Source: an uncultured Clostridia bacterium (GTDB lineage: Bacteria > Bacillota > Clostridia > TANB77 > CAG-508). Taken from it: a stretch of DNA of 64,000 nucleotides. This document shows positions 1 to 64,000 of this stretch, in pieces. The position numbers and the translations under genes are program-made. The notes beneath the pieces are model-generated. The model did not search any database, was not told the origin of the DNA, and saw nothing but the letters and a program-made list of their open reading frames with translations. The stretch is taken from assembly GCA_944386175.1 (NCBI GenBank), contig CALXAB010000001.1, positions 47,645 through 111,644 of the forward strand. The letters run 5' to 3'. Position 1 is the first letter of the stretch; every line of letters begins with the position of its first letter.

Positions 1-111
1 AATTCCAAAGATTGTTTCTATTATGTATCCAAAGAAACTATAAATAATAAAATAGAAAAATATTTTCCATATGCTGTTTCCTAATATTGTTTTTTCTTTT
101 TTAGTTTCCAT
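1..111 (-). CDS. membrane protein, N-terminal part only (gene runs off the left edge)
   Basis: ATG at 111-109 preceded by GAGGGGAA. Translation METKKEKTILGNSIWKIFFYFIIYSFFGYIIETIFGI is a hydrophobic helix. Absent from the ORF track because the window edge truncates it. Confidence 0.4.
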   Translation of the reverse strand, partial: METKKEKTILGNSIWKIFFYFIIYSFFGYIIETIFGI

Positions 112-265
112 ATTCCCCTCATTTCTTTTTTAGATTATATTATATTTAAAATGTAATGACAAGATATTATTATTAAATATTTTATAAAAAATTATTTTGC
201 GAAAAACTTTATTTACATAATATCATATTATATATAAAGGTTGATTGAAAGGAGGAATGTATTCT

Positions 266-843
266 TGGACTTAAAAGGAAAAAAAATAGGATTTGTACTT
301 ACTGGCTCGTTTTGCACATTTCAAAAAGTAATACCTAAAATGAAAGAATTAAAAAAATTAGAAGCGGAAATAATTCCAATTATGTCCTATAACAGTTATA
401 CTTTAGACACAAAATTTGGTAAAGCTAAAGATTTTATACAAGAAATCGAAAATATTAGTGAAAATGAAATAATTCATACAATACAAGGAGCTGAACCAAT
501 TGGTCCTAAAAAAATGACTGACATAATGATTATTGCTCCATGTTCTGGAAATACTATGGCAAAATTGGCTTGTGATATAATAGATACTCCAGCGGTAATG
601 GCTGCTAAGTCTCATTTAAGAAATGAAAGACCATTAGTAATTGCACCTTCTACTAATAATGGTCTAAGTGGAAATGCTGAAAATATAGGTAAATTATTAA
701 ATAGAAGAAATTATTATTTTGTGCCTTTCAGGCAAGATAACCCAATTACTAAACCTAGGTCTATAGTTTTTGATTCAGAATATATAATTAGAACTATAGA
801 GAGTGCTTTAAATGGAGAACAAATTAGTCCTATATTATTATAA
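266..843 (+). CDS. dpaB: dipicolinate synthase subunit B (flavoprotein family)
   Basis: ORF 241-843. AGGAGG at 251-256 favours the TTG start at 266. GKKIGFVLTGSFCT, IAPCSGNTMAKLA and FVPFRQDNP are collinear with Bacillus SpoVFB as I recall it. Confidence 0.85.
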
Positions 844-892
844 AATCTGTGCCAATTTTACGAAAATCAAAATTGTGTGCAATGGATTTTCT

Positions 893-926
893 CTATTAGG
901 AAAAGTCAGCATGACTTTCCTAATAG
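893..926. terminator. bidirectional hairpin terminator between convergent dpaB and the muramidase gene
   Basis: CTATTAGGAAAAGTCA-GCA-TGACTTTCCTAATAG, a ~15-bp stem sitting between two convergent stop codons. Confidence 0.6.
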
Positions 927-941
927 ATATCAAATCATTTA

Positions 942-2198
942 TTAAATTTGTAATAACTGTCCTGGATAGATTATATTAGGATTTTGAATCCCATTTATTC
1001 TAACCAAATAATTTACTGAAACTCCATATCTCCTTGCTATTGATGTTAAGGTATCTCCTCTTTTTACTACATATGTACTACTAATATTTTGTATAGGATT
1101 TAAATCCTGTATATTACTTTCTGTTATTCTAAGTTTTTGACCTGGATAAATTAAATTTGGGTTTTGTATGTTGTTTAATTCTACAATATGATTTACTGTT
1201 ACATTGTATGATTGTGCAATTCCTGACAATGTATTACCTCTTTGTACTGTATAAATTATATCGCCTGTACCTCTTGTTTCTTCTCCTCTAACTGTTGAAT
1301 TAGTTAATATTCTGATGGTTTGACCTGGAAAAATTAAATTTGGATTTTGTATATTGTTTATATTAGCAACCTCTTGGACAGTTGTTCCATATTTTCTTGC
1401 TATTTCCCATAATGTTTCTCCTCTTTTTATTGTATAATTTATAGTTTTAGTATTTGTTATTTCCTTTGGATTTTCTATTACAGGTATTTCTGAAACTTCA
1501 TCTAAAAATATTTCTTCTGAATATTTATCCATATCTACAAATCCATTTATTCCGCGTACTCTACCTCTATCTGAATATTGAATTCCTAAAAATTTTTCCC
1601 AGTTTGTTTGAATATTTTCTAGCTCTCTATAATCTCCATAATATGCAAGCCATAATCCATAATTTTCTGATAATTCTCTTCCAAATAAATTTTGTGCATT
1701 ACTTAGATCACTATACAAAATAACTTCTTTATTTGTTAGTCTTTTTGTAGTTTCTAAAAATACCTCTGCAATTTGGTTTATTTCTTCCACTCCTACTCCA
1801 CCAAATACTTCATAGTCTAATACTAATTTACAATCTGGAGCTTTATTAGCTATTACAGAAACAAAAAACCTCGCTTCTTCTATAGCTTGTTCTGTATTTG
1901 TCGCAGTTAAAAAATGATAAAATCCTACTTTTAGTCCATTAGCTTTTGCATTTTCATAGTTTATATCAAAATATGCATCTTTTATATTTGAACCTTGGCT
2001 TGCTTTTATATATACAACATCTACACCATCACTTTTTACTCCTTCATAATCTATGTATCCTTGCCAGTTACTAACATCAATTCCTTGATATTCTAAAGTT
2101 GATATTGGAGTTATTGCATATACAAAATTAGTATTCATGAATAATATGACTGTAATAATTACTAGAAAATTTAAAATAATACTTATTTTTTTCCTCAT
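942..2198 (-). CDS. secreted GH25 muramidase with three C-terminal LysM repeats
   Basis: N-terminal signal/anchor helix. [31 protein letters not shown] is a GH25 signature. Three repeats of the [41 protein letters not shown] type (LysM). Confidence 0.85.
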
Positions 2199-2365
2199 AA
2201 AAAACCTCCATTACACATATTTAATTTATTATATGTAATAAAGGTTTTAGTGTTAATTTGCTGTATTAGTATTTGTAATATTTCATCAAATAAATCAATA
2301 CTATTTTTAGTTAAATTAATAGTTCTTTTTTTACTCATTTTATAATAATATTTAATGGTGATATT

Positions 2366-3877
2366 TTGAGAAAAGCTAAAGTTTTATTAATAAATGGATC
2401 AATACTTACAATATCAGCGCTTTTTATGCGTTTTGTTGGATTAGGTTTTAATGTTTATTTATCTAATAAATTAGGTGCTGAAACAATTGGAATTTTTACA
2501 TTAATTATGTCTGTTTATTTATTTTTCGTAACTATTGCTACTTCTGGCATTAGCATGGCTACTACTTGTATTGTGTCAGAAGAATTAGAAAAAAATAATA
2601 AACAAACAGCTTTTCAAAGTCTAAGAACTTCAATGAGTTTAAGCCTAACACTAGGTATAATCTCAGGTATTTTAATAATGCTTTTTTCCGATTTTATTAT
2701 TTCAGTTTGTTTAAATAATTTAGTTAGTAAAAAAATACTTTTCTATATAGCTATTGGGCTTCCTTTTATTGCTATGTCATCTTGCATTAATGGATATTTT
2801 TCTGCTATTAGAAAAGCTTATAAAACAGCTTTTGTGCAAAGTTTTGAACTTGTTTTTAAAATTATTGTAACAATAATTTTATTACCAAAATCTATTTCAA
2901 AAGGTGTTGAAGATATTTGTATTTCTTTAATTTTAGCTGATGTTATTGCTGAGATTGCTTCTTTTACTGTTATATATATTTGCTATTTATATGAAAAAAA
3001 TCGCTATTTTTCTTTTAGAAGTAGCTATGGCAATTTTAGAAGAATTGCTAAACTGTCTGTACCTGTTGCTTTGACTTCATATATACGTTCTGCTTTATCT
3101 ACAATAAAACAATTAATAATACCTACAAGACTTGAAAAATCTGGTCTTTCTTCTTCAATGTCTTTTGCTAGCTATGGAATTATCCAAGGTATGGTAATGC
3201 CTATTTTAGTTTTTCCTAATATATTTATAACTTCATTTAGTAATTTACTTATACCTGAATTTTCTAGATTTCATGCTACTAGCTCTAATAATAGATTGTC
3301 CATTATATGTGATAAAATATTTAAATTAACTTCTGTTTTTTCTATATGCGTATCTTTCATCTTCCTATTATTTGCAAATGAACTAAGTTTAGCAATATAT
3401 CAGAATTTAGAAAGTGCTACATGGATTAGGTTTTTATCACCTTTAGTATTTTTTATGTATATGGATACTGTAATAGACGGCGTTTTAAAAGGTATGCAAA
3501 AACAAGTTTTTGTTATGTTTGGAAATATTACAGATTTAATTGTTACTATTATTTTATTATACTTCTTACTACCTGTATTAGGCATTTGGGGATTCATCGT
3601 GTCTATCATAGTTAGTGAATTGTTGAATTTTACTATAAGTTTTATACAATTATGGAAACTTATAAAATTTAAAATAGATTTTAAAAATTATCTTTTAAAA
3701 CCTATTTTTGCTGGATTATTTAGTTACTTTATATTACATATATTTTCTTTAGTAAATACTAATTCTACTTTTACACTAATTATTACTATCGCATTTTTTT
3801 GTTGTTTTTATTTTATTGCATATATCTTACAAAATTTAAAGGATTTACCAATTTGGGGACGCGTCCAAAATTGGTAA
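2366..3877 (+). CDS. spoVB: stage V sporulation protein B (MOP/MurJ-type flippase family)
   Basis: 503-aa polytopic membrane protein. The N-terminus LINGSILTISALFMRFVGLGFNVYLSNKLGAE is typical of SpoVB. Lies next to spoIIIA. Confidence 0.75.
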   Translation: MRKAKVLLINGSILTISALFMRFVGLGFNVYLSNKLGAETIGIFTLIMSVYLFFVTIATSGISMATTCIVSEELEKNNKQTAFQSLRTSMSLSLTLGIISGILIMLFSDFIISVCLNNLVSKKILFYIAIGLPFIAMSSCINGYFSAIRKAYKTAFVQSFELVFKIIVTIILLPKSISKGVEDICISLILADVIAEIASFTVIYICYLYEKNRYFSFRSSYGNFRRIAKLSVPVALTSYIRSALSTIKQLIIPTRLEKSGLSSSMSFASYGIIQGMVMPILVFPNIFITSFSNLLIPEFSRFHATSSNNRLSIICDKIFKLTSVFSICVSFIFLLFANELSLAIYQNLESATWIRFLSPLVFFMYMDTVIDGVLKGMQKQVFVMFGNITDLIVTIILLYFLLPVLGIWGFIVSIIVSELLNFTISFIQLWKLIKFKIDFKNYLLKPIFAGLFSYFILHIFSLVNTNSTFTLIITIAFFCCFYFIAYILQNLKDLPIWGRVQNW

Positions 3878-4579
3878 TTATTTAGTAGCTATATGTATAT
3901 TTTCAATTGCTGCCTTCATTTCTCTTGAAATAATATTTTGAATTTGTGCAACTTCTTCTTGTTTTAATTCTTCTGCTTCAATTATTACACTTATACTATC
4001 TCCATTTACAAATACAATGTTATTTGAAAATCCCTTTGTTGTTATTAAATTTTCACAAATCATTATACTATTTTTAGTTTCATTTATTTTTGTTATTTCT
4101 TGTGTAGCTGTTTGTTTCTGAGTTTCTAATGAATTACTACTATTTAATACATTTTCATATGTTTCTATCATTTGTGAATACATTGTGTCTCTTTCTAATT
4201 TTGATTTTACAAAATAGTCATTATCATTATTATTTTGTTGAGTAGTACTTGTATTTATAGTTGTTTCATTTGTAGTTGAATTAGTATTTCCATCTGTATT
4301 TATAGTATTTTGATTCAATTGTGTGTTTTCTGTTAGAGCTGTTTCATTCGTACTATTTGATATTGTGTTTGTTTCTTCTTTTGATACTACATCATTACTA
4401 CTTACTAATTGTGCATCTCCTATATCCGCTAACTGTGTATCATCATTTGATTCCATTTGCATACTTGTTTCTAAATCTGTATTTTTTGTGTTTGTTGTAT
4501 AATTTAAATATCCTGCTGTAACTAACATTAAAGCTATAATATAAATAATAACTTGATTCTTTTTTAATATTTTTTTCAT
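3878..4579 (-). CDS. spoIIIAH: stage III sporulation protein AH
   Basis: Last gene of the 8-gene operon. AAGGAG RBS before the MKKILKKN start. Single N-terminal TM, Asn/Thr-rich linker, conserved C-terminal domain. Confidence 0.75.
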   Translation of the reverse strand: MKKILKKNQVIIYIIALMLVTAGYLNYTTNTKNTDLETSMQMESNDDTQLADIGDAQLVSSNDVVSKEETNTISNSTNETALTENTQLNQNTINTDGNTNSTTNETTINTSTTQQNNNDNDYFVKSKLERDTMYSQMIETYENVLNSSNSLETQKQTATQEITKINETKNSIMICENLITTKGFSNNIVFVNGDSISVIIEAEELKQEEVAQIQNIISREMKAAIENIHIATK

Positions 4580-4684
4580 AGGCTTTCTCCTTAAAATATA
4601 TTTTTTGTTCACTTACATATATAGAATTTGTTCATAAAATTTTTTTTTCTTAAATGAATTCTTATTTTTATTTTGTTTTTAATA

Positions 4685-5323
4685 TTAATTCATTTCAAAA
4701 ACTTGAATTTTATGTGTGGCAAGTCCTGTTACTGCTTCAACAGCCTGGATAATGCTTGTTTTTACTGTTGCGTCATTTGCTCCTTTTGCAGTAACTATTG
4801 CACCTTCAACTTTTGGCTGGACTATTTTTTGGGTTATGGGTGTTTTTTCTCCATTTTCTTCTTGATATATTACTTCTTTTTGTGAATCTGTTTCTTGAAT
4901 TTTCCTTGTCCCCCCTGATGTATCACTTTCTTCTGTGTTACTTACTTTTGAATTTTCATTATACATCGGTACTATTTCGTTTGATTCAGAATAATTTATA
5001 AAAACTTGTACATCTCCTACCCCTTTTATTTTTGTAAGTATTTGTTCTAGGCTTTCTTTTAGATTGCTATTAGTAGTGTTCTGTATATTATCATTCATGT
5101 TTATAGTATTATTAGTGTTATTTGATGCTAATTGTTTTGTAGATGTATTGTTAGTATTTTTACTGGTGTTTTTATTTCCATTCCATATTATATTTATTGC
5201 TACAATTGTTATTATAAGTATTATTAAAAATACAACTAAATTTTCAATTTTTCTTTTATTATTTCCTTCTTTTCCTTCCCCTTCTTCTTTGTTAAAGACG
5301 TTTTTTAATTTATCTCTAAACAT
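4685..5323 (-). CDS. spoIIIAG: stage III sporulation protein AG
   Basis: Position and size match. The C-terminus VEGAIVTAKGANDATVKTSIIQAVEAVTGLATHKIQVFEM is typical of SpoIIIAG. Confidence 0.8.
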   Translation of the reverse strand: MFRDKLKNVFNKEEGEGKEGNNKRKIENLVVFLIILIITIVAINIIWNGNKNTSKNTNNTSTKQLASNNTNNTINMNDNIQNTTNSNLKESLEQILTKIKGVGDVQVFINYSESNEIVPMYNENSKVSNTEESDTSGGTRKIQETDSQKEVIYQEENGEKTPITQKIVQPKVEGAIVTAKGANDATVKTSIIQAVEAVTGLATHKIQVFEMN

Positions 5324-5955
5324 TTTTCACTCACCCCATATTCTTCTATTAAAAATTTTTTTATATTTTGAATATCTGCATTGGTAATTTTTATTGTATT
5401 TTCACTATTATTCGTTGTTTCATTATTATTTGTACTTTTACCATTATTTTCTGTTTTAGTTTCTATTGGTTTTATTTTTTGGACTTCTACAACTATTTTA
5501 TCTTCTATTGTATTATCTTGTTCTTTTTCGTTTTTCTGATTGTTTTCTCCTTTTTTTACATTTAATTTGATTTTTGTTATTTTTGTTTCTTCTTCTTCAT
5601 TTCCTATTTTAGCTTCTACATCACATTCTGTTACATCATATCCTTTTTCTTGCATTTTATTTTTTATATCTTTTTCTAATTCTTCTGAATATAATTGTAT
5701 TATTCTTTTATCCATAGAAGTTTGATCTACAGGTGTTGCTTGTGTTGTTTTATAATTTTCTAAATCTATATTTCCTATGTCCAATATTTCCTTATTCTTT
5801 ATGAATGGTGATATTATACTAAATAATATATATATTCCCATTATCATTCTTATATATTTTTTTGTTTTATTATTTGGTAACAACATTTCTAAAATAGACA
5901 CTATAACTATGGCTACTCCTAAACTTTTTGCCCATGAACTTAAAAATTCTACCAT
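5305..5955 (-). CDS. spoIIIAF: stage III sporulation protein AF
   Basis: Position and size match. N-terminus with two TM helices (WAKSLGVAIVIVSILEMLLPNNKTKKYIRMIMGIYIL). Confidence 0.75.
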   Translation of the reverse strand: MVEFLSSWAKSLGVAIVIVSILEMLLPNNKTKKYIRMIMGIYILFSIISPFIKNKEILDIGNIDLENYKTTQATPVDQTSMDKRIIQLYSEELEKDIKNKMQEKGYDVTECDVEAKIGNEEEETKITKIKLNVKKGENNQKNEKEQDNTIEDKIVVEVQKIKPIETKTENNGKSTNNNETTNNSENTIKITNADIQNIKKFLIEEYGVSEKCLEIN

Positions 5956-5964
5956 TTTCTCTCC

Positions 5965-7137
5965 TTATCTATACATCATCCCTGTATTTGATATTTTTAA
6001 TACTAAGGCTGTTCCAATTATTAACAATACAGAAAGTGAGCATAATATTGCAAGAAAGATTTTAAATATATCTCCTATTTGTTCTAGTAAATCAACTATC
6101 TTGCTATCCGCTATTGGTTCTGTTACGGCCGACAGAATTTTGTATGCTATAGTAAGGATTGTAAGTTTTAATATTGGTATTATACATATCCCAACTACAA
6201 TAATTACTCCTACAAATCCAACTGCATTTTTTAATATTATTCCACATCCTAAAACTGTATCCACTGCGTCTCCTAATATTTTTCCTACTACAGGTATTGC
6301 TGAACTTACTACTGCTTTTGTAGTCTTAGCCGTTATTCCATCAACACTACTTGATAGAGTTCCCTCTAATGAAACCATTGCTACAAATACTGTTAATATA
6401 ATTCCTAGAAACCACACTATTCCTGATTTTAAAAATTTTGCAATTTTTCCTATTTGTACTTTATCAGATATTTTTGAAATTATTACTAAACTTACAACAA
6501 CTAGAACTAATGGTATTAAGATTGTTTGTATTATATTTCCTATAAAGTTTATTAGAAATAATGTTATTGGTTCTAATATTGTAGTTGTAGCTATACTTCC
6601 TGTATATATCATTAAAGTCATTAATAGTGGGACTAAAATATTCATAAATCCTACTAAATTATTGCTTGTATCTTGTACAATTTTTACTATGTCAGAAAAA
6701 TTGGACATTATTATTGTTATTATTAATATGTATTGAACATAATATATTATTTTTGATATATTATCATTTTCTAAGCCATCACTTATGGATTTTAATATAC
6801 TATGTATAATTATAATTGCTAATATTCCAGCTATTGCACCTAGTGCTGATGTGAATTCTTTTCCTAATAAATTTAATATTTTATTTATAATTGTATTGTT
6901 ATTTATCTCTCCTTTTAATGCATCTTGTAAAATTTTATTTATATCAATATCTTCAAAAAAATCTCCTGTGTATTGTTTTGACTCTTGTATAAAATTATTA
7001 ATTCCAAATTCTTCTTGTTGCTCTGTTAATGTCTGATTTTGATTATCAATTTCATTTGTATTTTCATTTGCATATATTTTTTGCATTGGAAAATTTATTA
7101 GTATTATAGTTATAAATAAACAAACTATTTTTCTCAT
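5965..7137 (-). CDS. spoIIIAE: stage III sporulation protein AE
   Basis: 390-aa polytopic membrane protein with a signal peptide, at the fifth position of the operon. Confidence 0.8.
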   Translation of the reverse strand: MRKIVCLFITIILINFPMQKIYANENTNEIDNQNQTLTEQQEEFGINNFIQESKQYTGDFFEDIDINKILQDALKGEINNNTIINKILNLLGKEFTSALGAIAGILAIIIIHSILKSISDGLENDNISKIIYYVQYILIITIIMSNFSDIVKIVQDTSNNLVGFMNILVPLLMTLMIYTGSIATTTILEPITLFLINFIGNIIQTILIPLVLVVVSLVIISKISDKVQIGKIAKFLKSGIVWFLGIILTVFVAMVSLEGTLSSSVDGITAKTTKAVVSSAIPVVGKILGDAVDTVLGCGIILKNAVGFVGVIIVVGICIIPILKLTILTIAYKILSAVTEPIADSKIVDLLEQIGDIFKIFLAILCSLSVLLIIGTALVLKISNTGMMYR

Positions 7138-7149
7138 TAGTAGCTCCTT

Positions 7150-7536
7150 TTATGGTAATATTTTTAATACTATTTCTAACAATGCTGATATTATTGGAAT
7201 AGACATAGCTATAATTATTATTTTGCTTCCTATTTCTACTTTACTTGCAATTGCTGCTTCTCCTGCATCTCTACAAATACTTACTGCAAATTCTGCTAAA
7301 AATGCTATTCCTGTAATTTTTAATAGTAATGCAAGAAATTCTGTATTTATTGACGCCTTATTTGCTATAGAATTTAATAATTGTACTATGTCTGCTAGTT
7401 TGTCTGCAATTAATAAGATAATTACTATTCCTGTTAATATACTTACATATATAGCAAATTCTGGTCTATATTGTTTTAAAATTATAATTATTATTAGAGC
7501 AATCAGAGCAATACCAATAATTTTTATAATATCCAT
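7150..7536 (-). CDS. spoIIIAD: stage III sporulation protein AD
   Basis: 128-aa hydrophobic protein. AAAGGAG RBS before MDIIKIIG. Confidence 0.8.
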   Translation of the reverse strand: MDIIKIIGIALIALIIIIILKQYRPEFAIYVSILTGIVIILLIADKLADIVQLLNSIANKASINTEFLALLLKITGIAFLAEFAVSICRDAGEAAIASKVEIGSKIIIIAMSIPIISALLEIVLKILP

Positions 7537-7604
7537 TTTGCTTGCTCCTTTCATATACTGCTTTTATCTCGTATAAGAAGAATCAAAGATTGTTATTACA
7601 TTTA

Positions 7605-7799
7605 TTATAGATTAAATATTGTCCTTACTGTATCAAATAATCCACTTATTTCTTTTATTACCATTGTTAATACTATTACTAATCCAGCTAAAGTCGTCAT
7701 CATTGCTTGGTCTTCTCTTCCCGCTCTTACTAAGACTTGGTGTAATACTGCTACTAGTATTCCTATTGCCGCTATTTTGAATAATAAATTTATATCCAT
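7605..7799 (-). CDS. spoIIIAC: stage III sporulation protein AC
   Basis: 64-aa protein with two TM helices, at the third position of the operon. Confidence 0.8.
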   Translation of the reverse strand: MDINLLFKIAAIGILVAVLHQVLVRAGREDQAMMTTLAGLVIVLTMVIKEISGLFDTVRTIFNL

Positions 7800-7970
7800 A
7801 AACTTCTCTCCTTTGTAGGTTCTTTGTGAATTTTACTTATCATATTGACTATTTTCTTTTTGATTTTCTTTATTTTTGTTTTATATATTCTTTGATTTTT
7901 TATATTTTTGATTTACTAAATTTACATTAAAATTATTACTATTACTAAACCAATTGTTGTGCCTAATCTA

Positions 7971-8444
7971 CTATATAATTTTTCGTTTTTTACTTTTTCT
8001 TCTCCGTGCTTCTTTTATTTGACTCTCTAAGAAATTTTGTGTTATTTCTATTTGACTAACTTGTCCTTCTACATCTGTTTGTCCTAGTAATTTAGATAAG
8101 CTTTTTAATATGTTTATATCTTCTTTTTTTAAGTTTGTTTTATTTTCTTCAAGTATTTCATCTAATGTTTCTTCCCACGCAATAGTAGCTGTTAGAGTAT
8201 TCATTTTTTCTTTTGCTTTTGAAAAAATAAGACCTATATTTTTTCTTGTATTTTGTGATATTTCTTCAAATATTTCTGGTATTGGCTCATATGTAAATTT
8301 TATTTTGCTTTTGAATATGTTTAATGAATTTTGTATTTCTTCTAACTCTTCTAATCTATATACATATTTTTTTGATAAAAACTTTCCTATTAATGCTGAT
8401 ATTATAAATACTAAAAATAACATAAATATTTTTATCATTTCCAT
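7971..8444 (-). CDS. spoIIIAB: stage III sporulation protein AB
   Basis: ORF 7971-8501. The internal start MEMIKIF sits behind an AAAGGA RBS and is favoured. N-terminal TM plus a helical domain. The start is uncertain. Confidence 0.7.
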   Translation of the reverse strand: MEMIKIFMLFLVFIISALIGKFLSKKYVYRLEELEEIQNSLNIFKSKIKFTYEPIPEIFEEISQNTRKNIGLIFSKAKEKMNTLTATIAWEETLDEILEENKTNLKKEDINILKSLSKLLGQTDVEGQVSQIEITQNFLESQIKEARRRKSKKRKII

Positions 8445-8534
8445 TTTTATCTCATTCCTTTCTGATGTATACTCTTTACTGGTTGTCCTTTTATATTTCA
8501 TATATATTATATTCAGTTAATATTCTTATAGAAC

Positions 8535-9404
8535 CTATAAAAATATTATTTTTTCTATTTGCTTATTTTCTATTAATTTATATATTTCTTTATTATTTTT
8601 AACATCTTCTATATTTCGTCCATGCATTGTAAAAATTCCTTTTATTCCAGCTGTTGTTGCTTCTTGTATTGCTTCTATATCTTCTTTTGAGCCTATTTCA
8701 TCACATGCTATTATCTCTGGTGCCATTGTTCTTATCAAAATTTTCATTCCTTTATATTTAGATACATTTTCTATTACATCTGTCCTCATTCCTACATCAT
8801 TTTGTGGTATTCCTTTATACATTGCTGCAATTTCTCCTCTTTCGTCTACAACTCCACATGTTTTACCTTTAAAATTCAGATTTTCCATTCCATTGCTTAG
8901 TCTTCTTATTGTATCCCTTAATATTGTGGTTTTTCCTTTTCCTGGTGGTGATACTATTAATGTTGTAAAAATTGTATGATTTTCTATATCTAGTATTTCT
9001 TTTATAATTTTATTACTACAATTTAGTATTTGTCTTGCTATTCTAAAATTTAGACTTGTTATATATTTTAAATTTATTATTTTCCCATTTTCTTCTACTG
9101 CTGTTCCTGTAATTCCTACTCTATGTCCACCTTTTACAGTTATAAAACCTTCACATATTTGATTTTTGTATGCATATATGGAATTTTCACATATTTTTTC
9201 TAAAGTTTGAAGTATTTCTCTTTGATCTACTATATGATTTATTACAACATCTTCATATCTTAATTTTAAAATTATTGGTTTTTGTACTCTTATTCGTATT
9301 TCCTCTATGTTTTCTCTTATTATTTTATTGTCTTCAAATATATTTTTTAATATATTGTATATATCTATTGGGAAATACCTTATTACTTCATATATTCCAC
9401 TCAT
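8535..9404 (-). CDS. spoIIIAA: stage III sporulation protein AA (ATPase)
   Basis: Walker A SPPGKGKTT and CDEIG Walker B-like motif. First gene of the operon. Confidence 0.85.
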   Translation of the reverse strand: MSGIYEVIRYFPIDIYNILKNIFEDNKIIRENIEEIRIRVQKPIILKLRYEDVVINHIVDQREILQTLEKICENSIYAYKNQICEGFITVKGGHRVGITGTAVEENGKIINLKYITSLNFRIARQILNCSNKIIKEILDIENHTIFTTLIVSPPGKGKTTILRDTIRRLSNGMENLNFKGKTCGVVDERGEIAAMYKGIPQNDVGMRTDVIENVSKYKGMKILIRTMAPEIIACDEIGSKEDIEAIQEATTAGIKGIFTMHGRNIEDVKNNKEIYKLIENKQIEKIIFL

Positions 9405-9493
9405 TTTTTCTCCTATTTTTTATTTATTTTATGTTTTTTTATATAACAATTTATTTATATGATATAAATTATATTTCATCACATTTAACACAA

Positions 9494-9533
9494 AAAAACA
9501 TATAATATTATTTTTCATAATATTATATGTTTT
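9494..9533 (-). terminator. rho-independent terminator of the 604-aa protein gene
   Basis: On the minus strand: AAAACATATAATATTAT-GAAAA-ATAATATTATATGTTTT followed by TTT. Confidence 0.7.
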
Positions 9534-9553
9534 AGATTTTATTTTTAGAACTA

Positions 9554-11368
9554 TTATTTTTTATTTATAACTACTCTATATATAATTCCTGTGTCTGTAT
9601 CTTTTTCAAATTCTATTCTATAATAACTTTCTGGTTCTATTGAACTTTTTATAAATACTATATTTTGATCTGTTACTTCATATTCTGTACCATCAAAATT
9701 TATCTCTTTTATTTTTTGAGTTCCTTCTTCTTCATTATTTGTTTGAATTACTGTCAATAACCCTCTTGTTGTTGTTCCCATAGAGTTTGTACTTTGATAT
9801 GGTTCAAATTTAGCATTAAATGCTGATATCTCTATTCCTTCTAATTCTGATATAGAACTTTCTGCTATACTATTTGCAGAATTTAAGATTGACATAGTTG
9901 GGATAAATTTTAGTAATGGATTTTCTGTCTCACTAAGTCCTAATTCTTCCATTTGCTCTTTGTTTACTTGTGTAATCCTTTCTATTATTGAACTCATTAA
10001 ATTATCTACTTGTGATTGGTCATATTCACTTAATATTATCGCATTTCTGTTTGTCAATTCTTCTATATTGGCTGTTTCTACAAAATTTACTTTATTATTT
10101 AACTGATATTTATATGCTATTTTTTGTGTTTCTTCATTATCATTTTCACTAATGTTTGTGTTATTACTTTCAATTTCGCTACTTTCAGATCCATTTTCTA
10201 TATTTGTATCTTCTTCATTAGAAGTATTAGTATTTTCAAGTTCTGCATTTATATCCTCTTCGCTATTTAATTCATTATCTGTTGATTCATTCTCATCTTG
10301 ATATGATGTTTCTATATTTTTAGTTTTTGAATTCATAATATTTAATTCTAAAGTGTAAGTCTCTTCAATATTTTGTAATGAATTTAGTCCTTTATATTCC
10401 ATAGTAAAAACTATATTCTCATTATCTTCTATATTTGCTAAAGTTATTGAATATTTTAAATTTTCATCATCACTATTTTTTTCTATAATAAATGAGTTAT
10501 CATTATCTTTTATTTCAATCTTAGATAAACTATTATTGCTTGTATATAAAATAATATCAATACTATCATTTTGGTTGTTTGTATCCTCATTAAGCTCTAC
10601 AATAATATTATCTATATCAGCTGATGTAAGATTTGTAGAAAACATTTCATTTATATTACTTAATAATTGTTGATCATTTTTCAAATTTTCTAATAAAACA
10701 ATTTCTAAATCATTTAATTCTTGGTATGTTAAAGTCAATTTGTATCCATTATCAACTTTTGAAAATTTATCATCTGATAATCTCGAATTTATTATTTCAA
10801 TATATTTATCTAACTCAACTTTTAGTTGTTCTTTGTTAATAGTTTTTGATAATTCTAAATTCCCAATATTATTTGATAAATTACCTTGTACTTGTATATC
10901 TGATATATTTTCAGCTATATATTTACTTCCAATATATTTTGTTTGCACTCCCATAGTATCTGATAATTTTCTTACTGTAAGAGGGAAAACAACATCTGGA
11001 GAATAATTTATATTTATATTTTGTTCAAAATTTTTATTTTTTAAATCTAATATACCATCAAAAGATATGTTCATTTGATTTAATATTTCATATTCACTTT
11101 GATTTGCTTCATTTGTTACATTACACGTTAAATCTCCACTATTTTCATATGGTTCACTTATTATCTTATTATAATATTCTATTATATCATTCGAAATAAA
11201 TCCCTTTTTTTCATCTATTATTTGTGAAGCATACTCAAAAAATATTTGTTTTTTACTTCTAATTAAATCTGTTGCAAAATACATATATGCAACACCTGAT
11301 AAAATTAATATTAATAGTGTAACTATTATTAAAATTATCACTATTTTTTTGCTTTTGTTTGATTTCAT
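9554..11368 (-). CDS. membrane-anchored protein of unknown function with an Asn/Glu-rich low-complexity segment
   Basis: ORF 9554-11422. GGAGG RBS before MKSNKSKKIVIILIIVTLL (start at 11368). One TM helix. I recognised no domain. Confidence 0.6.
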   Translation of the reverse strand: MKSNKSKKIVIILIIVTLLILILSGVAYMYFATDLIRSKKQIFFEYASQIIDEKKGFISNDIIEYYNKIISEPYENSGDLTCNVTNEANQSEYEILNQMNISFDGILDLKNKNFEQNININYSPDVVFPLTVRKLSDTMGVQTKYIGSKYIAENISDIQVQGNLSNNIGNLELSKTINKEQLKVELDKYIEIINSRLSDDKFSKVDNGYKLTLTYQELNDLEIVLLENLKNDQQLLSNINEMFSTNLTSADIDNIIVELNEDTNNQNDSIDIILYTSNNSLSKIEIKDNDNSFIIEKNSDDENLKYSITLANIEDNENIVFTMEYKGLNSLQNIEETYTLELNIMNSKTKNIETSYQDENESTDNELNSEEDINAELENTNTSNEEDTNIENGSESSEIESNNTNISENDNEETQKIAYKYQLNNKVNFVETANIEELTNRNAIILSEYDQSQVDNLMSSIIERITQVNKEQMEELGLSETENPLLKFIPTMSILNSANSIAESSISELEGIEISAFNAKFEPYQSTNSMGTTTRGLLTVIQTNNEEEGTQKIKEINFDGTEYEVTDQNIVFIKSSIEPESYYRIEFEKDTDTGIIYRVVINKK

Positions 11369-11409
11369 AAAAAACCTCCATTGGAACAACTTATTATATT
11401 TTGATAATT

Positions 11410-12129
11410 TTATTCTTCCCAATTATGATAAATGTTAGCAACATCATCTAAGTCTTCTAATCTTTCAATTAGTCTTTCCATTTTTTCTACACCTTTTTCA
11501 TCAAGAGTAACTGTTGTTGTTGGCACCATTTGAACTTCTGCTTCCAAAAATTTCAATCCTGATTCTTCTAGTTTTTCACGGACAGATGTAAAATCTGATG
11601 GATCTGTTGTAATTTCATATATTTCTTCTGATGTTTGAAAATCTTCTGCCCCTGCATCTAATGCTAACATCATTAATTCCTCTTCATCCATTGAAGTTTC
11701 TGCTTTTTCTATTATTATAACTCCTTTTTTGTTAAACATATATGATACACAACCTGTTGTTCCTAAATTTCCTCCTGATTTGTCAAATGCATGTCTTACA
11801 TCTGCTGCTGTTCTGTTTTTATTGTCTGTTGCTGCTTCTACAATAACTGCTACACCATTTGGTCCATATCCTTCATATGTAATTTCTTCATAGTTTTCGT
11901 TACTTGTTGATGCTTTTTTTATTGCATTATTTATTGTGTCATTTGGCATATTTGCTGCTTTACATTTTGCAATTACATTTTTTAATTTTGAGTTTCCTGC
12001 TGGGTCTGGTCCTCCTTCTTTTACTGCTATTAATAATTCTCTTCCTAGTTTTGTGAATATTTTTCCTCTTGCTGCATCTGCTTTTCCTTTTTTGGCTTGT
12101 ATGTTGTGCCATTTTGAGTGACCACTCAT
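11410..12129 (-). CDS. yebC: YebC/PmpR family DNA-binding transcriptional regulator
   Basis: [31 protein letters not shown] is the canonical YebC N-terminus. 239 aa. Confidence 0.9.
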
Positions 12130-12310
12130 TTTATTTCCTCCTTCATTTTTCTTTTATTATTAATATCTATTTTTTAGATTAAATAAACTTTCTAGGTTAT
12201 TCTATCATATTTTTTTAGTTTTGTGTAGTATTTTTTTATATTTTTACATTTACGCAGTTAATTTGCATGTTATTATTTTATTATTTAAATTGTAATTTAT
12301 CTCCTACCTA

Positions 12311-12430
12311 TTAAATGAAATGCAAAACAATAGGAATAAGCAGAATTAAAATTACACCTACTGCACATATAGCAATCACTTTTTGAAAACTTCGTTTTTG
12401 TTGTTCACTCATATTATTATACCATTTCAT
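12311..12430 (-). CDS. 39-aa small membrane protein
   Basis: GGAGG lies 10 nt upstream of the ATG. MKWYNNMSEQQKRSFQKVIAICAVGVILILLIPIVLHFI has one TM helix. Below the ORF-track size cut-off. Confidence 0.45.
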   Translation of the reverse strand: MKWYNNMSEQQKRSFQKVIAICAVGVILILLIPIVLHFI

Positions 12431-12488
12431 ACACTATTACCTCCTAATAAATCAAACAAAAAATTACTATTTTTGTTTAACTATTGCC

Positions 12489-12692
12489 TCATCTTTTTAC
12501 TAATTTCTTTACTTCTTCAAACTTTCCAAATCCCACGTCACCTAAATGATATACCGTATCTGTATTCTTAACGACGGAATTCCATCTTTCAATTATACAT
12601 TTGTTCATTTCTTCAATATTTTTAAATGGTCTATTACAGTATTTAATTATATTTGTATGATTAAAATGTGTATCAGCTATAAAATATATCAT
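12489..12692 (-). pseudogene. 5' remnant of a metallophosphoesterase gene
   Basis: [12 protein letters not shown] and YHLGDVGFG are the first two phosphoesterase motifs. The ORF stops after 67 aa and no GNHD/GH motifs follow in any frame. Confidence 0.6.
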
Positions 12693-12709
12693 ACACTCTC
12701 CCTTTCTGC

Positions 12710-13564
12710 TTAAACAGTTGAAACTTCTATATCTAAACTTGAAATAAATTCTTTTAGTTCTTTTATTATTTCTTCAAACTTAATATCATTTGCATATTTA
12801 TTCTTTTTAGCATATCCATTCCATAAACTTACAATTCTATCATATGAAGATATATTATCTAAAATCTGTTCATAATCCTTTAAATATCCAAGCGATTCTC
12901 TTTTATCAAATGTATTTTTTATTGATAGTTTTAAATTCTTAATATCAATATTATCTTTAAATTTGCTTAAAAACATATGTACATCATAGTAATCCTTCAT
13001 TCTGCTATTATACTATCCTCTTCTTAAAATGGTTTCAATTTTTTCAGATATGATTGTTTCAGCGTTATATGTATAAATTAATATCTTTTTATTTTCAAAT
13101 AATGATGGATAACTATACTCCAACTCTTTTGGTACAACTTTATCTCCTGTAGAAATATCAATATCTAAATTAATTTTAACATTTTCTAATTTTCCAATTA
13201 AATGATATTTATTTCCACCATATTCATCATCTTCTCTTATATCAGTTATATCAATTAATTCAAACTTCACTCCATCTTTTAAATCAATATTTAATATTTC
13301 GTTTAAAACTTTTGCCATCTGTTCTTTAGAAATATCTAAACCCTTGATTGTTGTATCCATATCTCTTGTAGTTCTATTATTGATTCCAAATAGTGCTGAT
13401 AACAGTAAACCACCTTTTAATATAAAATTTTCTTGATATTTTGAAAGTGAAATTCTTTCTAAGATTCTTTCAAACATAAATCTTTGTAACAATTCATAAT
13501 GATTTAGTTGGTATTTTTTCTCTAGTTCCTTTGATTTTTGTTTAAGTTCTTTATATTTTATCAC
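12710..13564 (-). pseudogene. AbiEii/AbiGii-family nucleotidyltransferase toxin interrupted by one in-frame TAG
   Basis: ORFs 13013-13564 and 12710-13000 are in the same frame, separated only by the TAG at 13013-13015. Together they are collinear with the intact 281-aa paralog at 53266-54111. Confidence 0.8.
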
Positions 13565-14141
13565 TCATCAAAACCTCCATTATAATAGTTAATTTCTCAT
13601 ATACATTAAATATTTTAGCATATTCATCTAATAGTTTTAAATTTTTATCCTTTAAATTAAAATAACTTTTCAAAATTTTATTATATAATTCTATATCGTA
13701 CTCATCTTGTTTTTTTAGCATATCACATATACATCTTTCTAAATTATATACAATTATAGGATTACCATATGGACTTGTTATAGTAATTTTACCTATATTT
13801 AACTTTTCTTTAGATACATAGTGAATTTTTACATTTTCTCTAATTCTTTTATGAGAATATGTAGTAACATCAAGTTCATATGGTACTCTTTCACTAATTC
13901 CCAGCAAGTGAAACGCAGTATTGTATGAATAAATAATATTGTTATAACGTTTTTGCAAAATATAGTATTCATCTTCAATTAATTTATTATCAATATATAA
14001 ACCTCTTGATACTCTTCTAATTATTCCTTTTTTAATTAATTCCGGAATATATATTCTTTGAATTCCGTTTTGCTCTATTTCACTAGATGTTATATAACCA
14101 TTATTTCTTTTTAAAAATTTTTCTATTTTTTTTATATTCAT
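13551..14141 (-). CDS. AbiEi-family type IV antitoxin / transcriptional regulator
   Basis: Overlaps the AbiEii start. Paralog of 54108-54701 (GYITSSEIEQNGIQRIYIPELIKKGIIRRVSRGLY). GGAGG precedes the ATG at 14141. Confidence 0.75.
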   Translation of the reverse strand: MNIKKIEKFLKRNNGYITSSEIEQNGIQRIYIPELIKKGIIRRVSRGLYIDNKLIEDEYYILQKRYNNIIYSYNTAFHLLGISERVPYELDVTTYSHKRIRENVKIHYVSKEKLNIGKITITSPYGNPIIVYNLERCICDMLKKQDEYDIELYNKILKSYFNLKDKNLKLLDEYAKIFNVYEKLTIIMEVLMSDKI

Positions 14142-14152
14142 ATTAACCTCCA

Positions 14153-14196
14153 TTACAAACGTACTACCATTTTATCATATTGTTGTACGTTTGTAA
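14153..14196. promoter_or_regulatory. inverted repeat upstream of abiEi (candidate autoregulatory operator)
   Basis: TTACAAACGTAC (14153-14164) and GTACGTTTGTAA (14185-14196): perfect 12-bp arms with a 20-nt spacer, 12 nt upstream of the start codon. Confidence 0.5.
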
Positions 14197-15049
14197 ATGT
14201 TATACTTGAAATTTATTAAATTTCTTATTAACCAATATAGTTTATAGTGTATTTTTACACCATATCATATCATTTTGAATAACAATACATTTTATATCAA
14301 TAATTTACTTGTTTCAATTTTACTTATTTCTTTGTTATAAACTTACTTTGAAATTTACAAACATTTACATTTTTTAGCAAAAAAATATAGCCAATAGTGG
14401 AATATTTTTATTCCACTATTGACTACTTTTTTATCTATTTTTTTCATTTGTGTAGTATTTTTACAAATATTTTTTGTATTTTACTTATGTGAGTTGTACA
14501 TTTTTTATTGTTTAAATTTATTTATAATCTTAATCTCATTGATCTTTCAAAAAACATTATTAATTGTACAAAAAGCTTTGAATGAAAAAAATTCAACCTA
14601 CTTTTTTGTTACCTATATTAAATATATTTTTTTATAAAAGCCATAAAATAAATTTTATTTATAAATTCATTTTATAGCTTAATTCTAATCAATTTGCTCT
14701 AAATTAATTAATTCATTTTCTTTAAATGTTAATTTTAGTAAACATGGTGATTTTATATTTAGTATTTTTTCATTTTATAAACAAGTGTAAATGTTAAAAT
14801 AAGATTTTTAGTTTATCAAAAACATAGGAAATGGAGAAACCACAAAGTGGTTTGTCTATTGAAATATGAAAAATACATCTACAACAGTCAAATTACAGAG
14901 GTGTTTTTCTTTTGTTGGTTATTTTTGTTTGCTAATATTATTACTAATGCAATAATTAAGGCAAACGTAATGATAGTTAACCCTATTAATGAATAATATA
15001 GTTTGTATAGCACCTAAAATAATTCCAAGTTCTGTTAGAGTTCTTGATA

Positions 15050-15868
15050 TTATTCACTTATTGTATATCCCGTAGTATCTGGTTTCGTAATATCTGTATC
15101 TTTAACCACACCAAATTCATATTTATAATCTGTTGTTCTATTATTTTGATTATCTATCATCTTTATTGCTAATCCAGTATCTACATCAATAAATTTTTCT
15201 GTATTGCCATCTCTTATTAAATAACATTCTTTTCTATTAAGTTCTATTTTATCTATACTTGTTGTAATTGCCATAAATAAGTTTTCGAATATATTTTGAC
15301 CAGTAAAGTAAACAGGATTAATGGTTATATCCGTTGAATTATTCAAAGTTTTTGTTGTCCCATTATCTATTAATGCTATTTTTTCTGTTTCCGACTTATA
15401 TAATATTATGTTAATAGTATCGTTTACTTCTGAAAATATACTCATTTTTCCCAAAGTTACGCCATTCTTATTAAATGATTCTAAAATACTCATTTGCCCA
15501 TTAGAATATGTTTCTGTTTTGGTATGATAATTTGTTTGATTTTTCATATCATTTGCTCGGTTTGATAAATTCATAAGTATCATTGTTTTTCTTCCTACTA
15601 CTATAATGAATAATATAACTACAATTAGTAAAATATTTCTTAAAAGTTTAAGTTTTCTGTTAAATTTTTTAATATATTTAACTTCTCTATTATCTCTTTT
15701 TGAACTATTTAGTTTTAAATCCTTTTGCATATTTTCAAATATGTTTTTACATTCTGTACATTCATTTAAATGTTCTTCAATGTATTTGTTTGTTTCTTCA
15801 TTTGTAAGTTTTTCTATATAATTTGGCAATAAATCTTGGATAATTTTACAATCTTTTTTTTCTTTCAT
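15050..15868 (-). CDS. anti-sigma factor (zf-HC2 type) with one TM and an extracytoplasmic domain
   Basis: HLNECTECKNIFENM zinc-finger motif and TM LLRNILLIVVILFIIVVG. Start overlaps the stop of the upstream sigma-factor gene (translational coupling). Confidence 0.7.
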   Translation of the reverse strand: MKEKKDCKIIQDLLPNYIEKLTNEETNKYIEEHLNECTECKNIFENMQKDLKLNSSKRDNREVKYIKKFNRKLKLLRNILLIVVILFIIVVGRKTMILMNLSNRANDMKNQTNYHTKTETYSNGQMSILESFNKNGVTLGKMSIFSEVNDTINIILYKSETEKIALIDNGTTKTLNNSTDITINPVYFTGQNIFENLFMAITTSIDKIELNRKECYLIRDGNTEKFIDVDTGLAIKMIDNQNNRTTDYKYEFGVVKDTDITKPDTTGYTISE

Positions 15869-15869
15869 A

Positions 15870-16349
15870 CTAATCAACCTCCTTTAATTGATTTTTTCCA
15901 CGATAAAATGTTACTCTAGCCCAGTTTTCTGTTTTATTCAAAATAATTCCTATCTCTTTAAAACTTAGTTCTCCAGTTATCCTTAGATACATTACTTCTC
16001 TTGTTTTATCATCTAAAGTTTGCATTTTTTTATATAATGAAATTTTTTCATCATTTGCAATAACTTGTTCTTCTACTGTATCTAATGCTTGTACATTTAT
16101 TAAATATTTCTCTTCTGTATTTATAACTTTTTTATTCTTTCTGCATTCATCATACCATAGATTTTTAGCTATCTGACATAACCATACTGCCATTTTACAT
16201 TCGCCTTTGTATGTATTTATTTTCTTTACAGCTTTATAAAAAGTTTCTTGCGTAAGTTCTTCAGAGATATCATTATTATGACTTAAACAGAATAGATATT
16301 TGTTTACTATTTCAAAATACTCTTCGTATATTTTTTCGATATCCTGCAT
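15870..16349 (-). CDS. ECF-type RNA polymerase sigma-70 family factor
   Basis: Region 2 (ELTQETFYKAVKKINTY) and region 4 HTH (LSFKEIGIILNKTENWARVTFYRGKNQLKE). AAGGGGGA RBS before MQDIEKIY. Confidence 0.8.
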   Translation of the reverse strand: MQDIEKIYEEYFEIVNKYLFCLSHNNDISEELTQETFYKAVKKINTYKGECKMAVWLCQIAKNLWYDECRKNKKVINTEEKYLINVQALDTVEEQVIANDEKISLYKKMQTLDDKTREVMYLRITGELSFKEIGIILNKTENWARVTFYRGKNQLKEVD

Positions 16350-16649
16350 AACTTTTGTCCCCCTTATATATGACGTATAAAAATTCGATTCGTTACAAAG
16401 TTTGTTAAATTTTTTCATTTTTTTATTCTATTATATCAAAAATAGCAGATTTTTGTACTTAAAATGAAATCTCCTTATTAAACTTTTTTGTCTAATAATT
16501 TGAGTTCACTTCATTTTTTTCTGCTATTAATTAGAACTATAAATTATTATTTTGTAATTACAATATGTTGACTATTTAAACACATTTTATAACTAGTTAA
16601 GCTTACTAAATGGCTAATTTTGTATTTATTATTATATGTTTTATCTTTA

Positions 16650-17352
16650 TCACAACTCCATTTCTTGACTATCTAATATTTTTGTACATTTTTCTCTTTC
16701 TTTTTTTATTCCTTCTTGTATTGATGTTTTTATCAATGCTTTTAAATGTTCTGGTTCTGGATAATCTTTCTTATCTAAGGCTGCAAGAACAAACTTGTCT
16801 CTTATACTAAACCTTGTTATTTTTCCTTGTTCATTAGTAACTCTTAAAAGTTGATCTAATAAAATTCCAATATCCATAGGAAAACCATGCTCTCTTGAAT
16901 ATCTCTCAGCAAAAGCAAGTGTTGTTCGTGTATTACCATCTCTAAAAGGATGTACTCTCCACATTTTTACAATATTGTCTGTAAATTCTGCTGTTACTTC
17001 ATCAATATTTTTACCTGACCAATTAGAATTATTCAGTACAGTAAGAACTTTATCTAACTCTCCGCTCAATATTTTGTGGTTCAGAATATTCTAAGCTTAG
17101 ACCTGGAATAACTACTTCTTCTTTGTATATAGGAACTGTTCTAAACTCTCCTGCCCATTCAAATATATCTTCAAAAATATGTTTATGGAGTCTTTTTATA
17201 TAATCAATATCATATTTTTACTTAAATTCTTCTCCTACATCTATTAATTTTACAAAACCTATATCTTTTTCAGCACTATTTAACTCATCATATTCTTTAA
17301 TTCCTAGTTTATTTTTTAGAGTTCCGTTATCTTGAATATATGGATCTTTCAT
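16650..17352 (-). pseudogene. Fic/DOC family protein, disrupted by a nonsense codon plus a frameshift
   Basis: The N-terminal part MKDPYIQDNGTLKNKLGIKEYDEL starts at 17352. In-frame TAA at 17218-17220. The Fic motif HPFRDGNTRTT lies in ORF 16650-17069, which is in a different frame. Confidence 0.8.
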
Positions 17353-17398
17353 ATTTTATTACATTCCCCCATTAACAAAATTATAATTTAAAATCATC

Positions 17399-17596
17399 TT
17401 ATTTGTTCTTATTATATCTATTAATTACTCTTTCTTGCAATTCCTTTAGTTCTATTTCTCCTTTTATATATTGTTTAGCTAAAGCGATTGTTTCGTCTGT
17501 AGGTATATCCGCACCTGACATTGAAATACCTAAAGCTTTTTTTAATAGTTCTTTTCTCTCTTCAACACTTGTTTCATTAACTTTATAACTACTCAT
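17399..17596 (-). CDS. small VbhA-like Fic-associated antitoxin candidate
   Basis: 65 aa, directly upstream of the Fic pseudogene. GISMSGADIPTDETIALAKQYIKGEIELKELQERVI resembles the VbhA-family layout. Confidence 0.45.
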   Translation of the reverse strand: MSSYKVNETSVEERKELLKKALGISMSGADIPTDETIALAKQYIKGEIELKELQERVINRYNKNK

Positions 17597-17736
17597 ATTA
17601 ACTTTCCTTTCTCTTTCGGATATATTTTATCACATTTTATTTATTTTGTGTAGTATTTTTTCTATCTATGGTCTTACATATATTGTGCATATGTAAATCT
17701 ATCATTATCAATATTCATTATCTTTTACTTTTCTAA

Positions 17737-18819
17737 TTATTTTTCTACTCCTAACAAAAAATCATCAAATAATTTTTCTATGTATTCGGAAGGAATATCT
17801 TTATCCTGATTTTCTTTTTTATTTTTTAGCATAGTTATCAAATCATTCTCATTTAATGTTAATATTAATTGCCCCTGGTCTCTTAAAATTCCTTTGCATA
17901 TGCTTTTAGCATTTTTATTAATTCCTTCCCTACTTATCACTATTGCAACTGTTCGTAATGTATTTTTATTTAAATATTTATTTGTAGTCTCAATTTGGTC
18001 CTGTGTAATTTTACTATTGTAATTTTTAAATTCAAATATAATATATCTAGATTTATATATTTCATACAACATTTTCCAAAATCCATCTTGCTGTTTTACT
18101 TTTCCTAATAAATCTATTCTATGCAAATTATTATCACAATTTATCTGTGATTTCCAACCATATATATAATCTCCAAATAGATATTTTAATACTTTTTCTC
18201 CTATTTTTTCAAATTCTTTTGAGCCTTCTTTTCCTTTTTTTATATTCTTTATCTCATTTATATATTTGTCTTCTATGTTTATACATTTCTCTTTTTCTGG
18301 ATTTTCTACATAGTTCATATATTTTTCTAAATCTATTTTTTGCGGAACATAATCTATAATTGAAAATGTTAACATATTCTTTAGCTGTTCCAGTAGATCT
18401 TGATTGTTCTTTATCAAGTACATAATATTAGCAATATCTATTATAATTATATTGTCTTTTTTATAATAATCCTTTTGTTGTTCATCAACACTTCCAAATA
18501 TAATAACAAATGAATACTTATTTAGTTTTTCTTTTGGATAAATTTCTCTATAACTTTTCAATTGGTTTATTGCACTAATAATAGTATTTTTTGAATTGTT
18601 CTTTACTTCTTTTATTTCTACTAATATATCAAGATTATTAGCACTTTTTAAAACAAAATCTATTATTTTATTTTTGATTCGCAATTCTTTTTTATATTCA
18701 ATACTTAAATATTGAAACATTTTTTCTATAAAATCATCTACTTGTTGAAAAAAGAAAACAAACATATTCATTCCTTCATCTCCTATCTCTATATATAGAT
18801 TATTTTTCGATATTTTCAT
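17737..18819 (-). CDS. hypothetical protein with two restriction-endonuclease-like (PD-(D/E)xK-like) segments
   Basis: IDFVLKS..NLDILVEIKEV in the N-terminal half and HRIDLLGKV...YIIFEFKNY in the C-terminal half resemble D...ExK nuclease cores. The call rests on motifs only. Confidence 0.4.
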   Translation of the reverse strand: MKISKNNLYIEIGDEGMNMFVFFFQQVDDFIEKMFQYLSIEYKKELRIKNKIIDFVLKSANNLDILVEIKEVKNNSKNTIISAINQLKSYREIYPKEKLNKYSFVIIFGSVDEQQKDYYKKDNIIIIDIANIMYLIKNNQDLLEQLKNMLTFSIIDYVPQKIDLEKYMNYVENPEKEKCINIEDKYINEIKNIKKGKEGSKEFEKIGEKVLKYLFGDYIYGWKSQINCDNNLHRIDLLGKVKQQDGFWKMLYEIYKSRYIIFEFKNYNSKITQDQIETTNKYLNKNTLRTVAIVISREGINKNAKSICKGILRDQGQLILTLNENDLITMLKNKKENQDKDIPSEYIEKLFDDFLLGVEK

Positions 18820-18858
18820 TTATCTTTTTTTAATTTATTAACAGCTTTAATAAATACA

Positions 18859-19046
18859 CTAAAAAACATACTCTAAAAATACTATTCCATCTAAATGATT
18901 ACATTCATGTTGCACTAATCTTGCAAAAAATCCATTTAATTGTTTTTGTATTTTTTCCCCATTCTTATTATAATAAGTTATTCTTCATCACATTTTTTGT
19001 TAAGAATAGGCTCTCCTACTTCTCTTACTTTTAAGACTTTTTCCAT
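18859..19046 (-). pseudogene. def: peptide deformylase remnant (internal deletion plus frameshift)
   Basis: The N-terminus MEKVLKVREVGEPILNKKCDEE is followed by a stop. Another frame gives FFARLVQHECNHLDGIVFLEYVF (the QHExDH motif). The central motifs are missing. Confidence 0.75.
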
Positions 19047-19154
19047 GTATATTTTCCTCTTTTAAAATAATATTTCTTTATAAATTTCTACTTGTTGTAG
19101 TATAAACTAATATTACATTTAATTTTTTCATTTATAATCTTCTCCAAAATTTTT

Positions 19155-19991
19155 TTATATATTATCAGTATTAATTCCTAATTTTTTAAAATTTGCATTA
19201 ATTCTTGTCATGTCTCTATATCTTCCTTCTTTTAGTTCAAATCTGTAATTTTCTTTTTCTATATTTATCTTCTCATCATTCAGTTCTTTTTCTATATTAT
19301 ATGGGAGTTTTATAAATTGAAAAGAAATCTCTGATGTATAATCTTTACTTCCATATTCTCCTTCAATAATTAAATAAAAAGCTTTTGTTGTTTCTAAAAC
19401 ATTGCTATCTTTATTCCTATTTCTAATAACATCAAAAGAATTTCCTACACTTCCAACATTTATTATTGTTTTATTATATATTTTGTCCATATATGGGTGA
19501 TGAATATGCCCATATATTACAACATCTGCAATATTTTGTGATACTGTTTTTTCAGTTGGTAAAAACATTTGATATTTAGTATCTATACTATCAACATTTA
19601 ATATAGCTTTATTATTTACTTTTGGTGTTGCATGAAATACCCTCACTAAACTTCCACTCATATAAAACTCATAACAAAATGGTAGGTTTAATAAGTATTC
19701 TTTATCTTCTTTAGCTAATAATGACTGATTCCATTTAATTCTTTTTTGCTCTTGTTTAGGCATATTTCCTATATTTTCATGACTTTTTGAAAAATGTTCA
19801 TCACAATTTCCTTGTAATACCACATCACAGTTTTCTTTTATCAATTCAACACATTCTTTTGGATGTACTCCTTTGGCTATAATATCACCTAAACATATAA
19901 TCTTATCTACATTTCTTTTTTCTATATCTTTTAAAGTTACCTTTAATGCTTCTAAGTTGCCATGTATATCTGAAATTATTGCTATCCTCAT
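19155..19991 (-). CDS. metallophosphoesterase family protein
   Basis: MRIAIISDIHGN, LGDIIAKG, GNCD and GHIHHP motifs. Confidence 0.75.
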   Translation of the reverse strand: MRIAIISDIHGNLEALKVTLKDIEKRNVDKIICLGDIIAKGVHPKECVELIKENCDVVLQGNCDEHFSKSHENIGNMPKQEQKRIKWNQSLLAKEDKEYLLNLPFCYEFYMSGSLVRVFHATPKVNNKAILNVDSIDTKYQMFLPTEKTVSQNIADVVIYGHIHHPYMDKIYNKTIINVGSVGNSFDVIRNRNKDSNVLETTKAFYLIIEGEYGSKDYTSEISFQFIKLPYNIEKELNDEKINIEKENYRFELKEGRYRDMTRINANFKKLGINTDNI

Positions 19992-20107
19992 ATTTAATTC
20001 GACCTCTTTTCCTTATAACCAATTTATATCACAAAAAGCTAAATTTTCATAGTATTTTACCAATATTTCCAAACATATTTATCCTTAAATTTTAATATAA
20101 TTTTATA

Positions 20108-20345
20108 AGTACACTTAGTGAACTTTTTCTTAAAAATCACTTCTTTTTTGTTCATTTAGTGAACTTTTGCACTCTAAAAAGCGTTTTTTATCCATTCACT
20201 CGGTGAATTTTTGCATCAGATCTGCATAAAATTTTTGTTTTTTTATTAACTCTTGAAGGCTTGCCCTTCAATGTGTATATGCGTTGCGTAATGCACGCTA
20301 TCCTGCCTTTAGTATTCACTTTAGTTCACCTTATCAAAATTAATT
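20108..20345 (-). repeat. partial, orphan copy of the R module (distal half only)
   Basis: Collinear with 51134-51350, 36674-36880 and 43392-43605. Dyads at 20108-20124, 20150-20164 and 20194-20208. Conserved core and hairpin at 20246-20307. No smORF or recombinase adjacent. Confidence 0.85.
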
Positions 20346-20452
20346 TATGTAAATTGTTGAATTATTTCCTTTTTTATGCTATATTAACTGTATCGTTTCA
20401 AAATCTTCTTTATAAAATTTCTACTCAAAATTATTTCAAAGGAGGTGTATTT

Positions 20453-20791
20453 GTGGATTTAAATCTATTGGAACCTATTATTAATAATCTTGATAAAGCA
20501 ATTCATAAGACTAACTTAAAAGACTCTTTTATAGACGAGTTTATTCATGATTTACAAAGAAGTATTTTAAGGCAAAACCTTGATTATGATTATAGTAAAT
20601 TACCTAAAAATACCATATTTGAAGTCGACTATATTGAAAATGGATTTGCTTCTTGTTTAGATACTGCACAAAAACATTCAGAAAAATATTATATTCCAGA
20701 AGAGTTACTTGATGAAACTGCCAAAAATGCAGATTATATTCAACTTGACGGTAACAAATATACTGCTGTTTCTAATCCATATAAAAATTAG
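20453..20791 (+). CDS. hypothetical protein (112 aa)
   Basis: AGGAGG at 20440-20445 and GTG start at 20453. The longer ORF from 20261 would read through the R repeat and is unlikely. Confidence 0.5.
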   Translation: MDLNLLEPIINNLDKAIHKTNLKDSFIDEFIHDLQRSILRQNLDYDYSKLPKNTIFEVDYIENGFASCLDTAQKHSEKYYIPEELLDETAKNADYIQLDGNKYTAVSNPYKN

Positions 20792-21758
20792 TTTCTGCAT
20801 AAAAATAAGAACATATTTGAAACATGCTCTTATAACTTATCTTATTTGCTCCATCTAAATTTAAATCTTTTCTTTTTTCTATTATAATATTATTTCCATC
20901 ACTCTTTAGCCATATAGTTCCATCATCTTTTGTTATAAATATATTATCTTCTTCTATTCCAATATTTTTTAGTCTTTCTAAAACATTTAAGTTTGGATGA
21001 TTATACCCTTCATTATTTCCAGCAGATATGATTGCATAAGTAGACTTTACTATATTTAAAAATTCACTAGATGTAGCATCTTCTGCTCCATGATGTGCAA
21101 CTTTTAATACATCAATTTTTTCTAAACCTTCTATTTTACTGTCTAAGTTATTTGTTAAATCTCCTGTAAATAAATATTTTGTATTTATATATTCAAGTTC
21201 AATTACTATTGATGTATCATTTAATTTATTTTTGTCAGTTGGATCTGAATTATCAACATTTAAACACTTCCACTTTGCTTTTCCTAAACTATATTCGATG
21301 TCTTGCGATTTCTCTATCTGTTGCTTGTTAATATTATTTTCTTTTATATAGTCTTCTAATTCAGTATAAAATCTTTTTCCTTGATATGTACTATATGGCA
21401 TATACAATGTTTTTACATTTATATTTGTTAATACTTCTTGCATCCCACCAATATGGTCTTCATCTATATGTGTTCCAATTAAATAATCTAATTCAACTAT
21501 TCCCTGTTCTTTCAAAAATTTTGATATATATTCTCCATCAGAGCCATTTCCACAATCTATCAACATATTGACATCATTATTCGTGACTAATATACTTTCA
21601 GCTTGTCCTACATTAAAAAAAATTATATTTAATTCTGAACTATCAATTCCAATATTTCCATATTTATTATTTAAGTTCACTTCTATAAATATTAAGAAGA
21701 TTAATACTAGTATAATTAATAATACTGTTAAAATAGATTTTAAGTTTTTCTTATTCAT
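20772..21758 (-). CDS. membrane-anchored MBL-fold hydrolase (ComEC C-terminal lactamase-like domain)
   Basis: N-terminal TM. LIDCGNGSDG, GTHIDEDHIGG and VAHHGA motifs. Confidence 0.7.
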   Translation of the reverse strand: MNKKNLKSILTVLLIILVLIFLIFIEVNLNNKYGNIGIDSSELNIIFFNVGQAESILVTNNDVNMLIDCGNGSDGEYISKFLKEQGIVELDYLIGTHIDEDHIGGMQEVLTNINVKTLYMPYSTYQGKRFYTELEDYIKENNINKQQIEKSQDIEYSLGKAKWKCLNVDNSDPTDKNKLNDTSIVIELEYINTKYLFTGDLTNNLDSKIEGLEKIDVLKVAHHGAEDATSSEFLNIVKSTYAIISAGNNEGYNHPNLNVLERLKNIGIEEDNIFITKDDGTIWLKSDGNNIIIEKRKDLNLDGANKISYKSMFQICSYFYAETNFYMD

Positions 21759-21767
21759 ACTCTCCTC

Positions 21768-22589
21768 CTATACATTTGCAACTTGTAATGTTTCAAAATA
21801 ATCTAGTACACTTTTAACTACCTCTTCTATTGGTAGTTCTAGCCAATTGTTTTTAGCAGTATTTAAACTCTTCAAATAATTTTTGTTATGTAATATTCTA
21901 TTTAATCTTTTAAATATATCCTCTAAGTTATTTTCTTTCATAGTTTCATCACTAAATATAAAAGTATTAAAACATTTTATCAATTTATTCTTATTTAAAT
22001 TTTCATTATTTATTAAATAATAGAAATCAAATATATCTTTGTATCTTGTAGAGATAAAACCAAATTTTAATAATGATTTCAATTTTTCTGAAAAAATTTG
22101 CTCTTTAGAATTTATTAGTAAAGTAACACTTTCTTTGATATTATTTAGATCAAAACAATATTCTTCTTGTTCAATATCAAAATTTTTATGCACTCCTATA
22201 TCTAATTTTGTTTCAATTTTATTATGTCTTTTATCTTTTAATTCAATATATACTCTTTTTCCATTATAATCTTGATGACTTAATTCTTCAATTGGAGCTA
22301 TAATTTTTATTGTTATATCTGATTCTTCATGATTCAACTTATCTATAAAATTTTCTATGGACTCATTTGATAAAGAATACTTTATAAAATCTAAGTCTAA
22401 ATCTCTTGTAGCTCGACGACTATCTTTAGAAATATTATGCATAACTACTCCACCTTTTATAGTTATATTTCTATTTAAAGAACTTTTGGATATTTTGGCT
22501 AGTATAATATCTTGACATACTTTGGCAGATGCATCTAAATGTTCATATCCATCTTTAATATAGTTATCTCTCATTTCTTTTAAATTCAT
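21768..22589 (-). CDS. AbiEii/AbiGii-family nucleotidyltransferase toxin (second locus)
   Basis: ITIKGGVVMHNISKDSRRATRDLDLDF nucleotidyltransferase core. Start overlaps the stop of the upstream antitoxin-like gene. Confidence 0.7.
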   Translation of the reverse strand: MNLKEMRDNYIKDGYEHLDASAKVCQDIILAKISKSSLNRNITIKGGVVMHNISKDSRRATRDLDLDFIKYSLSNESIENFIDKLNHEESDITIKIIAPIEELSHQDYNGKRVYIELKDKRHNKIETKLDIGVHKNFDIEQEEYCFDLNNIKESVTLLINSKEQIFSEKLKSLLKFGFISTRYKDIFDFYYLINNENLNKNKLIKCFNTFIFSDETMKENNLEDIFKRLNRILHNKNYLKSLNTAKNNWLELPIEEVVKSVLDYFETLQVANV

Positions 22590-23140
22590 TAAAACACCTC
22601 TCTTTGTAATGATTCATATATGTGTTCTTCATGTGGGAACATTTCTATATATTCTTCAATTTTACTTATATCTAAGCTATTTATAATTTTTCTGTAATTA
22701 GAAATTATTTCTTTGTAATAGTCAAATGCAAGTTGTTTTTTATTTCTGATTAGTTCTATTAACATTCTTTCCTTATCATATATATTTACTGTTACACCTT
22801 CTATATCAATTTGAGCTTTACCAATTTCAAATAATTTTTCTGAAACAAAGACTTGTACAATTTTATCGTCCTTAATTCTTAATGCATTTCTTTTTGTTGC
22901 TAAGTTTAATTTAGTTGGGATAACATCTGTTAAATTATGAAAATAAAATGCACTATCCATTGTAAAAATTGCATTTTTATACTTTTTTGATAATATTTCT
23001 AAATAATTTACATTTTTTGTATCTGAATATATATTTTTTTCAATTTTATATATTTCTTCTCTTTGAATTGCTTTCCTTATTTGATAGTCTGATTTGTATT
23101 TTTCCTTTATTTCTTTATGATTATATATCATTTTTACCAC
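22589..23140 (-). CDS. AbiEi-like antitoxin (second locus)
   Basis: 183 aa, overlaps the toxin start by 1 nt. Its size and position match an AbiEi_4-type partner. Confidence 0.55.
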   Translation of the reverse strand: MVKMIYNHKEIKEKYKSDYQIRKAIQREEIYKIEKNIYSDTKNVNYLEILSKKYKNAIFTMDSAFYFHNLTDVIPTKLNLATKRNALRIKDDKIVQVFVSEKLFEIGKAQIDIEGVTVNIYDKERMLIELIRNKKQLAFDYYKEIISNYRKIINSLDISKIEEYIEMFPHEEHIYESLQREVF

Positions 23141-23158
23141 CCATATGTATTTTAAACT

Positions 23159-23193
23159 AAAAACTCACACTTGTCAAGTTTGTGTGAGTTTTT
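23159..23193 (-). terminator. terminator of the hydrolase gene; possibly also an operator for abiEi-2
   Basis: AAAAACTCACAC...GTGTGAGTTTTT hairpin with a T-run on the minus strand, 19 nt upstream of the 23140 start. Confidence 0.6.
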
Positions 23194-23203
23194 AGTTTAA
23201 TTT

Positions 23204-23755
23204 TTATAAATAACTTACTATATCTTCAAATGTATCATGTCCACTTTCACTATTGATATGCCCACCATTTGGTATCAGAACTTGTTCTGTAGCAATTTTA
23301 TTTGCAAAATCGTTTTCTACTTCATATTTTACATATGGATCATTGTCTGAGTAGAAACATATAATTTCATTAGCATATTTTTTTACATTTTCTAAATTAT
23401 CAAAATACATTGTTCTATTTACTGTGTCATATTCTTCATTTATTCCTAAATAATTGTTAAATCCACATACAAATATTAATTTTTTAACTTTTACTTTATT
23501 TTGGGCTAAAAATTTGGATATAAATACTGGTGCAATACTATGCCCTATTATTGTTGTGTTTTCGTTTATTAATCCTAAATCTAAGTAATTTTTCAATAAT
23601 TTGCTCCAATTCTCATAATTTTGAAATCCTACTCCAATTGGAAAGTCTGGTACATATACTTGTTTTCCATCATCTTCTATAAAATCATGTAACCAACCAA
23701 ACCAATTTGAGTATGGGCTTCCAAATGATCCATGTATTATAAAATAATTTTCCAT
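23204..23755 (-). CDS. YdeN/RBBP9-type alpha/beta serine hydrolase
   Basis: IIHGSFGSPYSNWFGWL and the nucleophile elbow GHSIAP. 183 aa. Confidence 0.7.
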   Translation of the reverse strand: MENYFIIHGSFGSPYSNWFGWLHDFIEDDGKQVYVPDFPIGVGFQNYENWSKLLKNYLDLGLINENTTIIGHSIAPVFISKFLAQNKVKVKKLIFVCGFNNYLGINEEYDTVNRTMYFDNLENVKKYANEIICFYSDNDPYVKYEVENDFANKIATEQVLIPNGGHINSESGHDTFEDIVSYL

Positions 23756-23768
23756 TTACTTTTCCTCC

Positions 23769-24008
23769 TTAATATGTTGCATCTTGTATTCTATATTCTG
23801 TATAGTCAACAAGTTCAACCAATTCATCTAATATTTTTTCTTTTAATTCGTTGTAATCTTTTTTATTGATGTACGAATCTTCTCTTTCAAACTCATTTTC
23901 TGCTGGGTTTATATTATTAATTTTTATATCATTATTGCATAGCAATTGTTCTACTTCATATAAAATTTCTTCTGCTATTTCTTCACACCATGAATTACTA
24001 ACTAGCAT
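23769..24008 (-). CDS. hypothetical acidic protein (79 aa)
   Basis: ORF only. Overlaps the upstream gene by 11 nt (operon-like). Confidence 0.4.
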   Translation of the reverse strand: MLVSNSWCEEIAEEILYEVEQLLCNNDIKINNINPAENEFEREDSYINKKDYNELKEKILDELVELVDYTEYRIQDATY

Positions 24009-24405
24009 TTTTTAATACCTCCACATCATAACAATATTTTTTTAAAATTTTTAAATCTAGTTCTATTACAGGTAACAAAATTAATTTAACAGCAATTCTT
24101 TTAACTATTTTCTTCATAATACCTAGTTCCAACAAAACACTTATTAAGTTTGTATTTGAATAGCTGTCTATTACAACTTGATTTTCTGGTAAATCTTCTT
24201 CTACATCAACTGTTACATTTGAAATTTGTGATAAGTTTGTATCATCTTCTATATAACCATATATACATAAACTCATTTTTCCTTTTCTGTATTCTCCTTT
24301 ATCAAAAAAACAGTTTTTGTATTTTACGCAATTTGATTCATAGTTAAATGTTTTCAAATAACTCCCTCCTTTTTTATAAATTTTTATTATTGTATTCAAA
24401 AACAA
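23998..24405 (-). CDS. hypothetical protein (about 120-135 aa; two possible TTG starts, each behind GGAGGG)
   Basis: ORF with strong RBS motifs at 24411-24418 and 24363-24370. Confidence 0.45.
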   Translation of the reverse strand: MFLNTIIKIYKKGGSYLKTFNYESNCVKYKNCFFDKGEYRKGKMSLCIYGYIEDDTNLSQISNVTVDVEEDLPENQVVIDSYSNTNLISVLLELGIMKKIVKRIAVKLILLPVIELDLKILKKYCYDVEVLKNAS

Positions 24406-24419
24406 TAAACTACCCTCCT

Positions 24420-24640
24420 TTCTTTTTAAAACAAAAAAATAACAAGTTAGATTTCTCTTTCCTGTTATTTTATCTTGTTATATTTACTTTTAAGCACAAT
24501 TCCCCTATAGCCATGTTAAAACTATAAGAGACATTTTATAAAGTGCCACTTACTTTACCTTTGCTTGTAAGCAAAGGTATGCTGATAAATCAGCTTACCC
24601 TATTACTAGGTGTTACTTCATCAGTAACTATTTTTGAATA
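24420..24640 (-). promoter_or_regulatory. structured 5' leader ending in a terminator-like hairpin (candidate riboregulator, class not recognised)
   Basis: Minus-strand promoter TTGTAC-17-TATAAT at ~24650-24680. Then hairpins GTTAC-TGATGAA-GTAAC, GCTGA-TTTA-TCAGC and ACCTTTGCTT..AAGCAAAGGT, then ATAACAAG...CTTGTTAT plus a T7 run immediately before the RBS. Confidence 0.4.
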
Positions 24641-24765
24641 CACATATATTATAATACATAATTTTTTTTTGTACAATATATACATATAATTTTTTTAATT
24701 GCTTACATATCAACTATTTAAAGTCTTTTTTATATCCACAATATTTTGAAGTAAACTTTTTATAA

Positions 24766-25515
24766 CTATTTCTTAATCAATTTTTTACTATAAAATTCAT
24801 AGTACTTATCATCTATGTTTTGGATCTTTTCTATCAATTTATTATATTTTTTTCTTCTTACTCCTATTTTTAAAGGTTTAACTATTTTCAATTCCTCTTT
24901 ATCCATACCATCAGATTTATAAAATCTCAATATTTCATACCTTATTGTGTCAAATTCACTTTGTGTATATATTTTATTCTTTTCTATTTCTATCCCTAAT
25001 TTTTTTAATATTTTTAATTCTTTACTATTTAACTCATCATATAAACTTATAATTTTTTTATTAGTGTATTCTTCATACCATTCTTCATATTCCATACTTA
25101 TCTCTCCTTTAATTACTTTATCATTTTTAAGTAGTTTCTCTATTTTTCTTATCTCTTCTATTATTATTGTATCATCATAATACGGTTTTTCTATATATCC
25201 TCCTATTTTTAATTTTTCATCTTTTTTAATAATATAATCTTTTTTGTCTGATGAAATAATCAAAAAATATGGTGAATATTGATTTTTACTATATTTTTTA
25301 ATTATGTCTAATCCTGTATATTTATAGTTTTTTCTCATTAAATCTGTAATAACTATGTCTGGTTTTAGAGTATCAATCATTATAACTTCATCATAATCAT
25401 TATTAGCAAGTCCTACTATCTCTATTTCTTCAAATTTACCTAAATATTTAGCAATTTGGTTACATATTGTTGAGTTATCATCTGCAATCAATACTTTTAT
25501 TGTATCATTTTCCAT
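24766..25515 (-). CDS. orphan response regulator (receiver domain) with an uncharacterised C-terminal domain
   Basis: IKVLIADDNSTICNQI...DIVITDLMR receiver signature. No DNA-binding output domain recognised and no adjacent kinase. Confidence 0.6.
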   Translation of the reverse strand: MENDTIKVLIADDNSTICNQIAKYLGKFEEIEIVGLANNDYDEVIMIDTLKPDIVITDLMRKNYKYTGLDIIKKYSKNQYSPYFLIISSDKKDYIIKKDEKLKIGGYIEKPYYDDTIIIEEIRKIEKLLKNDKVIKGEISMEYEEWYEEYTNKKIISLYDELNSKELKILKKLGIEIEKNKIYTQSEFDTIRYEILRFYKSDGMDKEELKIVKPLKIGVRRKKYNKLIEKIQNIDDKYYEFYSKKLIKK

Positions 25516-25555
25516 ACTTTCTCCTTTCTCGTATAAATTTTAATTTAACATTTTT

Positions 25556-25581
25556 ATATAGACCATGAATATGGTCTATAT
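25556..25581. promoter_or_regulatory. perfect palindrome in a divergent promoter region (candidate operator)
   Basis: ATATAGACCAT-GAAT-ATGGTCTATAT, lying between the response-regulator gene and the XRE gene. Confidence 0.45.
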
Positions 25582-25626
25582 TTATGAAAAAAATTGCTAT
25601 ATTATAAAAAGAAAGGATTTACAAAT

Positions 25627-25884
25627 ATGTTATTAAATGATGCAATTAAAATACGAATAGAATATTTTTTAAATAGAAATGGATTATCTTCATTATGGGA
25701 TTTATATAAAGTATCTGGTGTACCTAAATCAACTATTAATTCATTGTTTTCTTCACAGACAAATTCTCTCCCACGTCTTTCAACATTACTGCATTTATGT
25801 GAAGGTTTAAATACAAACTTGAAAGAGTTTTTTAATGATGATATATTTCTTGATGTTGAAGATTATACAGAAGATAAAAAATAG
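25627..25884 (+). CDS. XRE-family HTH protein
   Basis: MLLNDAIKIRIEYFLNRNGLSSLWDLYKVSGVPKSTINSLF has an HTH_3-like layout. Confidence 0.6.
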   Translation: MLLNDAIKIRIEYFLNRNGLSSLWDLYKVSGVPKSTINSLFSSQTNSLPRLSTLLHLCEGLNTNLKEFFNDDIFLDVEDYTEDKK

Positions 25885-26067
25885 TTTTCTGTATTGTCTT
25901 TTTTTTGTAAAATTTCTTTATTTTATATTTTTATAGCACTTTTTATTTTATTCGAATTTTATCATTTTTTTATCAATACTTATATTGTATTTTTGCCATA
26001 ATATCAATATAAGTTTGTTCTGTTTGACTTAAAATTCCTATATTATTGATAAAAAAGGAGATTTTTG

Positions 26068-26424
26068 ATGAAAAAAAATGACAACTTAAAATTTATTGGA
26101 AATAATATTCAACTTGCAAGGCTAAAAAGAGGCTTAACTCAAGAGACTTTAGCAGAAAAGTGTGATGTTTCTACTAATTATATTAGCTCTTTAGAACGTG
26201 GTCTTACTTCTGGTAGTATTCCTCTTATAATAAGCATTTGTAATGTTTTACAAGTTACTCCAAATTATTTATTTAATTATTCATCTAATACTGAAAATTT
26301 TAATGATAATGTTGATATAATTAATCCTGAAATACTTATTTGTTATTCTAAATTAAAGGATGAAAATAAAATATTTGTAAATCAAACAATACGCCATCTA
26401 TATGGTATGCAAAAAAAGAGATAA
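26068..26424 (+). CDS. XRE-family transcriptional regulator
   Basis: IGNNIQLARLKRGLTQETLAEKCDVSTNYISSLERG is a canonical HTH_3 motif. AAGGAG RBS. Confidence 0.8.
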   Translation: MKKNDNLKFIGNNIQLARLKRGLTQETLAEKCDVSTNYISSLERGLTSGSIPLIISICNVLQVTPNYLFNYSSNTENFNDNVDIINPEILICYSKLKDENKIFVNQTIRHLYGMQKKR

Positions 26425-26434
26425 ATAAAATAAA

Positions 26435-26483
26435 GAGGGAGTAGTATATATTTGTTAAATCAACATTTATATCTACTCCCCTT
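26435..26483. terminator. bidirectional hairpin between convergent genes
   Basis: GAGGGAGTAG ... CTACTCCCC enclosing an AT-rich inner stem. Confidence 0.5.
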
Positions 26484-26488
26484 TCAAC

Positions 26489-27163
26489 TTAGTCTTTCGG
26501 GTCTTTAATAACAATTCTAAAAGAGATGTCTGGACTTTCTCTTTCTGGGTCTGCCCATGTTCTGAAAATAGGAGAATGTTTTTCACCTGTGTTAAAGCAT
26601 GAGCCATGTCCTCCCCTAATAATTCTATGATGGTCATACAGTTCAGATTTTTCTGTTGTCCATGTATATGCATTTCCCCAGAAACAATCTAAACGGTTAC
26701 GCATCCAATTAGGATTTGAGCCTGTTTTCTTTAAAATAAATGGATTGGTATAATTCCCAATATCATCATTTCCTTTAATAAAAACTTCCTCAAAAGTTGC
26801 TGCACCTGTTTGTACTAACCACATAGCAATTCGGTTATATTCTTCGTTTCCTATTACAGTTCCATCCATCTTTTTTGCTAATTCCATTGCATCAGGAAAT
26901 TTAATATTTACACATGGATATTTTCCTGCAATTGAATATGGATTTCCTTTGTTGTCTATAGATATCTCATATCTTGAAATCCAAAAACCTCTTACATATA
27001 ACCCATCTGCTGTGTACCCTGATGGAATTCTTAAAAGATGATTTCCATTATCATCTTCTATTACATATCCATCATTAATAGTTCCTTCTTTGAAGTGATA
27101 TTTCTCTAAAACATCTACTTCAATCCGATCACCATCACAATACTCTACAAATCTTTCTCTCAT
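26489..27163 (-). CDS. SUMF1/FGE-family (formylglycine-generating-enzyme-like) protein
   Basis: GFWISRYEIS, RIIRGGHGSCFN and WADPER resemble the FGE-sulfatase domain. Has its own TTGACA-17-TATAAT promoter at 27228-27256. Confidence 0.55.
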   Translation of the reverse strand: MRERFVEYCDGDRIEVDVLEKYHFKEGTINDGYVIEDDNGNHLLRIPSGYTADGLYVRGFWISRYEISIDNKGNPYSIAGKYPCVNIKFPDAMELAKKMDGTVIGNEEYNRIAMWLVQTGAATFEEVFIKGNDDIGNYTNPFILKKTGSNPNWMRNRLDCFWGNAYTWTTEKSELYDHHRIIRGGHGSCFNTGEKHSPIFRTWADPERESPDISFRIVIKDPKD

Positions 27164-27291
27164 GTTAATGACCTCCTATATAAAGACTTGTTAATAAGAT
27201 ACCAATTAGCTTTTGCTAATTGGTATTATTATATATTATGGTATTGATTTTGTCAACATAATTAAATTTTAATCAATTTATACTTTTAAAA

Positions 27292-27975
27292 TTACTTTCC
27301 AAAAATTCTACTTGCTTCTACTTGATTATATAATGCTTCTTCATTATCATAATAGAAAGCCCATTCTTTATCTCCATATGAAAAGTGCCACCACTCACCA
27401 TCATATGGAGCAAATCCTTCTTTCATCATAATTTTTCTTAATAATTTCCTATTATTTTTTGCTTCCTCTGATATATTTTCAGTTTCATAATAGCATTGTA
27501 TAGTACTATAATCTAATATATCTGAACCAAAATCTAATATTTTATTTTCAACATCATCATATATAGCTGCATCAACTGCTCCACCTGTCGGATGTCCTGA
27601 AACAACTGGTACAGCAATTTTCTCATGTATGTATTCATACATCTCTATTTCATCTTCAAATTTATCCTTTACTTCTTCTAGGATTTCATTAAAATATTTC
27701 TCTTGTTTTTTCATATCTCTAAAACCATATACTACTATTATTTTATAATTTTCATTTACTTCTTTTAACTTTTTTGCAACATTTATAAGTTTTTTATAAA
27801 CAGTTTTTCTTACAGCTATTTGATGTCCATATTCCAACATATTTCTTCTTTCTTGATATTTTCCAATCACTAGGTCATCTTCTAATGGAAGTAGTACAAA
27901 TTCTTCTTTGTCTGTTTCTTCATTAAAGTTCTCAATAGTTATCAAATCTTCATATCTTACAAAATTATTTGCCAT
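27292..27975 (-). CDS. VanX/DdpX-like D-Ala-D-Ala dipeptidase (M15 family)
   Basis: Zinc/catalytic motifs SGHPTGGAVD and EWWHFSYGD. Confidence 0.75.
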   Translation of the reverse strand: MANNFVRYEDLITIENFNEETDKEEFVLLPLEDDLVIGKYQERRNMLEYGHQIAVRKTVYKKLINVAKKLKEVNENYKIIVVYGFRDMKKQEKYFNEILEEVKDKFEDEIEMYEYIHEKIAVPVVSGHPTGGAVDAAIYDDVENKILDFGSDILDYSTIQCYYETENISEEAKNNRKLLRKIMMKEGFAPYDGEWWHFSYGDKEWAFYYDNEEALYNQVEASRIFGK

Positions 27976-27997
27976 TTGTATATTTGTCCTTTCTTTC

Positions 27998-29317
27998 CTA
28001 TTTTTTATTTTTTTGTAGTATTTTTATAGTTTCATCTAGCGTTATAGTATTTTGTTCCCCTGAATTCATATCTTTTAATGTTATTACATTATTTTTTATT
28101 TCTTCATCTCCTATAATTATTACATAATTTGCATTAATATTATTAGCATACTTGAATTTTTTTCCTATCTTTTGTTGTTCAATATTAATTTGTACATTTA
28201 TACCCTTTTCTCTTAGTTTTGCAGCTACTTTTGCACACATTTCACAGTCATCTGTCATTGAAATTATTAATACTTCTGCAATTGTTTCTTCAGTTGCTGA
28301 AATTATTTTATTATCTATTAGTTGAAAAAATAGCCTTGATAATCCTATTGAAATCCCTACTCCTGGCATTTTTCTATCAGTATAAAATTCTGTTAAATTG
28401 TCATATCTTCCTCCTGAACATATACTTCCTAAGTTTTTATATTGATTTAAAAATGTTTCATAAACTGTTCCTGTATAATAATCTAACCCTCTAGCAATAC
28501 TCAAATCAATTTTATAATTCTCTTCTGGAACTCCAAATATTTCAATAAATTTAGAAACTTCTTTTATTTCTTTTATACCTTCATTAAATATTTCATTATT
28601 AATTTGCATATTTTCTAATTCTTTTATTTTTTCTTCATTGTTTCCTCCTATACCCAAAAATTTAATTATAACATTAGCTTTTTTTTCTGGCATAAGTACT
28701 AATAATTCTTTTTTTACTTCTTCTTTTCCTATTTTTTCTATTTTATCAATTATTCTTAATATTTCAGATGATATATCTTCAAGTTTTAAACTTGAAAAAA
28801 GTCCATTTAATATTTTTCGATTATTTATACATATTGTAAAATCATCAAATCCTAACTTTTTAAAGGTATTATATATAATAGATGGAATTTCTGCATCATT
28901 TATTATTGACAATTCACCATCTCCAATAATATCAACATCACATTGATAAAATTCTCTATATCTTCCTCTTTGAGGTTTCTCACCACGATATACTTTTCCT
29001 ATTTGGTATCTTTTAAATGGAAAACTTAATTTATCATAGTATTCAGTTACATATTTAGCTAATGGTACTGTTAAATCAAACCTCAAAGCTAAATCTGTAT
29101 CTCCTTTTTCAAATCTATAAATTTGTTTTTCCGTTTCTCCTCCAGCTTTGGCCAGTAAAACATTTGCATCTTCTATTATTGGTGTATCTAATGGTACAAA
29201 ACCATATTGTTCGTAAGATTCTTGTATTATCGCTCTCATTTTATTAAATAATATTTGTTCATTAGGTAATAATTCCATAAATCCTGGTAAAGTTTTTGGT
29301 TGTATTTTCCCTTTCAT
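27998..29317 (-). CDS. hisS: histidine--tRNA ligase, copy 1 (divergent type)
   Basis: Class II motifs FRYE-like (KQIYRFEKGD), RYREFYQCDVDIIG and GGRYDNL, plus a C-terminal anticodon-binding domain. 439 aa. Confidence 0.85.
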   Translation of the reverse strand: MKGKIQPKTLPGFMELLPNEQILFNKMRAIIQESYEQYGFVPLDTPIIEDANVLLAKAGGETEKQIYRFEKGDTDLALRFDLTVPLAKYVTEYYDKLSFPFKRYQIGKVYRGEKPQRGRYREFYQCDVDIIGDGELSIINDAEIPSIIYNTFKKLGFDDFTICINNRKILNGLFSSLKLEDISSEILRIIDKIEKIGKEEVKKELLVLMPEKKANVIIKFLGIGGNNEEKIKELENMQINNEIFNEGIKEIKEVSKFIEIFGVPEENYKIDLSIARGLDYYTGTVYETFLNQYKNLGSICSGGRYDNLTEFYTDRKMPGVGISIGLSRLFFQLIDNKIISATEETIAEVLIISMTDDCEMCAKVAAKLREKGINVQINIEQQKIGKKFKYANNINANYVIIIGDEEIKNNVITLKDMNSGEQNTITLDETIKILQKNKK

Positions 29318-29329
29318 TCTAACTCCTCC

Positions 29330-29980
29330 TTAATAATCTCCTTTAATATTTTTTTTCTTTTTATTTCCTTGTTTTTTATGTCTTTCAATTAATTTATCTT
29401 CTATTTCTTGTATTGAAACATTAGATTTAAACATTAATACTAGTGTATGATATATTAAATCAGAAATTTCTCCTATCAATTCTTTTTTATCTATGTTTTT
29501 CGCAGCTATTACTGTTTCAGTTGCTTCTTCACCAACTTTTTTGCATATTTTATCTATTCCTTCATCTAATAAATAATTAGTATATGAATTTTCCTTTGGA
29601 TTAATATTTCTATCAATTATCTGATTATAAATATCCTGTAAGATATTTGTATCATCATTATTTTCATAAGAAACTATTTCCTTAAAAAAGCATGAATAGT
29701 TACCAGTATGACATGCTCCTTTTCCTTCCTGCTTTACATAAATCAACAATGTGTCGTTGTCACAATCTAAATACATGCCTTTTATTTCTTGAATATTTCC
29801 TGATGTTTCTCCTTTATGCCATAATTCTTTTCTACTTCTTGAATAAAAACATGTTTGTTTGTTTTCTATCATATATTTATAACTATCTTCGTTTACATAT
29901 GCTAACATCAATACTTCTTTTGTTTTATAATCTTGTACTATTGCTGGAATTAACTCCATCTTTTTAAAATCTGGCTTCAA
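29330..29980 (-). CDS. hisIE: bifunctional phosphoribosyl-AMP cyclohydrolase / phosphoribosyl-ATP pyrophosphatase
   Basis: HisI part [18 protein letters not shown]...DCDNDTLL...ACHTG. HisE part [15 protein letters not shown]. Confidence 0.9.
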
Positions 29981-30082
29981 TATTCTTCAACTCCTAAAAT
30001 ATTTATATTACTTATATATTGTTATTTTTATTGTGGGGAAAATAATACAATTATTTTCCCCTTTGATTAAACACTTTAAATC

Positions 30083-31447
30083 TTAAAGCTCTTTATCAAG
30101 GTAGATTTTTAAATCTTCCTCTTTTCTCTCTTTCTGTAATCTTCTCATCTTGTCAACACTACTTACACCTTCAAGTAATTTAAATCCTAATTTCACGGCA
30201 ATATTATAGGACATAGATTTACCTATTTCGAGAGTTTTCATATATACTCTTTCATAACCATCCTCTTTCATTACTTCAATAGCATATTTCATTAACTCTG
30301 TCCCAATTCCTTTTCCACGAAACTCTTGTAAGACTGTTATATCAGCAAGATATGCTGTTTTTTCTGGATTATCATAATGGACAGGATGCCTATCTTTTAA
30401 TAACATTTTTCTAAAAGTTACTGTTCCTATACATTCATCTCCAATATAATATCCATAAACATGACCGTATTTTGTTAGTTCTTCATATTCTTCTTTGATT
30501 AAATCATCTGTCCAATCCTCACAATATGGGGGATTACAAAATACTTTATATGCTTTTATAAAGTCTTTTATTTTATCTGGTGTTATTGCTTTGATTCTCC
30601 GTGCCATCATAGTTTTTTCCTCCTCTAATTCAATTGAATATTTTTTTCCATCAGTTTCAACATTGCCTAAAATAGTAGCCTTTTCAAAATTCCCTTCTTT
30701 ATAGATTATGTCTGCTGTAATAATCAATCCAGAAGGCTGTAAAACATCAATTTTTACACTTTCATTTTTTAAATAAGCTTCTACAATACATGTAGCTGTT
30801 GTCCCAGACCCACATGCTGTTTCATAGAAAAGTGTATGAATTTCCTTAACCCATACAATTGGATTAATCTTTATTACACCTTTTTCTTTTTCGCAGAACA
30901 TAACTCCTACTGCTTCACTATATTCAAGATGATATTTATGAATATAGTGCATCCCCATTGCTTTTAAATCCTTCTTATTAATAAGATATTTTTTAGCAAT
31001 TTCATCTTGAATAACTACAGTTACCATACCATTCATTTTTACAATAAAAATTCCTGGCTCTTTTTCAGTGATTACATCATCACCATGATAAAGTGGAATT
31101 TCGCACCATGCCTTTCCTTCTTCATCAACTCCTGCATTAATCAAATCTTTAGAATTTACAAACATTTGTAAATTCCCTGATTTACCATTTAAATAAATGG
31201 TTGCTGCACTTCTTGTTGCATTACCACAAAACTCTCCCCCTGCCATTTGCAATTCAGGTTTATGATTTAATTCAATAAACCCAACCTGCTCAACATTAGA
31301 ATGTTTTGCCATAATCAAATCGTTGATTTTCTTTCTCTGTTTTTGTGTATATTCCAATCCATAAACGAATGCTGTATCATTACCAGCTGGTCTATAAATT
31401 GAATATTCCACATTAGTTACAGATGCTTTGCAATGTTTTTCGTTCAT
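30083..31447 (-). CDS. fusion protein: DapF-fold PLP-independent racemase/epimerase (N-terminal) + GNAT acetyltransferase (C-terminal)
   Basis: RPAGNDTAFV, GGEFCGNATRSAA and ETACGSGTTATC (two catalytic-Cys motifs of the DapF fold). The C-terminal part has VLQEFRGKGIGTELMKYA (GNAT motif A). Confidence 0.65.
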   Translation of the reverse strand: MNEKHCKASVTNVEYSIYRPAGNDTAFVYGLEYTQKQRKKINDLIMAKHSNVEQVGFIELNHKPELQMAGGEFCGNATRSAATIYLNGKSGNLQMFVNSKDLINAGVDEEGKAWCEIPLYHGDDVITEKEPGIFIVKMNGMVTVVIQDEIAKKYLINKKDLKAMGMHYIHKYHLEYSEAVGVMFCEKEKGVIKINPIVWVKEIHTLFYETACGSGTTATCIVEAYLKNESVKIDVLQPSGLIITADIIYKEGNFEKATILGNVETDGKKYSIELEEEKTMMARRIKAITPDKIKDFIKAYKVFCNPPYCEDWTDDLIKEEYEELTKYGHVYGYYIGDECIGTVTFRKMLLKDRHPVHYDNPEKTAYLADITVLQEFRGKGIGTELMKYAIEVMKEDGYERVYMKTLEIGKSMSYNIAVKLGFKLLEGVSSVDKMRRLQKERKEEDLKIYLDKEL

Positions 31448-31520
31448 AATGTTCTCCTTTCTTTGAATTGAAGGTAAGTATAAAATATTTATACTTAGTA
31501 ATGAATAAATTACATTAATT

Positions 31521-31549
31521 ATTATATATTCATTTTATGTAAAAGTCAA
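31521..31549 (-). promoter_or_regulatory. sigma-A-type promoter for the racemase-GNAT/hisIE/hisS unit
   Basis: TTGACT (31549-31544), 17-nt spacer, TATAAT (31526-31521). Its -35 overlaps the hairpin GTAAAAGTC...GACTTTTAC (31539-31577) just after the hisG stop. Confidence 0.5.
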
Positions 31550-31579
31550 GAAAATCCAGTATATTCAAGACTTTTACGG

Positions 31580-32215
31580 TTATTTATTATTTTGTTTTTC
31601 TATTAAATCAATTAAATTTAAAATTTCTTCCTTCTTATACTTAAATTTAGTCTTATTACAAATTAATCTTGTACTTACATCTGCTATTTTCTCTATAACT
31701 TCTAAGCCATTCGCTTTCAATGTTGCTCCTGTTTCTACTATATCTACTATTGCATCTGTTAATCCAACTACTGGTCCTAATTCAACTGACCCTTCAAGTT
31801 TTATTATTTCAACATCTTCATCTTTACTTTCAAAATAGTTTTTAGCAACACTAGGATATTTTGTTGCTATCCTTTTTCTTCTATTTAATTTTAGATTTTT
31901 ATATTCAGGATAACTACAGACTGCAAATGAGCATTTTCCTATTTCCAAATCTAGTAATTCATAATAATTTTTAAAAGAATTTTCCAGTAATGTATCACTA
32001 CCTACAATTCCTATATCAACAATACCATGTTCAATAAAGGTAACTACATCGTTTGACTTTGCAAATATTATTATCATTTTATCTTCTACGTTTATTTGTA
32101 ATTCTCTTTTTTTATTTATCATAGATTCTACATTATATCCTAATTTTTCTAACATTTCTGTCATCTTTTTTTCTATTCTACCCTTTGTTAAGGCTATCTT
32201 TAACATTTTGTTCAC
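31580..32215 (-). CDS. hisG: ATP phosphoribosyltransferase, short form
   Basis: 211 aa. [13 protein letters not shown] and [18 protein letters not shown]. The short HisG form requires HisZ. Confidence 0.9.
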
Positions 32216-33176
32216 CTGCTCTTTCTACTGCTTTTAATATATTATCCATATAATAAGCCATTCCTATGGCTGGTACATCCTTTCCGAAATTGTTATATAA
32301 TTTGTCATATCTTCCACCACTTATTATAGGTTCTTCTACAAATTTACTATATACTTTAAATATAATTCCTGTATAATATTCCATATTAGGAACACAAGCC
32401 AAATCAAACAAATCTTGTTGTTTCATATTCATGGTTTCATACAATTCTTTCAATTCTATTAGACTATTCTTTAATTCATTATCTCTTAATTTTTCTATGG
32501 TTCTTACTAATATTTCTATATTTCCATTAAGTCTTGGTAAAGATATTAAAAAATTGCTTATATTTTTATCTATATTATATTTATCACAAAATTTTTTTAA
32601 TCCACTTATATTTTTTTGTAGTAATAGCTGCGAAAACTCTTTCTTTTTTTCAGATCCAACTATTTGGCATAATCTATTATAAAAACTAGCTGAACCAAGT
32701 TCTATCTTTAAATCCTTTAATCCAAAAAGTGGTAAAGATTTTTGTAATAATGATATACACTCTACATCTCCTTCTATTGCTTTTTTTCCAATTAATTCTA
32801 TCCCTACTTGGTATATTTCGCTATTCTTTCCTTTATGTTCCTTTTCTTTTCTATATACTTTTCCAAAATAGCAATACCTTTTTATTTCATCTTTTTTTTG
32901 TGATACATAGTATCTAGCTATTGGAACTGTAAAATCCCATCTTAAAGCAACATCTTTTCCTTCTTTATTTATATATTTGAATAAAGTACTCTCATCTAAA
33001 TTCTTATATACACTTTTATATAATTCCACATATTCAAATGTTGGCATCAGCATTTCTATATATTTTTCATCATAGAATATCTTTCTCAATTTACTTTCAA
33101 AATTTCTTAATTTATTAACATTCTCAGTAATTACCCCACTACTTTCTTCTGGTATTGAAAATTTGTATAATTCCAT
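32178..33176 (-). CDS. hisZ: ATP phosphoribosyltransferase regulatory subunit (HisRS paralog without anticodon-binding domain)
   Basis: 332 aa with a HisRS-like catalytic core ([19 protein letters not shown]). Overlaps hisG. Confidence 0.85.
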
Positions 33177-33196
33177 AAAAATTCTCCTTTCACATT

Positions 33197-33251
33197 AAAA
33201 AGCTATATAGTTAAATAATATCTTTCTATGAATATTATCTACCTATATAGC
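33197..33251 (-). terminator. attenuator terminator in the hisZG leader
   Basis: On the minus strand: GCTATATAGG (33242-33251) ... CTATATAGC + TTTTT (33197-33210), 20 nt upstream of the hisZ RBS. Confidence 0.65.
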
Positions 33252-33314
33252 TTTATATTTTTATATAGGCACATCAAAATCGACTTGTGCCTATACATTA
33301 TATTAGACACAAGT

Positions 33315-33362
33315 TTAAAAATGATGATGCACTTTATTTATATTTTTAGTTATATTCTTCAT
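33315..33362 (-). CDS. 15-aa leader peptide MKNITKNINKVHHHF with three consecutive His codons
   Basis: AAGAGGAA RBS, ATG at 33362-33360, CAT CAT CAT at 33329-33321, TAA at 33317-33315. Followed by overlapping alternative stems. Confidence 0.6.
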   Translation of the reverse strand: MKNITKNINKVHHHF

Positions 33363-33392
33363 TTTTATTCCTCTTTTTTCTTATTTTTAATT

Positions 33393-33421
33393 ATAATACA
33401 TTATTTTTTTATATATGTCAA
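33393..33421 (-). promoter_or_regulatory. sigma-A-type promoter of the hisZG leader
   Basis: TTGACA (33421-33416), 17-nt spacer, TATTAT (33398-33393). Confidence 0.6.
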
Positions 33422-33482
33422 GTACAAAATTCATTTTTTTTAACATGCTATAACCAATTATGATTATAGCATGCTTTAGATT

Positions 33483-33767
33483 TTACTTAGAGAAAGATAT
33501 AATTGCATAATGTCGCTTTGCATCAATTTGATAATAAGAATGCCCCCTAATATTAATTGGCTTTTCTATTGTTTTAATAGAAATTTTCAGCCCATTACCA
33601 TTTGCCCAGCTTGTTAGTTCTCTTTCCATAGCAACATCTACATCCCTTTTTTCTTTTTCAATCTGAACTTTCTTGAAAAATACTAATGCTACTTTTACTT
33701 TGAACTTAATCCATTCCGTATCAAACCGTGACCTTTCTCTTCTTTTTCTACTTTCAAATTTTGACAT
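33483..33767 (-). CDS. hypothetical basic protein (94 aa)
   Basis: ORF only. Followed by the hairpin AGCATGCTATAA..TTATAGCATGTT. Confidence 0.35.
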   Translation of the reverse strand: MSKFESRKRRERSRFDTEWIKFKVKVALVFFKKVQIEKEKRDVDVAMERELTSWANGNGLKISIKTIEKPINIRGHSYYQIDAKRHYAIISFSK

Positions 33768-33873
33768 ATAGATTTACCTCCTACTATTTATTTTATTTAT
33801 TTTATCACATACACTTATATTTTTCAATTAAAATTTTAGGAAGCCATGCATTATACACAGCTCCCTATGATTT

Positions 33874-35205
33874 TCAGTCCTTATTATTAGTTTCGATAAA
33901 TTGCATAATCCCTTCATAGTCAAAGATACCGAACTCTCGATTGTTTCCAGTTTCCATATCCTTGACTTGGATTTTTTGCTGTTTGATTTCATCTTCCCCA
34001 ATAATAATAACGTAAGGAATGTTCATTTTGTTGGCATAATTCATACTTTTTTTCAGTTTCTGAGTCTTTTTTTCCATTTCTGTTTTGATTCCAACTTCAC
34101 GCATTTTAGTAACAAACTTAAATGTCTGTTCTTCTGTTCCCATTGGAATCACAAACAAATCAACGGTAGAAAACTTTTTGTCAGAATTCTTTAAGACTAA
34201 AATTTCATATATAACATCTAATCCAAAAGACATTCCAACTGCTGGATATTCATTTCCATCATCAATGAATGTTGTAATAATTTTATCGTATCTGCCTCCT
34301 CCTCCTATGCTCATGTTGAAATCTTGTACACCAACTTTTCTGTCTTTCAGGAAAATCTCCCAAACTGTACCAGTATATATATCAATCCCTCTTGCCAAAT
34401 AAGGAGCAAATTTCATGCATTTTTCGGCCTCTGTTCCTGACAGATAATCATATAATGCATCAATTTCTTTTATCCCTTCGGCAATCATTTCATTATCATA
34501 TACTGATAATAATCTTTTTAATGTTACATAATCAGAGTTTAGAACATTTTTCAATGCCTCCACTTTATTGGCATCAATACCAATAGCTGCAAACTCTTCA
34601 AATAATTCTTCCTCTGTGAGTTTGGCAAACTTATCAATCAACATGATTGATTTTCTTAATATTTCTTCCGAAACATCACCAAAAATAGAGAAGATGATAC
34701 CACTCAATAGCTTTCTGTTGTTGAATTCTATTTCAATGTCAAGTCCTAGCTCTTTATATGCTTCGCTTGTCATTGTCATGTATTCTGCTTCTGCTAAAAC
34801 ACTTTTAACTCCAACAACATCAACATCGCATTGGGTAAATTCTCTGTTTCTACCTACCTTAACTGGACCATCTCTAAAAACTTTTCCAATCTCATACCGT
34901 TTAAAGGGTAAGGTAACTCCTTTATTTGAACTAATCAATTTAGAAAAAGTGATTGTCAAATCATACCTTAAACCCAGTTTTCTTTTTCCTTGATCACTCA
35001 ATTTGTACATCTCGTTCAGAATATCTGCACCTTCTGAATATTTAGATGCCAATAAGTCATACATACAAAGAATTGGTGTTTCGACTGGTGAAAATCCGTA
35101 CTTTACAAAGATGCTTTGCAATACACTTTTGATTTTTTCCCGGATAATTTGTTTTTCCGGCAAATAATCATAAGTCCCCTTTAAGTTTTCAAAATTTCTG
35201 CTCAT
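33874..35205 (-). CDS. hisS: histidine--tRNA ligase, copy 2 (canonical bacterial type)
   Basis: KGTYDYLPEKQ, LRYDLTITFSK, NREFTQCDVDVVG and GGGGRYDK, plus an anticodon-binding domain. 443 aa. Confidence 0.85.
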   Translation of the reverse strand: MSRNFENLKGTYDYLPEKQIIREKIKSVLQSIFVKYGFSPVETPILCMYDLLASKYSEGADILNEMYKLSDQGKRKLGLRYDLTITFSKLISSNKGVTLPFKRYEIGKVFRDGPVKVGRNREFTQCDVDVVGVKSVLAEAEYMTMTSEAYKELGLDIEIEFNNRKLLSGIIFSIFGDVSEEILRKSIMLIDKFAKLTEEELFEEFAAIGIDANKVEALKNVLNSDYVTLKRLLSVYDNEMIAEGIKEIDALYDYLSGTEAEKCMKFAPYLARGIDIYTGTVWEIFLKDRKVGVQDFNMSIGGGGRYDKIITTFIDDGNEYPAVGMSFGLDVIYEILVLKNSDKKFSTVDLFVIPMGTEEQTFKFVTKMREVGIKTEMEKKTQKLKKSMNYANKMNIPYVIIIGEDEIKQQKIQVKDMETGNNREFGIFDYEGIMQFIETNNKD

Positions 35206-35334
35206 AAAATTACTCCTTTCTGAAAATCATGGAAAATCATACTTTTAATTTTCCTTAGTCTATATGAACATTCTTCGCAATTATTATACTGTATTTTACT
35301 AAATTTGTCAATTATTTACATAATTTTTTCACCT

Positions 35335-35386
35335 AAAAAAGCACATTATATCAATACTTTTGATACAATATGCTTTAATAATTTTA
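35335..35386 (-). terminator. rho-independent terminator after the purD-like fragment
   Basis: On the minus strand: AAAGCATATTGTATCAA..TTGATATAATGTGCTTT followed by TTTAGG. Confidence 0.55.
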
Positions 35387-35450
35387 ATATAAATTATTAT
35401 TTTATATTTAATTATTTATATAGTATTTATAATTTTTATATGTTACATTA

Positions 35451-36125
35451 TTAAAATTCCCTTATATCATATCTAAAATATAGTCCATCCATTTTTATTT
35501 TATGAAAATCTTTTATTATATTTTCTTTGACTTTATTAAAATCTTTTCCTACTCTTCTTAATGCAAATACTCTACCTCCTGAAGGATATAGTATATTATT
35601 TTTTGATATTATATGTTCCCCTATAATATCTGTTGTATTTTTTACTTTGTTCATACCTAAAATTGGTTCATCAAAACTACTTCTTTCTACTTCTGGATAT
35701 CCTGCTGAAAATCCATACATTGCTATAGAAAAGCAGTCTTTTTTCCAACAATTATTTATCTTTTCTACATCTTCATAAAAGAAATTTATTATATCTATAA
35801 AAGGTTTATTCAGTAACCCTAATAAAGCTAACCACTCTGGATTACCTGTTCTTGTATTATATTCTAATACATATACTTTTTTATCTTCGGTAACCATTAT
35901 TCCTATATATAAAATATAGTTATATTCCATATTTTCTTTTTTCATACCTCTTATAGTTGGTTCTATTATATCTTTTTTTAATTGTTCTTCTTTTTCTGTG
36001 CTAACTCTTGCATAAGCACATACTCTTAAATTACCTTTTATAACTTCTCCTGTTGTTCTATTAATTCTTCCTTTTTTCTTCTCTATTACTTGTACTTTCA
36101 AATTTAACCTCTCTTTCTCAAGCAT
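35451..36125 (-). pseudogene. chimeric ORF: first 48 codons of an LSR gene fused in frame to the C-terminal ~176 aa of a PurD-like (phosphoribosylamine-glycine ligase) gene
   Basis: Residues 1-48 (MLEKERLNLKVQVIEKKKGRINRTTGEVIKGNLRVCAYARVSTEKEEQ) are almost identical to LSR 48681-50573. From 35981 leftwards the sequence matches the PurD C-terminal half (EYNTRTGNPEW, SGGRVFAL, DGLYFRYDI). Confidence 0.8.
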
Positions 36126-36168
36126 AGAGAATCTTTATGTTTGTATTATATACTAAAATTTTATATTT

Positions 36169-36354
36169 TTAAATACCTATGTGGATTAAATTATATTCTT
36201 TTAAAATATTTTGTTTTAGTTCTAAATATCTTTTCTCTTTAATTAATCCTGCATTATATGTTTTATTTAGAATTGCTATTTTAATGCTACAATTAAAAAT
36301 ATTTTCATTTAGTTTTACATTTTTCGTATTATCAAATTTTACTTCGTACAACAT
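36169..36354 (-). CDS. 61-aa conserved small ORF preceding the LSR (copy A)
   Basis: MLYEVKFDNTKNVKLNENIFNCSIKIAILNKTYNAGLIKEKRYLELKQNILKEYNLIHIGI. Nearly identical to copy C and homologous to copy B. Confidence 0.6.
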   Translation of the reverse strand: MLYEVKFDNTKNVKLNENIFNCSIKIAILNKTYNAGLIKEKRYLELKQNILKEYNLIHIGI

Positions 36355-36439
36355 AAAAATCCTCCTCTGCTTGAATTAAATTTCAAAAAAGAGCGACAAA
36401 AAAGCCAGCCGGCTAGCTAGACTGACTTCTTTGTCTTAC

Positions 36440-36890
36440 ATTTTTTGATAATACAATTATATTATGCTGTTCTATAAAGTTCAATTCCCGTTTTTTTCCC
36501 TTTTTTCTATTTTAATTGATAAAGCGTTGACTTTTTAGTTAGTACACTAAGTAAACTTGTGTAAAAATTTTTTTAATTATTTTTTACTTTATTATTTTTG
36601 AGTTCACTTAGTGTACTTTTTGTTTTGTATTTAAAAACCTTAGTTCACTTAGTGAATAAAAAACTAACTTTCAAGTACACTTGGTGAACTTTTTCTTAAA
36701 AATCACTTATTTTTCGTTCATTTAGTGAACTTTTGCACTCTCAAAGGCATTTTTTAGCTGTTCATTCGGTGAATTTCCGCATCAAATTTGCTTAAAATTT
36801 TTGTTCTTTTGTTAACTCTTGAAGGCTTGTCCTTCAATGTGTATAGGCGATGTGTGCACACTCGCTTTCCTGCCTTTAGTATTGTTTTTT
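36440..36890 (-). repeat. R module, copy A
   Basis: Dyads at 36541-36557, 36601-36617, 36642-36658, 36674-36690, 36716-36730 and 36760-36774. Core and hairpin at 36812-36874. Ends 2 nt from the stop of the ABC gene. Confidence 0.85.
36456..36484 (-). promoter_or_regulatory. consensus sigma-A promoter of unit A'
   Basis: TTGAAC (36484-36479), 17-nt spacer, TATAAT (36461-36456). A terminator-like leader hairpin at 36403-36427 plus a T-run follows. Confidence 0.6.
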
Positions 36891-36891
36891 A

Positions 36892-38670
36892 TCATATATT
36901 AATTACTTTTTGTTGACTCATATATAATTTATAATAATTTCCTTTTATGCTCATTAATTCTTCATGAGTTCCATATTCTACTATTTCTTTATCTTTAATA
37001 AAAAATATTCTGTCACTATCCACTATTGTAGATAATCTATGAGCAATCGTTATTACAGTTTTATTTTTAACCATTTCTTTTGTTAGATTTTGTAGCATTT
37101 TTTCTGTTTTTACATCAATCTTACTTGTTGCTTCATCGAAGATTAATATTTTAGGGTTATTAATAATTGTTCTTATATAGCATAATACCTGTTTTTCTCC
37201 ATCTGATAGATTTTTTCCATTACTACTTAATTTTGTATTGTATCCATCTTCTAAACTCATTATCCAATTATGTACATTCAATCTTTTACATATTTCTATT
37301 ACTTTATCATCAGTTATATTTTCATTTCCATATTTTAAATTTTTCATAATGCTTGTACTAAATAAGTAATTTTCTTGTTGCATAATAGCTATCTGTTTTC
37401 TAAGTCTATTTAGTTTTATATTTCTAACATCTTCTCCATCAATAAAAATATTTCCTGAATCTATATCATAAAATCTTCCAATTAGATTTGTAATAGTGGT
37501 TTTTCCACTTCCTGTACTACCTACAATAGCTACTTTTTCTTGCGGTTTTACTTTAAAAGATATATTATTTAAAACTTTATTATTTTCTATATAAGAAAAA
37601 CTAACATTTTTAAATTCTATTTCACCTTTTATTTTGATGTCTTTAGCATCTATTTTATCTTTTATATCTATTTTTTCATCCATTGTTTCAAATATTCTCT
37701 CTAAATATGTAATTGAATTAATAAAATCATCTAATGTTTTAAATAAGTCTTCTATAGGTTGCCAAAAGTTAGATGAATAACTTCCCATAGCAACAATAGT
37801 TCCAACTGATGTAGTTGGATATAAAAACATCGCTCCTACAAAATATATTGTTGCAGTTACCCAATGTGACATTGTTTGTACACTACACCATCCAATATTG
37901 CCAAATTTTATTTGTTTGCAACTTGCATCTTTCCAACTTCTACTTAAATCATTAAATATATCTTCATTCTTTTCTTCTCTATTAAATGCTTGGGTTATTT
38001 GCATTCCTTTTAATGTTTCTAATAGATATGCATTAGTATTAGAATTTTTATTATTAATTAGTAATTTATTTTTTCTCTTTATCTTAGCTGTTGAAGCAAA
38101 TATAAAAATAAGTATTACTATTCCAACTAATGCGATTAATGTTAGTTTCACACTTGTTAAAAACATAAATATCAGAATAATAAGCATATTAAATATGTTT
38201 AAAAATGTTGTTACTAATTTATCTGTAATTAGAGTAGAAACATCTTCTGCATATTCTGTTAGTCTAACTAGTATTTTTCCATGAGGTCTTGTGTCGTAAT
38301 AATTAACTGATAAATACTGAATATGTGAAAACAAATCATTTTTTATATCTTCTACAATATTTTGATTTACTTTAGCCAACATTTTTTTATACACTTTAGT
38401 TACAATAATAGACAATAATACTAAAAATAATGCTAATAATATTATGATAAACAATTTTTCATAATCGCTATTAGGAATAACATCATCGATTACATATTGT
38501 AGTATTTTAGTGATAAATAAAGTAGCTATAATAGATATACAATTTAAAATAAATATAATAATCAATTTTGATTTATATTTTTTTATGTATGTTAAACCTC
38601 TTTTATAATTAGAAAGACTGAATGAAGTATTTTTTTCATCTTGGTCATATTTGTTTACACTCATATACAT
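36892..38670 (-). CDS. ABC exporter, fused permease/ATPase (heterodimer partner 2)
   Basis: Six N-terminal TMs, Walker A GSTGSGKTT, signature LSDGEKQ, Walker B ILIFDEATS. Confidence 0.85.
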   Translation of the reverse strand: MYMSVNKYDQDEKNTSFSLSNYKRGLTYIKKYKSKLIIIFILNCISIIATLFITKILQYVIDDVIPNSDYEKLFIIILLALFLVLLSIIVTKVYKKMLAKVNQNIVEDIKNDLFSHIQYLSVNYYDTRPHGKILVRLTEYAEDVSTLITDKLVTTFLNIFNMLIILIFMFLTSVKLTLIALVGIVILIFIFASTAKIKRKNKLLINNKNSNTNAYLLETLKGMQITQAFNREEKNEDIFNDLSRSWKDASCKQIKFGNIGWCSVQTMSHWVTATIYFVGAMFLYPTTSVGTIVAMGSYSSNFWQPIEDLFKTLDDFINSITYLERIFETMDEKIDIKDKIDAKDIKIKGEIEFKNVSFSYIENNKVLNNISFKVKPQEKVAIVGSTGSGKTTITNLIGRFYDIDSGNIFIDGEDVRNIKLNRLRKQIAIMQQENYLFSTSIMKNLKYGNENITDDKVIEICKRLNVHNWIMSLEDGYNTKLSSNGKNLSDGEKQVLCYIRTIINNPKILIFDEATSKIDVKTEKMLQNLTKEMVKNKTVITIAHRLSTIVDSDRIFFIKDKEIVEYGTHEELMSIKGNYYKLYMSQQKVINI

Positions 38671-40379
38671 TCCTCCATATTATTTACTTGAATATCATAA
38701 ATTTCTTTATATTCTCCATTCTTATTCAATAATTCTTCATGTGAACCACTCTCTATGATTTCTCCGTTTTTCATTACAAATATGACATCAGCATTTTTTA
38801 CAGAAAGAATTTTTTGTGCAATTATAATTTTTGTACATCTATATTTCAAATTATTAATATTTTCAGTAACTTCTAATTCAGTTTCAAAATCTAGTGCGGA
38901 AGTTATATCATCTAATATTAATATACTAGGTCTCTTAGCTAATGCTCTTGCCAAAGATAAACGCTGTTTTTCACCTCCTGATAAACTCACTCCATTTTCT
39001 CCTATTATTGTATTAATATCCTCTGGTAAATCAAATACATAATCAGCTTTAGCCAATTTTAAACATTTTTTTATTTCTTCTTCTTTTAAATCTTCATTTC
39101 CAAAACTAACATTATTGGAAATAGTATCAGAAAACAGAAAAGGAGTTTGAGAAACATAACCGATATTTTTTCTTAATGATTTTAATGTATATGTATTTAT
39201 TAAATTATCGTCTATTTCTATCTTTCCACTTGAACATTCTATCAGTCTTAACATCAGTTTTCCAATAGTAGATTTTCCACTCCCTATTTCTCCAATAAAT
39301 GCATAAGTCTTATTGGGCTTTAAATCTAAATTAATATTTTTTATAACTTTCCTATTATTAAGTTTGACATTAACCCCTTTAAAAATAATATTTTCCCAAT
39401 TATTTAATATTAAACTTCCTTTATCTTTTATTTTAGGTTCAGTTTCTAATAATTTTCTTACTTTTGATACAGATACTCTAAATTGTTGCCATTCATTTAT
39501 AAAACCACTTAATTCTATAAACGGTTTTCTTATAGTGCCTATAAAAGAATTAATAATAATAAATTGTCCCATTGTCGTGTAACCTTTTATAACAAATATT
39601 CCCCCAAATAAAGTTAATAATATTTGCATACAATATGATAAAAATGTGACTATATTGTCATAAGAGATATTCATATTTTGTATTTCTAAATTCTTATTTT
39701 TCAAATTTCTATTCTTTACTTTAAAGTTATCTATTTCTTTTTGTTCTGTTGCAAATGTTTTGATTAATCTATTTCCTTCTATATTTTCTTGTATATAATT
39801 ATTTAGGTTTGACAAACTTTCTCTTTGATCTTTATATAATTCCTTTGATTTTTTTATATGTTTTTTAGATATAACTGCAATTATAGGAGTAGGTATTAAA
39901 ATAATTAGTGTTAAAATTGGGTTTATATATAGGCAGTAAATTGTAGTTAAAATACTAGTAGTTAACATGCTTATAGATTGTTTTATCACAAAACACATAT
40001 TATGATGAATAATGCTATTATCTGTTGTTAAAAGCGTGCTTATTTCTCCCAAAGTTTTTTCTTCGTAAAAATCTTGATTTAATTCATTCAATTTTTTATA
40101 ACATTCAACTTTTAACTTATGTGCTAAATTAAATCTAACATGATCCATTATTAATATTCCAAAATAAGTTATCAGCCTACCTATAAAATACATACTAATA
40201 GATATAATAAAAAGGTATGGAATAATAGAAAAATTACTCTCATATATACCTTTATCTATTATTTCTCCTAATAGTATAACTGGTAATATTTTAGAAATTC
40301 CTCCACCTAATATTATCATTAAATTTGAAATCCAATATCTAAAATTATATTCTTTAATAAATTTTAATACCCATCTCAT
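38661..40379 (-). CDS. ABC exporter, fused permease/ATPase (heterodimer partner 1)
   Basis: Walker A GEIGSGKST, signature LSGGEKQR, Walker B ILILDDITS. Overlaps its partner by 10 nt. Confidence 0.85.
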   Translation of the reverse strand: MRWVLKFIKEYNFRYWISNLMIILGGGISKILPVILLGEIIDKGIYESNFSIIPYLFIISISMYFIGRLITYFGILIMDHVRFNLAHKLKVECYKKLNELNQDFYEEKTLGEISTLLTTDNSIIHHNMCFVIKQSISMLTTSILTTIYCLYINPILTLIILIPTPIIAVISKKHIKKSKELYKDQRESLSNLNNYIQENIEGNRLIKTFATEQKEIDNFKVKNRNLKNKNLEIQNMNISYDNIVTFLSYCMQILLTLFGGIFVIKGYTTMGQFIIINSFIGTIRKPFIELSGFINEWQQFRVSVSKVRKLLETEPKIKDKGSLILNNWENIIFKGVNVKLNNRKVIKNINLDLKPNKTYAFIGEIGSGKSTIGKLMLRLIECSSGKIEIDDNLINTYTLKSLRKNIGYVSQTPFLFSDTISNNVSFGNEDLKEEEIKKCLKLAKADYVFDLPEDINTIIGENGVSLSGGEKQRLSLARALAKRPSILILDDITSALDFETELEVTENINNLKYRCTKIIIAQKILSVKNADVIFVMKNGEIIESGSHEELLNKNGEYKEIYDIQVNNMEECI

Positions 40380-40505
40380 TTATATTTTTTCTCCAATATT
40401 TATTATATTTTTATATTACTTTTCATATTCTATCATAATTTTATTTCTTTCTCAATAAAATTATAAAGTTTCAAAATATATTTATCCTTACATTTGCTTA
40501 ATTAT

Positions 40506-40581
40506 GAAAAAATCCGCAATAGAAATAATGTCAAGAGCGAGTGATAATGAGTTTATTTACTCTTGATATTATTTTTATTGC
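40506..40581 (-). terminator. long conserved hairpin H (copy b) with T-run
   Basis: On the minus strand: GCAATAAAAATAATATCAAGAG - 22-nt loop - CTCTTGACATTATTTCTATTGC, then GGATTTTTTC. Confidence 0.65.
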
Positions 40582-40821
40582 AGATTAAATTTACCCTGCA
40601 AATGTATGAGGCAAAAAATAAGTATCAGTACATATCTACCGACACTTAAATTTATAAAGATTCTCTATTACTTATTTCATAAATTCTTTCTAGCAATTGA
40701 AATAACTGATAATTTTACATATCTACAATTAAACACAACCTATATATGTCATGCTTATCATAGACACAATCTCAAATTCCCTAGTATTTCAAACACTTCT
40801 ATCAATTTTCTAAAATTTAAT

Positions 40822-41004
40822 TTATGTGTTTCCACTTACCACATCTGCAACTACTTTAACTTTCACATCTGAATTTTGATGTTTTTCTCTTCCATATCTT
40901 CCTTTTTTCTCGAAAGTTATAATCTCTGAAAACATATCAAATTCAAGTATTACCTGTCCTGTTTTAGTTGTAGCACTGCCACACATTCCACATGTGTTGG
41001 TCAT
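40822..41004 (-). CDS. CxxC tail module of LSR B, in a separate overlapping frame
   Basis: MTNTCGMCGSATTKTGQVILEFDMFSEIITFEKKGRYGREKHQNSDVKVKVVADVVSGNT is homologous to the in-frame C-terminus of LSR C. Overlaps the end of LSR B by 41 nt. Confidence 0.5.
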   Translation of the reverse strand: MTNTCGMCGSATTKTGQVILEFDMFSEIITFEKKGRYGREKHQNSDVKVKVVADVVSGNT

Positions 41005-42679
41005 CTCTGGTTGCAGTAAGTTTTAAATGTTGTTTATCTCCTGTTGCAGTAAAATTGTCTTTACAATTTATTTCTGTTCCGTTTTTACAAATAAACCTTA
41101 TTGTATATGGATTTATTGTACCATTTTCTAATGTTTCCCCAATTATTACTTTCTCTATTATACATTCAAAAATATCTTTATCAAAATTTTTCATTATTTC
41201 CATATCTTTAAATAAACCTTTAAACTTGTTTAATCTATGTTTAATACTTTCATTTCTGTTTGTGTCTTTTAGTAGGTTTTGTATTTTCTGTTCTACTTTT
41301 AATAGTTCTATGTTTAGCTCATCATATTTTAAAGTATATTGTTCTTTATTTATTCTGCCTTCTAAGTTTAGTTCTAATAGATTATTAAGTTTCTTGTTTA
41401 TTTTCTCTTTGTCTTTTTCTAGCTTATTTACTACTGTTTCTGTAGTATTTTCTTTTAAGACATTTTCTATTTTTTCTAAAAAATCTTCTACTACTTTTTT
41501 ATTGTTGTTACAGAGTATTCTATATCCTTGTACAAAACAATCTTCTAGTATTTCTTCTGGTATTGCTTTACAGTATGGGCATTCTTCTTTTCCATGTTTT
41601 GCTCTTTTGATACATTGCCATACTGCTTTTTCATATTTTCTTTTTGAGTTCCAGTTTCTTCTTGTAAGTAAGCTACCACAAAATCCACAATATAATTTAC
41701 TACTAAAAGCATATTTCTTACTATAGTTATTATTTCTTCTTCCTGTTTCTCTTGTTCCTACTCGTTTTATTCTTATTTCTTGTACTCTATCAAATAACTC
41801 TTTACTAATAATTGGCTCATGATGTTCTTTTATATAATGCTTTTCTGCTTCTCCTAAATTGCTTAATCTTTTATGTGATATTGGATCTATTGTAAATGTT
41901 TTTCCCATTAGCACATCTCCAATATATTTTTCATTTTTTAGTATTCCTCTTATTGTTGATTCGTTCCAATTATCATTACCTTTTGGGGATTTAATGCCTT
42001 TTGCTTTTAGTTCTTTTGCTATTGTACTTGAACCTATTCCGTCTACATATCTTTCAAATATATATTTTATAACTTCTGCTTGTTCCTCATTTATAGTTAT
42101 CTGTTTTGTTATTAAATCATAGTTATAACCGTAACAACCATTATAGCCAATTAACTCTCCCCTGTCTTTCTTCATTTTTAGTCCAAGCAATACATGTGAA
42201 GATATGTTCTCACTTTCTTGTTGTGCCATAGCACTTAATACTGTTAGTAGCATTTCTCCTGTTCCTGATAGAGTATTTAGATTTTCTTCTTCAAATAAAA
42301 CTGCAATGTTCTTTTCTTTTAGCATTCTTACATATTTTAAAGTATCTAATGTGTTTCTAGCAAATCTTGATATGGATTTTGTTAAAATCATATCAAATTT
42401 TCCAGACATTCCATCTGTTATCATTTTCATAAAGTCTGTTCTTTTAAAATCTAATGTGCCACTTATAGATTCATCTGCATATATTCCTGCAAATTGCCAT
42501 TCAGATTTGCTATTGATTTTTTCATCATAATACTTTAATTGTGATTGGTAACTATTTAATTGTTCTTTATTTCCTGTACTAACTCTACAATATGCACATA
42601 CTCTTAATCTTTCTTTGATTGTTGTACCTGTTACTCTGTTAATTCTTCCGTTTGTTTTCTCTATGACTTGAATTTCCAT
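40964..42679 (-). CDS. large serine recombinase, unit B
   Basis: Resolvase catalytic domain (VCAYCRVSTGNKEQ, SISRFARNTLD), recombinase domain, zinc ribbon (CGFCGSLLTRRNW...CPYCK) and coiled coil. Confidence 0.9.
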   Translation of the reverse strand: MEIQVIEKTNGRINRVTGTTIKERLRVCAYCRVSTGNKEQLNSYQSQLKYYDEKINSKSEWQFAGIYADESISGTLDFKRTDFMKMITDGMSGKFDMILTKSISRFARNTLDTLKYVRMLKEKNIAVLFEEENLNTLSGTGEMLLTVLSAMAQQESENISSHVLLGLKMKKDRGELIGYNGCYGYNYDLITKQITINEEQAEVIKYIFERYVDGIGSSTIAKELKAKGIKSPKGNDNWNESTIRGILKNEKYIGDVLMGKTFTIDPISHKRLSNLGEAEKHYIKEHHEPIISKELFDRVQEIRIKRVGTRETGRRNNNYSKKYAFSSKLYCGFCGSLLTRRNWNSKRKYEKAVWQCIKRAKHGKEECPYCKAIPEEILEDCFVQGYRILCNNNKKVVEDFLEKIENVLKENTTETVVNKLEKDKEKINKKLNNLLELNLEGRINKEQYTLKYDELNIELLKVEQKIQNLLKDTNRNESIKHRLNKFKGLFKDMEIMKNFDKDIFECIIEKVIIGETLENGTINPYTIRFICKNGTEINCKDNFTATGDKQHLKLTATRDDQHMWNVWQCYN

Positions 42680-42881
42680 CTTTCCTCCGTTCCGCCTAGA
42701 GATAAAACTTAATAATTTTATTTTATAGAAAAGTGCATTTTAATGCATCTTTTCTATAAAACAAGGTTAATTTACCTATATTTGCCCGAGCTTTAGCTCG
42801 TGGCATTTGAGCCTAGAAATCTTTGATTTCGTTAAGGCTCAATTATCTTATATCATTTTTTAGATAAAAAGTAAATTGTTC

Positions 42882-43058
42882 TTACAAAAGTTTATAATCT
42901 TTTAAGATTTTTCTTTTTATTTCAATATATTCTGAATCTAGTATTAAGTTTTCTCTAAACAAATTATTTAAAAACAATAATTCCATGCTACAGTCTAGCA
43001 TATTATTATCTTTTAGTTGTTTAGAGTTATCTACTTCTATTTTATAATTATGTAGCAT
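42882..43058 (-). CDS. 58-aa conserved small ORF preceding the LSR (copy B)
   Basis: AAGGAG RBS. MLHNYKIEVDNSKQLKDNNMLDCSMELLFLNNLFRENLILDSEYIEIKRKILKDYKLL aligns with copies A and C. Confidence 0.55.
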   Translation of the reverse strand: MLHNYKIEVDNSKQLKDNNMLDCSMELLFLNNLFRENLILDSEYIEIKRKILKDYKLL

Positions 43059-43149
43059 GAAATTGCTCCTTTTCTTTAAATTTGAAAAGAAAAAGAACAA
43101 AGAAACTAGAATCTTTCTAATCCCTTTGCTCTTTCTCTTTCATACTACC

Positions 43150-43178
43150 ATTATATTATCGTGTTTTTATATAGTCAA
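43150..43178 (-). promoter_or_regulatory. consensus sigma-A promoter of unit B
   Basis: TTGACT (43178-43173), 17-nt spacer, TATAAT (43155-43150). Confidence 0.6.
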
Positions 43179-43199
43179 TTCCATTTTTATTCCCTCTTT

Positions 43200-43640
43200 T
43201 CTATTTTTGATATAATTCTAGTATCTAATTTTATAAGTACACTAAGTAAACTAAAAATTGTATAATTTTAAATTGCAGTTCACTTGGTGTACTAGAAAAA
43301 TATAACAAAAGTTCACTAAGTGTATTTGTAAATTTTGTTTTATTTTCACATTCACTTAGTGAACTAAATTCAAAAATATTATTCAATATCAAGTACACTT
43401 GGTGAACTTTTTCCCAAAATAAGTGAATTTTTTTAATTTTTTAATTCACCATTTTTAATTTTGAACGAAGAATAGCGGGTTTGAGCCAGTTCACCGAGTG
43501 AATTTTTACATCATATTTGCATAAAATTTTTGTTTTTTTATTAACTCTTGAAGGCTTGTCCTTCAATATGTATAGGCATTTTGTTAAGAATGCTATCCTG
43601 CCCTCATTTTCAATGAGGTATTTTGCTCTTAAAATGTACT
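43200..43640 (-). repeat. R module, copy B (diverged)
   Basis: Dyads at 43236-43252, 43277-43293, 43310-43326, 43350-43365, 43392-43408 and 43488-43504. Outward-facing half sites at 43422-43450. Core and hairpin at 43541-43603. Confidence 0.8.
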
Positions 43641-43685
43641 TATTCTACTTAATTAAATATACTTATCCTTAAATCCTCTTAATCG

Positions 43686-43769
43686 AAAAACAATGTGCTT
43701 TTAAAAATAAGTCAAGGTTGTGCGATAGCACATTTATTTAAACCTTGACTTGTTTTTATAAAGCACATT
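43686..43769 (-). terminator. long conserved hairpin H (copy c) after the ParB-like gene
   Basis: ~28-bp stem AATGTGCTTTATAAAAACAAGTCAAGGTT / AACCTTGACTTATTTTTAAAAGCACATT followed by GTTTTTCG (minus strand). Confidence 0.6.
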
Positions 43770-43788
43770 ATACTTTTCTAAAAGGATT

Positions 43789-45225
43789 TTAACTATTTAT
43801 AAAAAATTGAATTATTGCAAATATTCCCATATCTGAAATTGTTTTTATTGCATCTACATTAGCAATAACTTTATAAGGGTGATGAATTACTAAATCTAAA
43901 TAGTTTTTCATTCCTTCATTATTAAAACATGTCTCCCATGCTCTTGAAATAGTATCGTCATCAATAAGATTTTGTTTATCTATTGATATTTTATTTATAA
44001 TCTTCTCTAATCTCAAGTCCAAATTATTATTTGCAGATTTCCATTTTTCCCATTTTCCTTTGTTTATTAAAAAATAGATGCTTGATTGTTCTAATAATGA
44101 GCGGATTAAAAAGCAATATGATATTGGGTAATTTTTATATAAATTTCCAAATGATAAATGCTGAATTTCATAGCATAGATTTTTAATCCCTTTAGCTCTA
44201 TCATTACTATATTTTAGTTTGCTACAATTAATATTTTTAAATAAAATACTATTGTCTTTTCTTGTTAATCTGATTTTATTAAATGCTATACTTTCATTTA
44301 TTTTATTTTTTACTATTTCACTTTCATTGGCATTATTATGTTTTTCTTCTCTACCATTAGAAAATATCTTCATTTGTTCATTTTTATTTTCTAAATTTTC
44401 ATTTATTTTATCTTTGCTGTCAAACCTTTCACTAACATTATTTTCTATATTGCCATACAAATATTTTTCTATATTAGCATTATTTTTTATTGTGTTACTT
44501 GTAATCCTACCACTTACAATATCTTGAACAATTCGTAATACTTTCTTGTCTAATTCATTTATTGAAGACAATGGCATTAAAACATTGTTATTAAAAGAAA
44601 TATTCAGATATTCTTTACCAACTTTTGAAGAAACAATCTTTTCAAACTTATTTACTGAAAAATTATTGTCAACTCCATCAAATGCTTTTTTACAAAATCC
44701 TTGTAATTGTGAAAATATATTTTTTACTCCCATTTTATCTTCAAATCTTTTTATTGAAGCTGTATCCCATTTTAAAGCTCCTGTATCAGTTGTATGTACA
44801 TTTCTTATATATCCAGCACAATCTTCAAATGAAGTGGCCACATAACAAGGAATTTGAAAATATTCTTCTCCTTGAATTCCTGCACTCATTGCATATATGC
44901 TTCTTATTTGTGTATATGAAAAGTATTTAAAAGATTCTACCAATTTAGGATTTTTTAAGATTTTCATTGCTGTTAATCTTCTATTACCATCCCATGCCAC
45001 AAATTTTTCTTTTTTCTCATCATAAGTGACTGTAACTATTGATTGTGGATACCAACCATTTGTGTAAATATCACTAATTAACTTATGCATTGCCTTCGCT
45101 TCTTTAGAATTTCTCACCAATTGTTGCATTATAAAAAGTTCATCCGCTATCATAATTTGTGTATGTCTTGGATTCTCTGGATTTACTAATATTTTTTCTA
45201 TGTCTATTAGTTGATGTTCTCTCAT
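43789..45225 (-). CDS. ParB/Srx-fold N-terminal domain protein with a large uncharacterised C-terminal region
   Basis: ILVNPENPRH and VAWDGNRRLTAMKIL (ParB-like nuclease/NTPase motifs). GGGGGA RBS before MREHQL. Confidence 0.55.
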   Translation of the reverse strand: MREHQLIDIEKILVNPENPRHTQIMIADELFIMQQLVRNSKEAKAMHKLISDIYTNGWYPQSIVTVTYDEKKEKFVAWDGNRRLTAMKILKNPKLVESFKYFSYTQIRSIYAMSAGIQGEEYFQIPCYVATSFEDCAGYIRNVHTTDTGALKWDTASIKRFEDKMGVKNIFSQLQGFCKKAFDGVDNNFSVNKFEKIVSSKVGKEYLNISFNNNVLMPLSSINELDKKVLRIVQDIVSGRITSNTIKNNANIEKYLYGNIENNVSERFDSKDKINENLENKNEQMKIFSNGREEKHNNANESEIVKNKINESIAFNKIRLTRKDNSILFKNINCSKLKYSNDRAKGIKNLCYEIQHLSFGNLYKNYPISYCFLIRSLLEQSSIYFLINKGKWEKWKSANNNLDLRLEKIINKISIDKQNLIDDDTISRAWETCFNNEGMKNYLDLVIHHPYKVIANVDAIKTISDMGIFAIIQFFINS

Positions 45226-45294
45226 ATATAATTCCCCCATTTTTTACCTTATAAAGTCTTTCGTAAATCCCTCATCATTCTTAAGTATATTATT

Positions 45295-46791
45295 CTATTT
45301 TTTTGCAATATATTTTTGATTTTTAGTATTTGGTTTATCTGGTATAGTCATTTGCAATTTTCCACTATCTAATAATGGTCTCATGTATTTTAAATAGAAA
45401 TTTCTTCTGTCTTTTAATCCTAAATATGCCATTATTTCTTTTGTTGTTTTTGGTTCTCTACAAAATTCTAATATTTTATCTTGATGGGTATCTTGGTGGA
45501 TATCTTGGTGGGTTGTTGGTCGGTCTTTTATCTCATTTTCAAATCTATCATGTATAAATATTGTTGTAATAAAATAATCTCTTGTTTCATTTGTTTCAAA
45601 CTCTGGTTCTTTTGAGCCATTATTTTTCAATGCTCTTTTTATTTTTGGAATACCTGTATTTCTACCTTCTGTTAATTTTAATTCTTTTAAAAACTCTCCA
45701 ATTCTACGATTTCTATATTTTCTTGCTATCATATTTTTATCTTCAATTGATTTTTCGCTTATTGAACGGTCTGGTCCTGGATAACTTACAATATGAATTC
45801 TATCTTCCATTATTCTTACTTCTACTGGTTCCCTTACATCATATCCTCTATGATAAACTGCATTTACTAATGCTTCTTCTATTGCTTGATATGGATAATT
45901 AAAAAATCTTACAGCCTCCGCTTGTCCATCTATCTTTAAAATTTTTTCCATAATAACAGTATTTTTAATATATGTTAAAGCACTTTTTATCATAGTATCA
46001 ATAGGTCCTTTAAATATTTGCTCTGTCATATCATCACCTTCTGGACCGTTTCTTAAATCTACTACTTCTATTTGTGAATATGGAAAGAATTTTTGTGGCT
46101 CATCATTAAAAAACATTAACCCTACATTTAAAGGTTTCATATATTCTGGTGTTCCATCTACTATTCTCATACTTTTACATAAATCTATAAAACTCATTGT
46201 TTCGGATTCTTTTAATAGTTCACTCTTTATCTCATATAAGTAATTTTGAATTAGTGGTAGTTTTAAATCTTGAATTTGTGCCTCATGATTCATTCTATCA
46301 TCGAATGGTATTACTCTTGCCATATCATATAATTCTTTTTGCTCTACTTCTGTAGCTTTTACTGTACTGGACATTTTTCTAATATAATATGAATATCCTT
46401 TTGAAAAATCTTTATCTAGTGTTGTTGGACATTTGTATGGTCTATTCTGACCACCAAAACACCATACTACTAGTATATTTTTACCTTTATATTGAGCAAC
46501 ATCTACAATTGGTGTATAGGCTGGCTGTATCATTTTACATTTTGTTAGCAATTCTTTTTGAATTTTATCTATTTCAGATAATTGTAGCCCTTCAAAATCT
46601 TTCTTAGGTCTACCATTTGCTTCTTCAACACCTATTAAAATATATCCTCCACCCCAGTTATCTATATCATTTGCAAAAGCACAAATTGTATGTAATATTG
46701 GTTCTGGATTCCAGTTTCTCTTTAATTCTAATCTTGCATTTTCTACAATGTTTTCATTTAGTATATTTTCTATACTTGTAGGTAATCTCAT
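45295..46791 (-). CDS. AlbA_2 (Schlafen-like) + HATPase_c_4 + C-terminal wHTH protein
   Basis: ENARLELKRNW...FANDIDNWGGGYILIGVEE (AlbA_2) and EALVNAVYHRGY (ATPase-like). C-terminal wHTH-like tail. HQDIHQDTHQD repeat. Confidence 0.7.
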   Translation of the reverse strand: MRLPTSIENILNENIVENARLELKRNWNPEPILHTICAFANDIDNWGGGYILIGVEEANGRPKKDFEGLQLSEIDKIQKELLTKCKMIQPAYTPIVDVAQYKGKNILVVWCFGGQNRPYKCPTTLDKDFSKGYSYYIRKMSSTVKATEVEQKELYDMARVIPFDDRMNHEAQIQDLKLPLIQNYLYEIKSELLKESETMSFIDLCKSMRIVDGTPEYMKPLNVGLMFFNDEPQKFFPYSQIEVVDLRNGPEGDDMTEQIFKGPIDTMIKSALTYIKNTVIMEKILKIDGQAEAVRFFNYPYQAIEEALVNAVYHRGYDVREPVEVRIMEDRIHIVSYPGPDRSISEKSIEDKNMIARKYRNRRIGEFLKELKLTEGRNTGIPKIKRALKNNGSKEPEFETNETRDYFITTIFIHDRFENEIKDRPTTHQDIHQDTHQDKILEFCREPKTTKEIMAYLGLKDRRNFYLKYMRPLLDSGKLQMTIPDKPNTKNQKYIAKK

Positions 46792-46842
46792 CTTCTCACC
46801 TTTCTTTTTCAAATGTCCGTTTTTTCGGACTTATAAAATTTT

Positions 46843-47259
46843 TTATTTCATATAATCTCTAATTTTAAATAATAACTCATCATCTAATATCTCTGTTGAG
46901 GCAAAATTATTTAAAGTATTATTATCTTCCCAATCTATATCAAATAAATTTATCACTTTATCATATCTTGGGAAAGCATGATAATGAACAAATGGATCAT
47001 GCATCATCATAATCATATAATTAAACTTTATTGCTCCAAACCTGTCTCTACATAGTTCTTCATACCATTTTATTACTTTTGGAAATTCAGCACCTTCATC
47101 TTGTAACATTCCACTTACATTTTGTGTTTCTCTTTTCAATAAAATAACTACATCTCCTAATGTTGTTTGTTTTTGCCTAACACAAACAATCCAATACTTA
47201 AACTCTTTAATACAAAGTTCCTCTGGTCTAAATTTTTTCATAAATTCTAAATTGTCCAT
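46843..47259 (-). CDS. HIT-like protein (138 aa)
   Basis: FVHYHAFPRY resembles the HxHxHxx histidine triad. Motif-level call only. Confidence 0.4.
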   Translation of the reverse strand: MDNLEFMKKFRPEELCIKEFKYWIVCVRQKQTTLGDVVILLKRETQNVSGMLQDEGAEFPKVIKWYEELCRDRFGAIKFNYMIMMMHDPFVHYHAFPRYDKVINLFDIDWEDNNTLNNFASTEILDDELLFKIRDYMK

Positions 47260-47282
47260 TGATAAGACCTCCTCTTACATTT

Positions 47283-47922
47283 TTATTTTTTAAACATATC
47301 ATTTAAATTATGTGATATTAATTTTAAATTATCTATATTTTCCCCTTCAATAACATAAGGCGTACAATGTTGTATTTGCAATTCAAATACTCTTTCTCTT
47401 GGTTCAATCTTAAACATATTTAAAAATAAGCACCTTATTGCATGATAATGTGAGAATATTCCTATTGTTATATCATCATTAAAATCTAACGAATCAAGAA
47501 ATCTTTTACATCTTATACTAACATCAGTATAGTTTTCTCCTTTTGGTGCTTTTTGTACGAAATCTGTTCTAAATTTATTAAATTTTTCATCTGTAATATA
47601 TTCATTATATTCATTAGAAGCTAATAAATCCTTCTTTTCCTTCAAATATTCCTAAACATCTTTCTCTTAAATCTTTACTTAAATTTAGTTCATATCCTGG
47701 TTTAGCTAATTTTGCTGTTTGTATTGCTCTCATTAAATCTGAAGAATAAACTTTTTTAATACTTTTAATAATATCATTTTTTGCTAAAATACTTGCTTGA
47801 TTCTTTCCTTATTCTGTTAAACTCGTCAATTCATTATCTAAAGTTCCTGTGTATAAAGCTGTTCCTTCATCATTTATCACGTTTGCCATTGTTTGTCCAT
47901 GTCTAATTATAACTATTCTCAT
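47283..47922 (-). pseudogene. histidine phosphatase (phosphoglycerate-mutase-like) gene with a nonsense codon and a frameshift
   Basis: MRIVIIRHGQT starts at 47922. In-frame TAA at 47809-47811. The C-terminal part (GENYTDVSIRCKRFL...FSHYHAIRCL) is in another frame (ORF 47283-47645). Confidence 0.75.
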
Positions 47923-48506
47923 TAATTGTTACCTTCCTTTTTATTCTTTATTGTTTCAATATATTCTTTAACATATGCGTTCATATCTCTATCAAATAGT
48001 TCTTTTGAATATTCTAATCTTAATAGTTCTTCTCTTAAGATTGGCAAATATACTTCTATAATTTCATCTAACGCCTCTGGTTCTTCTTCAATACATCTTT
48101 TCCATCTATTTTTTCCGATATAAGCAATTTTGTCTGCATCTCTTACAATTTTTCCTTCAACTGTTGGAGGAATACATTTTCTCTTATGATTTACTACTGC
48201 TGAATAACATTGTTCTATTATTTCATTACTATAACTTAACTTTTCCATTTCTTCTTTTAGAATTCTTCCGCTTTCTTCTTCATGTCCTTTATCTGTAACA
48301 GACCTTCCAACATCATGCCAATATGCAGCTATAATACATATTTCTTTATTAGCTGGTATCTCTTCTAATAATTCTTTTACATAGTTTACGACATCAATAG
48401 TATGACCTATAAAATGTAGAGGATCATTTTCACATACTTTCATTTTTTCTATAGCTATATCAATTAATTTTTTATTTTTATTATATATTTCTTCGTAAAT
48501 ATCCAT
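47922..48506 (-). CDS. HD-domain phosphohydrolase
   Basis: FIGHTIDVVNYV and AAYWHDVGR (H...HD motif). Confidence 0.7.
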   Translation of the reverse strand: MDIYEEIYNKNKKLIDIAIEKMKVCENDPLHFIGHTIDVVNYVKELLEEIPANKEICIIAAYWHDVGRSVTDKGHEEESGRILKEEMEKLSYSNEIIEQCYSAVVNHKRKCIPPTVEGKIVRDADKIAYIGKNRWKRCIEEEPEALDEIIEVYLPILREELLRLEYSKELFDRDMNAYVKEYIETIKNKKEGNN

Positions 48507-48680
48507 TCTATCTAAATTCTCCCTATCTCTATTCTTTTATATTTTGACCATATTTTACCATAAAACAATAAAAAAATAAAGCATATAACAAATTAAATTA
48601 TTACATACTTTACCTTTCAAGTTTTATCTCCAAACATTTTTATTTTTCGTTGACAAATCGTTGACATTATCAACAAGAAA

Positions 48681-50573
48681 TTATACTACTCCGCACACCA
48701 TGTCAACTTCTATCGTTACTTTAATTTTATGATTTTCTGTTCTTTTAACCTTATTTTTGCCTTTTCTATCAAAACTAATAAAATCTTCAAAAGCAGTAAA
48801 TTGGGCTATTGTATCGAATCTTTCAGACATAGCACCGAGCAACACTCCACATGGCTCACACCCAGTCTGTAGATAGTTTTGGCTTACCTCGTATGATGAC
48901 TGTTGCAAACTACCTTGATTTTTATCTTTTTGACATTTGATTTCGTTTCCAGATTTTAGGATAAATGTTATTACTCTTGGATTTACATCTCCATTTTGTT
49001 CTTTTTCTCCTATTATAACTTTTTCTATCATTAATTCAAAAACATCTTTATCAAATGTTGGCATTATTTCATCATCTTTAAATAGACTTTTAAACTTGTT
49101 TAATCCTTGATTTAAACTAATTGAATCTTCTAACTCTAGTTGTAAATGTTCTTGCTCTTTTTCTATTTTGTTTATCTTGTTTTGTAATTTTGCCTTTTTA
49201 TCTTTTAATGTTTCAAGTGTTATTGTTCCATTCAAGTTTAAATCAATTAACTTGTCTATCTTTTCTTTTAAAGTTTGTTTTTCTTCTTCTAATTTTTTAA
49301 TAGAACTTTCATTACTTTCTTCTTGTATGATTTCTTCCATTTGTTTTAAGAATGTTTTGATTAGTTTTTTGTTATTATTACATAAAAGTTTATAACTTTC
49401 TGTAAATGCTTCTTCTATAATGTTTTCTTTCATTGCTTTACAATATGGGCAATTTTCTTTTCCATGTTTTACAAATTCCATACAATGCCATACCGTAATA
49501 CTATTTTTTGTTCCAGAGTGCCAGTTTCTTCTTGTTAATAAACTTCCACAAAAACCACAATATATTCTACTACTAAAAGGATATTTTCTGCTAAAGTTTC
49601 CTTTTCTTCTTCCAGAGCCTCGTACTCCTCCTCGCTTTTGTAATATTTCTTGTGCTTGATTAAACATTCTTTCTGAAATAATTGGTTCATGATGTTCTTG
49701 TATGTAATACTGATTTTCTTCTCCCATATTGACTACTCTTCTATGTGAGATTGGATCTGTTGTATATGTTTTTCCTTGTAAGACATCTCCTTTGTATTTT
49801 TCGTTTTTCAAAATACCTCTTATAGTTGAGTCATGCCATTGTTTCTTTCCTGTTGGTGTTTTATATTTCATAGCAGTTAGTTCTTTTGCAATTGTTGTGC
49901 AACCTACTCCTTGACAGTATCTTTCAAAGATATATCTTACTATTTCTGCTTCTTGATAATTTACTGATATTTTCTTTGTTTCTTTATCATATACATATCC
50001 TAAACATCCATTATATCCAATTAATTCTCCTCTTTTTTGTTTCATCTGTAATCCTAGTTTTACATGAGAAGATATATTTTCGCTCTCCTGCTGTGCCATT
50101 GCACTCATTACTGTTAGCATTACTTCGCCAGATAATTCTAAAGTATTGATGTTTTCTTCTTCAAAATAAATAGTGATTCCTTTTTCCTTTAATAATCTTA
50201 CATACTTTAAAGTATCTACTGTATTTCTTCCAAATCTTGATATTGATTTTGTAATTATCATGTCAAATTTGTTTTCTGTTGCATCTTGCATCATTCTCAT
50301 AAAGTTATCTCTTTTATAGTCAAGTGTTCCTGTTATCCCTTCATCTGCATAAATCCCTACATAAGTCCAATCACTTCTTGATTTTATTTTTTCTTCATAA
50401 TATTTTAGCTGAGAATTATAACTATTTATTTGTTCTTCTTTTTCTGTACTAACTCTTGCATAGGCACATACTCTTAAATTGCCTTTTATAACTTCTCCTG
50501 TTGTTCTATTAATTCTTCCTTTTTTCTTCTCTATTACTTGTACTTTCAAAATTAACCTCTCTTTCTCAAGCAT
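48681..50573 (-). CDS. large serine recombinase, unit C, with an in-frame C-terminal CxxC tail
   Basis: VCAYARVSTEKEEQ, SISRFGRNTVD, CGFCGSLLTRRNW...CPYCK and a coiled coil. About 90 extra C-terminal residues are homologous to ORF 40822-41004. Confidence 0.9.
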   Translation of the reverse strand: MLEKERLILKVQVIEKKKGRINRTTGEVIKGNLRVCAYARVSTEKEEQINSYNSQLKYYEEKIKSRSDWTYVGIYADEGITGTLDYKRDNFMRMMQDATENKFDMIITKSISRFGRNTVDTLKYVRLLKEKGITIYFEEENINTLELSGEVMLTVMSAMAQQESENISSHVKLGLQMKQKRGELIGYNGCLGYVYDKETKKISVNYQEAEIVRYIFERYCQGVGCTTIAKELTAMKYKTPTGKKQWHDSTIRGILKNEKYKGDVLQGKTYTTDPISHRRVVNMGEENQYYIQEHHEPIISERMFNQAQEILQKRGGVRGSGRRKGNFSRKYPFSSRIYCGFCGSLLTRRNWHSGTKNSITVWHCMEFVKHGKENCPYCKAMKENIIEEAFTESYKLLCNNNKKLIKTFLKQMEEIIQEESNESSIKKLEEEKQTLKEKIDKLIDLNLNGTITLETLKDKKAKLQNKINKIEKEQEHLQLELEDSISLNQGLNKFKSLFKDDEIMPTFDKDVFELMIEKVIIGEKEQNGDVNPRVITFILKSGNEIKCQKDKNQGSLQQSSYEVSQNYLQTGCEPCGVLLGAMSERFDTIAQFTAFEDFISFDRKGKNKVKRTENHKIKVTIEVDMVCGVV

Positions 50574-50616
50574 AGAGAATCTTTATGTTTGTATTATATA
50601 TTAAAATCTTATATTT

Positions 50617-50802
50617 TTAAATACCTATATGAGTTAAATCATATTCTTTTAAAATATTTTGTTTTAGTTCTAAATATCTTTCCTCTTTAATTAGTCCTGC
50701 ATTATATGTTTTATTTAGAATTGCTATTTTAATGCTACAATTAAAAATATTTTCATTTAGTTTTACATTTTTCGTATTATCAAATTTTACTTCGTACAAC
50801 AT
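50617..50802 (-). CDS. 61-aa conserved small ORF preceding the LSR (copy C)
   Basis: AGGGAGAA RBS. Same protein as copy A apart from a few substitutions. The 105-aa form in the ORF track would run through the leader hairpin and promoter. Confidence 0.6.
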   Translation of the reverse strand: MLYEVKFDNTKNVKLNENIFNCSIKIAILNKTYNAGLIKEERYLELKQNILKEYDLTHIGI

Positions 50803-50905
50803 AAAAATTCTCCCTTGCTTAAATAAAATTTCAAAAAAGAGCAATAGAAAAAGCCAGTCGGCTAGCTTCGACTGACTTCTTTGTCTGACATTTTTTGATA
50901 ATACG

Positions 50906-50934
50906 ATTATATTATGATGTTCTATAAAGTTCAA
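50906..50934 (-). promoter_or_regulatory. consensus sigma-A promoter of unit C
   Basis: TTGAAC (50934-50929), 17-nt spacer, TATAAT (50911-50906). A leader hairpin AGTCAGTCG..CGACTGGCT at 50852-50878 plus TTTTT follows. Confidence 0.6.
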
Positions 50935-50939
50935 TTCCC

Positions 50940-51355
50940 GTTTTTTTCCCTTTTTTCTATTTTAATTGATAAAGTGTTGATTTTTTAGTTAGTACACTAA
51001 GTGAACTTGTGTAAAAATTTTTTTAATTATTTTTTACTTTATTATTTTTGAGTTCACTCGGTGTACTTAGTTTTTTATTATATCAATTTTTAGTACACTT
51101 AGTGAACTAATTATAAATTATTTCATAAAATTTAGTACACTTGGTGAACTTTTTCTTAAAAATTACTTATCTTTCGTTCATTTAGTGAACTTTCACACTC
51201 TAAAAGAGATTTTTTAGTCATTCATTCGGTGAATTTTTGCATCAAATTTGCTTAAAATTTTTGTTCTTTTATTAACTCTTGAAAGCTTGACCTTCAATGT
51301 GTATATGCGTTGCGTGATGCACGCTATCCTGCCTTTAGTGTTCACTTTATATCCT
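50940..51355 (-). repeat. R module, copy C
   Basis: Dyads at 50991-51007, 51051-51067, 51092-51108, 51134-51150, 51176-51190 and 51220-51234. Core and hairpin at 51272-51333. Abuts the stop codon of the 617-aa gene. Confidence 0.85.
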
Positions 51356-53209
51356 TTAATTAGTATTAGATTCTGATGTAGTTTTATTTACAACACCCAA
51401 GTTCTTAATACTATCTTGTAAACTTTCATCTGGAATAAAGTTTCTACAATTTTCTAATTTATAAAATTCCCCTAATTTATCTATATCTTTATATAAGAAA
51501 TAAAAATAGTTTTTTAATGCATTTTCTGTTGTTTCTAATCTAGGTCTTAATGAGTATGCTCTTTTCTTCTTATAGAAATAGTTTTCATTAAATAATTTAT
51601 ATAAATTATTTAGTTCATCACTATCTAATGTTATTTTGTGAAATCTCGTTTCTTTGAAAATATAATTTATTTTATCAATGTCTATATTTAAATCATCAAC
51701 ATATTCTCTAATGTTATTCTTGCTTATTATAGTTATTATAGATAATGTAATACTCATAATTATATAATCCATAAATTCTTTTGATAAATTCATTGTCCTA
51801 AATATTTTTATTGATCTAATATCATTGTTTTCAATCATTTTTAAAAACATTATAATGATTGGTTCACCCTTTATAAGATATGGTATAAATATTTCTTCTT
51901 CATGTATATTTTTTCTTTGCAGAAAATCATTAATACTTCTATCTGGAAATTTTTCCCTATGTTCCATTAATCTAATATTATCGTATAATTCTTCTAGTAC
52001 TCTGTACTTTTCATTTTTAGTTAAATTCTTATTTTCAATAACACATGTATATACAGATTCTAAATATCTATTACTAGTAAACATATATATAGAATCATAT
52101 TTATATAATCTACAATAGCTAAAATCTATAACATTTTCATATAGAAAAATTAAATACATATCTAATTTAATAATTCTCCATACAAGATTTATATATTCTT
52201 TTTCTTGACTTTCAGTTTGAATATATTTTATTTTATCTATTAAATTTGCAATATTTTGCATTTTATAATCATCATGAACAGGCACAAATTCATAATAAGC
52301 AAACATTGTATAAAGTTTACAATATATATTTGCAGCCTCTATATGTTTATTATATAAAATCAAATGCGAAACTATTTCATGTATAGCACTAATCAAATCA
52401 CTTCTAAAAATCATTTCTGTATAATATTCTTGAAGAATTTTTTTGTTATTAAATAAAGTTAAATCTATAAGATTCATTATGTTGTGAATATTATAATTAT
52501 AATCATTATCATTTTTTTGTATTAATACTAATGTTTGATTCTTTAAGTCTGTGATATCTTTGCACCCATGGCTATTTAGAGGAATCGCCTTTTTTATATG
52601 CTTCTTTTGTTTCTCTAAATACATACATAGTAAACTGTTTCCAAACCAATTTTTATGAGTGTAAAACCAAATCATTTTAATACACATATAAAATATAACT
52701 ACAAGAGAAAGCAAAAAATTTATTAATATTAGTATTTGACTACTGCCTTTTAGGCATTGTATAATATTTACAAATAATAGGAGAACTAAAATTATAAAAA
52801 TTTTTAGCAATGATAAAAAACTATTGTTAGGGAAAATAACATTAATATGTTTTTTTCCCAATATATAACTTTCAGACAACCCAGATAATAAAGATATTAC
52901 TGAAATTATTATCAATGTATTACTAATTTGAGCTACTAATATATCATTTGAATCAATGTTAAATTCTTTATTCAAGTCTAATATATTTTCAATTTTGTAA
53001 TCATTAATAGCATAAAAAATTACAAACATACTAAATATAACTATACTAAACATAAAAATAATCATTAAAAAATTCATAATTTTTTGTTTAACTACAAAAT
53101 ATTTTTTATTATCATATATTTTATACCATTTTAAAAATTCTTTTATTTTATAATTTTTATTTAAAATAAATCTTCTTATTTTTTTTAATTTACCATTAGA
53201 ATCTTCCAT
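51356..53209 (-). CDS. 617-aa membrane protein of unknown function, downstream of AbiEii
   Basis: About five N-terminal TM helices, then a ~400-aa soluble region with no motif I recognise. Lies 56 nt after abiEii. Confidence 0.55.
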   Translation of the reverse strand: MEDSNGKLKKIRRFILNKNYKIKEFLKWYKIYDNKKYFVVKQKIMNFLMIIFMFSIVIFSMFVIFYAINDYKIENILDLNKEFNIDSNDILVAQISNTLIIISVISLLSGLSESYILGKKHINVIFPNNSFLSLLKIFIILVLLLFVNIIQCLKGSSQILILINFLLSLVVIFYMCIKMIWFYTHKNWFGNSLLCMYLEKQKKHIKKAIPLNSHGCKDITDLKNQTLVLIQKNDNDYNYNIHNIMNLIDLTLFNNKKILQEYYTEMIFRSDLISAIHEIVSHLILYNKHIEAANIYCKLYTMFAYYEFVPVHDDYKMQNIANLIDKIKYIQTESQEKEYINLVWRIIKLDMYLIFLYENVIDFSYCRLYKYDSIYMFTSNRYLESVYTCVIENKNLTKNEKYRVLEELYDNIRLMEHREKFPDRSINDFLQRKNIHEEEIFIPYLIKGEPIIIMFLKMIENNDIRSIKIFRTMNLSKEFMDYIIMSITLSIITIISKNNIREYVDDLNIDIDKINYIFKETRFHKITLDSDELNNLYKLFNENYFYKKKRAYSLRPRLETTENALKNYFYFLYKDIDKLGEFYKLENCRNFIPDESLQDSIKNLGVVNKTTSESNTN

Positions 53210-53265
53210 ATTTTGCTCCCATTTTCATATATTCATTTAATTATTCTATGTATGTAGTTATTAGA

Positions 53266-54111
53266 TTATTTTTTTAATTCATTCTTTATTTCTTCTAATA
53301 CTCCCATCGTATCTTCATAATTAATATCTTCTGCATAACTAAATTTAGATTGATAATTCTTCCAATGCTCTTTCAGAACATCACTTTCTTTTATAACTTC
53401 CATTATCTCATTTATATTATTTAATTTATCCATTGAACCTCTATATTCAAATTTCTTCAATATAGCTTGTCCTAATAATTCTTTATTAAAATTTTGTTGT
53501 TGAGTAGTCCATAATATATAAATATCATAAAAATCTCTCGCTCTTGTAGTATCTATATTTCTTGATATAATTGTTTCAAATTTATCAGCTATTACTGTTT
53601 CCATATTATATGCTAATATTTCTATTGAACGATTTTCAAACATTAAATCGAACTTATAATTTACTTCTTTTGGAACAATTACATCTCCTGTTGTTATATC
53701 TAATTTCATTGGTACAACTAACTTATCAAATTTAGCATCTAAAGCTACTCTGTATCCTCCATATTCATCTTCTTGTCTTATTTCTTTTATACTTCTAAAT
53801 TCAAATGCTACTCCATCATCTAAATCTATATTAAAAATTTCATTTAAGATATTTTCAAGATTATCCTTTTCTAAATCAAATCCTTTTATCGTTGCATCCA
53901 TATCAAGAGTATTTCTCATGTCTATTCCAACTATTGCTGTTATTAACATTCCTCCTTTTAATACAAATTTATATTTGTATTTTGATACCGAAATTCTTTC
54001 CAATAGTCTTTCTAGCATATAGTTTTGTAAAATAATGTTTTCATTCACATCTACTTTATCTGACATATTCTTTATCCATGCTTTTAATTGTGCTCTATTT
54101 TTTGCTATCAC
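53266..54111 (-). CDS. AbiEii/AbiGii-family nucleotidyltransferase toxin (third locus, intact)
   Basis: FVLKGGMLITAIVGIDMRNTLDMDATIKG nucleotidyltransferase core. 281 aa. Overlaps the abiEi stop by 4 nt. Confidence 0.8.
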   Translation of the reverse strand: MIAKNRAQLKAWIKNMSDKVDVNENIILQNYMLERLLERISVSKYKYKFVLKGGMLITAIVGIDMRNTLDMDATIKGFDLEKDNLENILNEIFNIDLDDGVAFEFRSIKEIRQEDEYGGYRVALDAKFDKLVVPMKLDITTGDVIVPKEVNYKFDLMFENRSIEILAYNMETVIADKFETIISRNIDTTRARDFYDIYILWTTQQQNFNKELLGQAILKKFEYRGSMDKLNNINEIMEVIKESDVLKEHWKNYQSKFSYAEDINYEDTMGVLEEIKNELKK

Positions 54112-54701
54112 AATAACACCTCCAAGTATTTTCTTACTTCATCTTCAATATTAAATAATTTTGCATATTTGTGTAGTTTAATAGAGTTTCTATCTTTTCT
54201 TTCAGCATATCTTTTCATCGCATCTGTAAATAAGGCAATTTCTATTTTTTTCTTATTTCTGATAATGTCACATATTGTTCTCTCTAAATCATAAACTTTA
54301 ACTTTGTTTCCATATGGTGTATTCATTTCTATTATTCCTAATTCATATAATTCATCTTTTAAATAGAAAAATTGATAGTTTCTATCTTTTAGTAATTTAG
54401 TATTATAGTAACTAGGTATAGTCAATTGATATTTTATGGGAGTTCTATCACATAAATCATGAAAATACAAAGCTGTCTCATGAGAGAATATCCCTTTTTT
54501 ACAAATTGCTTGTGTGATAAAATAATTATCTTCAAATGTATCTGCTCCAATATATACTCCTCTTGCTACTCTATCTATCAATCCCTTTTCTATCATCCTT
54601 GTTAAAATCTTATTATTTATCCCAATATCTTCTACTTGATATGTTTCAATCACTCCATTATTATTTTTTAATAATTTTTCTACTTTTTCTATATCATCCA
54701 T
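54108..54701 (-). CDS. AbiEi-family antitoxin (third locus)
   Basis: NNGVIETYQVEDIGINNKILTRMIEKGLIDRVARGVY wHTH region. Paralog of 13551-14141. Confidence 0.75.
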   Translation of the reverse strand: MDDIEKVEKLLKNNNGVIETYQVEDIGINNKILTRMIEKGLIDRVARGVYIGADTFEDNYFITQAICKKGIFSHETALYFHDLCDRTPIKYQLTIPSYYNTKLLKDRNYQFFYLKDELYELGIIEMNTPYGNKVKVYDLERTICDIIRNKKKIEIALFTDAMKRYAERKDRNSIKLHKYAKLFNIEDEVRKYLEVLL

Positions 54702-54716
54702 AAATTTTCTCCTTTG

Positions 54717-54761
54717 CCGTTTTCATTCGTAAATATTATATCATTTACGAATAAAAACGGC
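54717..54761. promoter_or_regulatory. inverted repeat upstream of abiEi-3 (candidate operator)
   Basis: GCCGTTTTCATTCGTAAAT - 7 nt - ATTTACGAATAAAAACGGC, 16 nt upstream of the start codon. Confidence 0.5.
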
Positions 54762-54810
54762 AACAATATTTAAAAAATTAATAGCACAAAATTAAAATTT
54801 GTGCTAAAAT

Positions 54811-55296
54811 CTAACTTTCAAAGTAAAATGCTAACCTTGAATTATTTCTAATATATTTCTCCTCAAAATTATTATTTGTAAAATTTTTTATAGTCTTTCT
54901 CCAAAATTTTTGAGCTCTTTCATTTTTTAATAATGTTCTAACTTCCCATTTTCCTTTATATAACTCAAACATTTTATTTGCCATATATGTACCTGCTCCC
55001 ATTTTTCTATACTTGTTAAGAATAAAAAATTCAGCTATTTCGTTCATATTTTCTTCATTAAATCTATGTAAAACAAAACCTGCTAATTCATTATCACATT
55101 TTAATATATATGGATGTCTATTTTCTTCTTGCCAGTATCTTTCAACATATTTATTCATTACATATAATCCAGAATCTAGCATTGTAAATGTTGCTGTCTC
55201 ATCTTCAAAAAAGCTAAGCTCATATGTATATAATTGCATTAAATTATATATTATATTTTTGTCTTTTTCATCAACTTTTATTAAATCAAATCTCAT
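54811..55296 (-). CDS. GNAT family N-acetyltransferase
   Basis: FFILNKYRKMGAGTYMANKMF (motif A). Confidence 0.7.
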   Translation of the reverse strand: MRFDLIKVDEKDKNIIYNLMQLYTYELSFFEDETATFTMLDSGLYVMNKYVERYWQEENRHPYILKCDNELAGFVLHRFNEENMNEIAEFFILNKYRKMGAGTYMANKMFELYKGKWEVRTLLKNERAQKFWRKTIKNFTNNNFEEKYIRNNSRLAFYFES

Positions 55297-55325
55297 TTTC
55301 TTCTCCTTATTTAAATAATAAAAAA

Positions 55326-55949
55326 CTATTTTTCAATTTCATTATCATATATACTTTTATATTCTTCAAACTTAGCCTTTGCTCTTGGTAGTCCTGCATC
55401 CACTGCCATCTTTAAATAATATTCTGATAATCTTAAATTTTTCTCTGTTCCAACTCCATTATAATAAAAATTTGCTCCTAAATCATAAATTGCTGGAAGA
55501 TGTCCTTGTATTGCACAGTCATGTATTAATTCAAATGCTTTCTTTTCATCTCTTTCAATATTTCCAAATCCAAAATAGTAATAAGCTCCTAAACAAAATT
55601 TTGAAAATGCTTGTCTTCTCGGTGTTTCTTGTTCTTCATTTATAAGACTTAATAGTGATTCATAAGCCTCAATATGTATCTGTTTTGCTTTTTCTTTATC
55701 TTGTTCCACTCCATCTCCAAAATGATAGCAAGCACCAACTCCATATGCACAACGAGGATCTCCTAAGTCTTTTCCTTTTTCATACCAGTACATTGCTTTT
55801 TCAAAACTTTGCTCTGCTCCATTTTCTTGACTATCATAACTTCTTCCTAGAATATAGCACGCAAGTCTATCTCCATTTTTAGCTTTCATTTCTAAATCTT
55901 CTATGTTAAATATCATTGGCTTTATTATATTATTCACTTTTAGCTTCAC
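55326..55949 (-). CDS. Sel1-repeat (TPR-like) protein
   Basis: Repeated Sel1 units: AxxWYxKGxDLGDPRCAYGVGACYHFGDGVEQDKEKA. Confidence 0.75.
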   Translation of the reverse strand: MKLKVNNIIKPMIFNIEDLEMKAKNGDRLACYILGRSYDSQENGAEQSFEKAMYWYEKGKDLGDPRCAYGVGACYHFGDGVEQDKEKAKQIHIEAYESLLSLINEEQETPRRQAFSKFCLGAYYYFGFGNIERDEKKAFELIHDCAIQGHLPAIYDLGANFYYNGVGTEKNLRLSEYYLKMAVDAGLPRAKAKFEEYKSIYDNEIEK

Positions 55950-56481
55950 CTAATTTCTTTAATAAAATATATCTTTTTATATTTTCATCTTTTTTATACC
56001 AAGTTTGTTCCTCATATCCTAAGTCTTTTAAATTTCTTAAACTATAAATATTTCCAAAAGTTACTTCTGCAATAATGTTACTTATTCCTTTTTCTTTAGC
56101 CCTTCCTTCAAGATATTTTACTAATGTTTTCTGTAATCCATATCCTCTATACTCTGGTAATACAATAACTCCATCTATATCAGCACAATTACCTTTGATA
56201 TTTGTAATCATTTGCTTTAATTCTTTCATTCTGCTTGAAACTGATAAAAAAATCCATGCAATCATTTTATTATCTATAAAAGCACCATATATCTCTCCAT
56301 CATTTATAGGGTTGTTTAATATCCTTAAATATGTTTCTTTTTTAAAAGGTAAAAAATAACCTTTTTCCTCCTCTTTAAAATTATCTATTACAATATTTTG
56401 AATATTATATATGTCATCAACGTCATTCGAATTGCATTTTCTAATTTTTAGTTTTTCCTTAGAAAATTGATTAATTTCCAT
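55930..56481 (-). CDS. GNAT family N-acetyltransferase
   Basis: VLPEYRGYGLQKTLVKYL (motif A). Confidence 0.7.
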   Translation of the reverse strand: MEINQFSKEKLKIRKCNSNDVDDIYNIQNIVIDNFKEEEKGYFLPFKKETYLRILNNPINDGEIYGAFIDNKMIAWIFLSVSSRMKELKQMITNIKGNCADIDGVIVLPEYRGYGLQKTLVKYLEGRAKEKGISNIIAEVTFGNIYSLRNLKDLGYEEQTWYKKDENIKRYILLKKLGEAKSE

Positions 56482-56498
56482 ATTTTAATTCACCTTCG

Positions 56499-57494
56499 TT
56501 ATTTTGTTTTTTCAAAAATATCACTCCAAAAGTCATTGTTGCTAAATTCTAATCCTTTTTCACTTTCATAATACCAAAATTTATCTTCTTCCGATATTTC
56601 TCCTTTACTCATCAAATGACTTAACTGTAAAATTCCCATTGCATTTGCAATATCAAATAATATTGGAAATACTTCTTTTTCATAGCTTGTCAATTTATTA
56701 TATTTCTCATACTCATTTAATATCATCCTTATCTTGTTTTTGGTATCTTCAGTATCATTTGGGTTTAAACATAAGTTACAACTACTTACAGCTAAATCAA
56801 TAATTCTAGGAAGATAATTTGACACTGCAAAATCTATTATCCATAATTTTCCATTATTATCTTTCATAACATTTGTACTTATTATATCTCCATGTGTAAA
56901 AGCATGTGGTAATTTTTGCATATCAATATTTTTAAATTTTACTATCAATTCATTTAACCTTGTGTAATCATTTTCACTTAAATGTTGTTTTTTATCCTCA
57001 AACTCTTGTGCAAAATTTATAATTGCCCATTTGTCATAAATAAACTCTGAATCTAATTTTTGGTTATGTATAATCGCCATTTGTCTTATAATTTCTTTTA
57101 TTTCTTCTTCACTTGGAATAATTCCTAAATCAAAAAAGCTATTACCATTTATGTACTGAAATACACATAATCTATATTTGATATTTTCTATTTCAATTAC
57201 ACATTCACTTTCATTATTTACTTTATACAGTTTTGGTGTATTTATTTCTGTTTTTTCTGCTAATTCAATTCTCTCAATATAGTTTTTACAATCTGTATCT
57301 GTTCTTTCTTTATGAAATATTTTTACACAATATTTTCCTGTTGTTGTCTTTAATATATAATTGAAATCTTCATACCCAACTGTAATAATCGTATCTGATA
57401 CATATTCTCCTAAATTATACATATTACATATATGTTTTGAAACTGTACTTAAATCAGTGTTTAGATTAATCCTATCTTTAAATTCTTCTTCCAC
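56499..57494 (-). CDS. APH/choline-kinase-family phosphotransferase
   Basis: Catalytic loop HGDIISTNVM and WIIDFAVS (DFxxS). Confidence 0.7.
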   Translation of the reverse strand: MEEEFKDRINLNTDLSTVSKHICNMYNLGEYVSDTIITVGYEDFNYILKTTTGKYCVKIFHKERTDTDCKNYIERIELAEKTEINTPKLYKVNNESECVIEIENIKYRLCVFQYINGNSFFDLGIIPSEEEIKEIIRQMAIIHNQKLDSEFIYDKWAIINFAQEFEDKKQHLSENDYTRLNELIVKFKNIDMQKLPHAFTHGDIISTNVMKDNNGKLWIIDFAVSNYLPRIIDLAVSSCNLCLNPNDTEDTKNKIRMILNEYEKYNKLTSYEKEVFPILFDIANAMGILQLSHLMSKGEISEEDKFWYYESEKGLEFSNNDFWSDIFEKTK

Positions 57495-57500
57495 TAATAT

Positions 57501-57833
57501 TTATACCTCCATGTACCATTGTTTAAGAAATATACATTTATTGCTCTTATTTAATTTTATTTGATATATCATGTCATATAATATTGTATCTTTCAAAATA
57601 AAATTAACTATACAACATTCATCATTTTCACATAGTATATTGAACTCAATATCATTTGTGTTTTGCCCTTTTATTTCTTCCCATATTTCTCTAATTTTTT
57701 TCATGTTATTTATTTTTTCTATAGGCGACTCATAATACTCCACTTTTTCATCAAATAAGTTAATTATCTTGTCTATATCTTTCTGTTTCCAATTATTTAG
57801 TAATTCATCACACCATTTATAATAATCTCTCAT
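57501..57833 (-). CDS. hypothetical protein (110 aa)
   Basis: ORF only. Its start lies 7 nt from the stop of the kinase gene. Confidence 0.4.
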
Positions 57834-57929
57834 ATTCTATTCTCCTAATCTTTACTGTATATAATATATCATAAATTCCTTAATTTTACAATGAAATCGC
57901 CAATATTTTAATATTACATATATCTTTAC

Positions 57930-58364
57930 ATTTGCTTAACTACCCCAAAATCTCCAATAGAAATAATGTCAAGAGCGAGTGATAACAAGTTCATTTACTC
58001 TTGACATTATTTGTATTGGAGATTAAAATTGCTTTGCAAATGTATAGCACAAATTTTTCGCTTTTTTCGTGATATAAAATTCCATCGGACGAAAATTTCA
58101 ATTTTTTCGTCCGATAAATTTTTATAAGCCGAATTTCATTAAATTTTCGTCCTATAAAAAATAAGCATCAGCAGATATCTACCAACACTTAAATTTATAA
58201 AGATTCTCTATAACTTATTTCATAAATTCTTTCTAACTATTAAAATAACTAATAAATTCACATATCTACTAACCACCTCAACCTATATATGTTTTTCTTG
58301 CCATAGATACAATCTCAAATTTCCTAGTATTTCAAACACTTTCATCAATTTTCTAAAATTTAAT
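57930..58364 (-). repeat. copy d of the non-coding segment found downstream of LSR B (40480-40821), with hairpin H at 57952-58021 and a ~120-bp insertion
   Basis: Collinear with 40480-40821. The insertion at ~58040-58165 carries TTTTCGTSNKATAAA motifs, including the perfect IR ATCGGACGAAAA / TTTTCGTCCGAT (58084-58115). Confidence 0.8.
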
Positions 58365-58545
58365 TTATGTGTTTCCATTTACCATATCTGCAACTACTTT
58401 AACTTTCACATCTGAATTTTGATGTTTTTCTCTTCCAAATCTACCTTTTTTATTAAAAGTTATAATCTCTGAAAACATATCAAAATCAAGTATTACCTGC
58501 CTTTCTTTAGTTGTAGCACTGCTACACACTCCACATGTGTGGTCG
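58365..58545 (-). pseudogene. orphan 3' end of an LSR gene (CxxC tail only)
   Basis: HTCGVCSSATTKERQVILDFDMFSEIITFNKKGRFGREKHQNSDVKVKVVADMVNGNT with no start codon. Similarity to LSR B stops at ~58545, next to CACATGTG (58532-58539). Confidence 0.75.
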
Positions 58546-58597
58546 CTTATAAATTCAATTACAAAATTTTTTTTTGAATATTAAAAATTTTTTATGT

Positions 58598-60187
58598 TTA
58601 TGCTCTTAACTTAAATGTTTTTGGTGCATATTTATATGCCACAAACAATGAAATCAAAGAATAAAGTATGCAAAAAACAATTGTTGCTATTCCAAAAGAA
58701 AATGTAGGTAGTTGTATTTGTATCATATACCAACATACAAAATAAGTTATTCCTTGTACCACTGTATATGTACTACTTTTCATTTCTGTGCTAACATTAT
58801 AAGGTTGAAGTAAATAGTACATTACTAAATAGTGGACTGAAAAAAATACACTCATTGCTATTATAGATATTATCAAAATAGCATAATTTAATGAATTATT
58901 TGTTCCACCAGATAAGTATAGTAATAAAGCTAATCCTAATCCTATTAGTGTTGCTGGTAATAGATTTATTACTATTAAAGTTTTTAATCTTTCTTTAAAT
59001 ATTCCAAGTATAACTTTTGGTGTTCTATATATTCTATATGTAAGCATACTGTAGTCGCAATTCATGAACATTGCTTGGGTAACAGATGAACTCCTATTTA
59101 TACAATACATGATAAACACAAAATATGGCAAATATACCATTAATATTTTATTTATTCTATCCTTAAGTCCGTTATTTATCAAAATCCCAATAATTAGTGC
59201 AATAAAAATAAATAATATAACAATCGATTGTTTTTTTACTGCTTTTGTTAAAATCTTGCTATGTCTTTTTACAAATAAATCATGAAAATATGCAAATCCA
59301 GATTTATTACTTGTATAGTTTTCATTCAATTCTATTTGTTTTAGACTTACATTTTTTATAGCTTGTGTTCCAGTATTTTTCTCTTGCATATATACATTGT
59401 TTTCTGTCAATATTTGTTTATACATCTTTTTATAATCTTTAAAATTATGTATTTTTATTAAACTGTAAATTCCTATTATTATTGAAATAATAAATATAAC
59501 TAAGAAAATATTCTTGTTTAATACTATATTTATAGCTGGTAATCCATAAGCTAATAATAGACACACTCCTACAAATCCCCAGACAAATTTTGTTGGTAAG
59601 TTTTCATTTGATGCCTTGTTTGTCTTCTTAAAGTAATATATGCTGTAATTCATTACAATTAGCTTTATTGCTACCACAAAAAATGGTAATACTATTTGAA
59701 TCCACAAGGGTACTTCTGTTATCATTCCAAATAAAATTGTAAATGGTAAAAAGCCAATAATCAGTTTTAATAATTGATAATAGTAATTAGATAAGCCATA
59801 TTCTCTTGCATTTATATTCATTAAAACTATTGCATAATATTTGTCTTTTGTTGGATTTAACATATATGTGTTTAAAACTCCTCCACATAGTGTTAAAAAG
59901 GTAAATAAATGTATAAACATATCTGATTGATTTGTTTTATACCATGATAATGCCATAAATATCATGGCTACAATATATATGATTTTTCCAATAAATATAC
60001 TTAATATTTCATATAATATACTTATAATATTTGCAAATATTTTTAATCCTTTATTTTTATATAAACTATTTGGCAATATTTTTTTAATAATTGGGAGTTG
60101 TTTTATAGAATAAATAATACTATTTATTCTATATGTATTTTTTAATTTAAAGGATGTTATAAATGTTTCTATCATATTAAATTTCAT
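58598..60187 (-). CDS. polytopic membrane protein, probable permease partner of the upstream ABC ATPase
   Basis: 529 aa with at least 10 hydrophobic segments, directly downstream of the ATPase gene. Confidence 0.5.
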   Translation of the reverse strand: MKFNMIETFITSFKLKNTYRINSIIYSIKQLPIIKKILPNSLYKNKGLKIFANIISILYEILSIFIGKIIYIVAMIFMALSWYKTNQSDMFIHLFTFLTLCGGVLNTYMLNPTKDKYYAIVLMNINAREYGLSNYYYQLLKLIIGFLPFTILFGMITEVPLWIQIVLPFFVVAIKLIVMNYSIYYFKKTNKASNENLPTKFVWGFVGVCLLLAYGLPAINIVLNKNIFLVIFIISIIIGIYSLIKIHNFKDYKKMYKQILTENNVYMQEKNTGTQAIKNVSLKQIELNENYTSNKSGFAYFHDLFVKRHSKILTKAVKKQSIVILFIFIALIIGILINNGLKDRINKILMVYLPYFVFIMYCINRSSSVTQAMFMNCDYSMLTYRIYRTPKVILGIFKERLKTLIVINLLPATLIGLGLALLLYLSGGTNNSLNYAILIISIIAMSVFFSVHYLVMYYLLQPYNVSTEMKSSTYTVVQGITYFVCWYMIQIQLPTFSFGIATIVFCILYSLISLFVAYKYAPKTFKLRA

Positions 60188-60296
60188 TCCTTTCTCGCTT
60201 TACTATAAAGGCACAAATAGTTATGAAAGTAATTTTATTTCAAACTAATCTTATCCCTTTCTAGTAAAAATTTAATTAGAAATTAATCTTATAACT

Positions 60297-60995
60297 TTAC
60301 TCTTCTTTTAATGCTTCTATTATTTTATTTTTCAAATGTTGATTATCTAAATTATTTTTATCTATTTCTTCTAACATGCCTTTATTTAAAATAACAATTT
60401 CATCACATAAATCTAGTGCTAATTCCATGATATGTGTAGAAAATATAATAATATGGTCTTTTTTTATTTCTCTTAGCATTTGTTTCATTTCTTCTGCAAC
60501 AACTACATCAAATGATGTTAAAGGTTCATCTAATAACAATACATTTGGACTTGCTATTATATTAACAAGCATTTGCATTTTATTTTTCATACCATGCGAA
60601 TAATCTTTTAATAATTTATCCCTATCTTCTTGCTCTATCTTCATAAAGCCAAAATATTCATCTATTGTTTTCTCATTTTTTATTCTATTTTTATTGATAT
60701 CTATGAAAAATTTTAAAAATTCTCTTGCTGTTAAAAATTCTGGAACATTTGGAGTAGATAATACATATCCTATGTCTTCTGCTTCCATTTTTCTTTTATT
60801 ATTATTGTCTTCTATATAAAATTCTCCTGCATCTATTTCTATATCTTCATTTAAACAATTAAAAAATGTTGTTTTTCCTGCTCCATTTCTACCAAGTAAA
60901 CCATAAATTTTACCTTTTTCAAATTCAAAATTTATGTCTTTTAAGACTTCTTTTTTTTCAAAACTTTTTTTTAGATTTTTAACGACTAATTTCAT
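60297..60995 (-). CDS. ABC transporter ATP-binding protein
   Basis: Walker A GLLGRNGAGKTT, Walker B LLLDEP. Confidence 0.85.
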   Translation of the reverse strand: MKLVVKNLKKSFEKKEVLKDINFEFEKGKIYGLLGRNGAGKTTFFNCLNEDIEIDAGEFYIEDNNNKRKMEAEDIGYVLSTPNVPEFLTAREFLKFFIDINKNRIKNEKTIDEYFGFMKIEQEDRDKLLKDYSHGMKNKMQMLVNIIASPNVLLLDEPLTSFDVVVAEEMKQMLREIKKDHIIIFSTHIMELALDLCDEIVILNKGMLEEIDKNNLDNQHLKNKIIEALKEE

Positions 60996-61097
60996 ACACT
61001 TCTCCTTTAATTCTATCTTTAATTATTTCGTCAATAGAATACCATATATATATAAATTAGTCTAGTATCTTTTATTATAATTTTTTCATTTTTCAAC

Positions 61098-63194
61098 TTA
61101 TTCCTCCTCTTTAATAATATTTTTACTTCCAAAATATGTTGCTAAAAAATATATTCCATAAATTACTCCTATAATAATTGCTGTTGCTATAGTAGAAGGC
61201 AACAATTCGTCTGGTGAAGCAAGTACAGCAAGCATTGATAATATAAATTTAATTCCAAATATTGAATGTACTATTGCTAAAACAAGTGGCAACATAAAGA
61301 AAATAAATATCTGCCTAAATAATGCTTTATTTATCATTTTTTCATCACAACCTATTTTTCTTAAAATTGTATATCTTTGTTTGTTATCAGAACTTTCAGT
61401 TAATTGTTTTAAAGCTAAAATTGCTGAACTTGCAATTAGAAATACAATTCCTAAATAAATTGCTATAAATATGATAATTGTTGCTAATCCTTTACTTGCT
61501 TCTTTTAAACTAATTTTAGATGTTCCATCAAGGTTAATTCCTTTTTCTTTTATATTATTAATAAATTCTGTGTCTCCATTTCCTATTAATGTATTTTCTA
61601 TTTCTTGTTTACCCGCTTCTGTATCTGCATTATAGTTTGCTACTAAAAGGTATTGTTCTGTATATTGATTTTGTACCTCAAAACTATCTGGTACTAATAT
61701 AATTCCTGCATTCATATTACTTGAAGACATAAATATAAATCCATATTTACATTCATTATATTTTGAATGATATCTTTTGCCATTTATTTCTATATCTGAG
61801 TTATTTTTTAATGCTTGATTTCTTAAATTGGTCATTTGGTCAAAATCGCAAAGTACCATATATTCATCATCATTTAAACTATATTGTTCTTCTCCATATA
61901 ATGTAGCTATTTTGTTATAATCAGAAAGTTTTATAACTGATTCTGGTGTATCATAAGTTAGCATTGAAAATTGATTTTTAGCTGTTTCGTAATAATCTCC
62001 CAAACTAGTTTTTAAAGTCCATTCTGGTATTGCATAAATTGGAACTTCTACAACATCTTTTAATGTATTCATATCATAGCCATTTGTTTCTAAAGTATAG
62101 CTTACAGGATGTTTTGAATCTTCTATTTGTGTTTGCGTATTATATATTGTTTTTCCACTATATGAACTCACATAACTTTCTGGAAGATATGCTGTTTTAT
62201 ATAAATTTACATCTACTGGTGTAAGTTCTTCTAGTTGTGAATCTAATGCCGATTTTATAGATAGACTTCCAGATAATACACTTATTGTCATAAATAACAT
62301 TAAACAAATGATACTCATACTGATTATATTTGTATTAACTTTATTATTTAATTGCCTTAATACAAACATATTTGTTCCTTTTAAATATACTTTTTTACTT
62401 GATTGTATCATTCGTAATATAAACCCTGATAATGACCAAAATATGCCGATTGTCCCTATAATGCCCATTAGTATAGGTTTTAATAATTTATCTGCTGTAT
62501 TTAATTCATATACTCCGCCTGTTACTCTCCAATACGCATATCCTAGTATTCCAGCTGATATTAGAAATACAAGTATTGAAATAATTGGATTTTTCATTTT
62601 TACTTTTTCATTTTTTCTTATAGCAGTTAATAAATTAATTAATTTATATCTTGAAATTGTTAGTGTGTTAAAAATAATAACTGCTAAATACATAACTGCA
62701 AAATAAATACATGTTTTTATGCAAGCATCTTTTGAAAATACAAAAGTAAATTCGCTCATATCTGCTTCAAATAGTTTTGCAACTAAAATAGACATAAATT
62801 GTGAAGCAAATACACCTATAAATATACCAACTGCTAATGATAAAATTCCAATTAATATAGTTTCTAAAAGGATAATTCCTGATATTTGCCTTCTTCCCAT
62901 ACCAAGTGTCATATATATTCCAAATTCTCTTTTTCTTCTATTTACTAAAAAGTTATTGGCATATACAATTAAAAATCCTAATACGATTGCTACAAAAACT
63001 GACATCATTCCAAGTAAATCAACTAATAGAGTTATCATTTCTCTTGTTGAAGTAGATACTTTTATCATTGCTTGTTGACTATCTAATGAGTTAAACATAT
63101 AGAAAATTGCTACTCCTAATACTAATGTTAAAAAATATATTGCATAATCTTTAAAACTTTTTTTCATATTTCTTATAGATAATTTAAATAACAT
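61098..63194 (-). CDS. FtsX-domain permease of the BceB type (10 TM with a large extracellular loop)
   Basis: 698 aa. Two FtsX-like 4-TM bundles separated by a ~230-aa soluble domain. Overlaps the ATPase gene. Confidence 0.75.
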   Translation of the reverse strand: MLFKLSIRNMKKSFKDYAIYFLTLVLGVAIFYMFNSLDSQQAMIKVSTSTREMITLLVDLLGMMSVFVAIVLGFLIVYANNFLVNRRKREFGIYMTLGMGRRQISGIILLETILIGILSLAVGIFIGVFASQFMSILVAKLFEADMSEFTFVFSKDACIKTCIYFAVMYLAVIIFNTLTISRYKLINLLTAIRKNEKVKMKNPIISILVFLISAGILGYAYWRVTGGVYELNTADKLLKPILMGIIGTIGIFWSLSGFILRMIQSSKKVYLKGTNMFVLRQLNNKVNTNIISMSIICLMLFMTISVLSGSLSIKSALDSQLEELTPVDVNLYKTAYLPESYVSSYSGKTIYNTQTQIEDSKHPVSYTLETNGYDMNTLKDVVEVPIYAIPEWTLKTSLGDYYETAKNQFSMLTYDTPESVIKLSDYNKIATLYGEEQYSLNDDEYMVLCDFDQMTNLRNQALKNNSDIEINGKRYHSKYNECKYGFIFMSSSNMNAGIILVPDSFEVQNQYTEQYLLVANYNADTEAGKQEIENTLIGNGDTEFINNIKEKGINLDGTSKISLKEASKGLATIIIFIAIYLGIVFLIASSAILALKQLTESSDNKQRYTILRKIGCDEKMINKALFRQIFIFFMLPLVLAIVHSIFGIKFILSMLAVLASPDELLPSTIATAIIIGVIYGIYFLATYFGSKNIIKEEE

Positions 63195-63951
63195 CGTTCA
63201 AATCACCTCCAAGAAGTGTTTGCACCTCAATTATTTTTTCAAAGAATTGTTTTCTTGTGTCTTCACCTTTAATTAATTCATTAAATATCTTTCCATCTTT
63301 TATAAAGATAATTCTTTCTGCATAACTTGCTGTGAAAGCGTCATGTGTAACCATTAAAATGGTTGCTCCTAAATTTTTATTTAAATGTTCAAACGTTTCT
63401 AGTAATTGTCTTGCTGATTTTGAGTCTAATGCTCCTGTTGGTTCATCCGCTAGAACTATTTTAGGGTTTGTTATAATTGCTCTGCTACTAGCCACTCTTT
63501 GTTTTTGTCCTCCTGATATCTGATATGGATATTTATTTAAAATATCTGATATATCAAGTTTTTTTGCTACTTCTTTTACTTTTTTATCTATTTCATGAGA
63601 ATTTACCTTTTGAATTGTTAATGCTAGTGCAATATTTTCATAAGCAGTTAAAGTATCTAGTAAATTAAAATCTTGAAATATAAAGCCTAATTCTTCTCTT
63701 CTAAACTTATTTAGCTTATTTCCTTTTAATCTTGTAATGTCTTGGTTATTAATTATAATTTTTCCGGCTGTTACTCTATCAATTGTTGATATACAATTTA
63801 ATAATGTTGTTTTACCAGATCCGGATGCCCCCATTATACCAACAAATTCTCCTTCTCCTACATTAAAACTAATTCCATCTATTGCTTTTGTTAAATTTGA
63901 TTTGTTACCATAGTATTTTTCTATGTTTTTTACCTCTAATACATTACTCAT
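63184..63951 (-). CDS. ABC ATP-binding protein of the BceA/MacB type
   Basis: GIMGASGSGKTTLLN, ISGGQKQRVA and VLADEPTGALD. Confidence 0.85.
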   Translation of the reverse strand: MSNVLEVKNIEKYYGNKSNLTKAIDGISFNVGEGEFVGIMGASGSGKTTLLNCISTIDRVTAGKIIINNQDITRLKGNKLNKFRREELGFIFQDFNLLDTLTAYENIALALTIQKVNSHEIDKKVKEVAKKLDISDILNKYPYQISGGQKQRVASSRAIITNPKIVLADEPTGALDSKSARQLLETFEHLNKNLGATILMVTHDAFTASYAERIIFIKDGKIFNELIKGEDTRKQFFEKIIEVQTLLGGDLNDVI

Positions 63952-64000
63952 TATAAAATTTTCCTCCTTTTTCTTAGTTAAAATTGTAATTGTTTTTCGA

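Follow-up and report, generated by a model that had tools for sequence, protein, structure and literature searches.

An internally deleted recombinase module as the probable source of a partial R copy in an accessory-gene island of a gut Clostridia genome

The non-coding sequence R occurs four times, always in the same orientation, in the 64,000 nt of DNA from an uncultured Clostridia bacterium that were analysed here (the window). Three copies belong to units A, B and C, in which R precedes a gene, whole or truncated, for a large serine recombinase (LSR). The fourth is partial, lies 16–31 kb from these units and has no recombinase gene behind it. What is this partial copy, how did it arise, and can the DNA between it and the other copies still be deleted or mobilised through it? 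The first-pass annotation regarded it as lying outside the array and offered two origins, a remnant of a further unit or a landing-pad-like site. Our analysis points to the former: the locus at 20006–20350 is most probably an internally deleted LSR module that has kept its head and its tail end, while the 2.8–3.3 kb between them have gone.

The window has a GC content of about 25%, and its genes are almost all on the minus strand. From 58.5 to 19 kb this strand carries a series of LSR modules or their relics with accessory cargo between them. The series opens with a tail-only relic (T_58k; 57852–58544, minus strand). Its homology to unit B sets in 38 nt upstream of the stop codon of LSR-B and continues to the end of the T tail; it has neither R nor LSR, and is followed by cargo including APH, GNATs, Sel1 and AbiE. 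Unit C (48619–51375, minus strand) consists of R (50574–51375), a small open reading frame (smORF) and the LSR-C gene (48681–50573; 630 aa); its LSR-C-type tail starts with AATGTTTGGAGATAAAACTT at 48619–48638, and its cargo includes HD and SLFN/AlbA genes. Unit B (40469–43792, minus strand) is a complete module. It begins with the palindrome Pal (43671–43789) and a 13-nt motif (43659–43675), followed by a K1 arm with hairpin H1, the R head and dyads (43138–43644), the smORF (42882–43058), the LSR-B gene (40964–42679; 571 aa) and a small tail ORF. Its T tail (40469–41002) ends in a second copy of the motif (40478–40494), so that the motif brackets the unit, and two ABC transporters follow as cargo. 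LSR-B and LSR-C both contain the Resolvase, Recombinase and zinc-ribbon domains (Pfam PF00239, PF07508 and PF13408); the catalytic domain of LSR-C has its closest structural match in PDB 3g13 (E = 1e-57), which is putatively a recombinase from a conjugative transposon of the C. difficile type.

Unit A (35965–36915, minus strand) retains a full R, with head, six dyads, promoter, leader and smORF, and is 91% identical to unit C over 934 nt. Its LSR-C-like gene extends for only 48 codons (through ...YARVSTEKEEQL), after which the reading frame continues as a fusion with the C-terminal half of purD (ORF 35451–36125; domains GARS_A and GARS_C); the cut lies after the catalytic-serine motif, and YARVST is readable in the stub. 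The 16 kb of cargo behind it include HisRS paralogues, HisG, HisIE, a GNAT, an M15 peptidase, a response regulator, AbiEii and an MBL gene. The partial copy (20350–20006) follows as the fifth member of the series, with cargo that begins with a phosphoesterase gene. Probes for the module parts detected no further relics in 1–20 kb or in 20.4–35.9 kb, and the 16-kb interval is therefore one cargo block, that of unit A. The partial copy is thus no stray outside the array: the series of five is unbroken, and the copy is the relic that comes next in it. With a cut LSR in unit A and a tail-only relic in the same window, decay is the local norm.

The order of parts in a complete module was derived by aligning many loci. 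The module starts with a palindrome of about 150 nt, AAATCCTC...GAGGATTT, and the motif TAAGGATAAGTAT. A left arm of about 60 nt follows in one of two types: K1, which ends in hairpin H1, and K2, which ends in GTGAAYACTAAAG and is the type found in the partial copy. Next come GGCAGGA, hairpin H2, the invariant palindrome H3, a conserved A/T-rich spacer and three to seven dyads of the form GTWCAC-N3-GTGWAC; these lead into the LSR promoter, a leader with a terminator-like hairpin, a smORF of 58–61 aa and the LSR gene. B-type modules continue with a small ORF homologous to the C-terminal extension of LSR-C, tail hairpins and the motif TAAGGATAAATAT. The module end has GTTTTGTAAATATTGG...TG-A-TATAAA, an extended -10 element facing outward, and unrelated cargo lies beyond it; the end of LSR-C modules comprises AATGTTTGGAGATAAAACTT, a terminator hairpin and TGnTAAAAT. 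The palindrome is followed by the motif, the K arm and R in 69 of 72 cases. Apparent 3′ remnants of LSR genes were considered as evidence of crossover within the gene, and were rejected once identified as the separate small tail ORF (homology to the LSR-C extension, E = 8e-7). The smORF product was considered as the protein that might bind the dyads; AlphaFold predicts for it a hairpin of two helices (pLDDT 76), for which the PDB gave no significant match and Pfam none at all.

R heads are widespread in related genomes. A search of a species-representative genome collection with the 27-nt invariant core of R, TTAACTCTTGAARGCTTGNCCTTCAAT, returned at least 115 stretches, and all but one of the matches listed are in uncultured Clostridia or Clostridium MAGs, one Clostridia match being labelled Candidatus Merdicola; the exception is a MAG labelled Erysipelotrichaceae. 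The MAGs come from the gut of mouse, human and chicken, and the core is often present several times per genome and several times per contig in the same orientation, while it is absent from the viral contigs of a phage collection. About 40 of the listed loci have an LSR-B- or LSR-C-type gene (83–95% amino acid identity) whose start is 580–820 nt downstream, or further away where an IS has inserted. Many others lack an LSR although more than 2 kb of sequence follow the core, which makes solo heads common; several of them are split by IS insertions. A group II intron was considered for the split dyad 1 of one locus (L085), and the proposal found no support in Rfam.

The partial copy contains the head of such a module (20108–20350, minus strand), as seen from repeats, direct reading and matches to complete-module heads. 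In minus-strand order, it comprises a K2-type left arm (20308–20349), truncated at ACATAAAT and lacking the Pal-motif part that would lie upstream; the GGCAGGA edge (20301–20307); the co-varying hairpin H2, GCGTTGCGTAATGCACGC (20281–20298), beside the end sequence TATCCTGCCTTTAGTATTCACTTTA (starting TATCCTGCC...; 20299–20323); the invariant core inverted repeat H3, TTGAAGG-CTTGC-CCTTCAA (20253–20271); the conserved A/T-rich spacer; and three dyads, at 20194–20208 (dyad 1, weaker than the other two), 20150–20164 (dyad 2) and 20109–20123 (dyad 3). Self-BLAST of the window aligns the copy as a direct repeat to unit C (20086–20323 with 51114–51349; 87.5% over 240 nt, E = 5e-80), to unit A (20107–20316 with 36673–36883; 87.2%, E = 5e-68) and to unit B (20107–20307 with 43391–43602; 75.9%, E = 6e-35), and an independent repeat finder recovered the same four-member family, including 20108–20349. 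The most conserved part is the 109 nt from GCAGGA onward (GCAGGA..+109), which are 92–93% identical to copy C; the exact 27-nt core match is retained in this head, and H2 is of the C type. No LSR promoter, smORF or LSR is present between 19991 and 20453, nor any other ORF on the module strand. The anatomy given in the first-pass annotation, with three dyads, core inverted repeat and co-varying hairpin in the orientation of the array copies and without promoter, smORF and LSR, is thus borne out; the close resemblance to copy C that it reported is real in overall identity and in hairpin type but is not exclusive, for the copy is overall equally close to A.

A second module part follows the head. 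A segment of about 87 nt (20006–20092, minus strand) is homologous to the tail ends of LSR modules in other genomes: it starts with the motif TAAGGATAAATAT, continues with GTTTGGAAATATTGGTAAAATACTATGAAAA... and then has the extended -10 sequence TG-A-TATAAA, in agreement with the tail-end consensus, which has the motif, then GTTTTGTAAATATTGG... and then TG-A-TATAAA. In at least 16 loci the same segment comes behind a T tail, whether the module is complete or has no LSR, and ahead of varied cargo. BLAST matches to it have 79–89% identity, with E-values down to 7e-21, except for two weaker ones (L103, 76%, E = 4e-4; L096, 81%, E = 4e-5). A probe made from the tail of another locus, L018, matches the window at 58.5, 40.9 and 20.09 kb only. 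The border motif itself, ATATTTATCCTTAAATT on the plus strand, is exact at 20075–20091, has one mismatch at 40478–40494 and two at 43659–43675, and is degenerate at 57916–57932 (ACATATATCTTTACATT; five mismatches); sites with at most two mismatches number 4 in the window, compared with about 0.7 expected. The earlier suggestion that variants of this motif lie at unit borders holds, as the motif ends LSR-B module tails and precedes most R heads, although the coordinates given for them were off by 5–9 nt. In these alignments, the motif is the start of the ~87-nt tail-end homology and more than a border mark.

Dyad 3 of the head is joined to the tail end by a 15-nt junction (20093–20107; minus-strand sequence TATAAAATTATATTA). 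The sequence across it reads ...GTGTACT TATAAAATTATATTA AAATTTAAGGATAAATAT..., with GTGTACTTATAAAATTATATTAAAATTTAAGGATAAATATG as the unique junction string. These 15 nt are the only stretch that complete modules do not match, and L100 has a comparable one ahead of its phosphoesterase module.

Both parts match single complete modules in order. When the region 20360–19992 was compared with the LSR-B modules of L016, L018, L070 and L098, it gave two collinear matches, one for the head (20350–20108; 75–84%) and one for the tail (20092–20009; 84–85%), with E-values from 1e-10 to 7e-21. In these four modules the two matches lie 2783–3268 nt apart; the locus in the window is therefore a module minus about 3 kb of interior. 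The parent module would once have stood directly upstream of the phosphoesterase cargo gene, as is the case in L100, where the order is Pal, motif, K1, R, LSR-B, a short tail, the same tail-end sequence and then a phosphoesterase gene 76% identical to the one in the window. In the simplest history, one internal deletion would have removed the LSR gene together with its promoter, leader and smORF, any further dyads and, on the tail side, the small ORF and the hairpins, leaving a relic that would now head the phosphoesterase cargo block. We infer deletion as the cause from this comparison; no intermediate, with the full module at the same locus in a close strain, was found. The remnant origin proposed in the annotation is thereby upheld, both by the head and tail homology to complete modules and by the phosphoesterase behind a full unit in L100.

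The copy sits at a block boundary of a mosaic accessory-gene island, and both adjoining blocks are accessory, shuffled DNA. On one side, the first cargo gene after the relic encodes a metallophosphoesterase (19155–19991, minus strand; Pfam Metallophos_2, E = 9e-21), whose orthologues in 79 metagenome loci (50–83% amino acid identity) follow at least 10 unrelated upstream neighbours. On the other side lies a 112-aa ORF (20453–20791, plus strand), the last gene of the unit A cargo block, which is transcribed away from the R head and is 99% identical in the species-level relative L111. The tail end includes a putative extended -10 promoter, TG-A-TATAAA (20022–20033), directed towards the phosphoesterase gene and recognised by consensus only; without a -35 box, it is absent from a generic promoter scan. 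This promoter probably still drives the phosphoesterase operon. The relic itself would have no autonomous mobility, and its head of about 240 nt, 76–88% identical to the other R copies, could serve as a substrate for homologous, possibly LSR-assisted, exchange. The partial copy is an ordinary decay product, for which no special mechanism is needed. What counts against so plain an account is that the head is not visibly decaying, a state that fits either a recent deletion or continued selection as a cis-site. Furthermore, the left breakpoint falls exactly after a dyad, like other solo R–cargo junctions and the ends of an SDR cassette, and could reflect dyad-directed recombination instead of random deletion. 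This cassette of 878 nt is shared by three MAGs at 99.4% identity; it has its start in a dyad and, in L036, a further dyad behind it. Near-identical segments between loci are such cargo cassettes, not module termini.

Tandem series of this kind with decayed members are known. ICEs, IMEs and CIMEs accrete in tandem and decay by deletion to elements without a recombinase, with ICESt1/ICESt3 as the model (PMC5704250). CIME arrays resemble the window in having successive units with cargo, and in that a relic without recombinase or transfer genes stands in tandem with related units that encode recombinases. CIMEs differ in retaining attL and attR, short target-derived repeats and a conserved target gene, whereas no att sites or target gene are defined in the window; here the repeat is an element-internal control region of 240–930 nt, and the modules are without transfer or mobilisation genes. 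As regards the ends by which CIMEs are recognised, the relic keeps the module head and tail end without the upstream Pal-motif part. Head-to-tail islands with serine recombinases, as in the window, are also seen in SCCmec composites and in the ssrA islands of Dehalococcoides, where the recombinase lies near one edge and the islands vary between strains (PMC3146451); some ssrA islands have no integration module and have been proposed to be cis-mobilisable or fixed (PMC3146451). What sets the window modules apart from both is their make-up, a single LSR with a smORF, a phased array of dyads and promoters that point outward; neither a tRNA or tmRNA gene nor a gene end was identified as their target. 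ICE/CIME arrays and ssrA islands are delimited by short repeats that derive from the target, at a conserved gene; unlike them, the window modules carry only a recombinase and small ORFs, and their cargo is shuffled gene by gene.

The principal alternative is that the R heads are active cis-sites, res- or att-like, of LSR-B and LSR-C, by which, in line with the annotation, the DNA from 20.35 to 36.9 kb could be excised as a circle or deleted. It is attractive because all four R copies are direct repeats and because the non-coding head is better conserved than the recombinase gene that it accompanies: the heads of B and C are 89% identical outside H2, while their LSR genes are 71% identical. Among 104 distinct heads, GGCAGGAAAGC, which lies outside the search pattern, is 94–100% conserved and conservation is 94% or higher at most of the 48 positions that follow the core, values that are partly inflated by the choice of loci with an intact core. 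The dyads, too, resemble accessory binding sites, being specific to R and phased at about 42 or 32 bp. The window has 18 of them against 0.10 expected, all within the four R copies, and 94% of the 436 dyads over the 115 listed loci lie within 900 nt downstream of a core. Their spacings peak at 41–43, 31–33, about 74 and 95 bp, all whole helical turns, a phasing which indicates that protein may bind cooperatively on one face of the DNA. In addition, LSR-C has its nearest catalytic-domain relative in 3g13, and the serine recombinase of Tn4451, the only such element to have been studied, needs no RDF (PMC5704250).

The annotation had suggested a search among close relatives for presence or absence of the interval. 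Strain-level contigs from different samples were gathered by exact-protein look-up. The region 19950–20500 is 100% identical in seven of them and 99.3% identical in one, with the same flanking genes in all the longer contigs; short contigs break inside the shared core or tail repeats, as is usual for assemblers. None of the eight shows a deletion, a circle junction or presence/absence of the interval, and the partial copy is fixed in the sampled population. Structural change is seen at greater distance. The relative L111 shares 98% identity with the whole of 21198–20195, rising to 100% over the stretch of more than 250 nt that leads to ...ACTAAAGGCAGGA; past the GGCAGGA edge identity falls to about 80%, and the sequence continues with another R lineage, an IS, GNAT/Sel1, a Ser-hydrolase and AbiE. 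Over longer times the edge of R is a genuine exchange point, and this speaks, as do the R–cargo joints at dyads, for active cis-sites. Polymorphism was in this way absent among strains and present, as a switch in content, between species.

The positions of the exchange points argue against a single fixed crossover. Joints recur at GGCAGGA and right after dyads, with others elsewhere in R: two copies in one genome (L015 and L116), for example, are identical up to ...AAATTTTA and then differ. Several breakpoint positions within R look more like homologous recombination than like one fixed crossover, and homologous recombination or gene conversion among R copies explains the exchange points at least as well as site-specific exchange does. 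Known att sites of serine integrases, moreover, share very short cores and not repeats of 240 nt (PMC5704250). The two left-arm types (the H1 hairpin and GTGAAYACTAAAG) were considered as B- and P-type att arms and rejected, since neither is ever free of R in 1.73 Mb; no attB- or attR-like partner products were seen, and the motif was considered as an insertion core, but the corresponding empty site of palindrome, motif and promoter was not found among the listed loci. We therefore regard active cis-sites as an unlikely explanation of the partial copy and mobilisation of the interval as hypothetical, and treat the head as a control region of the LSR module that is conserved, structured and bound by protein, and for which a role in recombination or transfer is possible.

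A slightly less probable proposal, to be set beside the internally deleted module, is that the head has been kept as a stand-alone non-coding element: an operator array for the phosphoesterase gene or the 112-aa ORF, a structured RNA, or an oriT-like single-stranded site. With an oriT-like site, recombinase-only modules would hitch a ride on conjugative elements. The head is strongly conserved over dozens of species-level MAGs, a conservation whose apparent strength is inflated by the choice of loci with an intact core, and solo heads are always upstream of, and co-oriented with, a downstream gene. H1 and H2 show compensatory changes, such as T-A to C-G and A-T to G-C, and a bulge that switches sides; H2 has many variants of this kind, which are not strictly tied to LSR type. 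Rfam gives no match at gathering score in the window, and over the full R only chance-level matches at E-values up to 1. RNAalifold applied to the 104 heads recovers the invariant H3 stem only. H2 can fold on both strands, and G-U pairs do not clearly indicate one of them; its variants are somewhat more stable on the plus strand of the window, but V4 favours the other strand. An operator array fits poorly with the position of the nearest dyad, which is some 90 nt upstream from the putative -10 sequence and does not overlap the promoter, and with the restriction of the dyads to R, as other promoters in the window have none. For an oriT-like site, no relaxase gene is present in the window.

Equally speculative, and in our estimate quite improbable, is the wider interpretation that R heads, those without an LSR included, are the sites of an undescribed LSR-based gene-shuffling system of uncultured low-GC gut Clostridia, with the 16-kb block as a mobilisable unit. 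Small LSR modules would then capture, exchange and express single accessory genes, in function somewhat like an integron.

The landing-pad proposal, by which the copy would be a naive chromosomal attB awaiting integration, can be set aside as extremely improbable, for although the copy is intergenic and adjoins a short motif that recurs at module borders, about 330 nt of the locus (~240 nt in the head and ~87 nt in the tail) have their homologues inside the element, attB sites of LSRs are short (under ~50 bp), and none of the 79 orthologous phosphoesterase loci, which are free of any such site, has the R core within 6 kb upstream.

For the module family, of which the partial copy on our preferred account is a deleted member, several other systems offer partial likenesses. 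Tn4451/Tn4453 (TnpX) and Tn5397 (TndX) share the same three-domain LSR, with the recombinase gene near one end of the element. Lyras and Rood are said to have found that the circular form of Tn4451 creates a promoter for tnpX; the outward promoter in the tail of the window modules would likewise face the head in a circle. We know of no dyad arrays or R-like heads in Tn4451. This transposon uses 2-bp GA cores, shows little specificity for its target and has mob and resistance genes on board (PMC5704250).

Two further comparisons are functional analogies only. Like a res site, R places several dyad sites directly upstream of a recombinase gene, overlapping its control region, and direct repeats of it would be deletion substrates. 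The res site of Tn3/gamma-delta has three subsites and serves a small resolvase with a C-terminal helix–turn–helix; R differs in having three to seven dyads, all of one type and phased at about 42 bp, and in that the gene behind them encodes a large serine recombinase. Like an integron, the island has promoter-poor accessory genes that are shuffled singly, and a platform with a recombinase gene and an outward promoter. Unlike an integron, it has serine recombinases only and no tyrosine IntI, and no hairpin or attC for each cassette; Pal is found only just before R, in 69 of 72 cases, and the recombinase modules are interspersed many times and not present once.

The module family seems to be undescribed, as the literature searched holds nothing comparable and Rfam gives no match. 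The partial copy exposes the ends of this widespread family, which is the more interesting object. If R heads are sites of recombination or transfer, the modules would account for the single-gene mosaicism of this lineage's reduced genomes, and could supply new LSRs with unusual targets that depend on accessory sites; should the heads be no more than regulatory leaders, the island is simply a stack of integrative elements in decay. The outward promoters of the modules would feed cargo genes that are highly shuffled. The source of the window is a spore-former, as it encodes SpoIIIAA, and proteins identical to those of the window are found only in gut-type metagenome assemblies.

In the modules, a non-coding head region (R) precedes the large serine recombinase (LSR). 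At unit B, an imperfect palindrome of ~150 nt (43671–43789) lies immediately 3′ of the upstream gene's stop codon. This palindrome is kept in dozens of MAGs and is followed by the recurrent border motif, the arm and R in 69 of 72 cases. It probably terminates transcription from both directions and forms part of the module 5′ end. Further into the module (36400–36480 and 50850–50930, both on the minus strand), the smORF is separated from the LSR promoter (TTGAAC-17-TATAAT) by a leader whose GC-rich hairpin precedes a T run (AGTCAG...GCCGGCTGGCTTTTTT). This leader looks like an attenuator or terminator that would govern smORF-LSR expression.

An 878-nt cassette carrying an SDR gene is 99.4% identical among three MAGs of different origin (L036, L060 and L049), and its start falls within a dyad (TTCACCAAATGAAC); in L036 and L060 the cassette sits inside R, with the head on one side, the LSR promoter on the other and another dyad after the cassette. 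IS elements recur in the dyad region of R (L065, L096, L101, L019, L066, L111, L035 and L120), either separating the head from the LSR or truncating a solo head; one IS end that recurs is GGTGTTAGAATAGAAATATAGACAC.

The tail relic at 57852–58544, which has no LSR, carries an insertion of ~105 nt made of short palindromic repeats of the ACGAAAA...TTTTCGT type, and repeats of this type are also found 5′ of several R heads with a K2-type left arm elsewhere (MAG loci L025, L034, L057 and L121). A small tail ORF of 54–60 aa (40790–40970, minus strand) overlaps the 3′ end of LSR-B and shares homology with LSR-C over the latter's C-terminal extension (residues 575–628; 30% identity, E=8e-7); the two are therefore one piece, which one module type carries as an independent gene and the other as a fusion. 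The small ORF survives alone in many LSR-less tails. In unit A, a chimeric ORF (35451–36125, minus strand) joins LSR-C-like codons 1–48, up to and including the catalytic YARVST motif, in frame with the C-terminal half of purD (Pfam domains GARS_A and GARS_C). No purD N-terminal half was identified among those window ORFs that were scanned against Pfam, suggesting that the chimera arose by illegitimate capture or by deletion.

An unusual his-related accessory cluster occupies 27292–35205 (minus strand). Besides HisG and HisIE, it encodes a HisZ-like protein and two full HisRS-like ones, together with a 454-aa CntK_N+GNAT protein and an M15 D-Ala-D-Ala dipeptidase. No gene of the cluster was found beside R copies of other MAGs. 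Rather than housekeeping his genes, the cluster may represent a biosynthetic set that is histidine-derived or aminoacyl-dependent. Orthologues of the phosphoesterase, the first cargo gene behind the relic at 20006–20350 (L146–L224; about 80% aa identity), between them follow at least 10 different upstream genes, and homology stops about 20–25 nt 5′ of the start codon; this is mosaicism at the single-gene level across the accessory regions of the clade.

Strains differ in the genes that lie between yebC and the anti-sigma factor gene (window ~12700–14200): AbiEi/AbiEii are present in the window and in L002, while L001 and L004 instead carry cytidylate-kinase-like, hydrolase, Rce1-like, DUF1706 and flavodoxin genes. 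Three AbiE-type (AbiEi/AbiEii) toxin–antitoxin or abortive-infection loci (13013–14153, 21768–22589 and 53266–54701) occur within the 64-kb window, all of them in variable blocks.

Follow-up and report, generated by a model that had tools for sequence, protein, structure and literature searches.

A conserved, histidine-linked racemase, acetyltransferase and M15 peptidase module in a locus with two histidyl-tRNA synthetase genes

Introduction

Why should a fused racemase and acetyltransferase, a VanX-like peptidase and two full-length histidyl-tRNA synthetase (HisRS) genes lie among histidine biosynthesis genes in an uncultured Clostridia bacterium? A preliminary description of the locus proposed three readings: a split his regulon with accessory genes, a pathway making or handling a D-amino-acid or N-acetylated histidine-related compound, and a small-molecule cluster whose extra HisRS serves for self-resistance. 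We analyzed the 64,000-nucleotide stretch that holds the locus (the window) together with 80 species-level genomes carrying a relative of the racemase, almost all of them metagenome-assembled, and counted partner genes within 6 kb of the racemase.

Gene content and borders of the cluster

Every open reading frame of the preliminary description was recovered on the minus strand at its given position (Table 1). HisRS2 is a full-length, monocistronic histidyl-tRNA synthetase of the PRK12420 type. HisZ, the HisRS-like regulatory subunit of ATP phosphoribosyltransferase, lacks the anticodon-binding domain, and its reading frame overlaps that of hisG, which encodes the short-form ATP phosphoribosyltransferase. 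The bifunctional PR-AMP cyclohydrolase/PR-ATP pyrophosphatase gene hisIE heads a tightly spaced unit with the HisRS1 and M15 genes (gaps of 12 and 22 nt). Profile searches confirm three HisRS-fold genes within 7 kb, two full-length HisRS genes and hisZ. HisRS1 and HisRS2 are 35% identical, and both have the anticodon-binding domain, motifs 2 and 3 and the motifs for histidine binding; the earlier distinction between a divergent HisRS1 and a canonical HisRS2 is unjustified, since HisRS1 scores higher on the general hisS model. HisRS1 belongs to the type that most often adjoins racemase and M15 genes in the other genomes. Purifying selection acts on all cluster genes (dN/dS 0.06–0.26 against the relatives L013, L015 and L017), with values of 0.06–0.10 for hisZ against the same three and 0.08–0.10 for hisG. 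The small orf94 had no match to any family in profile searches and is kept in close relatives only (80% identity in L013, 40–46% in L017 and L019; dN/dS 0.25–0.38).

Table 1. Features of the cluster and its borders, in order along the minus strand
Feature	Position	Strand	Evidence or remark
purD remnant::serine recombinase chimera	35451..36125	-	upstream cluster boundary
HisRS2 consensus promoter	35311-35283	-	12/12 positions
HisRS2	33874..35205	-	TIGR00442 331 bits, PRK12420 498 bits, HGTP_anticodon domain
HisRS2 terminator-like hairpin	33867-33837	-	sequence scan
orf94	33483..33767	-	small basic ORF between HisRS2 and hisZ
hisZ-hisG promoter-like site, TTGACA-17-TATTAT	33393..33421	-	11/12 positions
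Histidine leader peptide ORF, MKNITKNINKVHHHF	33315..33362	-	read from sequence; three consecutive His codons
Attenuator terminator hairpin	33196..33257	-	followed by U run directly before hisZ
hisZ	32178..33176	-	TIGR00443 249 bits; tRNA-synt_His core only
hisG	31580..32215	-	TIGR00070 193 bits (cut-off 76)
Promoter-like site of racemase::GNAT gene	31521..31549	-	11/12 positions
Racemase::GNAT fusion, 454 aa	30083-31447	-	profile matches to both domains
Racemase domain, aa 1-275	30623..31447	-	CntK/HisR family, cofactor-independent
GNAT domain, aa ~283-454	30083..30601	-	Acetyltransf_1 57 bits
hisIE	29330..29980	-	268 bits (cut-off 187)
HisRS1	27998..29317	-	TIGR00442 406 bits; full-length
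VanX/VanY-like M15 zinc peptidase	27292..27975	-	Peptidase_M15 70.5 bits
FGE-like gene consensus promoter	27256-27228	-	sequence scan
Short FGE-sulfatase-fold protein	26489..27163	-	PF03781 E=0.04; relatives pass Pfam cut-off

As first described, hisA, hisF, hisH, hisB, hisC and hisD were not found in the window, either in a Pfam survey of ORFs of at least 100 aa or, for HisH, HisA and HisF, by tblastn with the proteins of a relative. With hisHAF and hisBCD missing from the window, the steps catalyzed by HisZG and HisIE would lead no further than ProFAR, unless the other genes are located elsewhere. In the relatives L018 and L019, hisH, hisA and hisF sit between the fusion gene and hisIE.

Upstream, what had been called a truncated PurD-like ligase is a chimera of PurD residues ~213–424 and, ahead of them, 49 codons from the start of a serine recombinase gene. 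These codons share 96% identity with the N-terminal end of the recombinase encoded at 48681-50573, and 35965-36883 repeats 50415-51342 with 91% identity. Intact purD occupies the position of the chimera in relatives. ABC exporter genes lie 1.7 kb upstream of the cluster, beyond the purD break and among recombinase-bearing inserted DNA, and are not at the corresponding position in relatives with intact purD. At the other end, the FGE-like label holds for relatives of the short protein, which pass the Pfam cut-off, and is weak for the window protein itself; the family has no invariant cysteine. Found in 11/80 loci and confined to a close clade, this is an accessory gene of that clade. In the neighboring M15 protein the zinc ligands and catalytic Glu of VanX (SGHPTGGAVD, EWWH) are retained, together with a YGFRD arginine motif.

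The racemase-acetyltransferase fusion

Both halves of the reported fusion were confirmed by profiles. The preliminary description had left the racemase to be placed among DapF, CntK and HisR; with NCBIfam scores of 85.6 bits for CntK, 82.4 bits for the HisR racemase and 18 bits for DapF, its sequence places it nearest to the proven histidine racemases CntK and HisR rather than to DapF. The CntK and HisR scores are far below the NCBIfam cut-offs of these two families, and the domain is only 23–27% identical to either protein. The predicted catalytic pair is Cys74 and Cys212, flanked by Glu72 and Glu209, and we infer that histidine is the substrate. A linker (aa 276–282) that is disordered in the structural model of the protein leads to the GNAT domain. 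Its acetyl-CoA loop reads RGKGIG, and it also carries a conserved PPYxE motif, which is specific to the GNAT family found in the racemase fusion. The closest structural neighbors of this domain are resistance acetyltransferases for toxic amino-acid analogues, by a small margin over generic GNATs.

Conservation of the module

Within 6 kb of the racemase we found HisRS in 42/80 loci, M15 in 41/80, GNAT in 29/80, HisG in 15/80 and HisIE in 9/80, and the genes flanking the module are not conserved among the compared loci. tRNA-His genes number 13 among the 39 tRNA genes in racemase loci and 9 among the 15 that lie no more than 3 kb from the racemase; the racemase-linked HisRS adjoins tRNA-His even in small Patescibacteria genomes. 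Racemase::GNAT fusions occur in both Clostridia and Patescibacteria, and further fusions include M15::racemase, HisRS::racemase, racemase::HisRS and M15::long-form HisG. The racemase, GNAT and M15 genes are a conserved, histidine-linked module, widespread and previously undescribed, that travels with HisRS, tRNA-His and HisG in Bacillota and Patescibacteria and is often fused to one of them. The recurrence of the partners shows that the linkage is not fortuitous, and the linkage and fusions contradict the idea that the racemase::GNAT and M15 genes have relatives in unrelated contexts. Some of the linkage may reflect general clustering of the histidine regulon and not one shared pathway.

Regulation of the module

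The leader peptide MKNITKNINKVHHHF ends in His-His-His-Phe, and a KVHHHF leader lies upstream of hisZ in 9/10 relatives. The leader-terminator region of hisZ has a minimum free energy of −45.6 kcal/mol (z = −5.3; 0/200 shuffles fold equally well), and an alternative upstream pairing read by eye, CCUAUAUA/UAUAUAGG, is a putative antiterminator. From these elements, hisZ-hisG is predicted to lie behind a ribosome-stalling attenuator. The Rfam His_leader model gave no match, as reported for Firmicutes leaders (PMC2965389; PMC9413887). Within the window the leader peptide precedes hisZ-hisG alone, and the fusion gene has a separate promoter-like site; this site is present as described earlier, as a consensus match and not as an established promoter. 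A scan from hisG to the fusion gene found no terminator-like site, and we assume that the fusion gene would also be reached by read-through from the attenuated hisZ-hisG promoter.

Among the Clostridia loci, His-codon leader ORFs lie directly 5′ of racemase, M15 or HisRS genes in ~16 loci and 5′ of some module gene in ~24 loci, against a background of 2/493 other genes, and most of 13 folded leaders have a terminator hairpin and U run. A TrpR-family (YerC/HisR-like) gene precedes the racemase in seven Patescibacteria-type loci; in two of these, L078 and L084, there are tandem sites that match perfectly the core CTTTAnnnnnnTAAAG of the operator published for the HisR repressor, cacTTTAnnnnnnTAAAgtg (PMC9413887). 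No such operator was found near the cluster in the window itself. The module is thus usually preceded either by putative leader-peptide attenuators for histidine or by a gene for a HisR-type repressor, and appears, from these predicted elements, to be switched on when histidine for protein synthesis is scarce.

Proposed role and alternatives

We give roughly an even chance to the explanation that the module secures the supply of L-histidine for charging tRNA and keeps it clean. The host is an uncultured, spore-forming Clostridium of ~25% G+C, and the region would be its histidine-responsive locus, whose module is expressed when charged tRNA-His is scarce. The M15 peptidase might free histidine, probably the D form, from dipeptides containing D residues; the racemase would turn D-His into L-His, with which the co-transcribed HisRS1 would charge tRNA, with HisRS2 serving constitutively for housekeeping. 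The GNAT might acetylate the alpha-amino group of an unusable histidine-like amino acid, either residual D-His or an antimetabolite. The gene identities, catalytic-residue conservation, linkage, fusions and regulatory elements are direct observations; we infer that the racemase works from D to L and that histidine shortage induces the module, the latter because attenuators and operators are present, and a racemase so induced would be useful in the D-to-L direction only. Several points count against this explanation. The function of the racemases of this clade is a predicted one, and the window racemase is only 23–27% identical to CntK and HisR and far below their profile cut-offs; the characterized HisR racemase has millimolar Km values (PMC11602996); and a fused racemase and acetyltransferase most simply suggests the opposite direction, from L-His through D-His to N-acetyl-D-His. 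No abundant source of D-His or D-His dipeptides in nature is known to us. Further points against it are that the leader peptide in the window belongs to hisZ-hisG only, that the his genes beyond ProFAR are missing there, that the compared loci are almost all metagenome-derived, and that regulon clustering in general may account for part of the linkage. Of the three earlier readings, the D-amino-acid or N-acetylated compound comes closest, in that the histidine-linked racemase, GNAT and M15 module is conserved. The split his regulon is right about histidine regulation, through a leader-peptide attenuator, and wrong in treating the accessory genes as incidental.

Production of a D-histidine compound is the direct counterpart: the racemase would make D-His from L-His and the fused GNAT would trap N-acetyl-D-histidine or a related compound for the cell envelope, metal binding or signaling, with the M15 peptidase trimming or recycling a D-His-containing peptide and the his and HisRS genes neighbors merely through their common substrate. 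Fusions usually join consecutive steps, and this one is shared by two phyla; both characterized relatives, CntK and HisR, are regarded as D-His suppliers, the former for staphylopine, and an EamA-type permease gene lies 3′ of the module in some Patescibacteria loci. We nevertheless consider this pathway unlikely, because draining scarce L-His would be counter-productive where the racemase, alone or with partners, follows a histidine-starvation attenuator or the gene of a HisR repressor. It has no place for the HisRS::racemase fusions or the tRNA-His linkage, no cntL/cntM-type or other downstream biosynthetic genes were found, and N-acetyl-D-histidine was not mentioned in the literature searched. 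Equally improbable is a defense against histidine antimetabolites, in which an analogue or D-His blocks HisRS or HisG, mimics starvation and so turns the module on. The GNAT would then disarm the analogue by N-acetylating it, the additional HisRS and HisZ/HisG would titrate it out, and the peptidase and racemase would handle D-configured or peptide-delivered forms. The logic of such a defense resembles immunity to phosphinothricin, tabtoxin or microcin C. The structural neighbors of the GNAT fit, although their margin over generic GNATs is small; the second HisRS lies within the hisIE-HisRS1-M15 unit, and starvation-type control would respond to a tRNA-charging inhibitor too. However, no natural histidine-analogue antibiotic has been implicated, and conservation beside HisRS and tRNA-His in small Patescibacteria genomes resembles housekeeping rather than niche defense. 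A histidine racemase would have no specific role unless the toxin were D-His, in which case defense merges with the supply and clean-up of L-histidine.

The lack in the window of hisH, hisA and hisF, which L018/L019 have, the purD gene broken by mobile DNA and the sparse distribution of the FGE-like gene could suggest a decaying, half-deleted his operon lying by chance beside unrelated racemase, GNAT, peptidase and FGE-like genes. This is very improbable: the linkage and fusions recur across two phyla, hisZ, hisG and hisIE have dN/dS of 0.06–0.12 in genomes that likewise lack hisHAF in the cluster, and the attenuator is intact and conserved. Chance juxtaposition is contradicted for the racemase, GNAT, M15 and HisRS genes and may apply only to the FGE-like gene and orf94. 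We consider least probable of all a natural-product cluster whose extra HisRS protects against a cluster-made HisRS inhibitor. The HisRS-fold genes crowded into 7 kb and the nearby ABC exporters invite it, but the profile survey found no biosynthetic enzymes in or near the cluster, the exporters lie among the recombinase-bearing inserted DNA, the racemase-linked HisRS lies beside tRNA-His even in Patescibacteria, and additional hisS copies have been described before in histidine-regulated settings (PMC2965389; PMC6909576); this earlier reading finds no support.

Comparison with known systems

The M15 protein shares with the D-Ala-D-Ala dipeptidases VanX, DdpX and PcgL and with VanXY its zinc ligands (His/Asp/His), the Glu of EWWH and the Arg motif, and it has a VanX-type size (~200–230 aa). 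It scores 56.6 bits against a cut-off of 320 on the VanX model and, unlike VanX and DdpX, lies outside a van or ddp context and has a histidine racemase and HisG as its linked or fused partners. Sequence similarity of the GNAT to the resistance acetyltransferases PAT/BAR (phosphinothricin), PA4866, TTR (tabtoxin) and ArsN1 is confined to the acetyl-CoA core, and the PPYxE motif sets its family apart from them. The histidine decarboxylase cluster hdcP-hdcA-hdcB-hisRS2 of lactobacilli also holds a second HisRS gene (PMC6909576). Like HisRS1, hisRS2 lies within a cluster handling free histidine, but the window cluster has no decarboxylase or antiporter, its partners being the racemase, GNAT and M15 peptidase.

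The Firmicutes histidine leader attenuators (PMC2965389; PMC9413887) have in common with the window a region before hisZ in which a short reading frame containing a run of three or four His codons comes ahead of a terminator and antiterminator; in the Bacillus cereus group a leader of this kind is also found before a second copy of hisS (PMC2965389). Neither study lists racemase, M15 or GNAT genes as histidine regulon members, whereas here leaders also precede racemase, M15, GNAT and HisRS::racemase genes. Published regulons of the TrpR-family repressor HisR (YerC) comprise his biosynthesis and transport genes only and do not include Patescibacteria (PMC9413887); in the Patescibacteria-type loci a YerC/HisR-like gene heads the module.

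CntK of S. aureus and the HisR racemase of F. nucleatum are the two characterized cofactor-independent histidine racemases (PDB 6JIS, 9CR1; PMC11602996), and the paper on the latter gave no interpretation of the other sequence clusters of the family. They are the top sequence, profile and structure matches of the window racemase. All three have a two-domain fold like that of DapF and the catalytic Cys pair, with a Glu two residues ahead of the first Cys and another three residues ahead of the second. The window racemase differs from CntK in having no cntL/cntM (staphylopine) genes nearby, and from Fusobacterium hisR in having none of its folate-type neighbors. GNAT fusion, linkage to HisRS, tRNA-His, M15 and HisG, and predicted histidine-starvation control distinguish its family from the CntK and HisR contexts, and this starvation-controlled, HisRS-linked setting suggests that it works in the opposite physiological direction, from D- to L-histidine.

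The cluster genes and their products

Most genes of the window (G+C about 25%) lie on the minus strand, including the entire cluster, and the ORF positions of the preliminary description (26489-35205) proved exact in an ORF check with Pfam and NCBIfam identities. HisZ (332 aa, overlapping hisG) falls slightly under its cut-off, 249 bits against 271.65. The small orf94 product is basic, and the gene has a good ribosome-binding site as well as a promoter-like site of its own; in close relatives it is kept between HisRS2 and hisZ at 40-80% identity with a dN/dS of 0.25-0.38.

Features of the histidine cluster and of its surroundings in the window
Feature	Position	Strand	Match or remark
Repeated unit, second copy	50415-51342		
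Serine recombinase	48681-50573		
AbiEii toxin genes	13013-14153, 21768-22589, 53266-54701		
Schlafen/AlbA_2-Fic_C protein	45295-46812		
Weaker copies of the repeat's upstream part	20107-20316, 43138-43602		87% and 69%
Repeated unit, first copy	35965-36883		
PurD-like ORF	35451-36125		
HisRS2	33874-35205	-	TIGR00442 331 bits, PRK12420 498 bits; anticodon-binding domain
orf94	33483-33767	-	94 aa, no family match
Promoter ahead of hisZ leader	33421-33393		near-consensus
hisZ leader ORF	33362-33315		MKNITKNINKVHHHF, 15 codons
HisZ	32178-33176	-	HisRS core only
HisG, short form	31580-32215	-	193 bits, cut-off 76
Racemase::GNAT fusion	30083-31447	-	454 aa
Perfect 12-bp palindrome	30035-30061		GGGGAAAATAAT...ATTATTTTCCCC
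HisIE	29330-29980	-	268 bits, cut-off 187
HisRS1	27998-29317	-	TIGR00442 406 bits; anticodon-binding domain
VanX-like M15 peptidase	27292-27975	-	PF01427 70.5 bits, cut-off 27
FGE-like protein	26489-27163	-	224 aa, own Pfam match not significant
Metallo-beta-lactamase-fold protein	20772-21758		328 aa
Fic-domain fragment	16650-17069		
ECF sigma/anti-sigma pair	15050-16418		
spoIIIAA-AH, DUF6583 protein, yebC	3878-12129		14 kb downstream of cluster

The two HisRS copies are 35% identical to each other. Both exceed the TIGR00442 cut-off of 286.75 and carry an HGTP_anticodon domain, and because motifs 2 and 3 and the histidine-binding motifs are kept in each, the earlier label of a divergent HisRS fits neither. 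By class II catalytic core, motifs and anticodon-binding domain, both are predicted to be histidyl-tRNA synthetases. HisRS2 has its own promoter (12/12) and a terminator-like hairpin and so looks constitutive; HisRS1 begins 12 nt after hisIE and ends 22 nt before the M15 gene, and therefore looks inducible. A constitutive HisRS2 with an inducible HisRS1 looks sufficient to account for the duplication without antibiotic resistance. That one copy confers self-resistance within a natural-product cluster was rejected, as biosynthetic genes for an aaRS inhibitor are absent from the window; the ABC exporters sit among recombinase-bearing inserted DNA.

The M15 protein retains every VanX catalytic residue (the His-Asp-His zinc site and the catalytic Glu), its SGHPTGGAVD and EWWH motifs aligning with VanX H116/D123 and E181/H184. 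It differs from the named dipeptidases in its equivalog scores, with 56.6 bits against 320 for VanX and 46.4 against 176 for DdpX, and no vanH/vanA or ddp genes lie near it. The FGE-like protein scores 14 bits with PF03781 (cut-off 23.3, E = 0.04), 6 of its 9 homologues match Pfam (best 1.8e-6) and its distant relatives pass the cut-off with 30-36 bits. The FGE/SUMF1 likeness thus holds for the fold family and fails for the enzyme: the window protein is under the Pfam cut-off, and the family, which is small (144 representatives) and confined to a close clade, has no invariant cysteine. We treat it as an accessory gene for a predicted short FGE-sulfatase-fold domain.

A probable histidine racemase clade apart from CntK and HisR

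The racemase domain of the fusion protein (Rac) scores 85.6, 82.4 and 18.1 bits with the NCBIfam models for CntK, HisR and DapF (TIGR00652), all below the equivalog cut-offs of 300, 400 and 114.65. Its sequence matches in the PDB are CntK and HisR only. The AlphaFold model (pLDDT 85.8) has the DapF-like fold of two pseudo-symmetric domains, and its nine best Foldseek matches are CntK and HisR, with DapF structures ranking below. Identity as DapF was rejected on the TIGR00652 score and on this structural ranking. The motifs GGE72-F-C74-GNAT and Y-E209-T-A-C212-GSGT are invariant among 16 and 24 homologues, respectively, and alignment to CntK gives C74 and C212 as the catalytic cysteines, placed at helix N-termini, with glutamates E72 and E209 two and three residues ahead. 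HisR has the corresponding pairs E65/C67 and E206/C209; a role in binding the imidazole ring has been proposed for the glutamates (PMC11602996). Rac shares just 23-27% identity with CntK and HisR and is best placed as a separate clade within the Pfam CntK_N family, much nearer CntK/HisR than DapF. The HisR paper explicitly gave no interpretation of such sequence clusters (PMC11602996). Histidine as the substrate is our inference, based on the residues of the active site and on the genes linked to Rac (HisRS, tRNA-His, HisG, HisZ and HisIE). Staphylopine-type cntL/cntM domains are absent from the window and from the conserved neighbours.

A search with the fusion protein gave 1123 homologues, mostly through the racemase domain, among them 454-aa fusions, racemases that stand alone (265-280 aa) and a 494-aa M15::racemase. 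A phage or plasmid origin was rejected, tblastn with the fusion protein giving, for phages and plasmids, only distant matches at the CntK/HisR level or annotated as DapF (27-32% identity). The second domain has the GNAT fold and the R/Q-x-x-G-x-G/A acetyl-CoA loop. In the model of the whole fusion (pTM 0.57) the linker is disordered, so the model is mute on substrate channelling.

The racemase, GNAT and M15 genes form a conserved module

We compared 80 loci carrying a racemase relative (numbered L001 onwards), one per species-level genome; iterative profiles derived from the window proteins served to score the ORFs. At distances of up to 6 kb from the racemase, HisRS occurs in 42/80 loci and M15 in 41/80, followed by a GNAT of the same family (29/80), HisG (15/80), the FGE-like protein (11/80) and HisIE (9/80). 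Genes just outside the module show no conservation beyond lineage-specific housekeeping genes. The loci come from Clostridia, Bacilli and many Patescibacteria lineages, the usual order in the last being racemase::GNAT, M15, HisRS. Pig-gut and other genomes have an overlapping hisS-racemase-M15 operon with a stand-alone racemase. Fusions of Rac to GNAT occur in both phyla, with orthologous GNAT domains sharing a PPYxE motif. HisRS::Rac (L088, L091) and Rac::HisRS (L016), all clean in-frame ORFs, were also found, as were an M15::Rac fusion (494 aa) and M15 joined to long-form HisG including the regulatory domain. Thirteen of the 39 tRNA genes in the loci are tRNA-His, as are 9 of the 15 that lie no more than 3 kb from the racemase; genomes typically have a single tRNA-His gene among 40-50 tRNA genes. 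The chance juxtaposition named in the preliminary description is set aside for the racemase, GNAT, M15 and HisRS genes by the 80 loci, the fusions and the tRNA-His genes, and it is close to certain that the module is functional and histidine-linked.

Some loci show further arrangements. At 10001-12157 of L016, a racemase 88% identical to that of the window reads in frame into HisRS1 to give a 718-aa ORF; this locus is without the GNAT domain and hisIE, and a KVHHHF leader lies directly upstream of the ORF. L058 (11349-14807) and L061 have a 289-aa protein, an ArgE/DapE-type M20 deacylase and an M20 dipeptidase between GNAT and HisRS. The deacylase beside the acetyltransferase hints at an acetylation/deacetylation pair.

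Predicted histidine-responsive signals precede the module

T-box riboswitches were found neither in the window nor in 12 related loci. Hairpins and a strong U-run terminator separate the hisZ leader ORF, behind its near-consensus promoter, from hisZ; the leader fold has a z of -5.3, and 0/200 shuffles fold equally well. The window thus has the consecutive His codons, alternative hairpins and intrinsic terminator of a his-type leader-peptide attenuator, and a KVHHHF leader stands 5' of hisZ in 9/10 relatives. The leader does not match Rfam RF00514, as was likewise reported for Firmicutes attenuators (PMC9413887).

In other Clostridia, His-codon leaders directly precede the module itself: MK.RIFLNQLHHHRRSL stands before HisRS::Rac, MNSAIFLNHFHHHC before M15-Rac::GNAT, and others before HisRS-Rac-M15, HisRS1-M15, hisIE-HisRS1-M15 and the racemase alone. 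Such a leader lies directly before Rac, M15 or HisRS in about 16 Clostridia loci and before any module gene in about 24, against a background of 2/493 other genes. Most of the 13 leaders that were folded show classical terminators. L017 has a second histidine leader (…KKAHHHHIKPVSLQ) in the gap that separates the fusion gene from hisIE. The window is without one there, its perfect palindrome at this position being without a U run on the coding strand.

Seven Patescibacteria-type loci have a TrpR-family (YerC/HisR type) gene 100-900 nt upstream of the racemase. In L078 (9480-9518) and L084 (4416-4454) the repressor gene is preceded by two sequences in tandem, ACTTTAnnnnnnTAAAGT, which agree perfectly with the core of the HisR operator consensus, published as cacTTTAnnnnnnTAAAgtg (PMC9413887). 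A different palindrome, ATTAACGTGTTAAT / TATATTAACGTGTTAATATA, is common to four other loci (L070, L090, L085, L068). Just before racemase::GNAT, Patescibacteria-type loci have short ORFs with 2-3 His codons and a G+C-rich terminator. We know of no description of histidine regulons in Patescibacteria. No HisR operator was found near the cluster in the window. To judge from its placement behind attenuators or a repressor, the module would be expressed when charged tRNA-His or histidine runs short.

A partial histidine pathway beside mobile DNA

A tblastn and Pfam survey bore out that hisA/F/H/B/C/D are absent from the window. In L018 and L019, hisIE is separated from the fusion gene by hisH-hisA-hisF; these three genes are missing from that place in the window, L013 (Clostridium sp. 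CAG:440), L015 and L017, and none of these clusters carries hisB, hisC or hisD. Among the genomes without hisHAF in the cluster, hisZ, hisG and hisIE have a dN/dS of 0.06-0.12, which together with the intact attenuator indicates that they are in use. Either the genome carries the remaining his genes at another place, or the first three steps serve a purpose by themselves.

The ORF bordering the cluster, noted earlier as a truncated PurD-like ligase, is indeed a partial PurD (residues ~213-424), and is more than a plain truncation: in front of it, in frame, stand the 49 opening codons of a serine recombinase. These codons, which include the YARVST catalytic-serine motif, match the beginning of the recombinase at 48681-50573 with 96% identity. 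A 0.9-kb unit made up of the recombinase 5' end and ~770 bp upstream is repeated 14.5 kb apart at 91% identity, and weaker copies of its upstream part also occur in the window. The 5' half of purD is not in the window. The arrangement looks like tandem or nested serine-recombinase elements with a crossover or deletion point inside the recombinase coding start. An intact purD stands at this position in relatives; the cluster therefore belongs to the chromosome, and mobile DNA has disrupted the gene to its left. Upstream of the intact purD, relatives (L010/L019 552-6164; L013, L014, L026) have an S66 (MccF/LdcA-like) peptidase, a 339-aa protein, a PanC-like ligase (144 bits, cut-off 213) and a 428-aa, very divergent HisRS-like protein (TIGR00442 only 75 bits), a fourth HisRS-fold gene. 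This gene and the adenylate-forming ligase may belong to a separate amide-ligase system.

The rest of the window includes the spoIIIA operon and yebC, which indicate a sporulating Clostridium. In L004 (9738-17485) a yebC-X-spoIIIA block directly follows the M15::Rac fusion; its presence in the window as well points to old synteny, which makes the part of the window at 12-26 kb look like insertions of later date. Defence and toxin-antitoxin genes are dense around the cluster: three AbiEii toxin genes (two with AbiEi antitoxin partners), a Fic-domain fragment, a Schlafen/AlbA_2-Fic_C protein and an ECF sigma/anti-sigma pair. The metallo-beta-lactamase-fold gene adjoins an AbiEii gene, and the identical gene in L001 has a weak Pfam match to Anti-Pycsar_Apyc1.

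Possible roles of the module

In the mechanism we prefer, salvage and clean-up of histidine, M15 would release histidine, the racemase would convert D-His to L-His and HisRS would charge the tRNA, so that the M15::Rac and Rac-HisRS fusions would join consecutive steps of release, conversion and charging. A racemase made under histidine shortage would be useful only in the direction from D-His to L-His. The main rival is production, in which the fused racemase and acetyltransferase make N-acetyl-D-His, and this compound would be the more natural output of such a fusion; the literature searched makes no mention of N-acetyl-D-histidine, and the direction expected under shortage is the reverse one. 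Defence against an antimetabolite is kept as a rival alongside production. We judge the salvage and clean-up mechanism about evenly balanced between right and wrong.

Racemase, GNAT and M15 might instead proofread chirality or analogues on activated histidine (His-AMP or His-tRNA-His) and not on the free amino acid, for example with M15 deacylating D-His-tRNA or GNAT N-acetylating mischarged tRNA-His, and the racemase recycling the freed D-His. We consider this quite improbable; if true, it would amount to a novel form of quality control in translation, conserved between gut Clostridia and Patescibacteria. Should salvage and clean-up be correct, D-histidine or a look-alike would be ecologically relevant and salvaged or neutralised to sustain translation, the Firmicutes histidine regulons as known would miss a branch, and the VanX-like peptidases and GNATs of the module would act outside cell-wall and antibiotic metabolism.

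Relation to known systems

Only two histidine racemases that need no cofactor have so far been characterised, one of which, HisR, still has no assigned physiological role. In the literature searched, HisRS, a dipeptidase and an acetyltransferase are nowhere connected with a histidine racemase. The module thus appears to be unreported, and its racemases, as far as sequence can tell, would be a third histidine racemase clade. His leader attenuators of Firmicutes were already known, one of them before the second hisS in the B. cereus group (PMC2965389), as was the HisR repressor (PMC9413887), and the histidine regulons of these studies (PMC2965389, PMC9413887) list no racemase, dipeptidase or acetyltransferase. 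The clade described here has ties to HisRS, to tRNA-His and to the enzyme that opens histidine synthesis, and it shows five kinds of partner fusion; its module is probably under histidine-starvation control in two distant phyla, including the small-genome Patescibacteria.

Follow-up and report, generated by a model that had tools for sequence, protein, structure and literature searches.

Is the leader upstream of hisZ in the 64-kb stretch of DNA analysed here (the window) a switch that senses histidine through translation of its own short open reading frame (ORF), and what would it control? The genome in which it lies has a GC content of 25%. The original prediction took the leader for a ribosome-mediated His attenuator, and the leader ORF, the covariation of its stems and its mask folds support this reading as far as sequence analysis goes. 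We consider that the leader is probably a ribosome-mediated transcription attenuator that senses tRNA-His charging through a relay of mutually exclusive stems formed by five segments, A to E (probability about 0.8).

Elements of the hisZ leader

A promoter, a ribosome-binding site (RBS), a leader ORF and the segments A to E had been predicted from the sequence, and all of them were confirmed on the minus strand. Segment 1 is added here.

33393..33421, minus strand: predicted sigma-70-type promoter (TTGACA at 33421-33416, spacer of 17 nt, TATTAT at 33398-33393)
33370..33374, minus strand: RBS of the leader ORF, AGAGG (core GAGG at 33373-33370), 7 nt 5' of the ATG, read from the sequence
33315..33362, minus strand: leader ORF, MKNITKNINKVHHHF plus stop codon, ATG to TAA, 15 codons, with CAT CAT CAT at 33329-33321
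33322..33337, minus strand: segment 1 (AUAAAGUGCAUCAUCA), Lys-Val-His-His-His codons, able to pair with the 5' part of C (moderate support)
33304..33314, minus strand: segment A (ACUUGUGUCUA), immediately 3' of the stop codon, partner B
33283..33297, minus strand: segment B (UGUAUAGGCACAAGU; originally predicted part 33295-33283, confirmed), alternative partners A or C
33262..33276, minus strand: segment C (UGAUGUGCCUAUAUA; originally predicted part 33273-33262, confirmed), partners segment 1, B or D
33251-33242, minus strand: segment D; the 3' arm of the antiterminator C:D is UAUAUAGGUA at 33240..33249, within the terminator 5' arm
33210-33202, minus strand: segment E, followed by TTTTT at 33201-33197
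33197..33253, minus strand: intrinsic terminator D:E, a 22-bp interrupted hairpin (33253-33200) with a G-C closed stem (33251-33202) and a U-run (33201-33197)

The promoter falls in the gap that separates the leader ORF from the upstream ORF, matches 11 of 12 consensus positions and was the top promoter-like site in a 1-kb scan. As in the attenuator class, a translatable short ORF with an RBS carries a run of cognate codons, here three consecutive CAU in 15 codons. Over both strands of 64 kb, chance alone would give about 0.7 ORFs of at most 30 aa with at least three consecutive His codons, and the leader ORF is the only short HHH ORF in the window that is both intergenic and provided with an ATG and an RBS. 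The scan for short HHH ORFs found no second His leader in the 64-kb window, for example 5' of the upstream hisS.

The four pairings originally proposed for the segments all exist, with computed energies of -13.0 kcal/mol for A:B (11 bp), -15.2 kcal/mol for B:C (12 bp, the strongest among the short stems), -9.1 kcal/mol for C:D (10 bp) and -21.7 kcal/mol for the full 22-bp hairpin D:E, which was found in every minimum free energy (MFE) structure. C:D overlaps D:E, and both B:C and the pairing of segment 1 with C (1:C) overlap C:D; the leader thus has the antiterminator sharing terminator 5'-arm bases and the competing upstream stem that are typical of the class. Folding, which had been suggested as a check, showed that the 203-nt leader is far more structured than its shuffles (MFE -47.9 versus -24.7 ± 3.5; z = -6.7; 0 of 200 shuffles as good). 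The intrinsic terminator is placed between the leader ORF and the first gene, as in other attenuators, and 20 nt separate its U-run from the hisZ ATG. D:E, although its hairpin and U-run are clear, was not listed by the consensus terminator scan, probably owing to an AU-rich stem with a mismatch in it.

Conservation of the leader ORF and covariation of the stems

His-run leader ORFs 5' of hisZ in relatives had been named as another check, and among the 68 related hisZ loci, 65 had such an ORF, 14-20 codons long and with 3-5 His codons. In the ORF scan, 64 of the 71 fetched hisZ loci had an ORF of 14-20 codons with HHH to HHHHH, ending 107-166 nt before hisZ (233 nt in one locus); in L033 the His-leader ORF lies further upstream and was found by a covariance model. 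The His run was kept while its neighbours varied (KVHHHF, QFHHHHWNT, LHHHHRGSS and others), and GAGG/AGGT-type sites are present 5' of the leader ATG in the relatives.

Covariation was counted in two groups of leaders, group 1 (16 leaders including that of the window) and group 2 (46 distinct Erysipelotrichales leaders). By eye, TTGACA or TTGACT is visible at the equivalent relative position in most of the group-1 relatives. The MAFFT alignment of group 1 was replaced: it placed segment C off by two columns in L010-type sequences, which made the counts for B:C and C:D too low and the +2 slide too high, and the group-1 counts for these two helices come from anchor-registered windows. In group 1, A:B was 91.5% paired over the 16 leaders, with one pair swapping between GC (9) and AU (7). 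The 9-bp core of B:C was paired in 14-16 of the 16 leaders and showed AU/GC, UA/CG and CG/UA swaps. For C:D, counted in 15 leaders, pairing was 92.7% and one pair swapped between UA (7) and CG (6), and the lower stem of D:E was 93.4% paired, both partners having changed in 6 of its 11 pairs. Slid registers, the control for the anchor-registered windows, gave 13-52% pairing. One B base covaries with partners in both A and C, and the covariation is three-way for A-B-C and for B-C-D, with swaps that match partners in two different helices.

In group 2, the helices 1:C, A:B and D:E together were 90.5% paired compared to 33-45% when slid, with 97 double-changed cells versus 36 in shuffles (0 of 500), and C:D was 97.2% paired with 3 compensatory pairs (0 of 500). 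B:C was 77% paired in this group, essentially without covariation, and its overlap with C:D is a few bases. RNAalifold alone recovered just A:B in the two groups and, in group 2, the terminator; it is too conservative for alternative or long-range helices, which limits the evidence. On these counts, compensatory changes maintain the four helices A:B, B:C, C:D and D:E.

A predicted switch set by the position of the ribosome

In the mechanism that we infer, from transcript start and leader translation to kinetics and histidine response, transcription would start from the TTGACA-17-TATTAT promoter and a ribosome would translate the 15-codon leader while the polymerase makes A to E. When histidine is scarce, the ribosome would wait with a CAU codon in the A site, covering the His-codon segment and leaving A free. 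A:B would then form, which would leave C free to pair with D once D emerges, and C:D would sequester the terminator 5' arm and allow read-through into hisZ. When histidine is plentiful, the ribosome would reach UAA and cover A, so that B would be released and B:C would form; D would be free, and D:E with the U-run would terminate transcription some 20 nt short of the hisZ start codon. Without a ribosome on the His codons, 1:C, which encloses A:B, would probably keep C unavailable.

Ribosome positions were modelled by mask folding, an equilibrium model in which the leader is cut before E and the ribosome-covered mRNA is masked. With the His1, His2 or His3 codon in the A site, the MFE of the window leader was A:B plus C:D, and it changed to B:C with D unpaired when the stop codon was placed there. 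These folds are thermodynamically consistent with a switch and reproduce, within the model, the predicted logic in which a stall leads to A:B plus C:D and arrival at the stop codon leads to B:C. Two features speak against the reading: there are only three His codons, and the third is no more than two codons before A, so that a stall there would already cover 3-4 nt of A. The same order of D capture (His1 > no ribosome > stop) was also obtained with three leaders of the closest relatives (L001, L002 and L006). When the window leader is untranslated and cut before E, C:D forms too at equilibrium, which makes a default OFF state less evident.

Over 62 distinct leaders, the mask test did not separate 'stalled' from 'at stop' in the Erysipelotrichales subfamily and is informative for the window's subclade only. 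Its measure, any upstream partner of the terminator 5' arm, is noisy in AU-rich RNA, and for this reason the mask result was not used as support in group 2. Given this non-separation and a B:C helix without covariation, it may be kinetics, such as ribosome release or pausing, and not B:C that discriminates in group 2.

Probable pairing of the His codons with segment C

A fifth pairing, absent from the original prediction, joins the His-codon segment to the 5' part of C and encloses A:B in most leaders; we hold it with moderate confidence. The 1:C duplex of the window has an energy of -9.9 kcal/mol (z = -2.7, p = 0.015). In the Erysipelotrichales leaders, UCAUUGG pairs with CUAAUGA, and the conservation of the Trp codon after the His run in these leaders is probably due to constraint of the codons by pairing with C.

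This pairing suggests a classical three-segment logic, which we regard as possible but not probable, in which 1:C is the anti-antiterminator, A:B is mainly a pause or spacer hairpin and B:C is secondary. A stalled ribosome would mask segment 1 and leave C free for C:D, while with ample histidine the ribosome would leave quickly and 1:C would re-form before D is made. The three-segment logic accounts for the conserved Trp codon, and the pairing on which it depends is widespread: 1:C is within the MFE of the window leader and of almost all other leaders if the fold begins at the AUG, 12 of 14 group-1 leaders have it at a significant level, and in group 2 it is 85% paired with 38 double-changed cells versus 12.7 in shuffles (0 of 500), more compensatory cells than any control. 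However, 1:C is missing from L020 and L029 though both have A-E, RNAalifold did not call it in either group, and in the window leader cut before E a partial 1:C coexists with C:D, so that the antiterminator is not excluded there. The two groups also differ in what they say of B:C, which lacks covariation in group 2, in favour of the three-segment logic, but in group 1 is the strongest short stem with swaps matched to both A and C. A U-run 3' of B in group 2 (CCCAUUUUG) fits a pause site, and the published Peptostreptococcaceae-type leaders fold alike.

Other modes of control

It is very unlikely that the switch acts on hisZ translation by masking its RBS, or on mRNA stability, and not on termination. 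Some attenuators do have an RBS-sequestering structure in place of a terminator, and 'translational attenuators' stand in the title of Additional file 6 of the same study (PMC9413887), but in the window and in nearly all relatives a U-run lies directly 3' of D:E, and the hisZ RBS (AGGAG, about 33187-33183) is 10 nt past the U-run and unpaired in all predicted folds.

Regulation of the terminator without leader translation, by a protein, a small molecule or uncharged tRNA as in a T-box, with the ORF being incidental, has still less to recommend it. Many his and hisS genes of Firmicutes are under T-boxes or the HisR repressor (PMC9413887), whereas the leader described here is only about 190 nt long, is without a specifier loop or T-box sequence architecture, and belongs to a set in which the His run with its ATG and RBS is kept in nearly all loci while the neighbouring codons change. 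Neither a T-box nor another Rfam family, His_leader (RF00514) included, was matched in 32800-33900 (E up to 10) or in the 64-kb window (gathering score). The permissive Rfam matches were microRNA/snoRNA models on AU-rich hairpins and were rejected as compositional; mir-1277 on the terminator was one of them (26.9 bits versus a gathering score of 81). The upstream 94-aa ORF was considered as a HisR/TrpR-like repressor and rejected, as it gave no such match.

Finally, a chance ORF beside the ordinary terminator of the upstream gene is refuted by the comparative data, for although AU-rich hairpins and short ORFs are common at 25% GC and the window holds two further short HHH ORFs, those two lie antisense inside genes and start with TTG, a promoter sits between the upstream ORF and the leader, and conservation and covariation span 60+ loci with HisZ identity down to about 40%. 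Judged from these comparisons, the leader structure and its ORF are not due to chance.

Relation to known histidine leaders

The original prediction held such an attenuator to be unexpected in a low-GC Firmicute, and published work contradicts this. From comparative genomics, candidate His-leader attenuators have been proposed 5' of hisZ in six Erysipelotrichales species and in Peptostreptococcaceae (PMC9413887, Additional file 6), one was predicted 5' of hisZ in the B. cereus group (PMC2965389), and a His attenuator was noted in C. difficile (PMC4833913); no RF00514 match was found in Firmicutes (PMC9413887). The window leader is a real, conserved, predicted histidine-sensing switch of a kind already predicted in related Firmicutes.

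The Erysipelotrichales candidates are from Catenibacterium, Coprobacillus, Eggerthia, Erysipelatoclostridium, and [Clostridium] cocleatum and spiroforme (Ashniev et al. 2022, PMC9413887, Additional file 6C), and these Erysipelotrichales are the nearest named relatives of the window HisZ (42-48% identical). Their leaders lie 5' of hisZ and have a short leader ORF with 3-5 consecutive His codons, a stop codon just before the first hairpin, and an 'attenuator' hairpin, an antiterminator and a terminator with a U-run, and the window leader has the same position, His run and set of hairpins. The published species (L031, L045, L050 and L059) also have the five-segment layout and the His-codon:C pairing of the window. 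In contrast, the stems differ (ACUUGUG/GGCACAAGU/UGUGCCUAUAUA in the window versus GGGUUAUAUC/GAUACAGCCC/GGGUGUAUCUAAUGAC there), the peptide ends in KVHHHF and not in HHHHW..., and the window operon is without hisD, hisC, hisB, hisH, hisA and hisF.

A covariance model built from the 46 Erysipelotrichales leaders (R1) gave no match on the window with E up to 10. It placed five close relatives (L001, L003, L013, L020 and L029) at the correct position with only 11.9-18.1 bits (E 0.56-9.5), compared to 120 bits for the true member L033. The missing match and these weak scores point to a separate sequence subfamily, and membership of the Erysipelotrichales sequence family is not claimed for the window leader. 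By these comparisons it is a diverged subfamily with the same architecture, in the Clostridium sp. CAG:440 clade.

The candidates of Peptostreptococcaceae and Lutispora (C. difficile, Terrisporobacter and others; PMC9413887, Additional file 6B) share the architecture 5' of hisZ and belong to a different phylogenetic group. Their B/C segments cAUAGAUACAAGccc / gggCUUGUAGCUAUG resemble UAUAGGCACAAGU / UGUGCCUAUA of the window by eye, in a printed supplement that possibly has transcription errors, and when the published sequences were folded the His codons paired with CUAUGAUG. The His leader of the Bacillus cereus group, found 5' of hisZ and of the hisS paralogue hisS* (Naville and Gautheret 2010, PMC2965389), is alike by description, with a His-run peptide replacing a T-box in a low-GC Firmicute; it controls a HisRS paralogue, and the window operon likewise holds a second hisS. 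The B. cereus element is regarded as an independent acquisition (PMC9413887). Histidine-specific T-box leaders occur in Lactobacillales and some Erysipelotrichaceae (PMC9413887). They share with the window leader the input (tRNA-His charging), the output (terminator versus antiterminator) and the targets (his operon, hisS), but sense uncharged tRNA by direct RNA-RNA contact, without translation.

Enterobacterial hisL works on the same principle: whether the antiterminator or the terminator forms depends on translation of a His-rich leader, in a chain of more than three alternative stems. The His codons number seven in E. coli hisL and three in the window leader, and the window leader precedes hisZ, a gene not known from enterobacteria. 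Unlike in hisL, the His codons of the window leader are 5' of the first local hairpin and have a predicted long-range pairing with C, and there was no sequence or structure match between the two (RF00514, E up to 10).

The presumed operon behind the leader

The leader was predicted to precede hisZ-hisG, and both genes are found there, followed by four others.

32178..33176, minus strand: hisZ, HisZ-like regulatory subunit of ATP phosphoribosyltransferase (TIGR00443, E = 5e-74, 249 bits)
32215-31580, minus strand: hisG, second gene of the presumed operon
31447-30083, minus strand: fusion of a His-racemase-like and a GNAT domain, presumed operon
29980-29330, minus strand: hisIE, presumed operon
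29317-27998, minus strand: second hisS, presumed operon
27975-27292, minus strand: M15 peptidase, last gene of the presumed operon (the genes after hisZ span 27292..32215)

The score of the window HisZ on TIGR00443 is slightly below the curated cut-off (271.65), and its named relatives are annotated as ATP phosphoribosyltransferase regulatory subunit. The shared strand and the short gaps suggest that the genes from hisZ to the M15 peptidase are co-transcribed. The same gene set is found in L001 and L006 and is rearranged in L020. The operon has none of hisD, hisB, hisC, hisH, hisA and hisF and is not a normal his biosynthetic operon, which makes it the less ordinary point of the locus. The operons form a series, from canonical through hisZGHAFIE and hisZG-rac-GNAT-HAF-IE-hisS to hisZG-racGNAT-IE-hisS.

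A speculative reading, to which we give little weight, is that in the CAG:440-like clade the His leader controls a repurposed 'histidine-starvation' operon and no longer histidine biosynthesis. The first three pathway activities (HisZG, HisIE) would have been kept, and the racemase-like/GNAT fusion, a second HisRS and an M15 D-amino-acid-type dipeptidase added. Possible roles are the salvage of D-histidine or of His-containing peptides or, alternatively, the use of PR-ATP, PR-AMP or ProFAR for a non-histidine purpose. If this is true, the series would record an attenuator retained while its cargo was exchanged.

With this leader, the Firmicutes that would sense histidine by leader translation, and not by a T-box or HisR, gain a gut lineage that is uncultured and very AT-rich, together with about 60 further loci. 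The comparative set offers an unusually clean case of three-way covariation for mutually exclusive stems, in which RNA pairing appears to constrain the codons beside the His run, and it gives a testable structural model for a class hitherto only sketched in a supplement. It also has value for annotation, as such short ORFs and leaders are absent from Rfam. For physiology, more may be learned from the reduced operon that follows the leader.

Promoter, leader ORF and pairing segments upstream of hisZ

Reading the minus strand of 32900-33600, we found the promoter, RBS, leader ORF, consecutive RNA segments A to E and U-run of the original prediction all in place:

33421-33416 and 33398-33393, minus strand: promoter TTGACA / 17 nt / TATTAT (11/12 positions match; best promoter-like site of the region)
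33374-33370, minus strand: AGAGG, RBS of the leader ORF
33362-33315, minus strand: leader ORF with ATG start, encoding MKNITKNINKVHHHF
33314-33304, minus strand: segment A
33295-33283, minus strand: segment B
33273-33262, minus strand: segment C
33251-33242, minus strand: segment D
33210-33202, minus strand: segment E, followed by UUUUU at 33201-33197
33176, minus strand: hisZ ATG, preceded by an RBS

For the 203-nt leader the computed MFE is -47.9 kcal/mol, compared to -24.7 ± 3.5 kcal/mol for dinucleotide shuffles (z = -6.7). All four proposed pairings could be computed, and explicit evaluation gave -13.0 (A:B), -15.2 (B:C), -9.1 (C:D, the antiterminator) and -21.7 kcal/mol (D:E, the terminator). 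About 0.7 short ORFs with ≥3 consecutive His codons are expected per 64 kb, and the other five HHH-containing ORFs in the window are all on the plus strand, antisense to long ORFs. Rfam gave nothing real at the leader region, and at gathering score the whole window held no family and no T-box. Between a 94-aa ORF of no family and the -35 box lies a perfect 10-bp inverted repeat, CATGCTATAA(N10)TTATAGCATG (33432-33470). A8 follows it on the minus strand (T8 on the plus strand), and the repeat could serve to bind a protein or to terminate plus-strand transcription.

His-run leader ORFs in relatives

The window has a GC content of 25%, and the closest named relatives of its HisZ-like protein are Erysipelotrichales. 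Searching reference genomes with a HisZ alignment yielded 71 loci (L001-L071). The closest (68-91% identity) belong to Clostridium sp. CAG:440 and to gut MAGs of uncultured 'Clostridia' (chicken, rabbit and human), and those at 39-52% to Erysipelotrichaceae and Coprobacillaceae (Thomasclavelia, Massilimicrobiota, Faecalibacillus, Catenibacterium, Longibaculum, Eggerthia and others). His-run leader ORFs precede hisZ in relatives: 64 loci have an ORF of 14-20 codons that starts with ATG behind an RBS, contains 3-5 consecutive His codons and ends 107-166 nt before hisZ (233 nt in L045). The leader peptide is variable outside the His run, so that conservation is confined to the run itself and the RNA. 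L033 carries a full leader of the Erysipelotrichales type (120 bits, L033:141-285) about 550 nt 5' of hisZ, compared to the usual 110-170 nt, which suggests an insertion between attenuator and operon. In L005, a close relative, the promoter adjoins segment B directly (L005:7880-8000); the leader ORF and A are missing, and B, C, D and the terminator are kept. This is either a natural deletion, which should lock the leader as B:C plus terminator, or an assembly artefact. The leader was absent in the 255 nt and 215 nt 5' of hisZ in L028 and L056, respectively; the other loci without a counted leader are L062 (truncated) and L070 and L071 (distant homologues).

Covariation of the alternative stems

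The leaders fall into two sequence subfamilies. Group 1 is the window's subfamily of 16 leaders: the window itself, the CAG:440 clade, L010, L013, L014, L020, L029, L037 and L042. A:B was 91.5% paired with a GC(9)/AU(7) swap, and RNAalifold also finds it; D:E was 93.4% paired, and both sides changed in 6/11 pairs. Since MAFFT placed C two columns off, B:C and C:D were counted on anchor-registered windows. The B:C core was almost always paired, with swaps AU/GC, UA/CG and CG/UA, and for C:D pairing reached 92.7%, with a swap of UA/CG; in slid controls these two counts gave 13-52%. The covariation extended to three segments at once: the change of GGCAC to GGUAC in B has G-to-A counterparts in both A and C, and the change of UAUA to UGCA in C has counterparts in both B and D. 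Such matched changes in A-B-C and B-C-D are three-way covariation, the signature expected of mutually exclusive helices.

Group 2 consists of 46 distinct Erysipelotrichales leaders. Here the nested set of A:B, D:E and 1:C, in which segment 1 (the His-codon segment of the leader ORF) pairs with the 5' part of C, was 90.5% paired and dropped to 33-45% on sliding; it had 97 double-changed cells versus 36 in shuffles (0/500). C:D was 97.2% paired with three compensatory pairs, and B:C was 77% paired with essentially no covariation. CCCAUUUUG is conserved just 3' of the A:B hairpin (columns 60-70 of A3, the alignment of this leader type; e.g. L015:7905-7915). The group 2 A:B hairpin with its U-tract resembles a pause site or a weak first terminator; in contrast, leaders of the window's subfamily do not conserve the U-tract after A:B.

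An additional pairing involving the His codons

When leaders were folded from the AUG, segment 1 paired with C around A:B in the MFE of nearly all of them. In the window, AG-U-GCA-U-CAUCA pairs with UGAUG-UGC-CU (duplex -9.9 kcal/mol, z = -2.7, p = 0.015), and 1:C was significant in 12/14 group 1 leaders and absent from L020 and L029. In group 2, UCAUUGGAACACU, which covers the last His codons and the Trp-Asn-Thr codons, pairs with GGGUGUAUCUAAUGA; this helix alone was 85% paired, with 38 double-changed cells versus 12.7 ± 2.7 (0/500) and a covariation score higher than all slides. The part that the Trp codon takes in this pairing explains why Trp is kept next to the His run and later residues are variable. 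Published Terrisporobacter and Lutispora leaders show the same type of fold. 1:C is a moderately supported pairing beside A:B, B:C, C:D and D:E, rated so because the RNAalifold consensus does not call it.

Ribosome position and the alternative folds

We folded the window transcript ending before E with a ribosome mask that began 15 nt behind the first base of the A-site codon and extended 12 nt ahead of it. With the A site at His1, His2 or His3, the masked MFE was A:B + C:D; at the stop codon it was B:C with D unpaired. Folds of L001, L002 and L006 gave the same ordering. A ribosome stalled at the His codons would permit A:B + C:D, and the antiterminator would form; one at the stop codon would permit B:C with D unpaired, leaving the terminator free to form. 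Full-length energies were -44.5 (1:C + A:B + D:E), -36.9 (B:C + D:E) and -22.1 kcal/mol (A:B + C:D), which implies that read-through must be decided kinetically, as in classical attenuators. C:D also forms in the untranslated window leader ending before E, and the group 2 mask folds do not separate stalled and stop states. Because of these two weaknesses, we retain as a live rival a variant that makes 1:C the main anti-antiterminator and A:B a pause hairpin. The predicted His-attenuation logic keeps its switch by ribosome position in the window's mask folds and is amended by 1:C; in this amended form, a ribosome-mediated His attenuator is well supported by the modelled folds and the comparison of leaders.

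Relation to known His leaders

Such His leaders were reportedly first predicted by Vitreschak et al. (2004). A 2022 search of Firmicutes his upstream regions (PMC9413887) gave no RF00514 hits and described 'novel candidate RNA attenuators' whose leaders carry three to five His codons. They were reported for three sets of genomes: six species of the B. cereus group, Lutispora with four Peptostreptococcaceae, and six Erysipelotrichales (Catenibacterium, Coprobacillus, Eggerthia, Erysipelatoclostridium, [C.] cocleatum and [C.] spiroforme). A histidine leader peptide was noted in bacilli before hisZ and before a hisS paralogue (PMC2965389, 2010), and His-tRNA-dependent leaders 5' of hisZ are mentioned for C. 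difficile and the B. cereus group (PMC4833913). Since these proposals make the attenuator known as a prediction in Firmicutes, the view that it is unexpected in a low-GC Firmicute does not hold. Experimental tests of these Firmicutes leaders were not found in the literature; the sole related datum found was that the transcription start of hisZ has been mapped in C. difficile. A covariance model of the Erysipelotrichales type gave no hit to the window leader; its relatives scored 12-18 bits at the correct position, compared to 120 bits for a true member. This places the window leader in a new sequence subfamily and not among the listed members. By sequence, the window leader is a diverged subfamily of a known, predicted kind of His attenuator.

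Surroundings and operon behind the leader

27292-33176, minus strand: reduced his cluster of hisZ, hisG, His-racemase-like + GNAT fusion, hisIE, second hisS and M15 peptidase
30083-31447, minus strand: fusion of 454 aa, DapF-fold domain + GNAT acetyltransferase
27998-29317, minus strand: downstream HisRS paralogue, within the leader-controlled operon
33874-35205, minus strand: upstream HisRS paralogue
35451-36125, minus strand: 224-aa ORF, by similarity the C-terminal half of PurD (ATP-grasp domain end + C domain)
40379-36892: two ABC exporter genes adjoining the cluster
42679-40964 and 50573-48681: two large serine recombinases
22589-21768: AbiEii toxin
46812-45295: Schlafen/AlbA_2-HATPase protein

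The last four lines are island-like genes, the first of them next to the his cluster and the other three within 20772-23140 and 40964-50573. Long ORFs across 1-64000 are nearly all on the minus strand, with negative GC skew throughout, and no tRNA gene was found in the 64-kb window. Both HisRS paralogues flanking the cluster pass the TIGR00442 cut-off, share about 34% identity and have no T-box; a terminator-like hairpin (33867-33837) ends the upstream copy. The purD fragment has matches of 53-76% identity in L001, L002, L005 and L009, which suggests a conserved gene fragment or repurposed domain.

The fusion's DapF-fold domain is a distant relative of the histidine racemases CntK and Fusobacterium HisR. 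Among PDB entries, the nearest to it are DAP epimerases and the Fusobacterium histidine racemase 9cr6 (E 1e-14 to 1e-17). This N-terminal domain is PF26317 (precomputed Pfam), common as a stand-alone protein of ~270 aa. In P0240, a Peptidase_M15 domain is fused to a relative of the racemase-like domain, which suggests that the racemase-like protein and the downstream M15 dipeptidase act together.

No hisD, hisB, hisC, hisH, hisA or hisF lies within the cluster. The same reduced set occurs in L001 and L006 and is rearranged in L020; L004 and L005 keep hisH-hisA-hisF after separate racemase and GNAT genes, and L013 has hisZGHAFIE, then pyr genes. The clusters of these loci and the window form a stepwise series. 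In the Erysipelotrichaceae loci hisIE lies ~4 kb past hisG, a distance that would fit the full hisZGDCBHAF(IE) operon described for these genera (PMC9413887). The operon differs among relatives while the leader stays, so the leader was retained and the operon remodelled. This remodelled operon behind a retained leader goes beyond the original finding and is its most interesting loose end.

What the first reader, a model, noticed from the sequence alone, without database searches (positions are those of the whole stretch)
35451..36125. LSR N-terminus fused in frame to the C-terminal half of a PurD-like gene
The copy-A sequence matches unit C from R through LSR codon 48 and stops matching at 35981/35982, just after the catalytic-serine motif YARVSTEKEEQ. 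The same ORF then continues as the C-terminal ~176 aa of a divergent phosphoribosylamine-glycine ligase (EYNTRTGNPEW, SGGRVFAL, DGLYFRYDI). The missing PurD N-terminal half is not in this window. One reading is a deletion that removed the rest of unit A' and half of purD, leaving the frame intact by chance. Another is a recombination junction inside the 5' end of the recombinase gene. The purD-like fragment also borders the his-related cluster, so an ATP-grasp ligase may originally have belonged to that cluster.
Basis: partly seen in the sequence, partly recalled or inferred. Interest (0 to 1): 0.55.

Follow-up and report, generated by a model that had tools for sequence, protein, structure and literature searches.

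The report
Deletion scar fusing recombinase and ligase
The fused gene is real, but it is most likely a dead remnant of a deletion that joined the start of a mobile-element recombinase gene to the back half of a neighbouring ligase gene, so the fusion itself is ordinary.

Summary
ORF 35451-36125 (-) has 48 codons of a large serine recombinase (LSR) followed in frame by residues 251-426 of a 426-aa PurD-like ligase. The same 41-nt junction occurs in contigs from 7 independent samples, so it is not an assembly artefact.

Close relatives (Clostridium sp. CAG:440 and several MAGs) carry the intact ligase directly upstream of the same HisRS-like gene.

The junction lies in a 5-nt identity (AACAA) inside a 14/17-nt patch shared by the two parent genes. 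These recombinases cut elsewhere, at an 8-nt core (CATGTGGA) about 55 codons before the end of the LSR ORF. There, three left-arm types and three right-arm types reassort in six junctions. The window holds a head-to-tail array of three LSR cassettes (58537 to 35982), and the last one is truncated.

No reciprocal PurD-N::LSR product and no other unit broken at codon 48 was found.

Best reading: short-homology illegitimate recombination, most likely a deletion, in frame by chance. It killed both genes and locked the last cassette in place. Interest is low for the fusion. The cassette array is the more interesting by-product.

The parts
35451..36125 (-). Chimeric ORF of 224 aa from the ATG (gene callers start at a TTG and give 216 aa, protein P0001).
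35982..36125 (-). LSR-derived part, codons 1-48, ending ...YARVSTEKEEQ. It keeps only 13 of the roughly 148 residues of the Resolvase catalytic domain.
   Evidence: The Resolvase domain spans residues 36-183 in the intact LSR-C.
35451..35981 (-). PurD-like part, equivalent to residues 251-426 of the intact 426-aa protein, plus the stop codon. It holds the last third of the ATP-grasp A domain and the C domain.
   Evidence: Nucleotide homology to L011 10730-11275 is shown.
35982..35986 (-). AACAA, the 5-nt identity shared by both parent genes at the breakpoint. It sits in a 17-nt patch with 14 matches (LSR GAAGAACAAATAAATAG versus purD-like GAAAAACAATTAAAAAA; the purD side is read from the chimera downstream of the junction and from relatives upstream).
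36145..36173 (-). Promoter-like site (TTTAAA-17-TATAAT) just upstream of the chimeric ORF, inherited from the LSR unit.
   Evidence: This is a consensus match only.
36169..36354 (-). Small 61-aa ORF of the LSR unit, with no family match. It precedes intact LSRs in other contigs.
36400..36883 (-). Repeat R of unit A. It has a conserved 5' block and six GTTCAC-N3-GTGAAC-like palindromes (36542-36774).
35982..40986 (-). Cassette E3, the last of the array: tail, two ABC exporter genes (38661-40379 and 36892-38670), R, the small ORF and the truncated LSR-A.
40987..40994 (-). att core CATGTGGA at the E2/E3 boundary, inside the 3' end of LSR-B (40964-42679).
48846..48853 (-). att core CATGTGGA at the E1/E2 boundary, 54 codons before the stop of LSR-C (48681-50573).
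58530..58537 (-). att core CATGTGGA at the left end of the array (attL-like), 60 nt after the stop of the 529-aa ORF (58598-60187). A sister strain (L088/L094) is identical up to the core and differs after it.
33874..35205 (-). HisRS-like gene (443 aa), the conserved downstream neighbour of the purD-like gene in all relatives. It has its own perfect-consensus promoter at 35311-35283.

Best explanation
The ORF is a scar of illegitimate (short-homology) recombination, most likely a deletion. The window carries a head-to-tail array of three cassettes mobilised by large serine recombinases (E1 58537-48854, E2 48853-40995, E3 40994-35982, minus strand). Each cassette is built as tail, cargo, repeat R, small ORF (61 aa in E1 and E3; a 58-aa ORF is called at that position in E2) and LSR. 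The cassettes are joined at an 8-nt core, CATGTGGA, near the 3' end of the LSR ORF. A break-and-join event between codon 48 of the E3 recombinase gene and codon 250/251 of a PurD-like ligase gene used a 5-nt identity (AACAA) within a 14/17-nt similar patch. The event removed the remaining 1.75 kb or so of the recombinase gene and the array's right-hand att site. It also removed whatever lay between, including the first 250 codons of the ligase gene and probably the four cluster genes that precede it in relatives. Both codon series happened to be in the same phase (E-E-Q versus E-K-Q), so the frame stayed open by chance (prior 1/3). The product keeps the recombinase promoter and start. It has only 13 residues of the catalytic domain and lacks the N domain and two thirds of the ATP-grasp domain of the ligase, so it should have neither activity. 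Consequences: E3 can no longer be excised at its right end, and the ligase half of the his-related cluster is lost. Shown here: the junction, both parent sequences, the microhomology, the true att core, and fixation in the lineage. Inferred: that the event was an intrachromosomal deletion, its size, and that the product is inert.
For: Both parents are identified. The LSR parent is unit C and the intact 622-aa LSRs in L097/L098, which read ...GAAGAACAA|ATAAAT. The purD-like parent is intact in L011 (Clostridium sp. CAG:440), L009, L010, L007/8, L116 and L121-123, always directly upstream of the same HisRS-like gene, and reads ...GAAAAACAA|TTGAAAAAAGAT.

Window-to-L011 nucleotide homology (86%) runs from 27259 to 35999 and ends in the patch.

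The real recombination site of this LSR family is elsewhere. Six junctions share CATGTGGA, and 3 left-arm types and 3 right-arm types reassort exactly there. For example, window attL versus L094 attL is 100% identical on the left and 64% on the right. LSR-C versus L094 attL is 51% on the left and 92% on the right.

None of the 75 homologues of the PurD-like N-half is fused to recombinase domains; nearly all are full length, about 426-432 aa.

The 13 contigs with the identical small ORF show either a full LSR or this one chimera.

Other units are degraded at unrelated points. An orphan R at 20108-20349 is cut inside R, and LSR-B is frameshifted before the core.

dN of the fragment is doubled at equal dS compared with intact orthologues: 0.095 versus 0.046 at dS of about 0.6.

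The domains are incomplete.
Against: No genome with the presumed ancestor (intact E3, then attR, then an intact purD-like gene) was found. The flank on the right of the array (B') is unknown, so the deleted interval is not defined.

The neighbourhood upstream of the cluster differs in every relative. The cluster may therefore have arrived by transfer rather than having been next to the array.

The 176 ligase codons are still open in a 25% G+C genome, and omega is 0.15-0.19, well below 1. Some retained function cannot be excluded. My rough estimate, not a tool result, is about an 18% chance that no stop codon would have arisen under neutrality.

Microhomology of 5 nt in an A-rich sequence is weak evidence on its own.
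Confidence: 0.72

Rival explanations
1. The same illegitimate joint arose by acquisition rather than deletion. A DNA fragment carrying the cluster from the middle of the purD-like gene onward was integrated next to the array by homology-facilitated illegitimate recombination, with one end anchored by homology and the other joined at the AACAA microhomology.
For: The cluster sits in a different chromosomal neighbourhood in each relative and is modular; L121 has only the first module. Nothing syntenic with the upstream flank of any relative is found in the window or within 10 kb beyond it.
Against: No donor or homologous anchor could be identified. The window-to-relative divergence of the fragment (dS about 0.6) is the same as that of the neighbouring genes, as expected for vertical descent. 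A deletion needs fewer events.
Confidence: 0.15
2. The junction is a site-specific recombination product (attR-like) made by the recombinase at a site inside its own 5' end.
For: The break lies just after the catalytic-serine motif and in frame. On the minus strand, LSR 3'-end fragments lie upstream (58537) and the LSR 5' fragment lies downstream. This is superficially the topology of an element whose attP lies inside the gene.
Against: The upstream LSR 3' fragments start at the CATGTGGA core, 54 codons from the stop, not at codon 49. By inspection, the junction sequence has no resemblance to that core or to its flanking dyad (CCAACACAT / ATGTGTGG). No reciprocal product appears among 75 homologues. 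No second example of a unit ending at codon 48 was found. Intact LSR-B and LSR-C show no discontinuity at codon 48.
Confidence: 0.03
3. The fusion is a selected, functional new protein, for example a PurD C-domain protein expressed from the recombinase promoter, or a decoy N-terminus that modulates the related LSR-C.
For: The ORF is open, a promoter-like site is retained, omega is below 1, and the junction is fixed in all 23 contigs that carry the identical neighbouring HisRS-like gene.
Against: Neither catalytic unit is complete. dN is twice that of intact orthologues. The junction 41-mer and the neighbouring HisRS-like protein are identical in every contig examined, which fits a recent, clonal origin and does not demonstrate selection. 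Other lineages show the same gene decaying in different ways: a frameshift in L001, truncation in L002, and the scrambled N-terminus of P0005.
Confidence: 0.07
4. The junction is an assembly artefact, a false join across the 0.9-kb repeat.
For: Contigs often break at this repeat. L111 ends exactly at the junction and L128/L131 start inside it. The variant contig L099 may itself be a repeat collapse.
Against: The purD-like side is unique sequence, and the exact 41-nt joint is assembled independently in 7 samples by different pipelines.
Confidence: 0.01

Closest known systems
Microhomology-mediated (illegitimate) deletion that produces fusion pseudogenes next to mobile elements
   Same: Two unrelated genes are joined at a few shared bases, sequence on both sides is lost, and no site-specific recombination signature is present. 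The frame is preserved by chance and the constraint signal is relaxed.
   Different: The deleted interval and the ancestral state could not be recovered, so deletion and homology-facilitated illegitimate acquisition cannot be separated.
PurD, phosphoribosylamine-glycine ligase (TIGR00877; Pfam GARS_N/GARS_A/GARS_C)
   Same: The intact relatives have all three GARS domains over their full length. The fragment aligns to model positions 235-419.
   Different: Even the intact relatives score below the equivalog cut-off (259 versus 288 bits). They sit in an accessory his-like cluster rather than a pur operon, so they are PurD-like paralogues of unknown substrate. The window copy lacks residues 1-250.
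Tandem SCC/SCCmec-like cassettes mobilised by Ccr large serine recombinases (Hossain et al. 2024, PMC11470126)
   Same: The surrounding array consists of head-to-tail cassettes bounded by a short repeated core. Each can carry defence or resistance-type cargo (AbiE, Schlafen/AlbA_2, APH, GNAT, ABC exporters) and they are mobilised by LSRs. CcrC and CcrB are the best, though weak, NCBIfam matches of LSR-C.
   Different: LSR-C scores far below the Ccr cut-offs (133 versus 900 bits). The core lies inside the 3' end of the recombinase ORF itself, not in rlmH/orfX. Every cassette carries its own LSR plus a repeat R with operator-like palindromes.
Integrase genes that span their own attP, such as Myxococcus phage Mx8 intP/intX (a tyrosine integrase; cited from my own knowledge)
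   Same: Recombination at a site inside the 3' end of the recombinase ORF exchanges the C-terminal coding sequence.
   Different: It belongs to a different recombinase superfamily. Here the exchanged tails are homologous to each other, and no experiment links them to directionality.

Membership tests
PurD (phosphoribosylamine-glycine ligase, TIGR00877) | Score at or above the curated equivalog cut-off of 288 bits | tested here: not met
   The chimera scores 110.6 bits. The intact relative P0008 scores 259.4 bits.
PurD (phosphoribosylamine-glycine ligase, TIGR00877) | Complete N, ATP-grasp (A) and C domains | tested here: not met
   The chimera has only GARS_A profile positions 132-193 of 194 and GARS_C, with no GARS_N. 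The relatives have all three domains.
PurD (phosphoribosylamine-glycine ligase, TIGR00877) | Catalyses GAR synthesis in purine biosynthesis | not testable with these tools
   The genomic context is a his-like accessory cluster, not pur genes.
Large serine recombinase | Resolvase catalytic domain, Recombinase domain and zinc-ribbon domain | tested here: not met
   The chimera keeps residues 1-48 only and has no Pfam recombinase hit. LSR-B and LSR-C have all three domains.
LSR att junction (attL/attR hybrid site) | The break coincides with the family's crossover core, and the arms are exchanged among independent junctions | tested here: not met
   The core CATGTGGA is at 58537, 48853 and 40994 and in L094/L097, with reassorting arms. 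The chimera junction GAACAA|TTAAAA is unrelated.
LSR att junction (attL/attR hybrid site) | A reciprocal product exists | tested here: not met
   None of the 75 homologues of the PurD-like N-half carries recombinase domains. The N-half is not in the window or within 10 kb upstream.
Microhomology-mediated illegitimate recombination scar | Both parental sequences are identifiable and share a short identity at the breakpoint | tested here: met
   AACAA is shared, with 14/17 matches in the surrounding patch.
Microhomology-mediated illegitimate recombination scar | An ancestral contiguous arrangement is documented | tested here: inconclusive
   All 23 contigs with the identical HisRS-like neighbour either carry the scar or break before it. 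The 16 contigs with the E3 cargo gene never show an intact LSR-A.

The most novel reading that the evidence does not exclude
The scar marks the fossil right end of a so far undescribed kind of cassette array. Each cassette carries its own large serine recombinase, and the docking core (CATGTGGA) lies inside the 3' end of that recombinase's ORF. Cassettes then stack head to tail, and every integration or excision swaps the last 54 or so residues of the recombinase for the tail encoded by the neighbour. This could serve as a built-in directionality or state switch. The anatomy (core, reassorting arms, ORF reading through the core) is shown here. The functional role of tail swapping, and whether it is new to the literature, are not established.
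Probability: 0.3. Interest if true: 0.6.

Novelty: new member of a known kind. Interest (0 to 1): 0.2.

Why it matters
The fusion itself matters little. It is an annotation trap, because public gene calls list it as a 216-aa GARS-domain protein. It is also a clean, datable marker that the last cassette of a mobile array has been immobilised and that half of an accessory his-like cluster was lost in this gut Clostridia lineage. Two by-products are more useful. First, the cassette family's crossover core and modular structure are defined, which gives testable att sites for new serine recombinases. Second, the PurD-like, PanC-like and HisRS-like genes are shown to form a conserved, modular accessory cluster of unknown product.

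Tried and rejected
- Rfam (gathering thresholds) and ARAGORN on the whole window found nothing, so no RNA gene explains R or the junction.
- The single genome-contig scan with a reconstructed full-length PurD-like query found five close relatives but not the window's own genome. Its peptide patterns do not occur in the fragment. I therefore could not look for the N-half elsewhere in the same assembly.
- I walked upstream with the outermost window gene and with the 525-aa gene at the array's left end. This gave 10 kb more sequence and a sister strain with different cassettes, but no PurD N-half, no PanC-like gene and no empty attB.
- The sequence to the right of the sister strain's last recombinase (CYTH gene and beyond) matched nothing else, so the native right flank (B') stays unknown.
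- The closest intact PurD-like proteins (P0024, P0025) showed no recombinase next to the cluster.
- The apparent extension of the GARS_A, tblastn and purD-model alignments into the LSR-derived residues (from residue 11-36) reflects weak chance similarity plus the microhomology patch. It does not mean more PurD sequence is present.
- I considered that the orphan LSR 3' fragments upstream and the LSR 5' fragment downstream were the two halves of one split gene. I rejected this because the 3' fragments begin at the core, 54 codons from the stop.
- Two literature searches for serine recombinase genes that span their own attP found nothing directly relevant.

Full report
**Observation.** The ORF at 35451-36125 on the minus strand is present as described.
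- A pairwise alignment of copy A (36960 down to 35850) with unit C shows near-identity. It runs from just after the stop of the preceding gene, through repeat R and a 61-aa ORF, to the first 48 codons of the recombinase. It ends after ...GAAGAACAA (codon 48, 35984-35982).
- Pfam places residues about 49-224 in the end of the ATP-grasp domain (GARS_A profile 132-193 of 194) and the C domain (GARS_C) of phosphoribosylglycinamide synthetase.
- The NCBIfam purD model aligns positions 235-419 of 425.
- A tblastn search with the N-terminal half and with the upstream PanC-like gene of a relative finds nothing in the window.
- The exact 41-nt junction occurs in 11 fetched loci from seven different samples and several assemblers (contexts). 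The junction is real and inherited.

**The intact gene and its neighbours.**
- The C-terminal fragment has few direct homologues. One of them (L001) lies in a related cluster where the gene is full length apart from a 1-nt slip in an A10 run.
- A genome scan with the reconstructed protein found five close relatives, all full length: Clostridium sp. CAG:440 (L011) and four uncultured Clostridia MAGs.
- In L011, L009 and L010 the gene order is S66 peptidase, permease, divergent HisRS-like (427 aa), PanC-like, PurD-like (426 aa), HisRS-like (443 aa), orf94, HisZ, HisG, CntK_N-GNAT, HisIE, HisRS (439 aa), M15 peptidase. L009 has an extra radical-SAM-like ORF after the PurD-like gene.
- The window is colinear with this order from the middle of the PurD-like gene onward. 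It shows 86% nucleotide identity (L011 10730-19495 = window 35999-27259) and 86-93% protein identity.
- The window fragment equals residues 251-426.
- A search with the N-terminal 250 residues returned 75 homologues. Nearly all are 425-432 aa with GARS_N, GARS_A and GARS_C.
- The full-length form is therefore the norm.
- It is PurD-like rather than PurD: even the intact protein scores 259 bits against a cut-off of 288.

**Junction anatomy.**
- The recombinase parent (unit C, and the intact 622-aa LSRs in L097/L098) reads ...ACA GAA AAA GAA GAA CAA | ATA AAT....
- The ligase parent (L011/L009) reads ...ACA AAT ATA GAA AAA CAA | TTG AAA AAA GAT....
- The chimera reads ...GAA GAA CAA | TTA AAA AAA GAT.
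- The crossover therefore lies somewhere in AACAA (35986-35982), inside a 17-nt patch with 14 matches.
- Both genes read this patch in the same phase (E-E-Q versus E-K-Q), which is why the frame is preserved.
- This is the signature of short-homology illegitimate recombination.

**Where these recombinases really cut.**
- Comparing the window with a sister strain (L088/L094) showed that the two are 99-100% identical from the window's upstream end to an 8-nt sequence, CATGTGGA. This sequence lies 60 nt after the stop of a 529-aa ORF (58537-58530). The strains diverge immediately after it.
- The same 8-mer lies 54 codons before the stop of LSR-C (48853) and near the 3' end of LSR-B (40994). It also occurs in the LSRs of L094 and L097 (one mismatch in L097).
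- Across six junctions there are three left-arm types and three right-arm types, and they reassort exactly at the core:
  - window attL versus L094 attL: 100% left, 64% right;
  - LSR-C versus L094 attL: 51% left, 92% right;
  - L094 LSR versus L097 LSR: 59% left, 90% right.
- By inspection, the core is flanked by an imperfect dyad (CCAACACAT / ATGTGTGG).
- The region from 58537 to 35982 is therefore a head-to-tail array of three cassettes. Each cassette is built as tail, cargo, R, small ORF, LSR.
- The recombinase ORF reads through the core into the next cassette's tail.
- The third cassette (tail, two ABC exporter genes, R, small ORF, LSR-A) lacks everything after codon 48 of its recombinase, including the core that should close the array.

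**Tests of the site-specific reading.** If the chimera were an att-type junction, three things would be expected. None was found.
- The break should coincide with the family's core. It does not.
- A reciprocal PurD-N::LSR joint should exist. None appears among the 75 homologues of the N-half, in the window, or within 10 kb upstream.
- Other units should end at the same codon. Of the 13 contigs that carry the identical small ORF, each shows either a full recombinase or this same chimera. The E3 cargo gene occurs in 16 contigs, never followed by an intact LSR-A or by a different fusion.

Other units in the window are damaged at unrelated places. An orphan R at 20108-20349 is cut inside R, whereas a related locus (L097) has R, the small ORF and a full LSR at the corresponding place. 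LSR-B carries a 1-nt indel about 50 nt before the core that removes its C-terminal tail.

**Population and age.**
- All 23 contigs that encode the identical 443-aa HisRS-like neighbour either carry the chimera or break before it. No intact ancestor was found.
- One low-coverage contig (L099) joins unit C directly to the ligase fragment. This is either a 14.4-kb deletion by homologous recombination between copies A and C or an assembly collapse of the repeat.
- Nei-Gojobori estimates give dN 0.095, dS 0.63 and omega 0.15 for the fragment against L011.
- Two intact orthologues at the same dS give dN 0.046 and omega 0.07. The neighbouring HisRS-like gene gives omega 0.06.
- Non-synonymous change is thus about doubled. 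This fits a period of relaxed constraint after truncation, but omega well below 1 means most divergence predates the event.
- Residual function cannot be excluded from these numbers.

**Mechanism.** I conclude that an illegitimate, short-homology join, most simply a deletion, fused codon 48 of the last cassette's recombinase gene to codon 251 of the PurD-like gene.
- It removed about 1.75 kb of the recombinase gene, the array's right att site, the intervening DNA and the first 750 nt of the ligase gene.
- By comparison with relatives, it probably also removed the four genes that precede the ligase.
- The product keeps a promoter-like site (36173-36145) and the Y-x-R-x-S motif. It has only 13 residues of the catalytic domain and one third of the ATP-grasp domain, so neither activity is expected.
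- The main rival is that the same kind of joint arose when a cluster fragment was acquired by homology-facilitated illegitimate recombination. The variable location and modularity of the cluster in relatives keep this open.
- The site-specific reading, a functional neo-protein and an assembly artefact are all unlikely.

**Comparison with known systems and verdict.**
- The fusion is an ordinary deletion-scar pseudogene next to mobile DNA.
- The surrounding array resembles tandem SCC-like cassettes moved by Ccr serine recombinases (PMC11470126), and CcrC/CcrB are the best but very weak matches of LSR-C.
- It differs in that each cassette has its own recombinase and the core lies inside that recombinase's ORF.
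- That arrangement recalls integrase genes that span attP, such as Mx8 intP (my own knowledge). I found no described serine-recombinase example in two literature searches, which is weak evidence of novelty.
- The finding as posed scores low. The array is recorded as a lead.

Noticed in passing
window 58537-35982 (-); cores at 58537-58530, 48853-48846 and 40994-40987; also L094 and L097: A head-to-tail array of three LSR cassettes is joined at an 8-nt core, CATGTGGA, with reassorting arms. The core lies inside the 3' end of the recombinase ORF. The last 54 or so residues of each LSR are therefore encoded by the next cassette's 'tail', and three homologous tail types were seen.
   Followed up: partly
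window 40964-42679 (-) versus L094 16259-18121: LSR-B (571 aa) is 90.6% identical in DNA to a 620-aa LSR in a sister strain. It has a 1-nt indel about 50 nt before the core, which shifts the frame and removes the conserved C-terminal tail. It may be inactive.
   Followed up: partly
window 20108-20349, 36400-36883, 43138-43644 and 50894-51375: Repeat R occurs four times. It has a conserved 5' block with a small hairpin whose stem co-varies between copies (GCGT/ACGC, GCGA/TCGC, GCAT/ATGC). This is followed by 3-6 GTTCAC-N3-GTGAAC-like palindromes spaced about 32-44 nt apart. There are 20 sites in the window against 0.7 expected, all inside R. It has no Rfam match and looks like an operator or iteron array upstream of each LSR. 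The copy at 20 kb is an orphan without an LSR.
   Followed up: partly
window 27292-35205 (-) and L011 5684-19458, L009, L116, L121: A conserved accessory cluster of unknown product. It contains up to three HisRS-like paralogues, HisZ, HisG, HisIE, a CntK_N(histidine-racemase-like)-GNAT fusion, an M15 D-Ala-D-Ala-dipeptidase-like protein, an S66 peptidase, a permease, a PanC-like ligase and a PurD-like ligase (both ligases below their equivalog cut-offs). It is modular (L121 has only the first half) and sits in a different neighbourhood in each relative.
   Followed up: partly
L001 2880-2900; L002 1490-1620; protein P0005: The PurD-like gene appears damaged independently in other lineages. L001 has a 1-nt slip in an A10 run. 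L002 has a 251-aa version truncated behind a short ORF that, by eye, resembles the start of an Imp-YgjV-like membrane protein. P0005 is a 125-aa protein with a scrambled N-terminus. Sequencing error cannot be excluded for the homopolymer case.
   Followed up: no
L099 (ERZ24773253) 1-4994 versus window 55027-50415 and 36883-35586: A contig in which unit C (AbiE, 617-aa ORF, R, small ORF) runs straight into the same LSR::PurD junction. This is either a 14.4-kb deletion by recombination between the 0.9-kb direct repeats or an assembly collapse at 4x coverage. Mosaic A/C-type SNPs in L099 and L111 suggest gene conversion between the copies.
   Followed up: partly
window 43789-48506, 53266-57494 and 21768-23140 (-): The cassette cargo is rich in defence and resistance-type genes. 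These include two AbiEii toxin genes (one with an AbiEi antitoxin hit on the adjacent gene), a Schlafen/AlbA_2-HATPase_c_4-Fic-like-C protein, an HD protein, an APH phosphotransferase, GNATs and a Sel1-repeat protein. A 483-aa ORF at 43789-45240 had no Pfam hit. By eye it contains an ENPRH...DGNRR pattern that I recall from ParB-type domains; this was not tested.
   Followed up: no
window 35283-35311 (-): A perfect sigma-70 consensus (TTGACA-17-TATAAT) lies upstream of the 443-aa HisRS-like gene. The remaining cluster genes therefore do not depend on read-through from the chimera.
   Followed up: no
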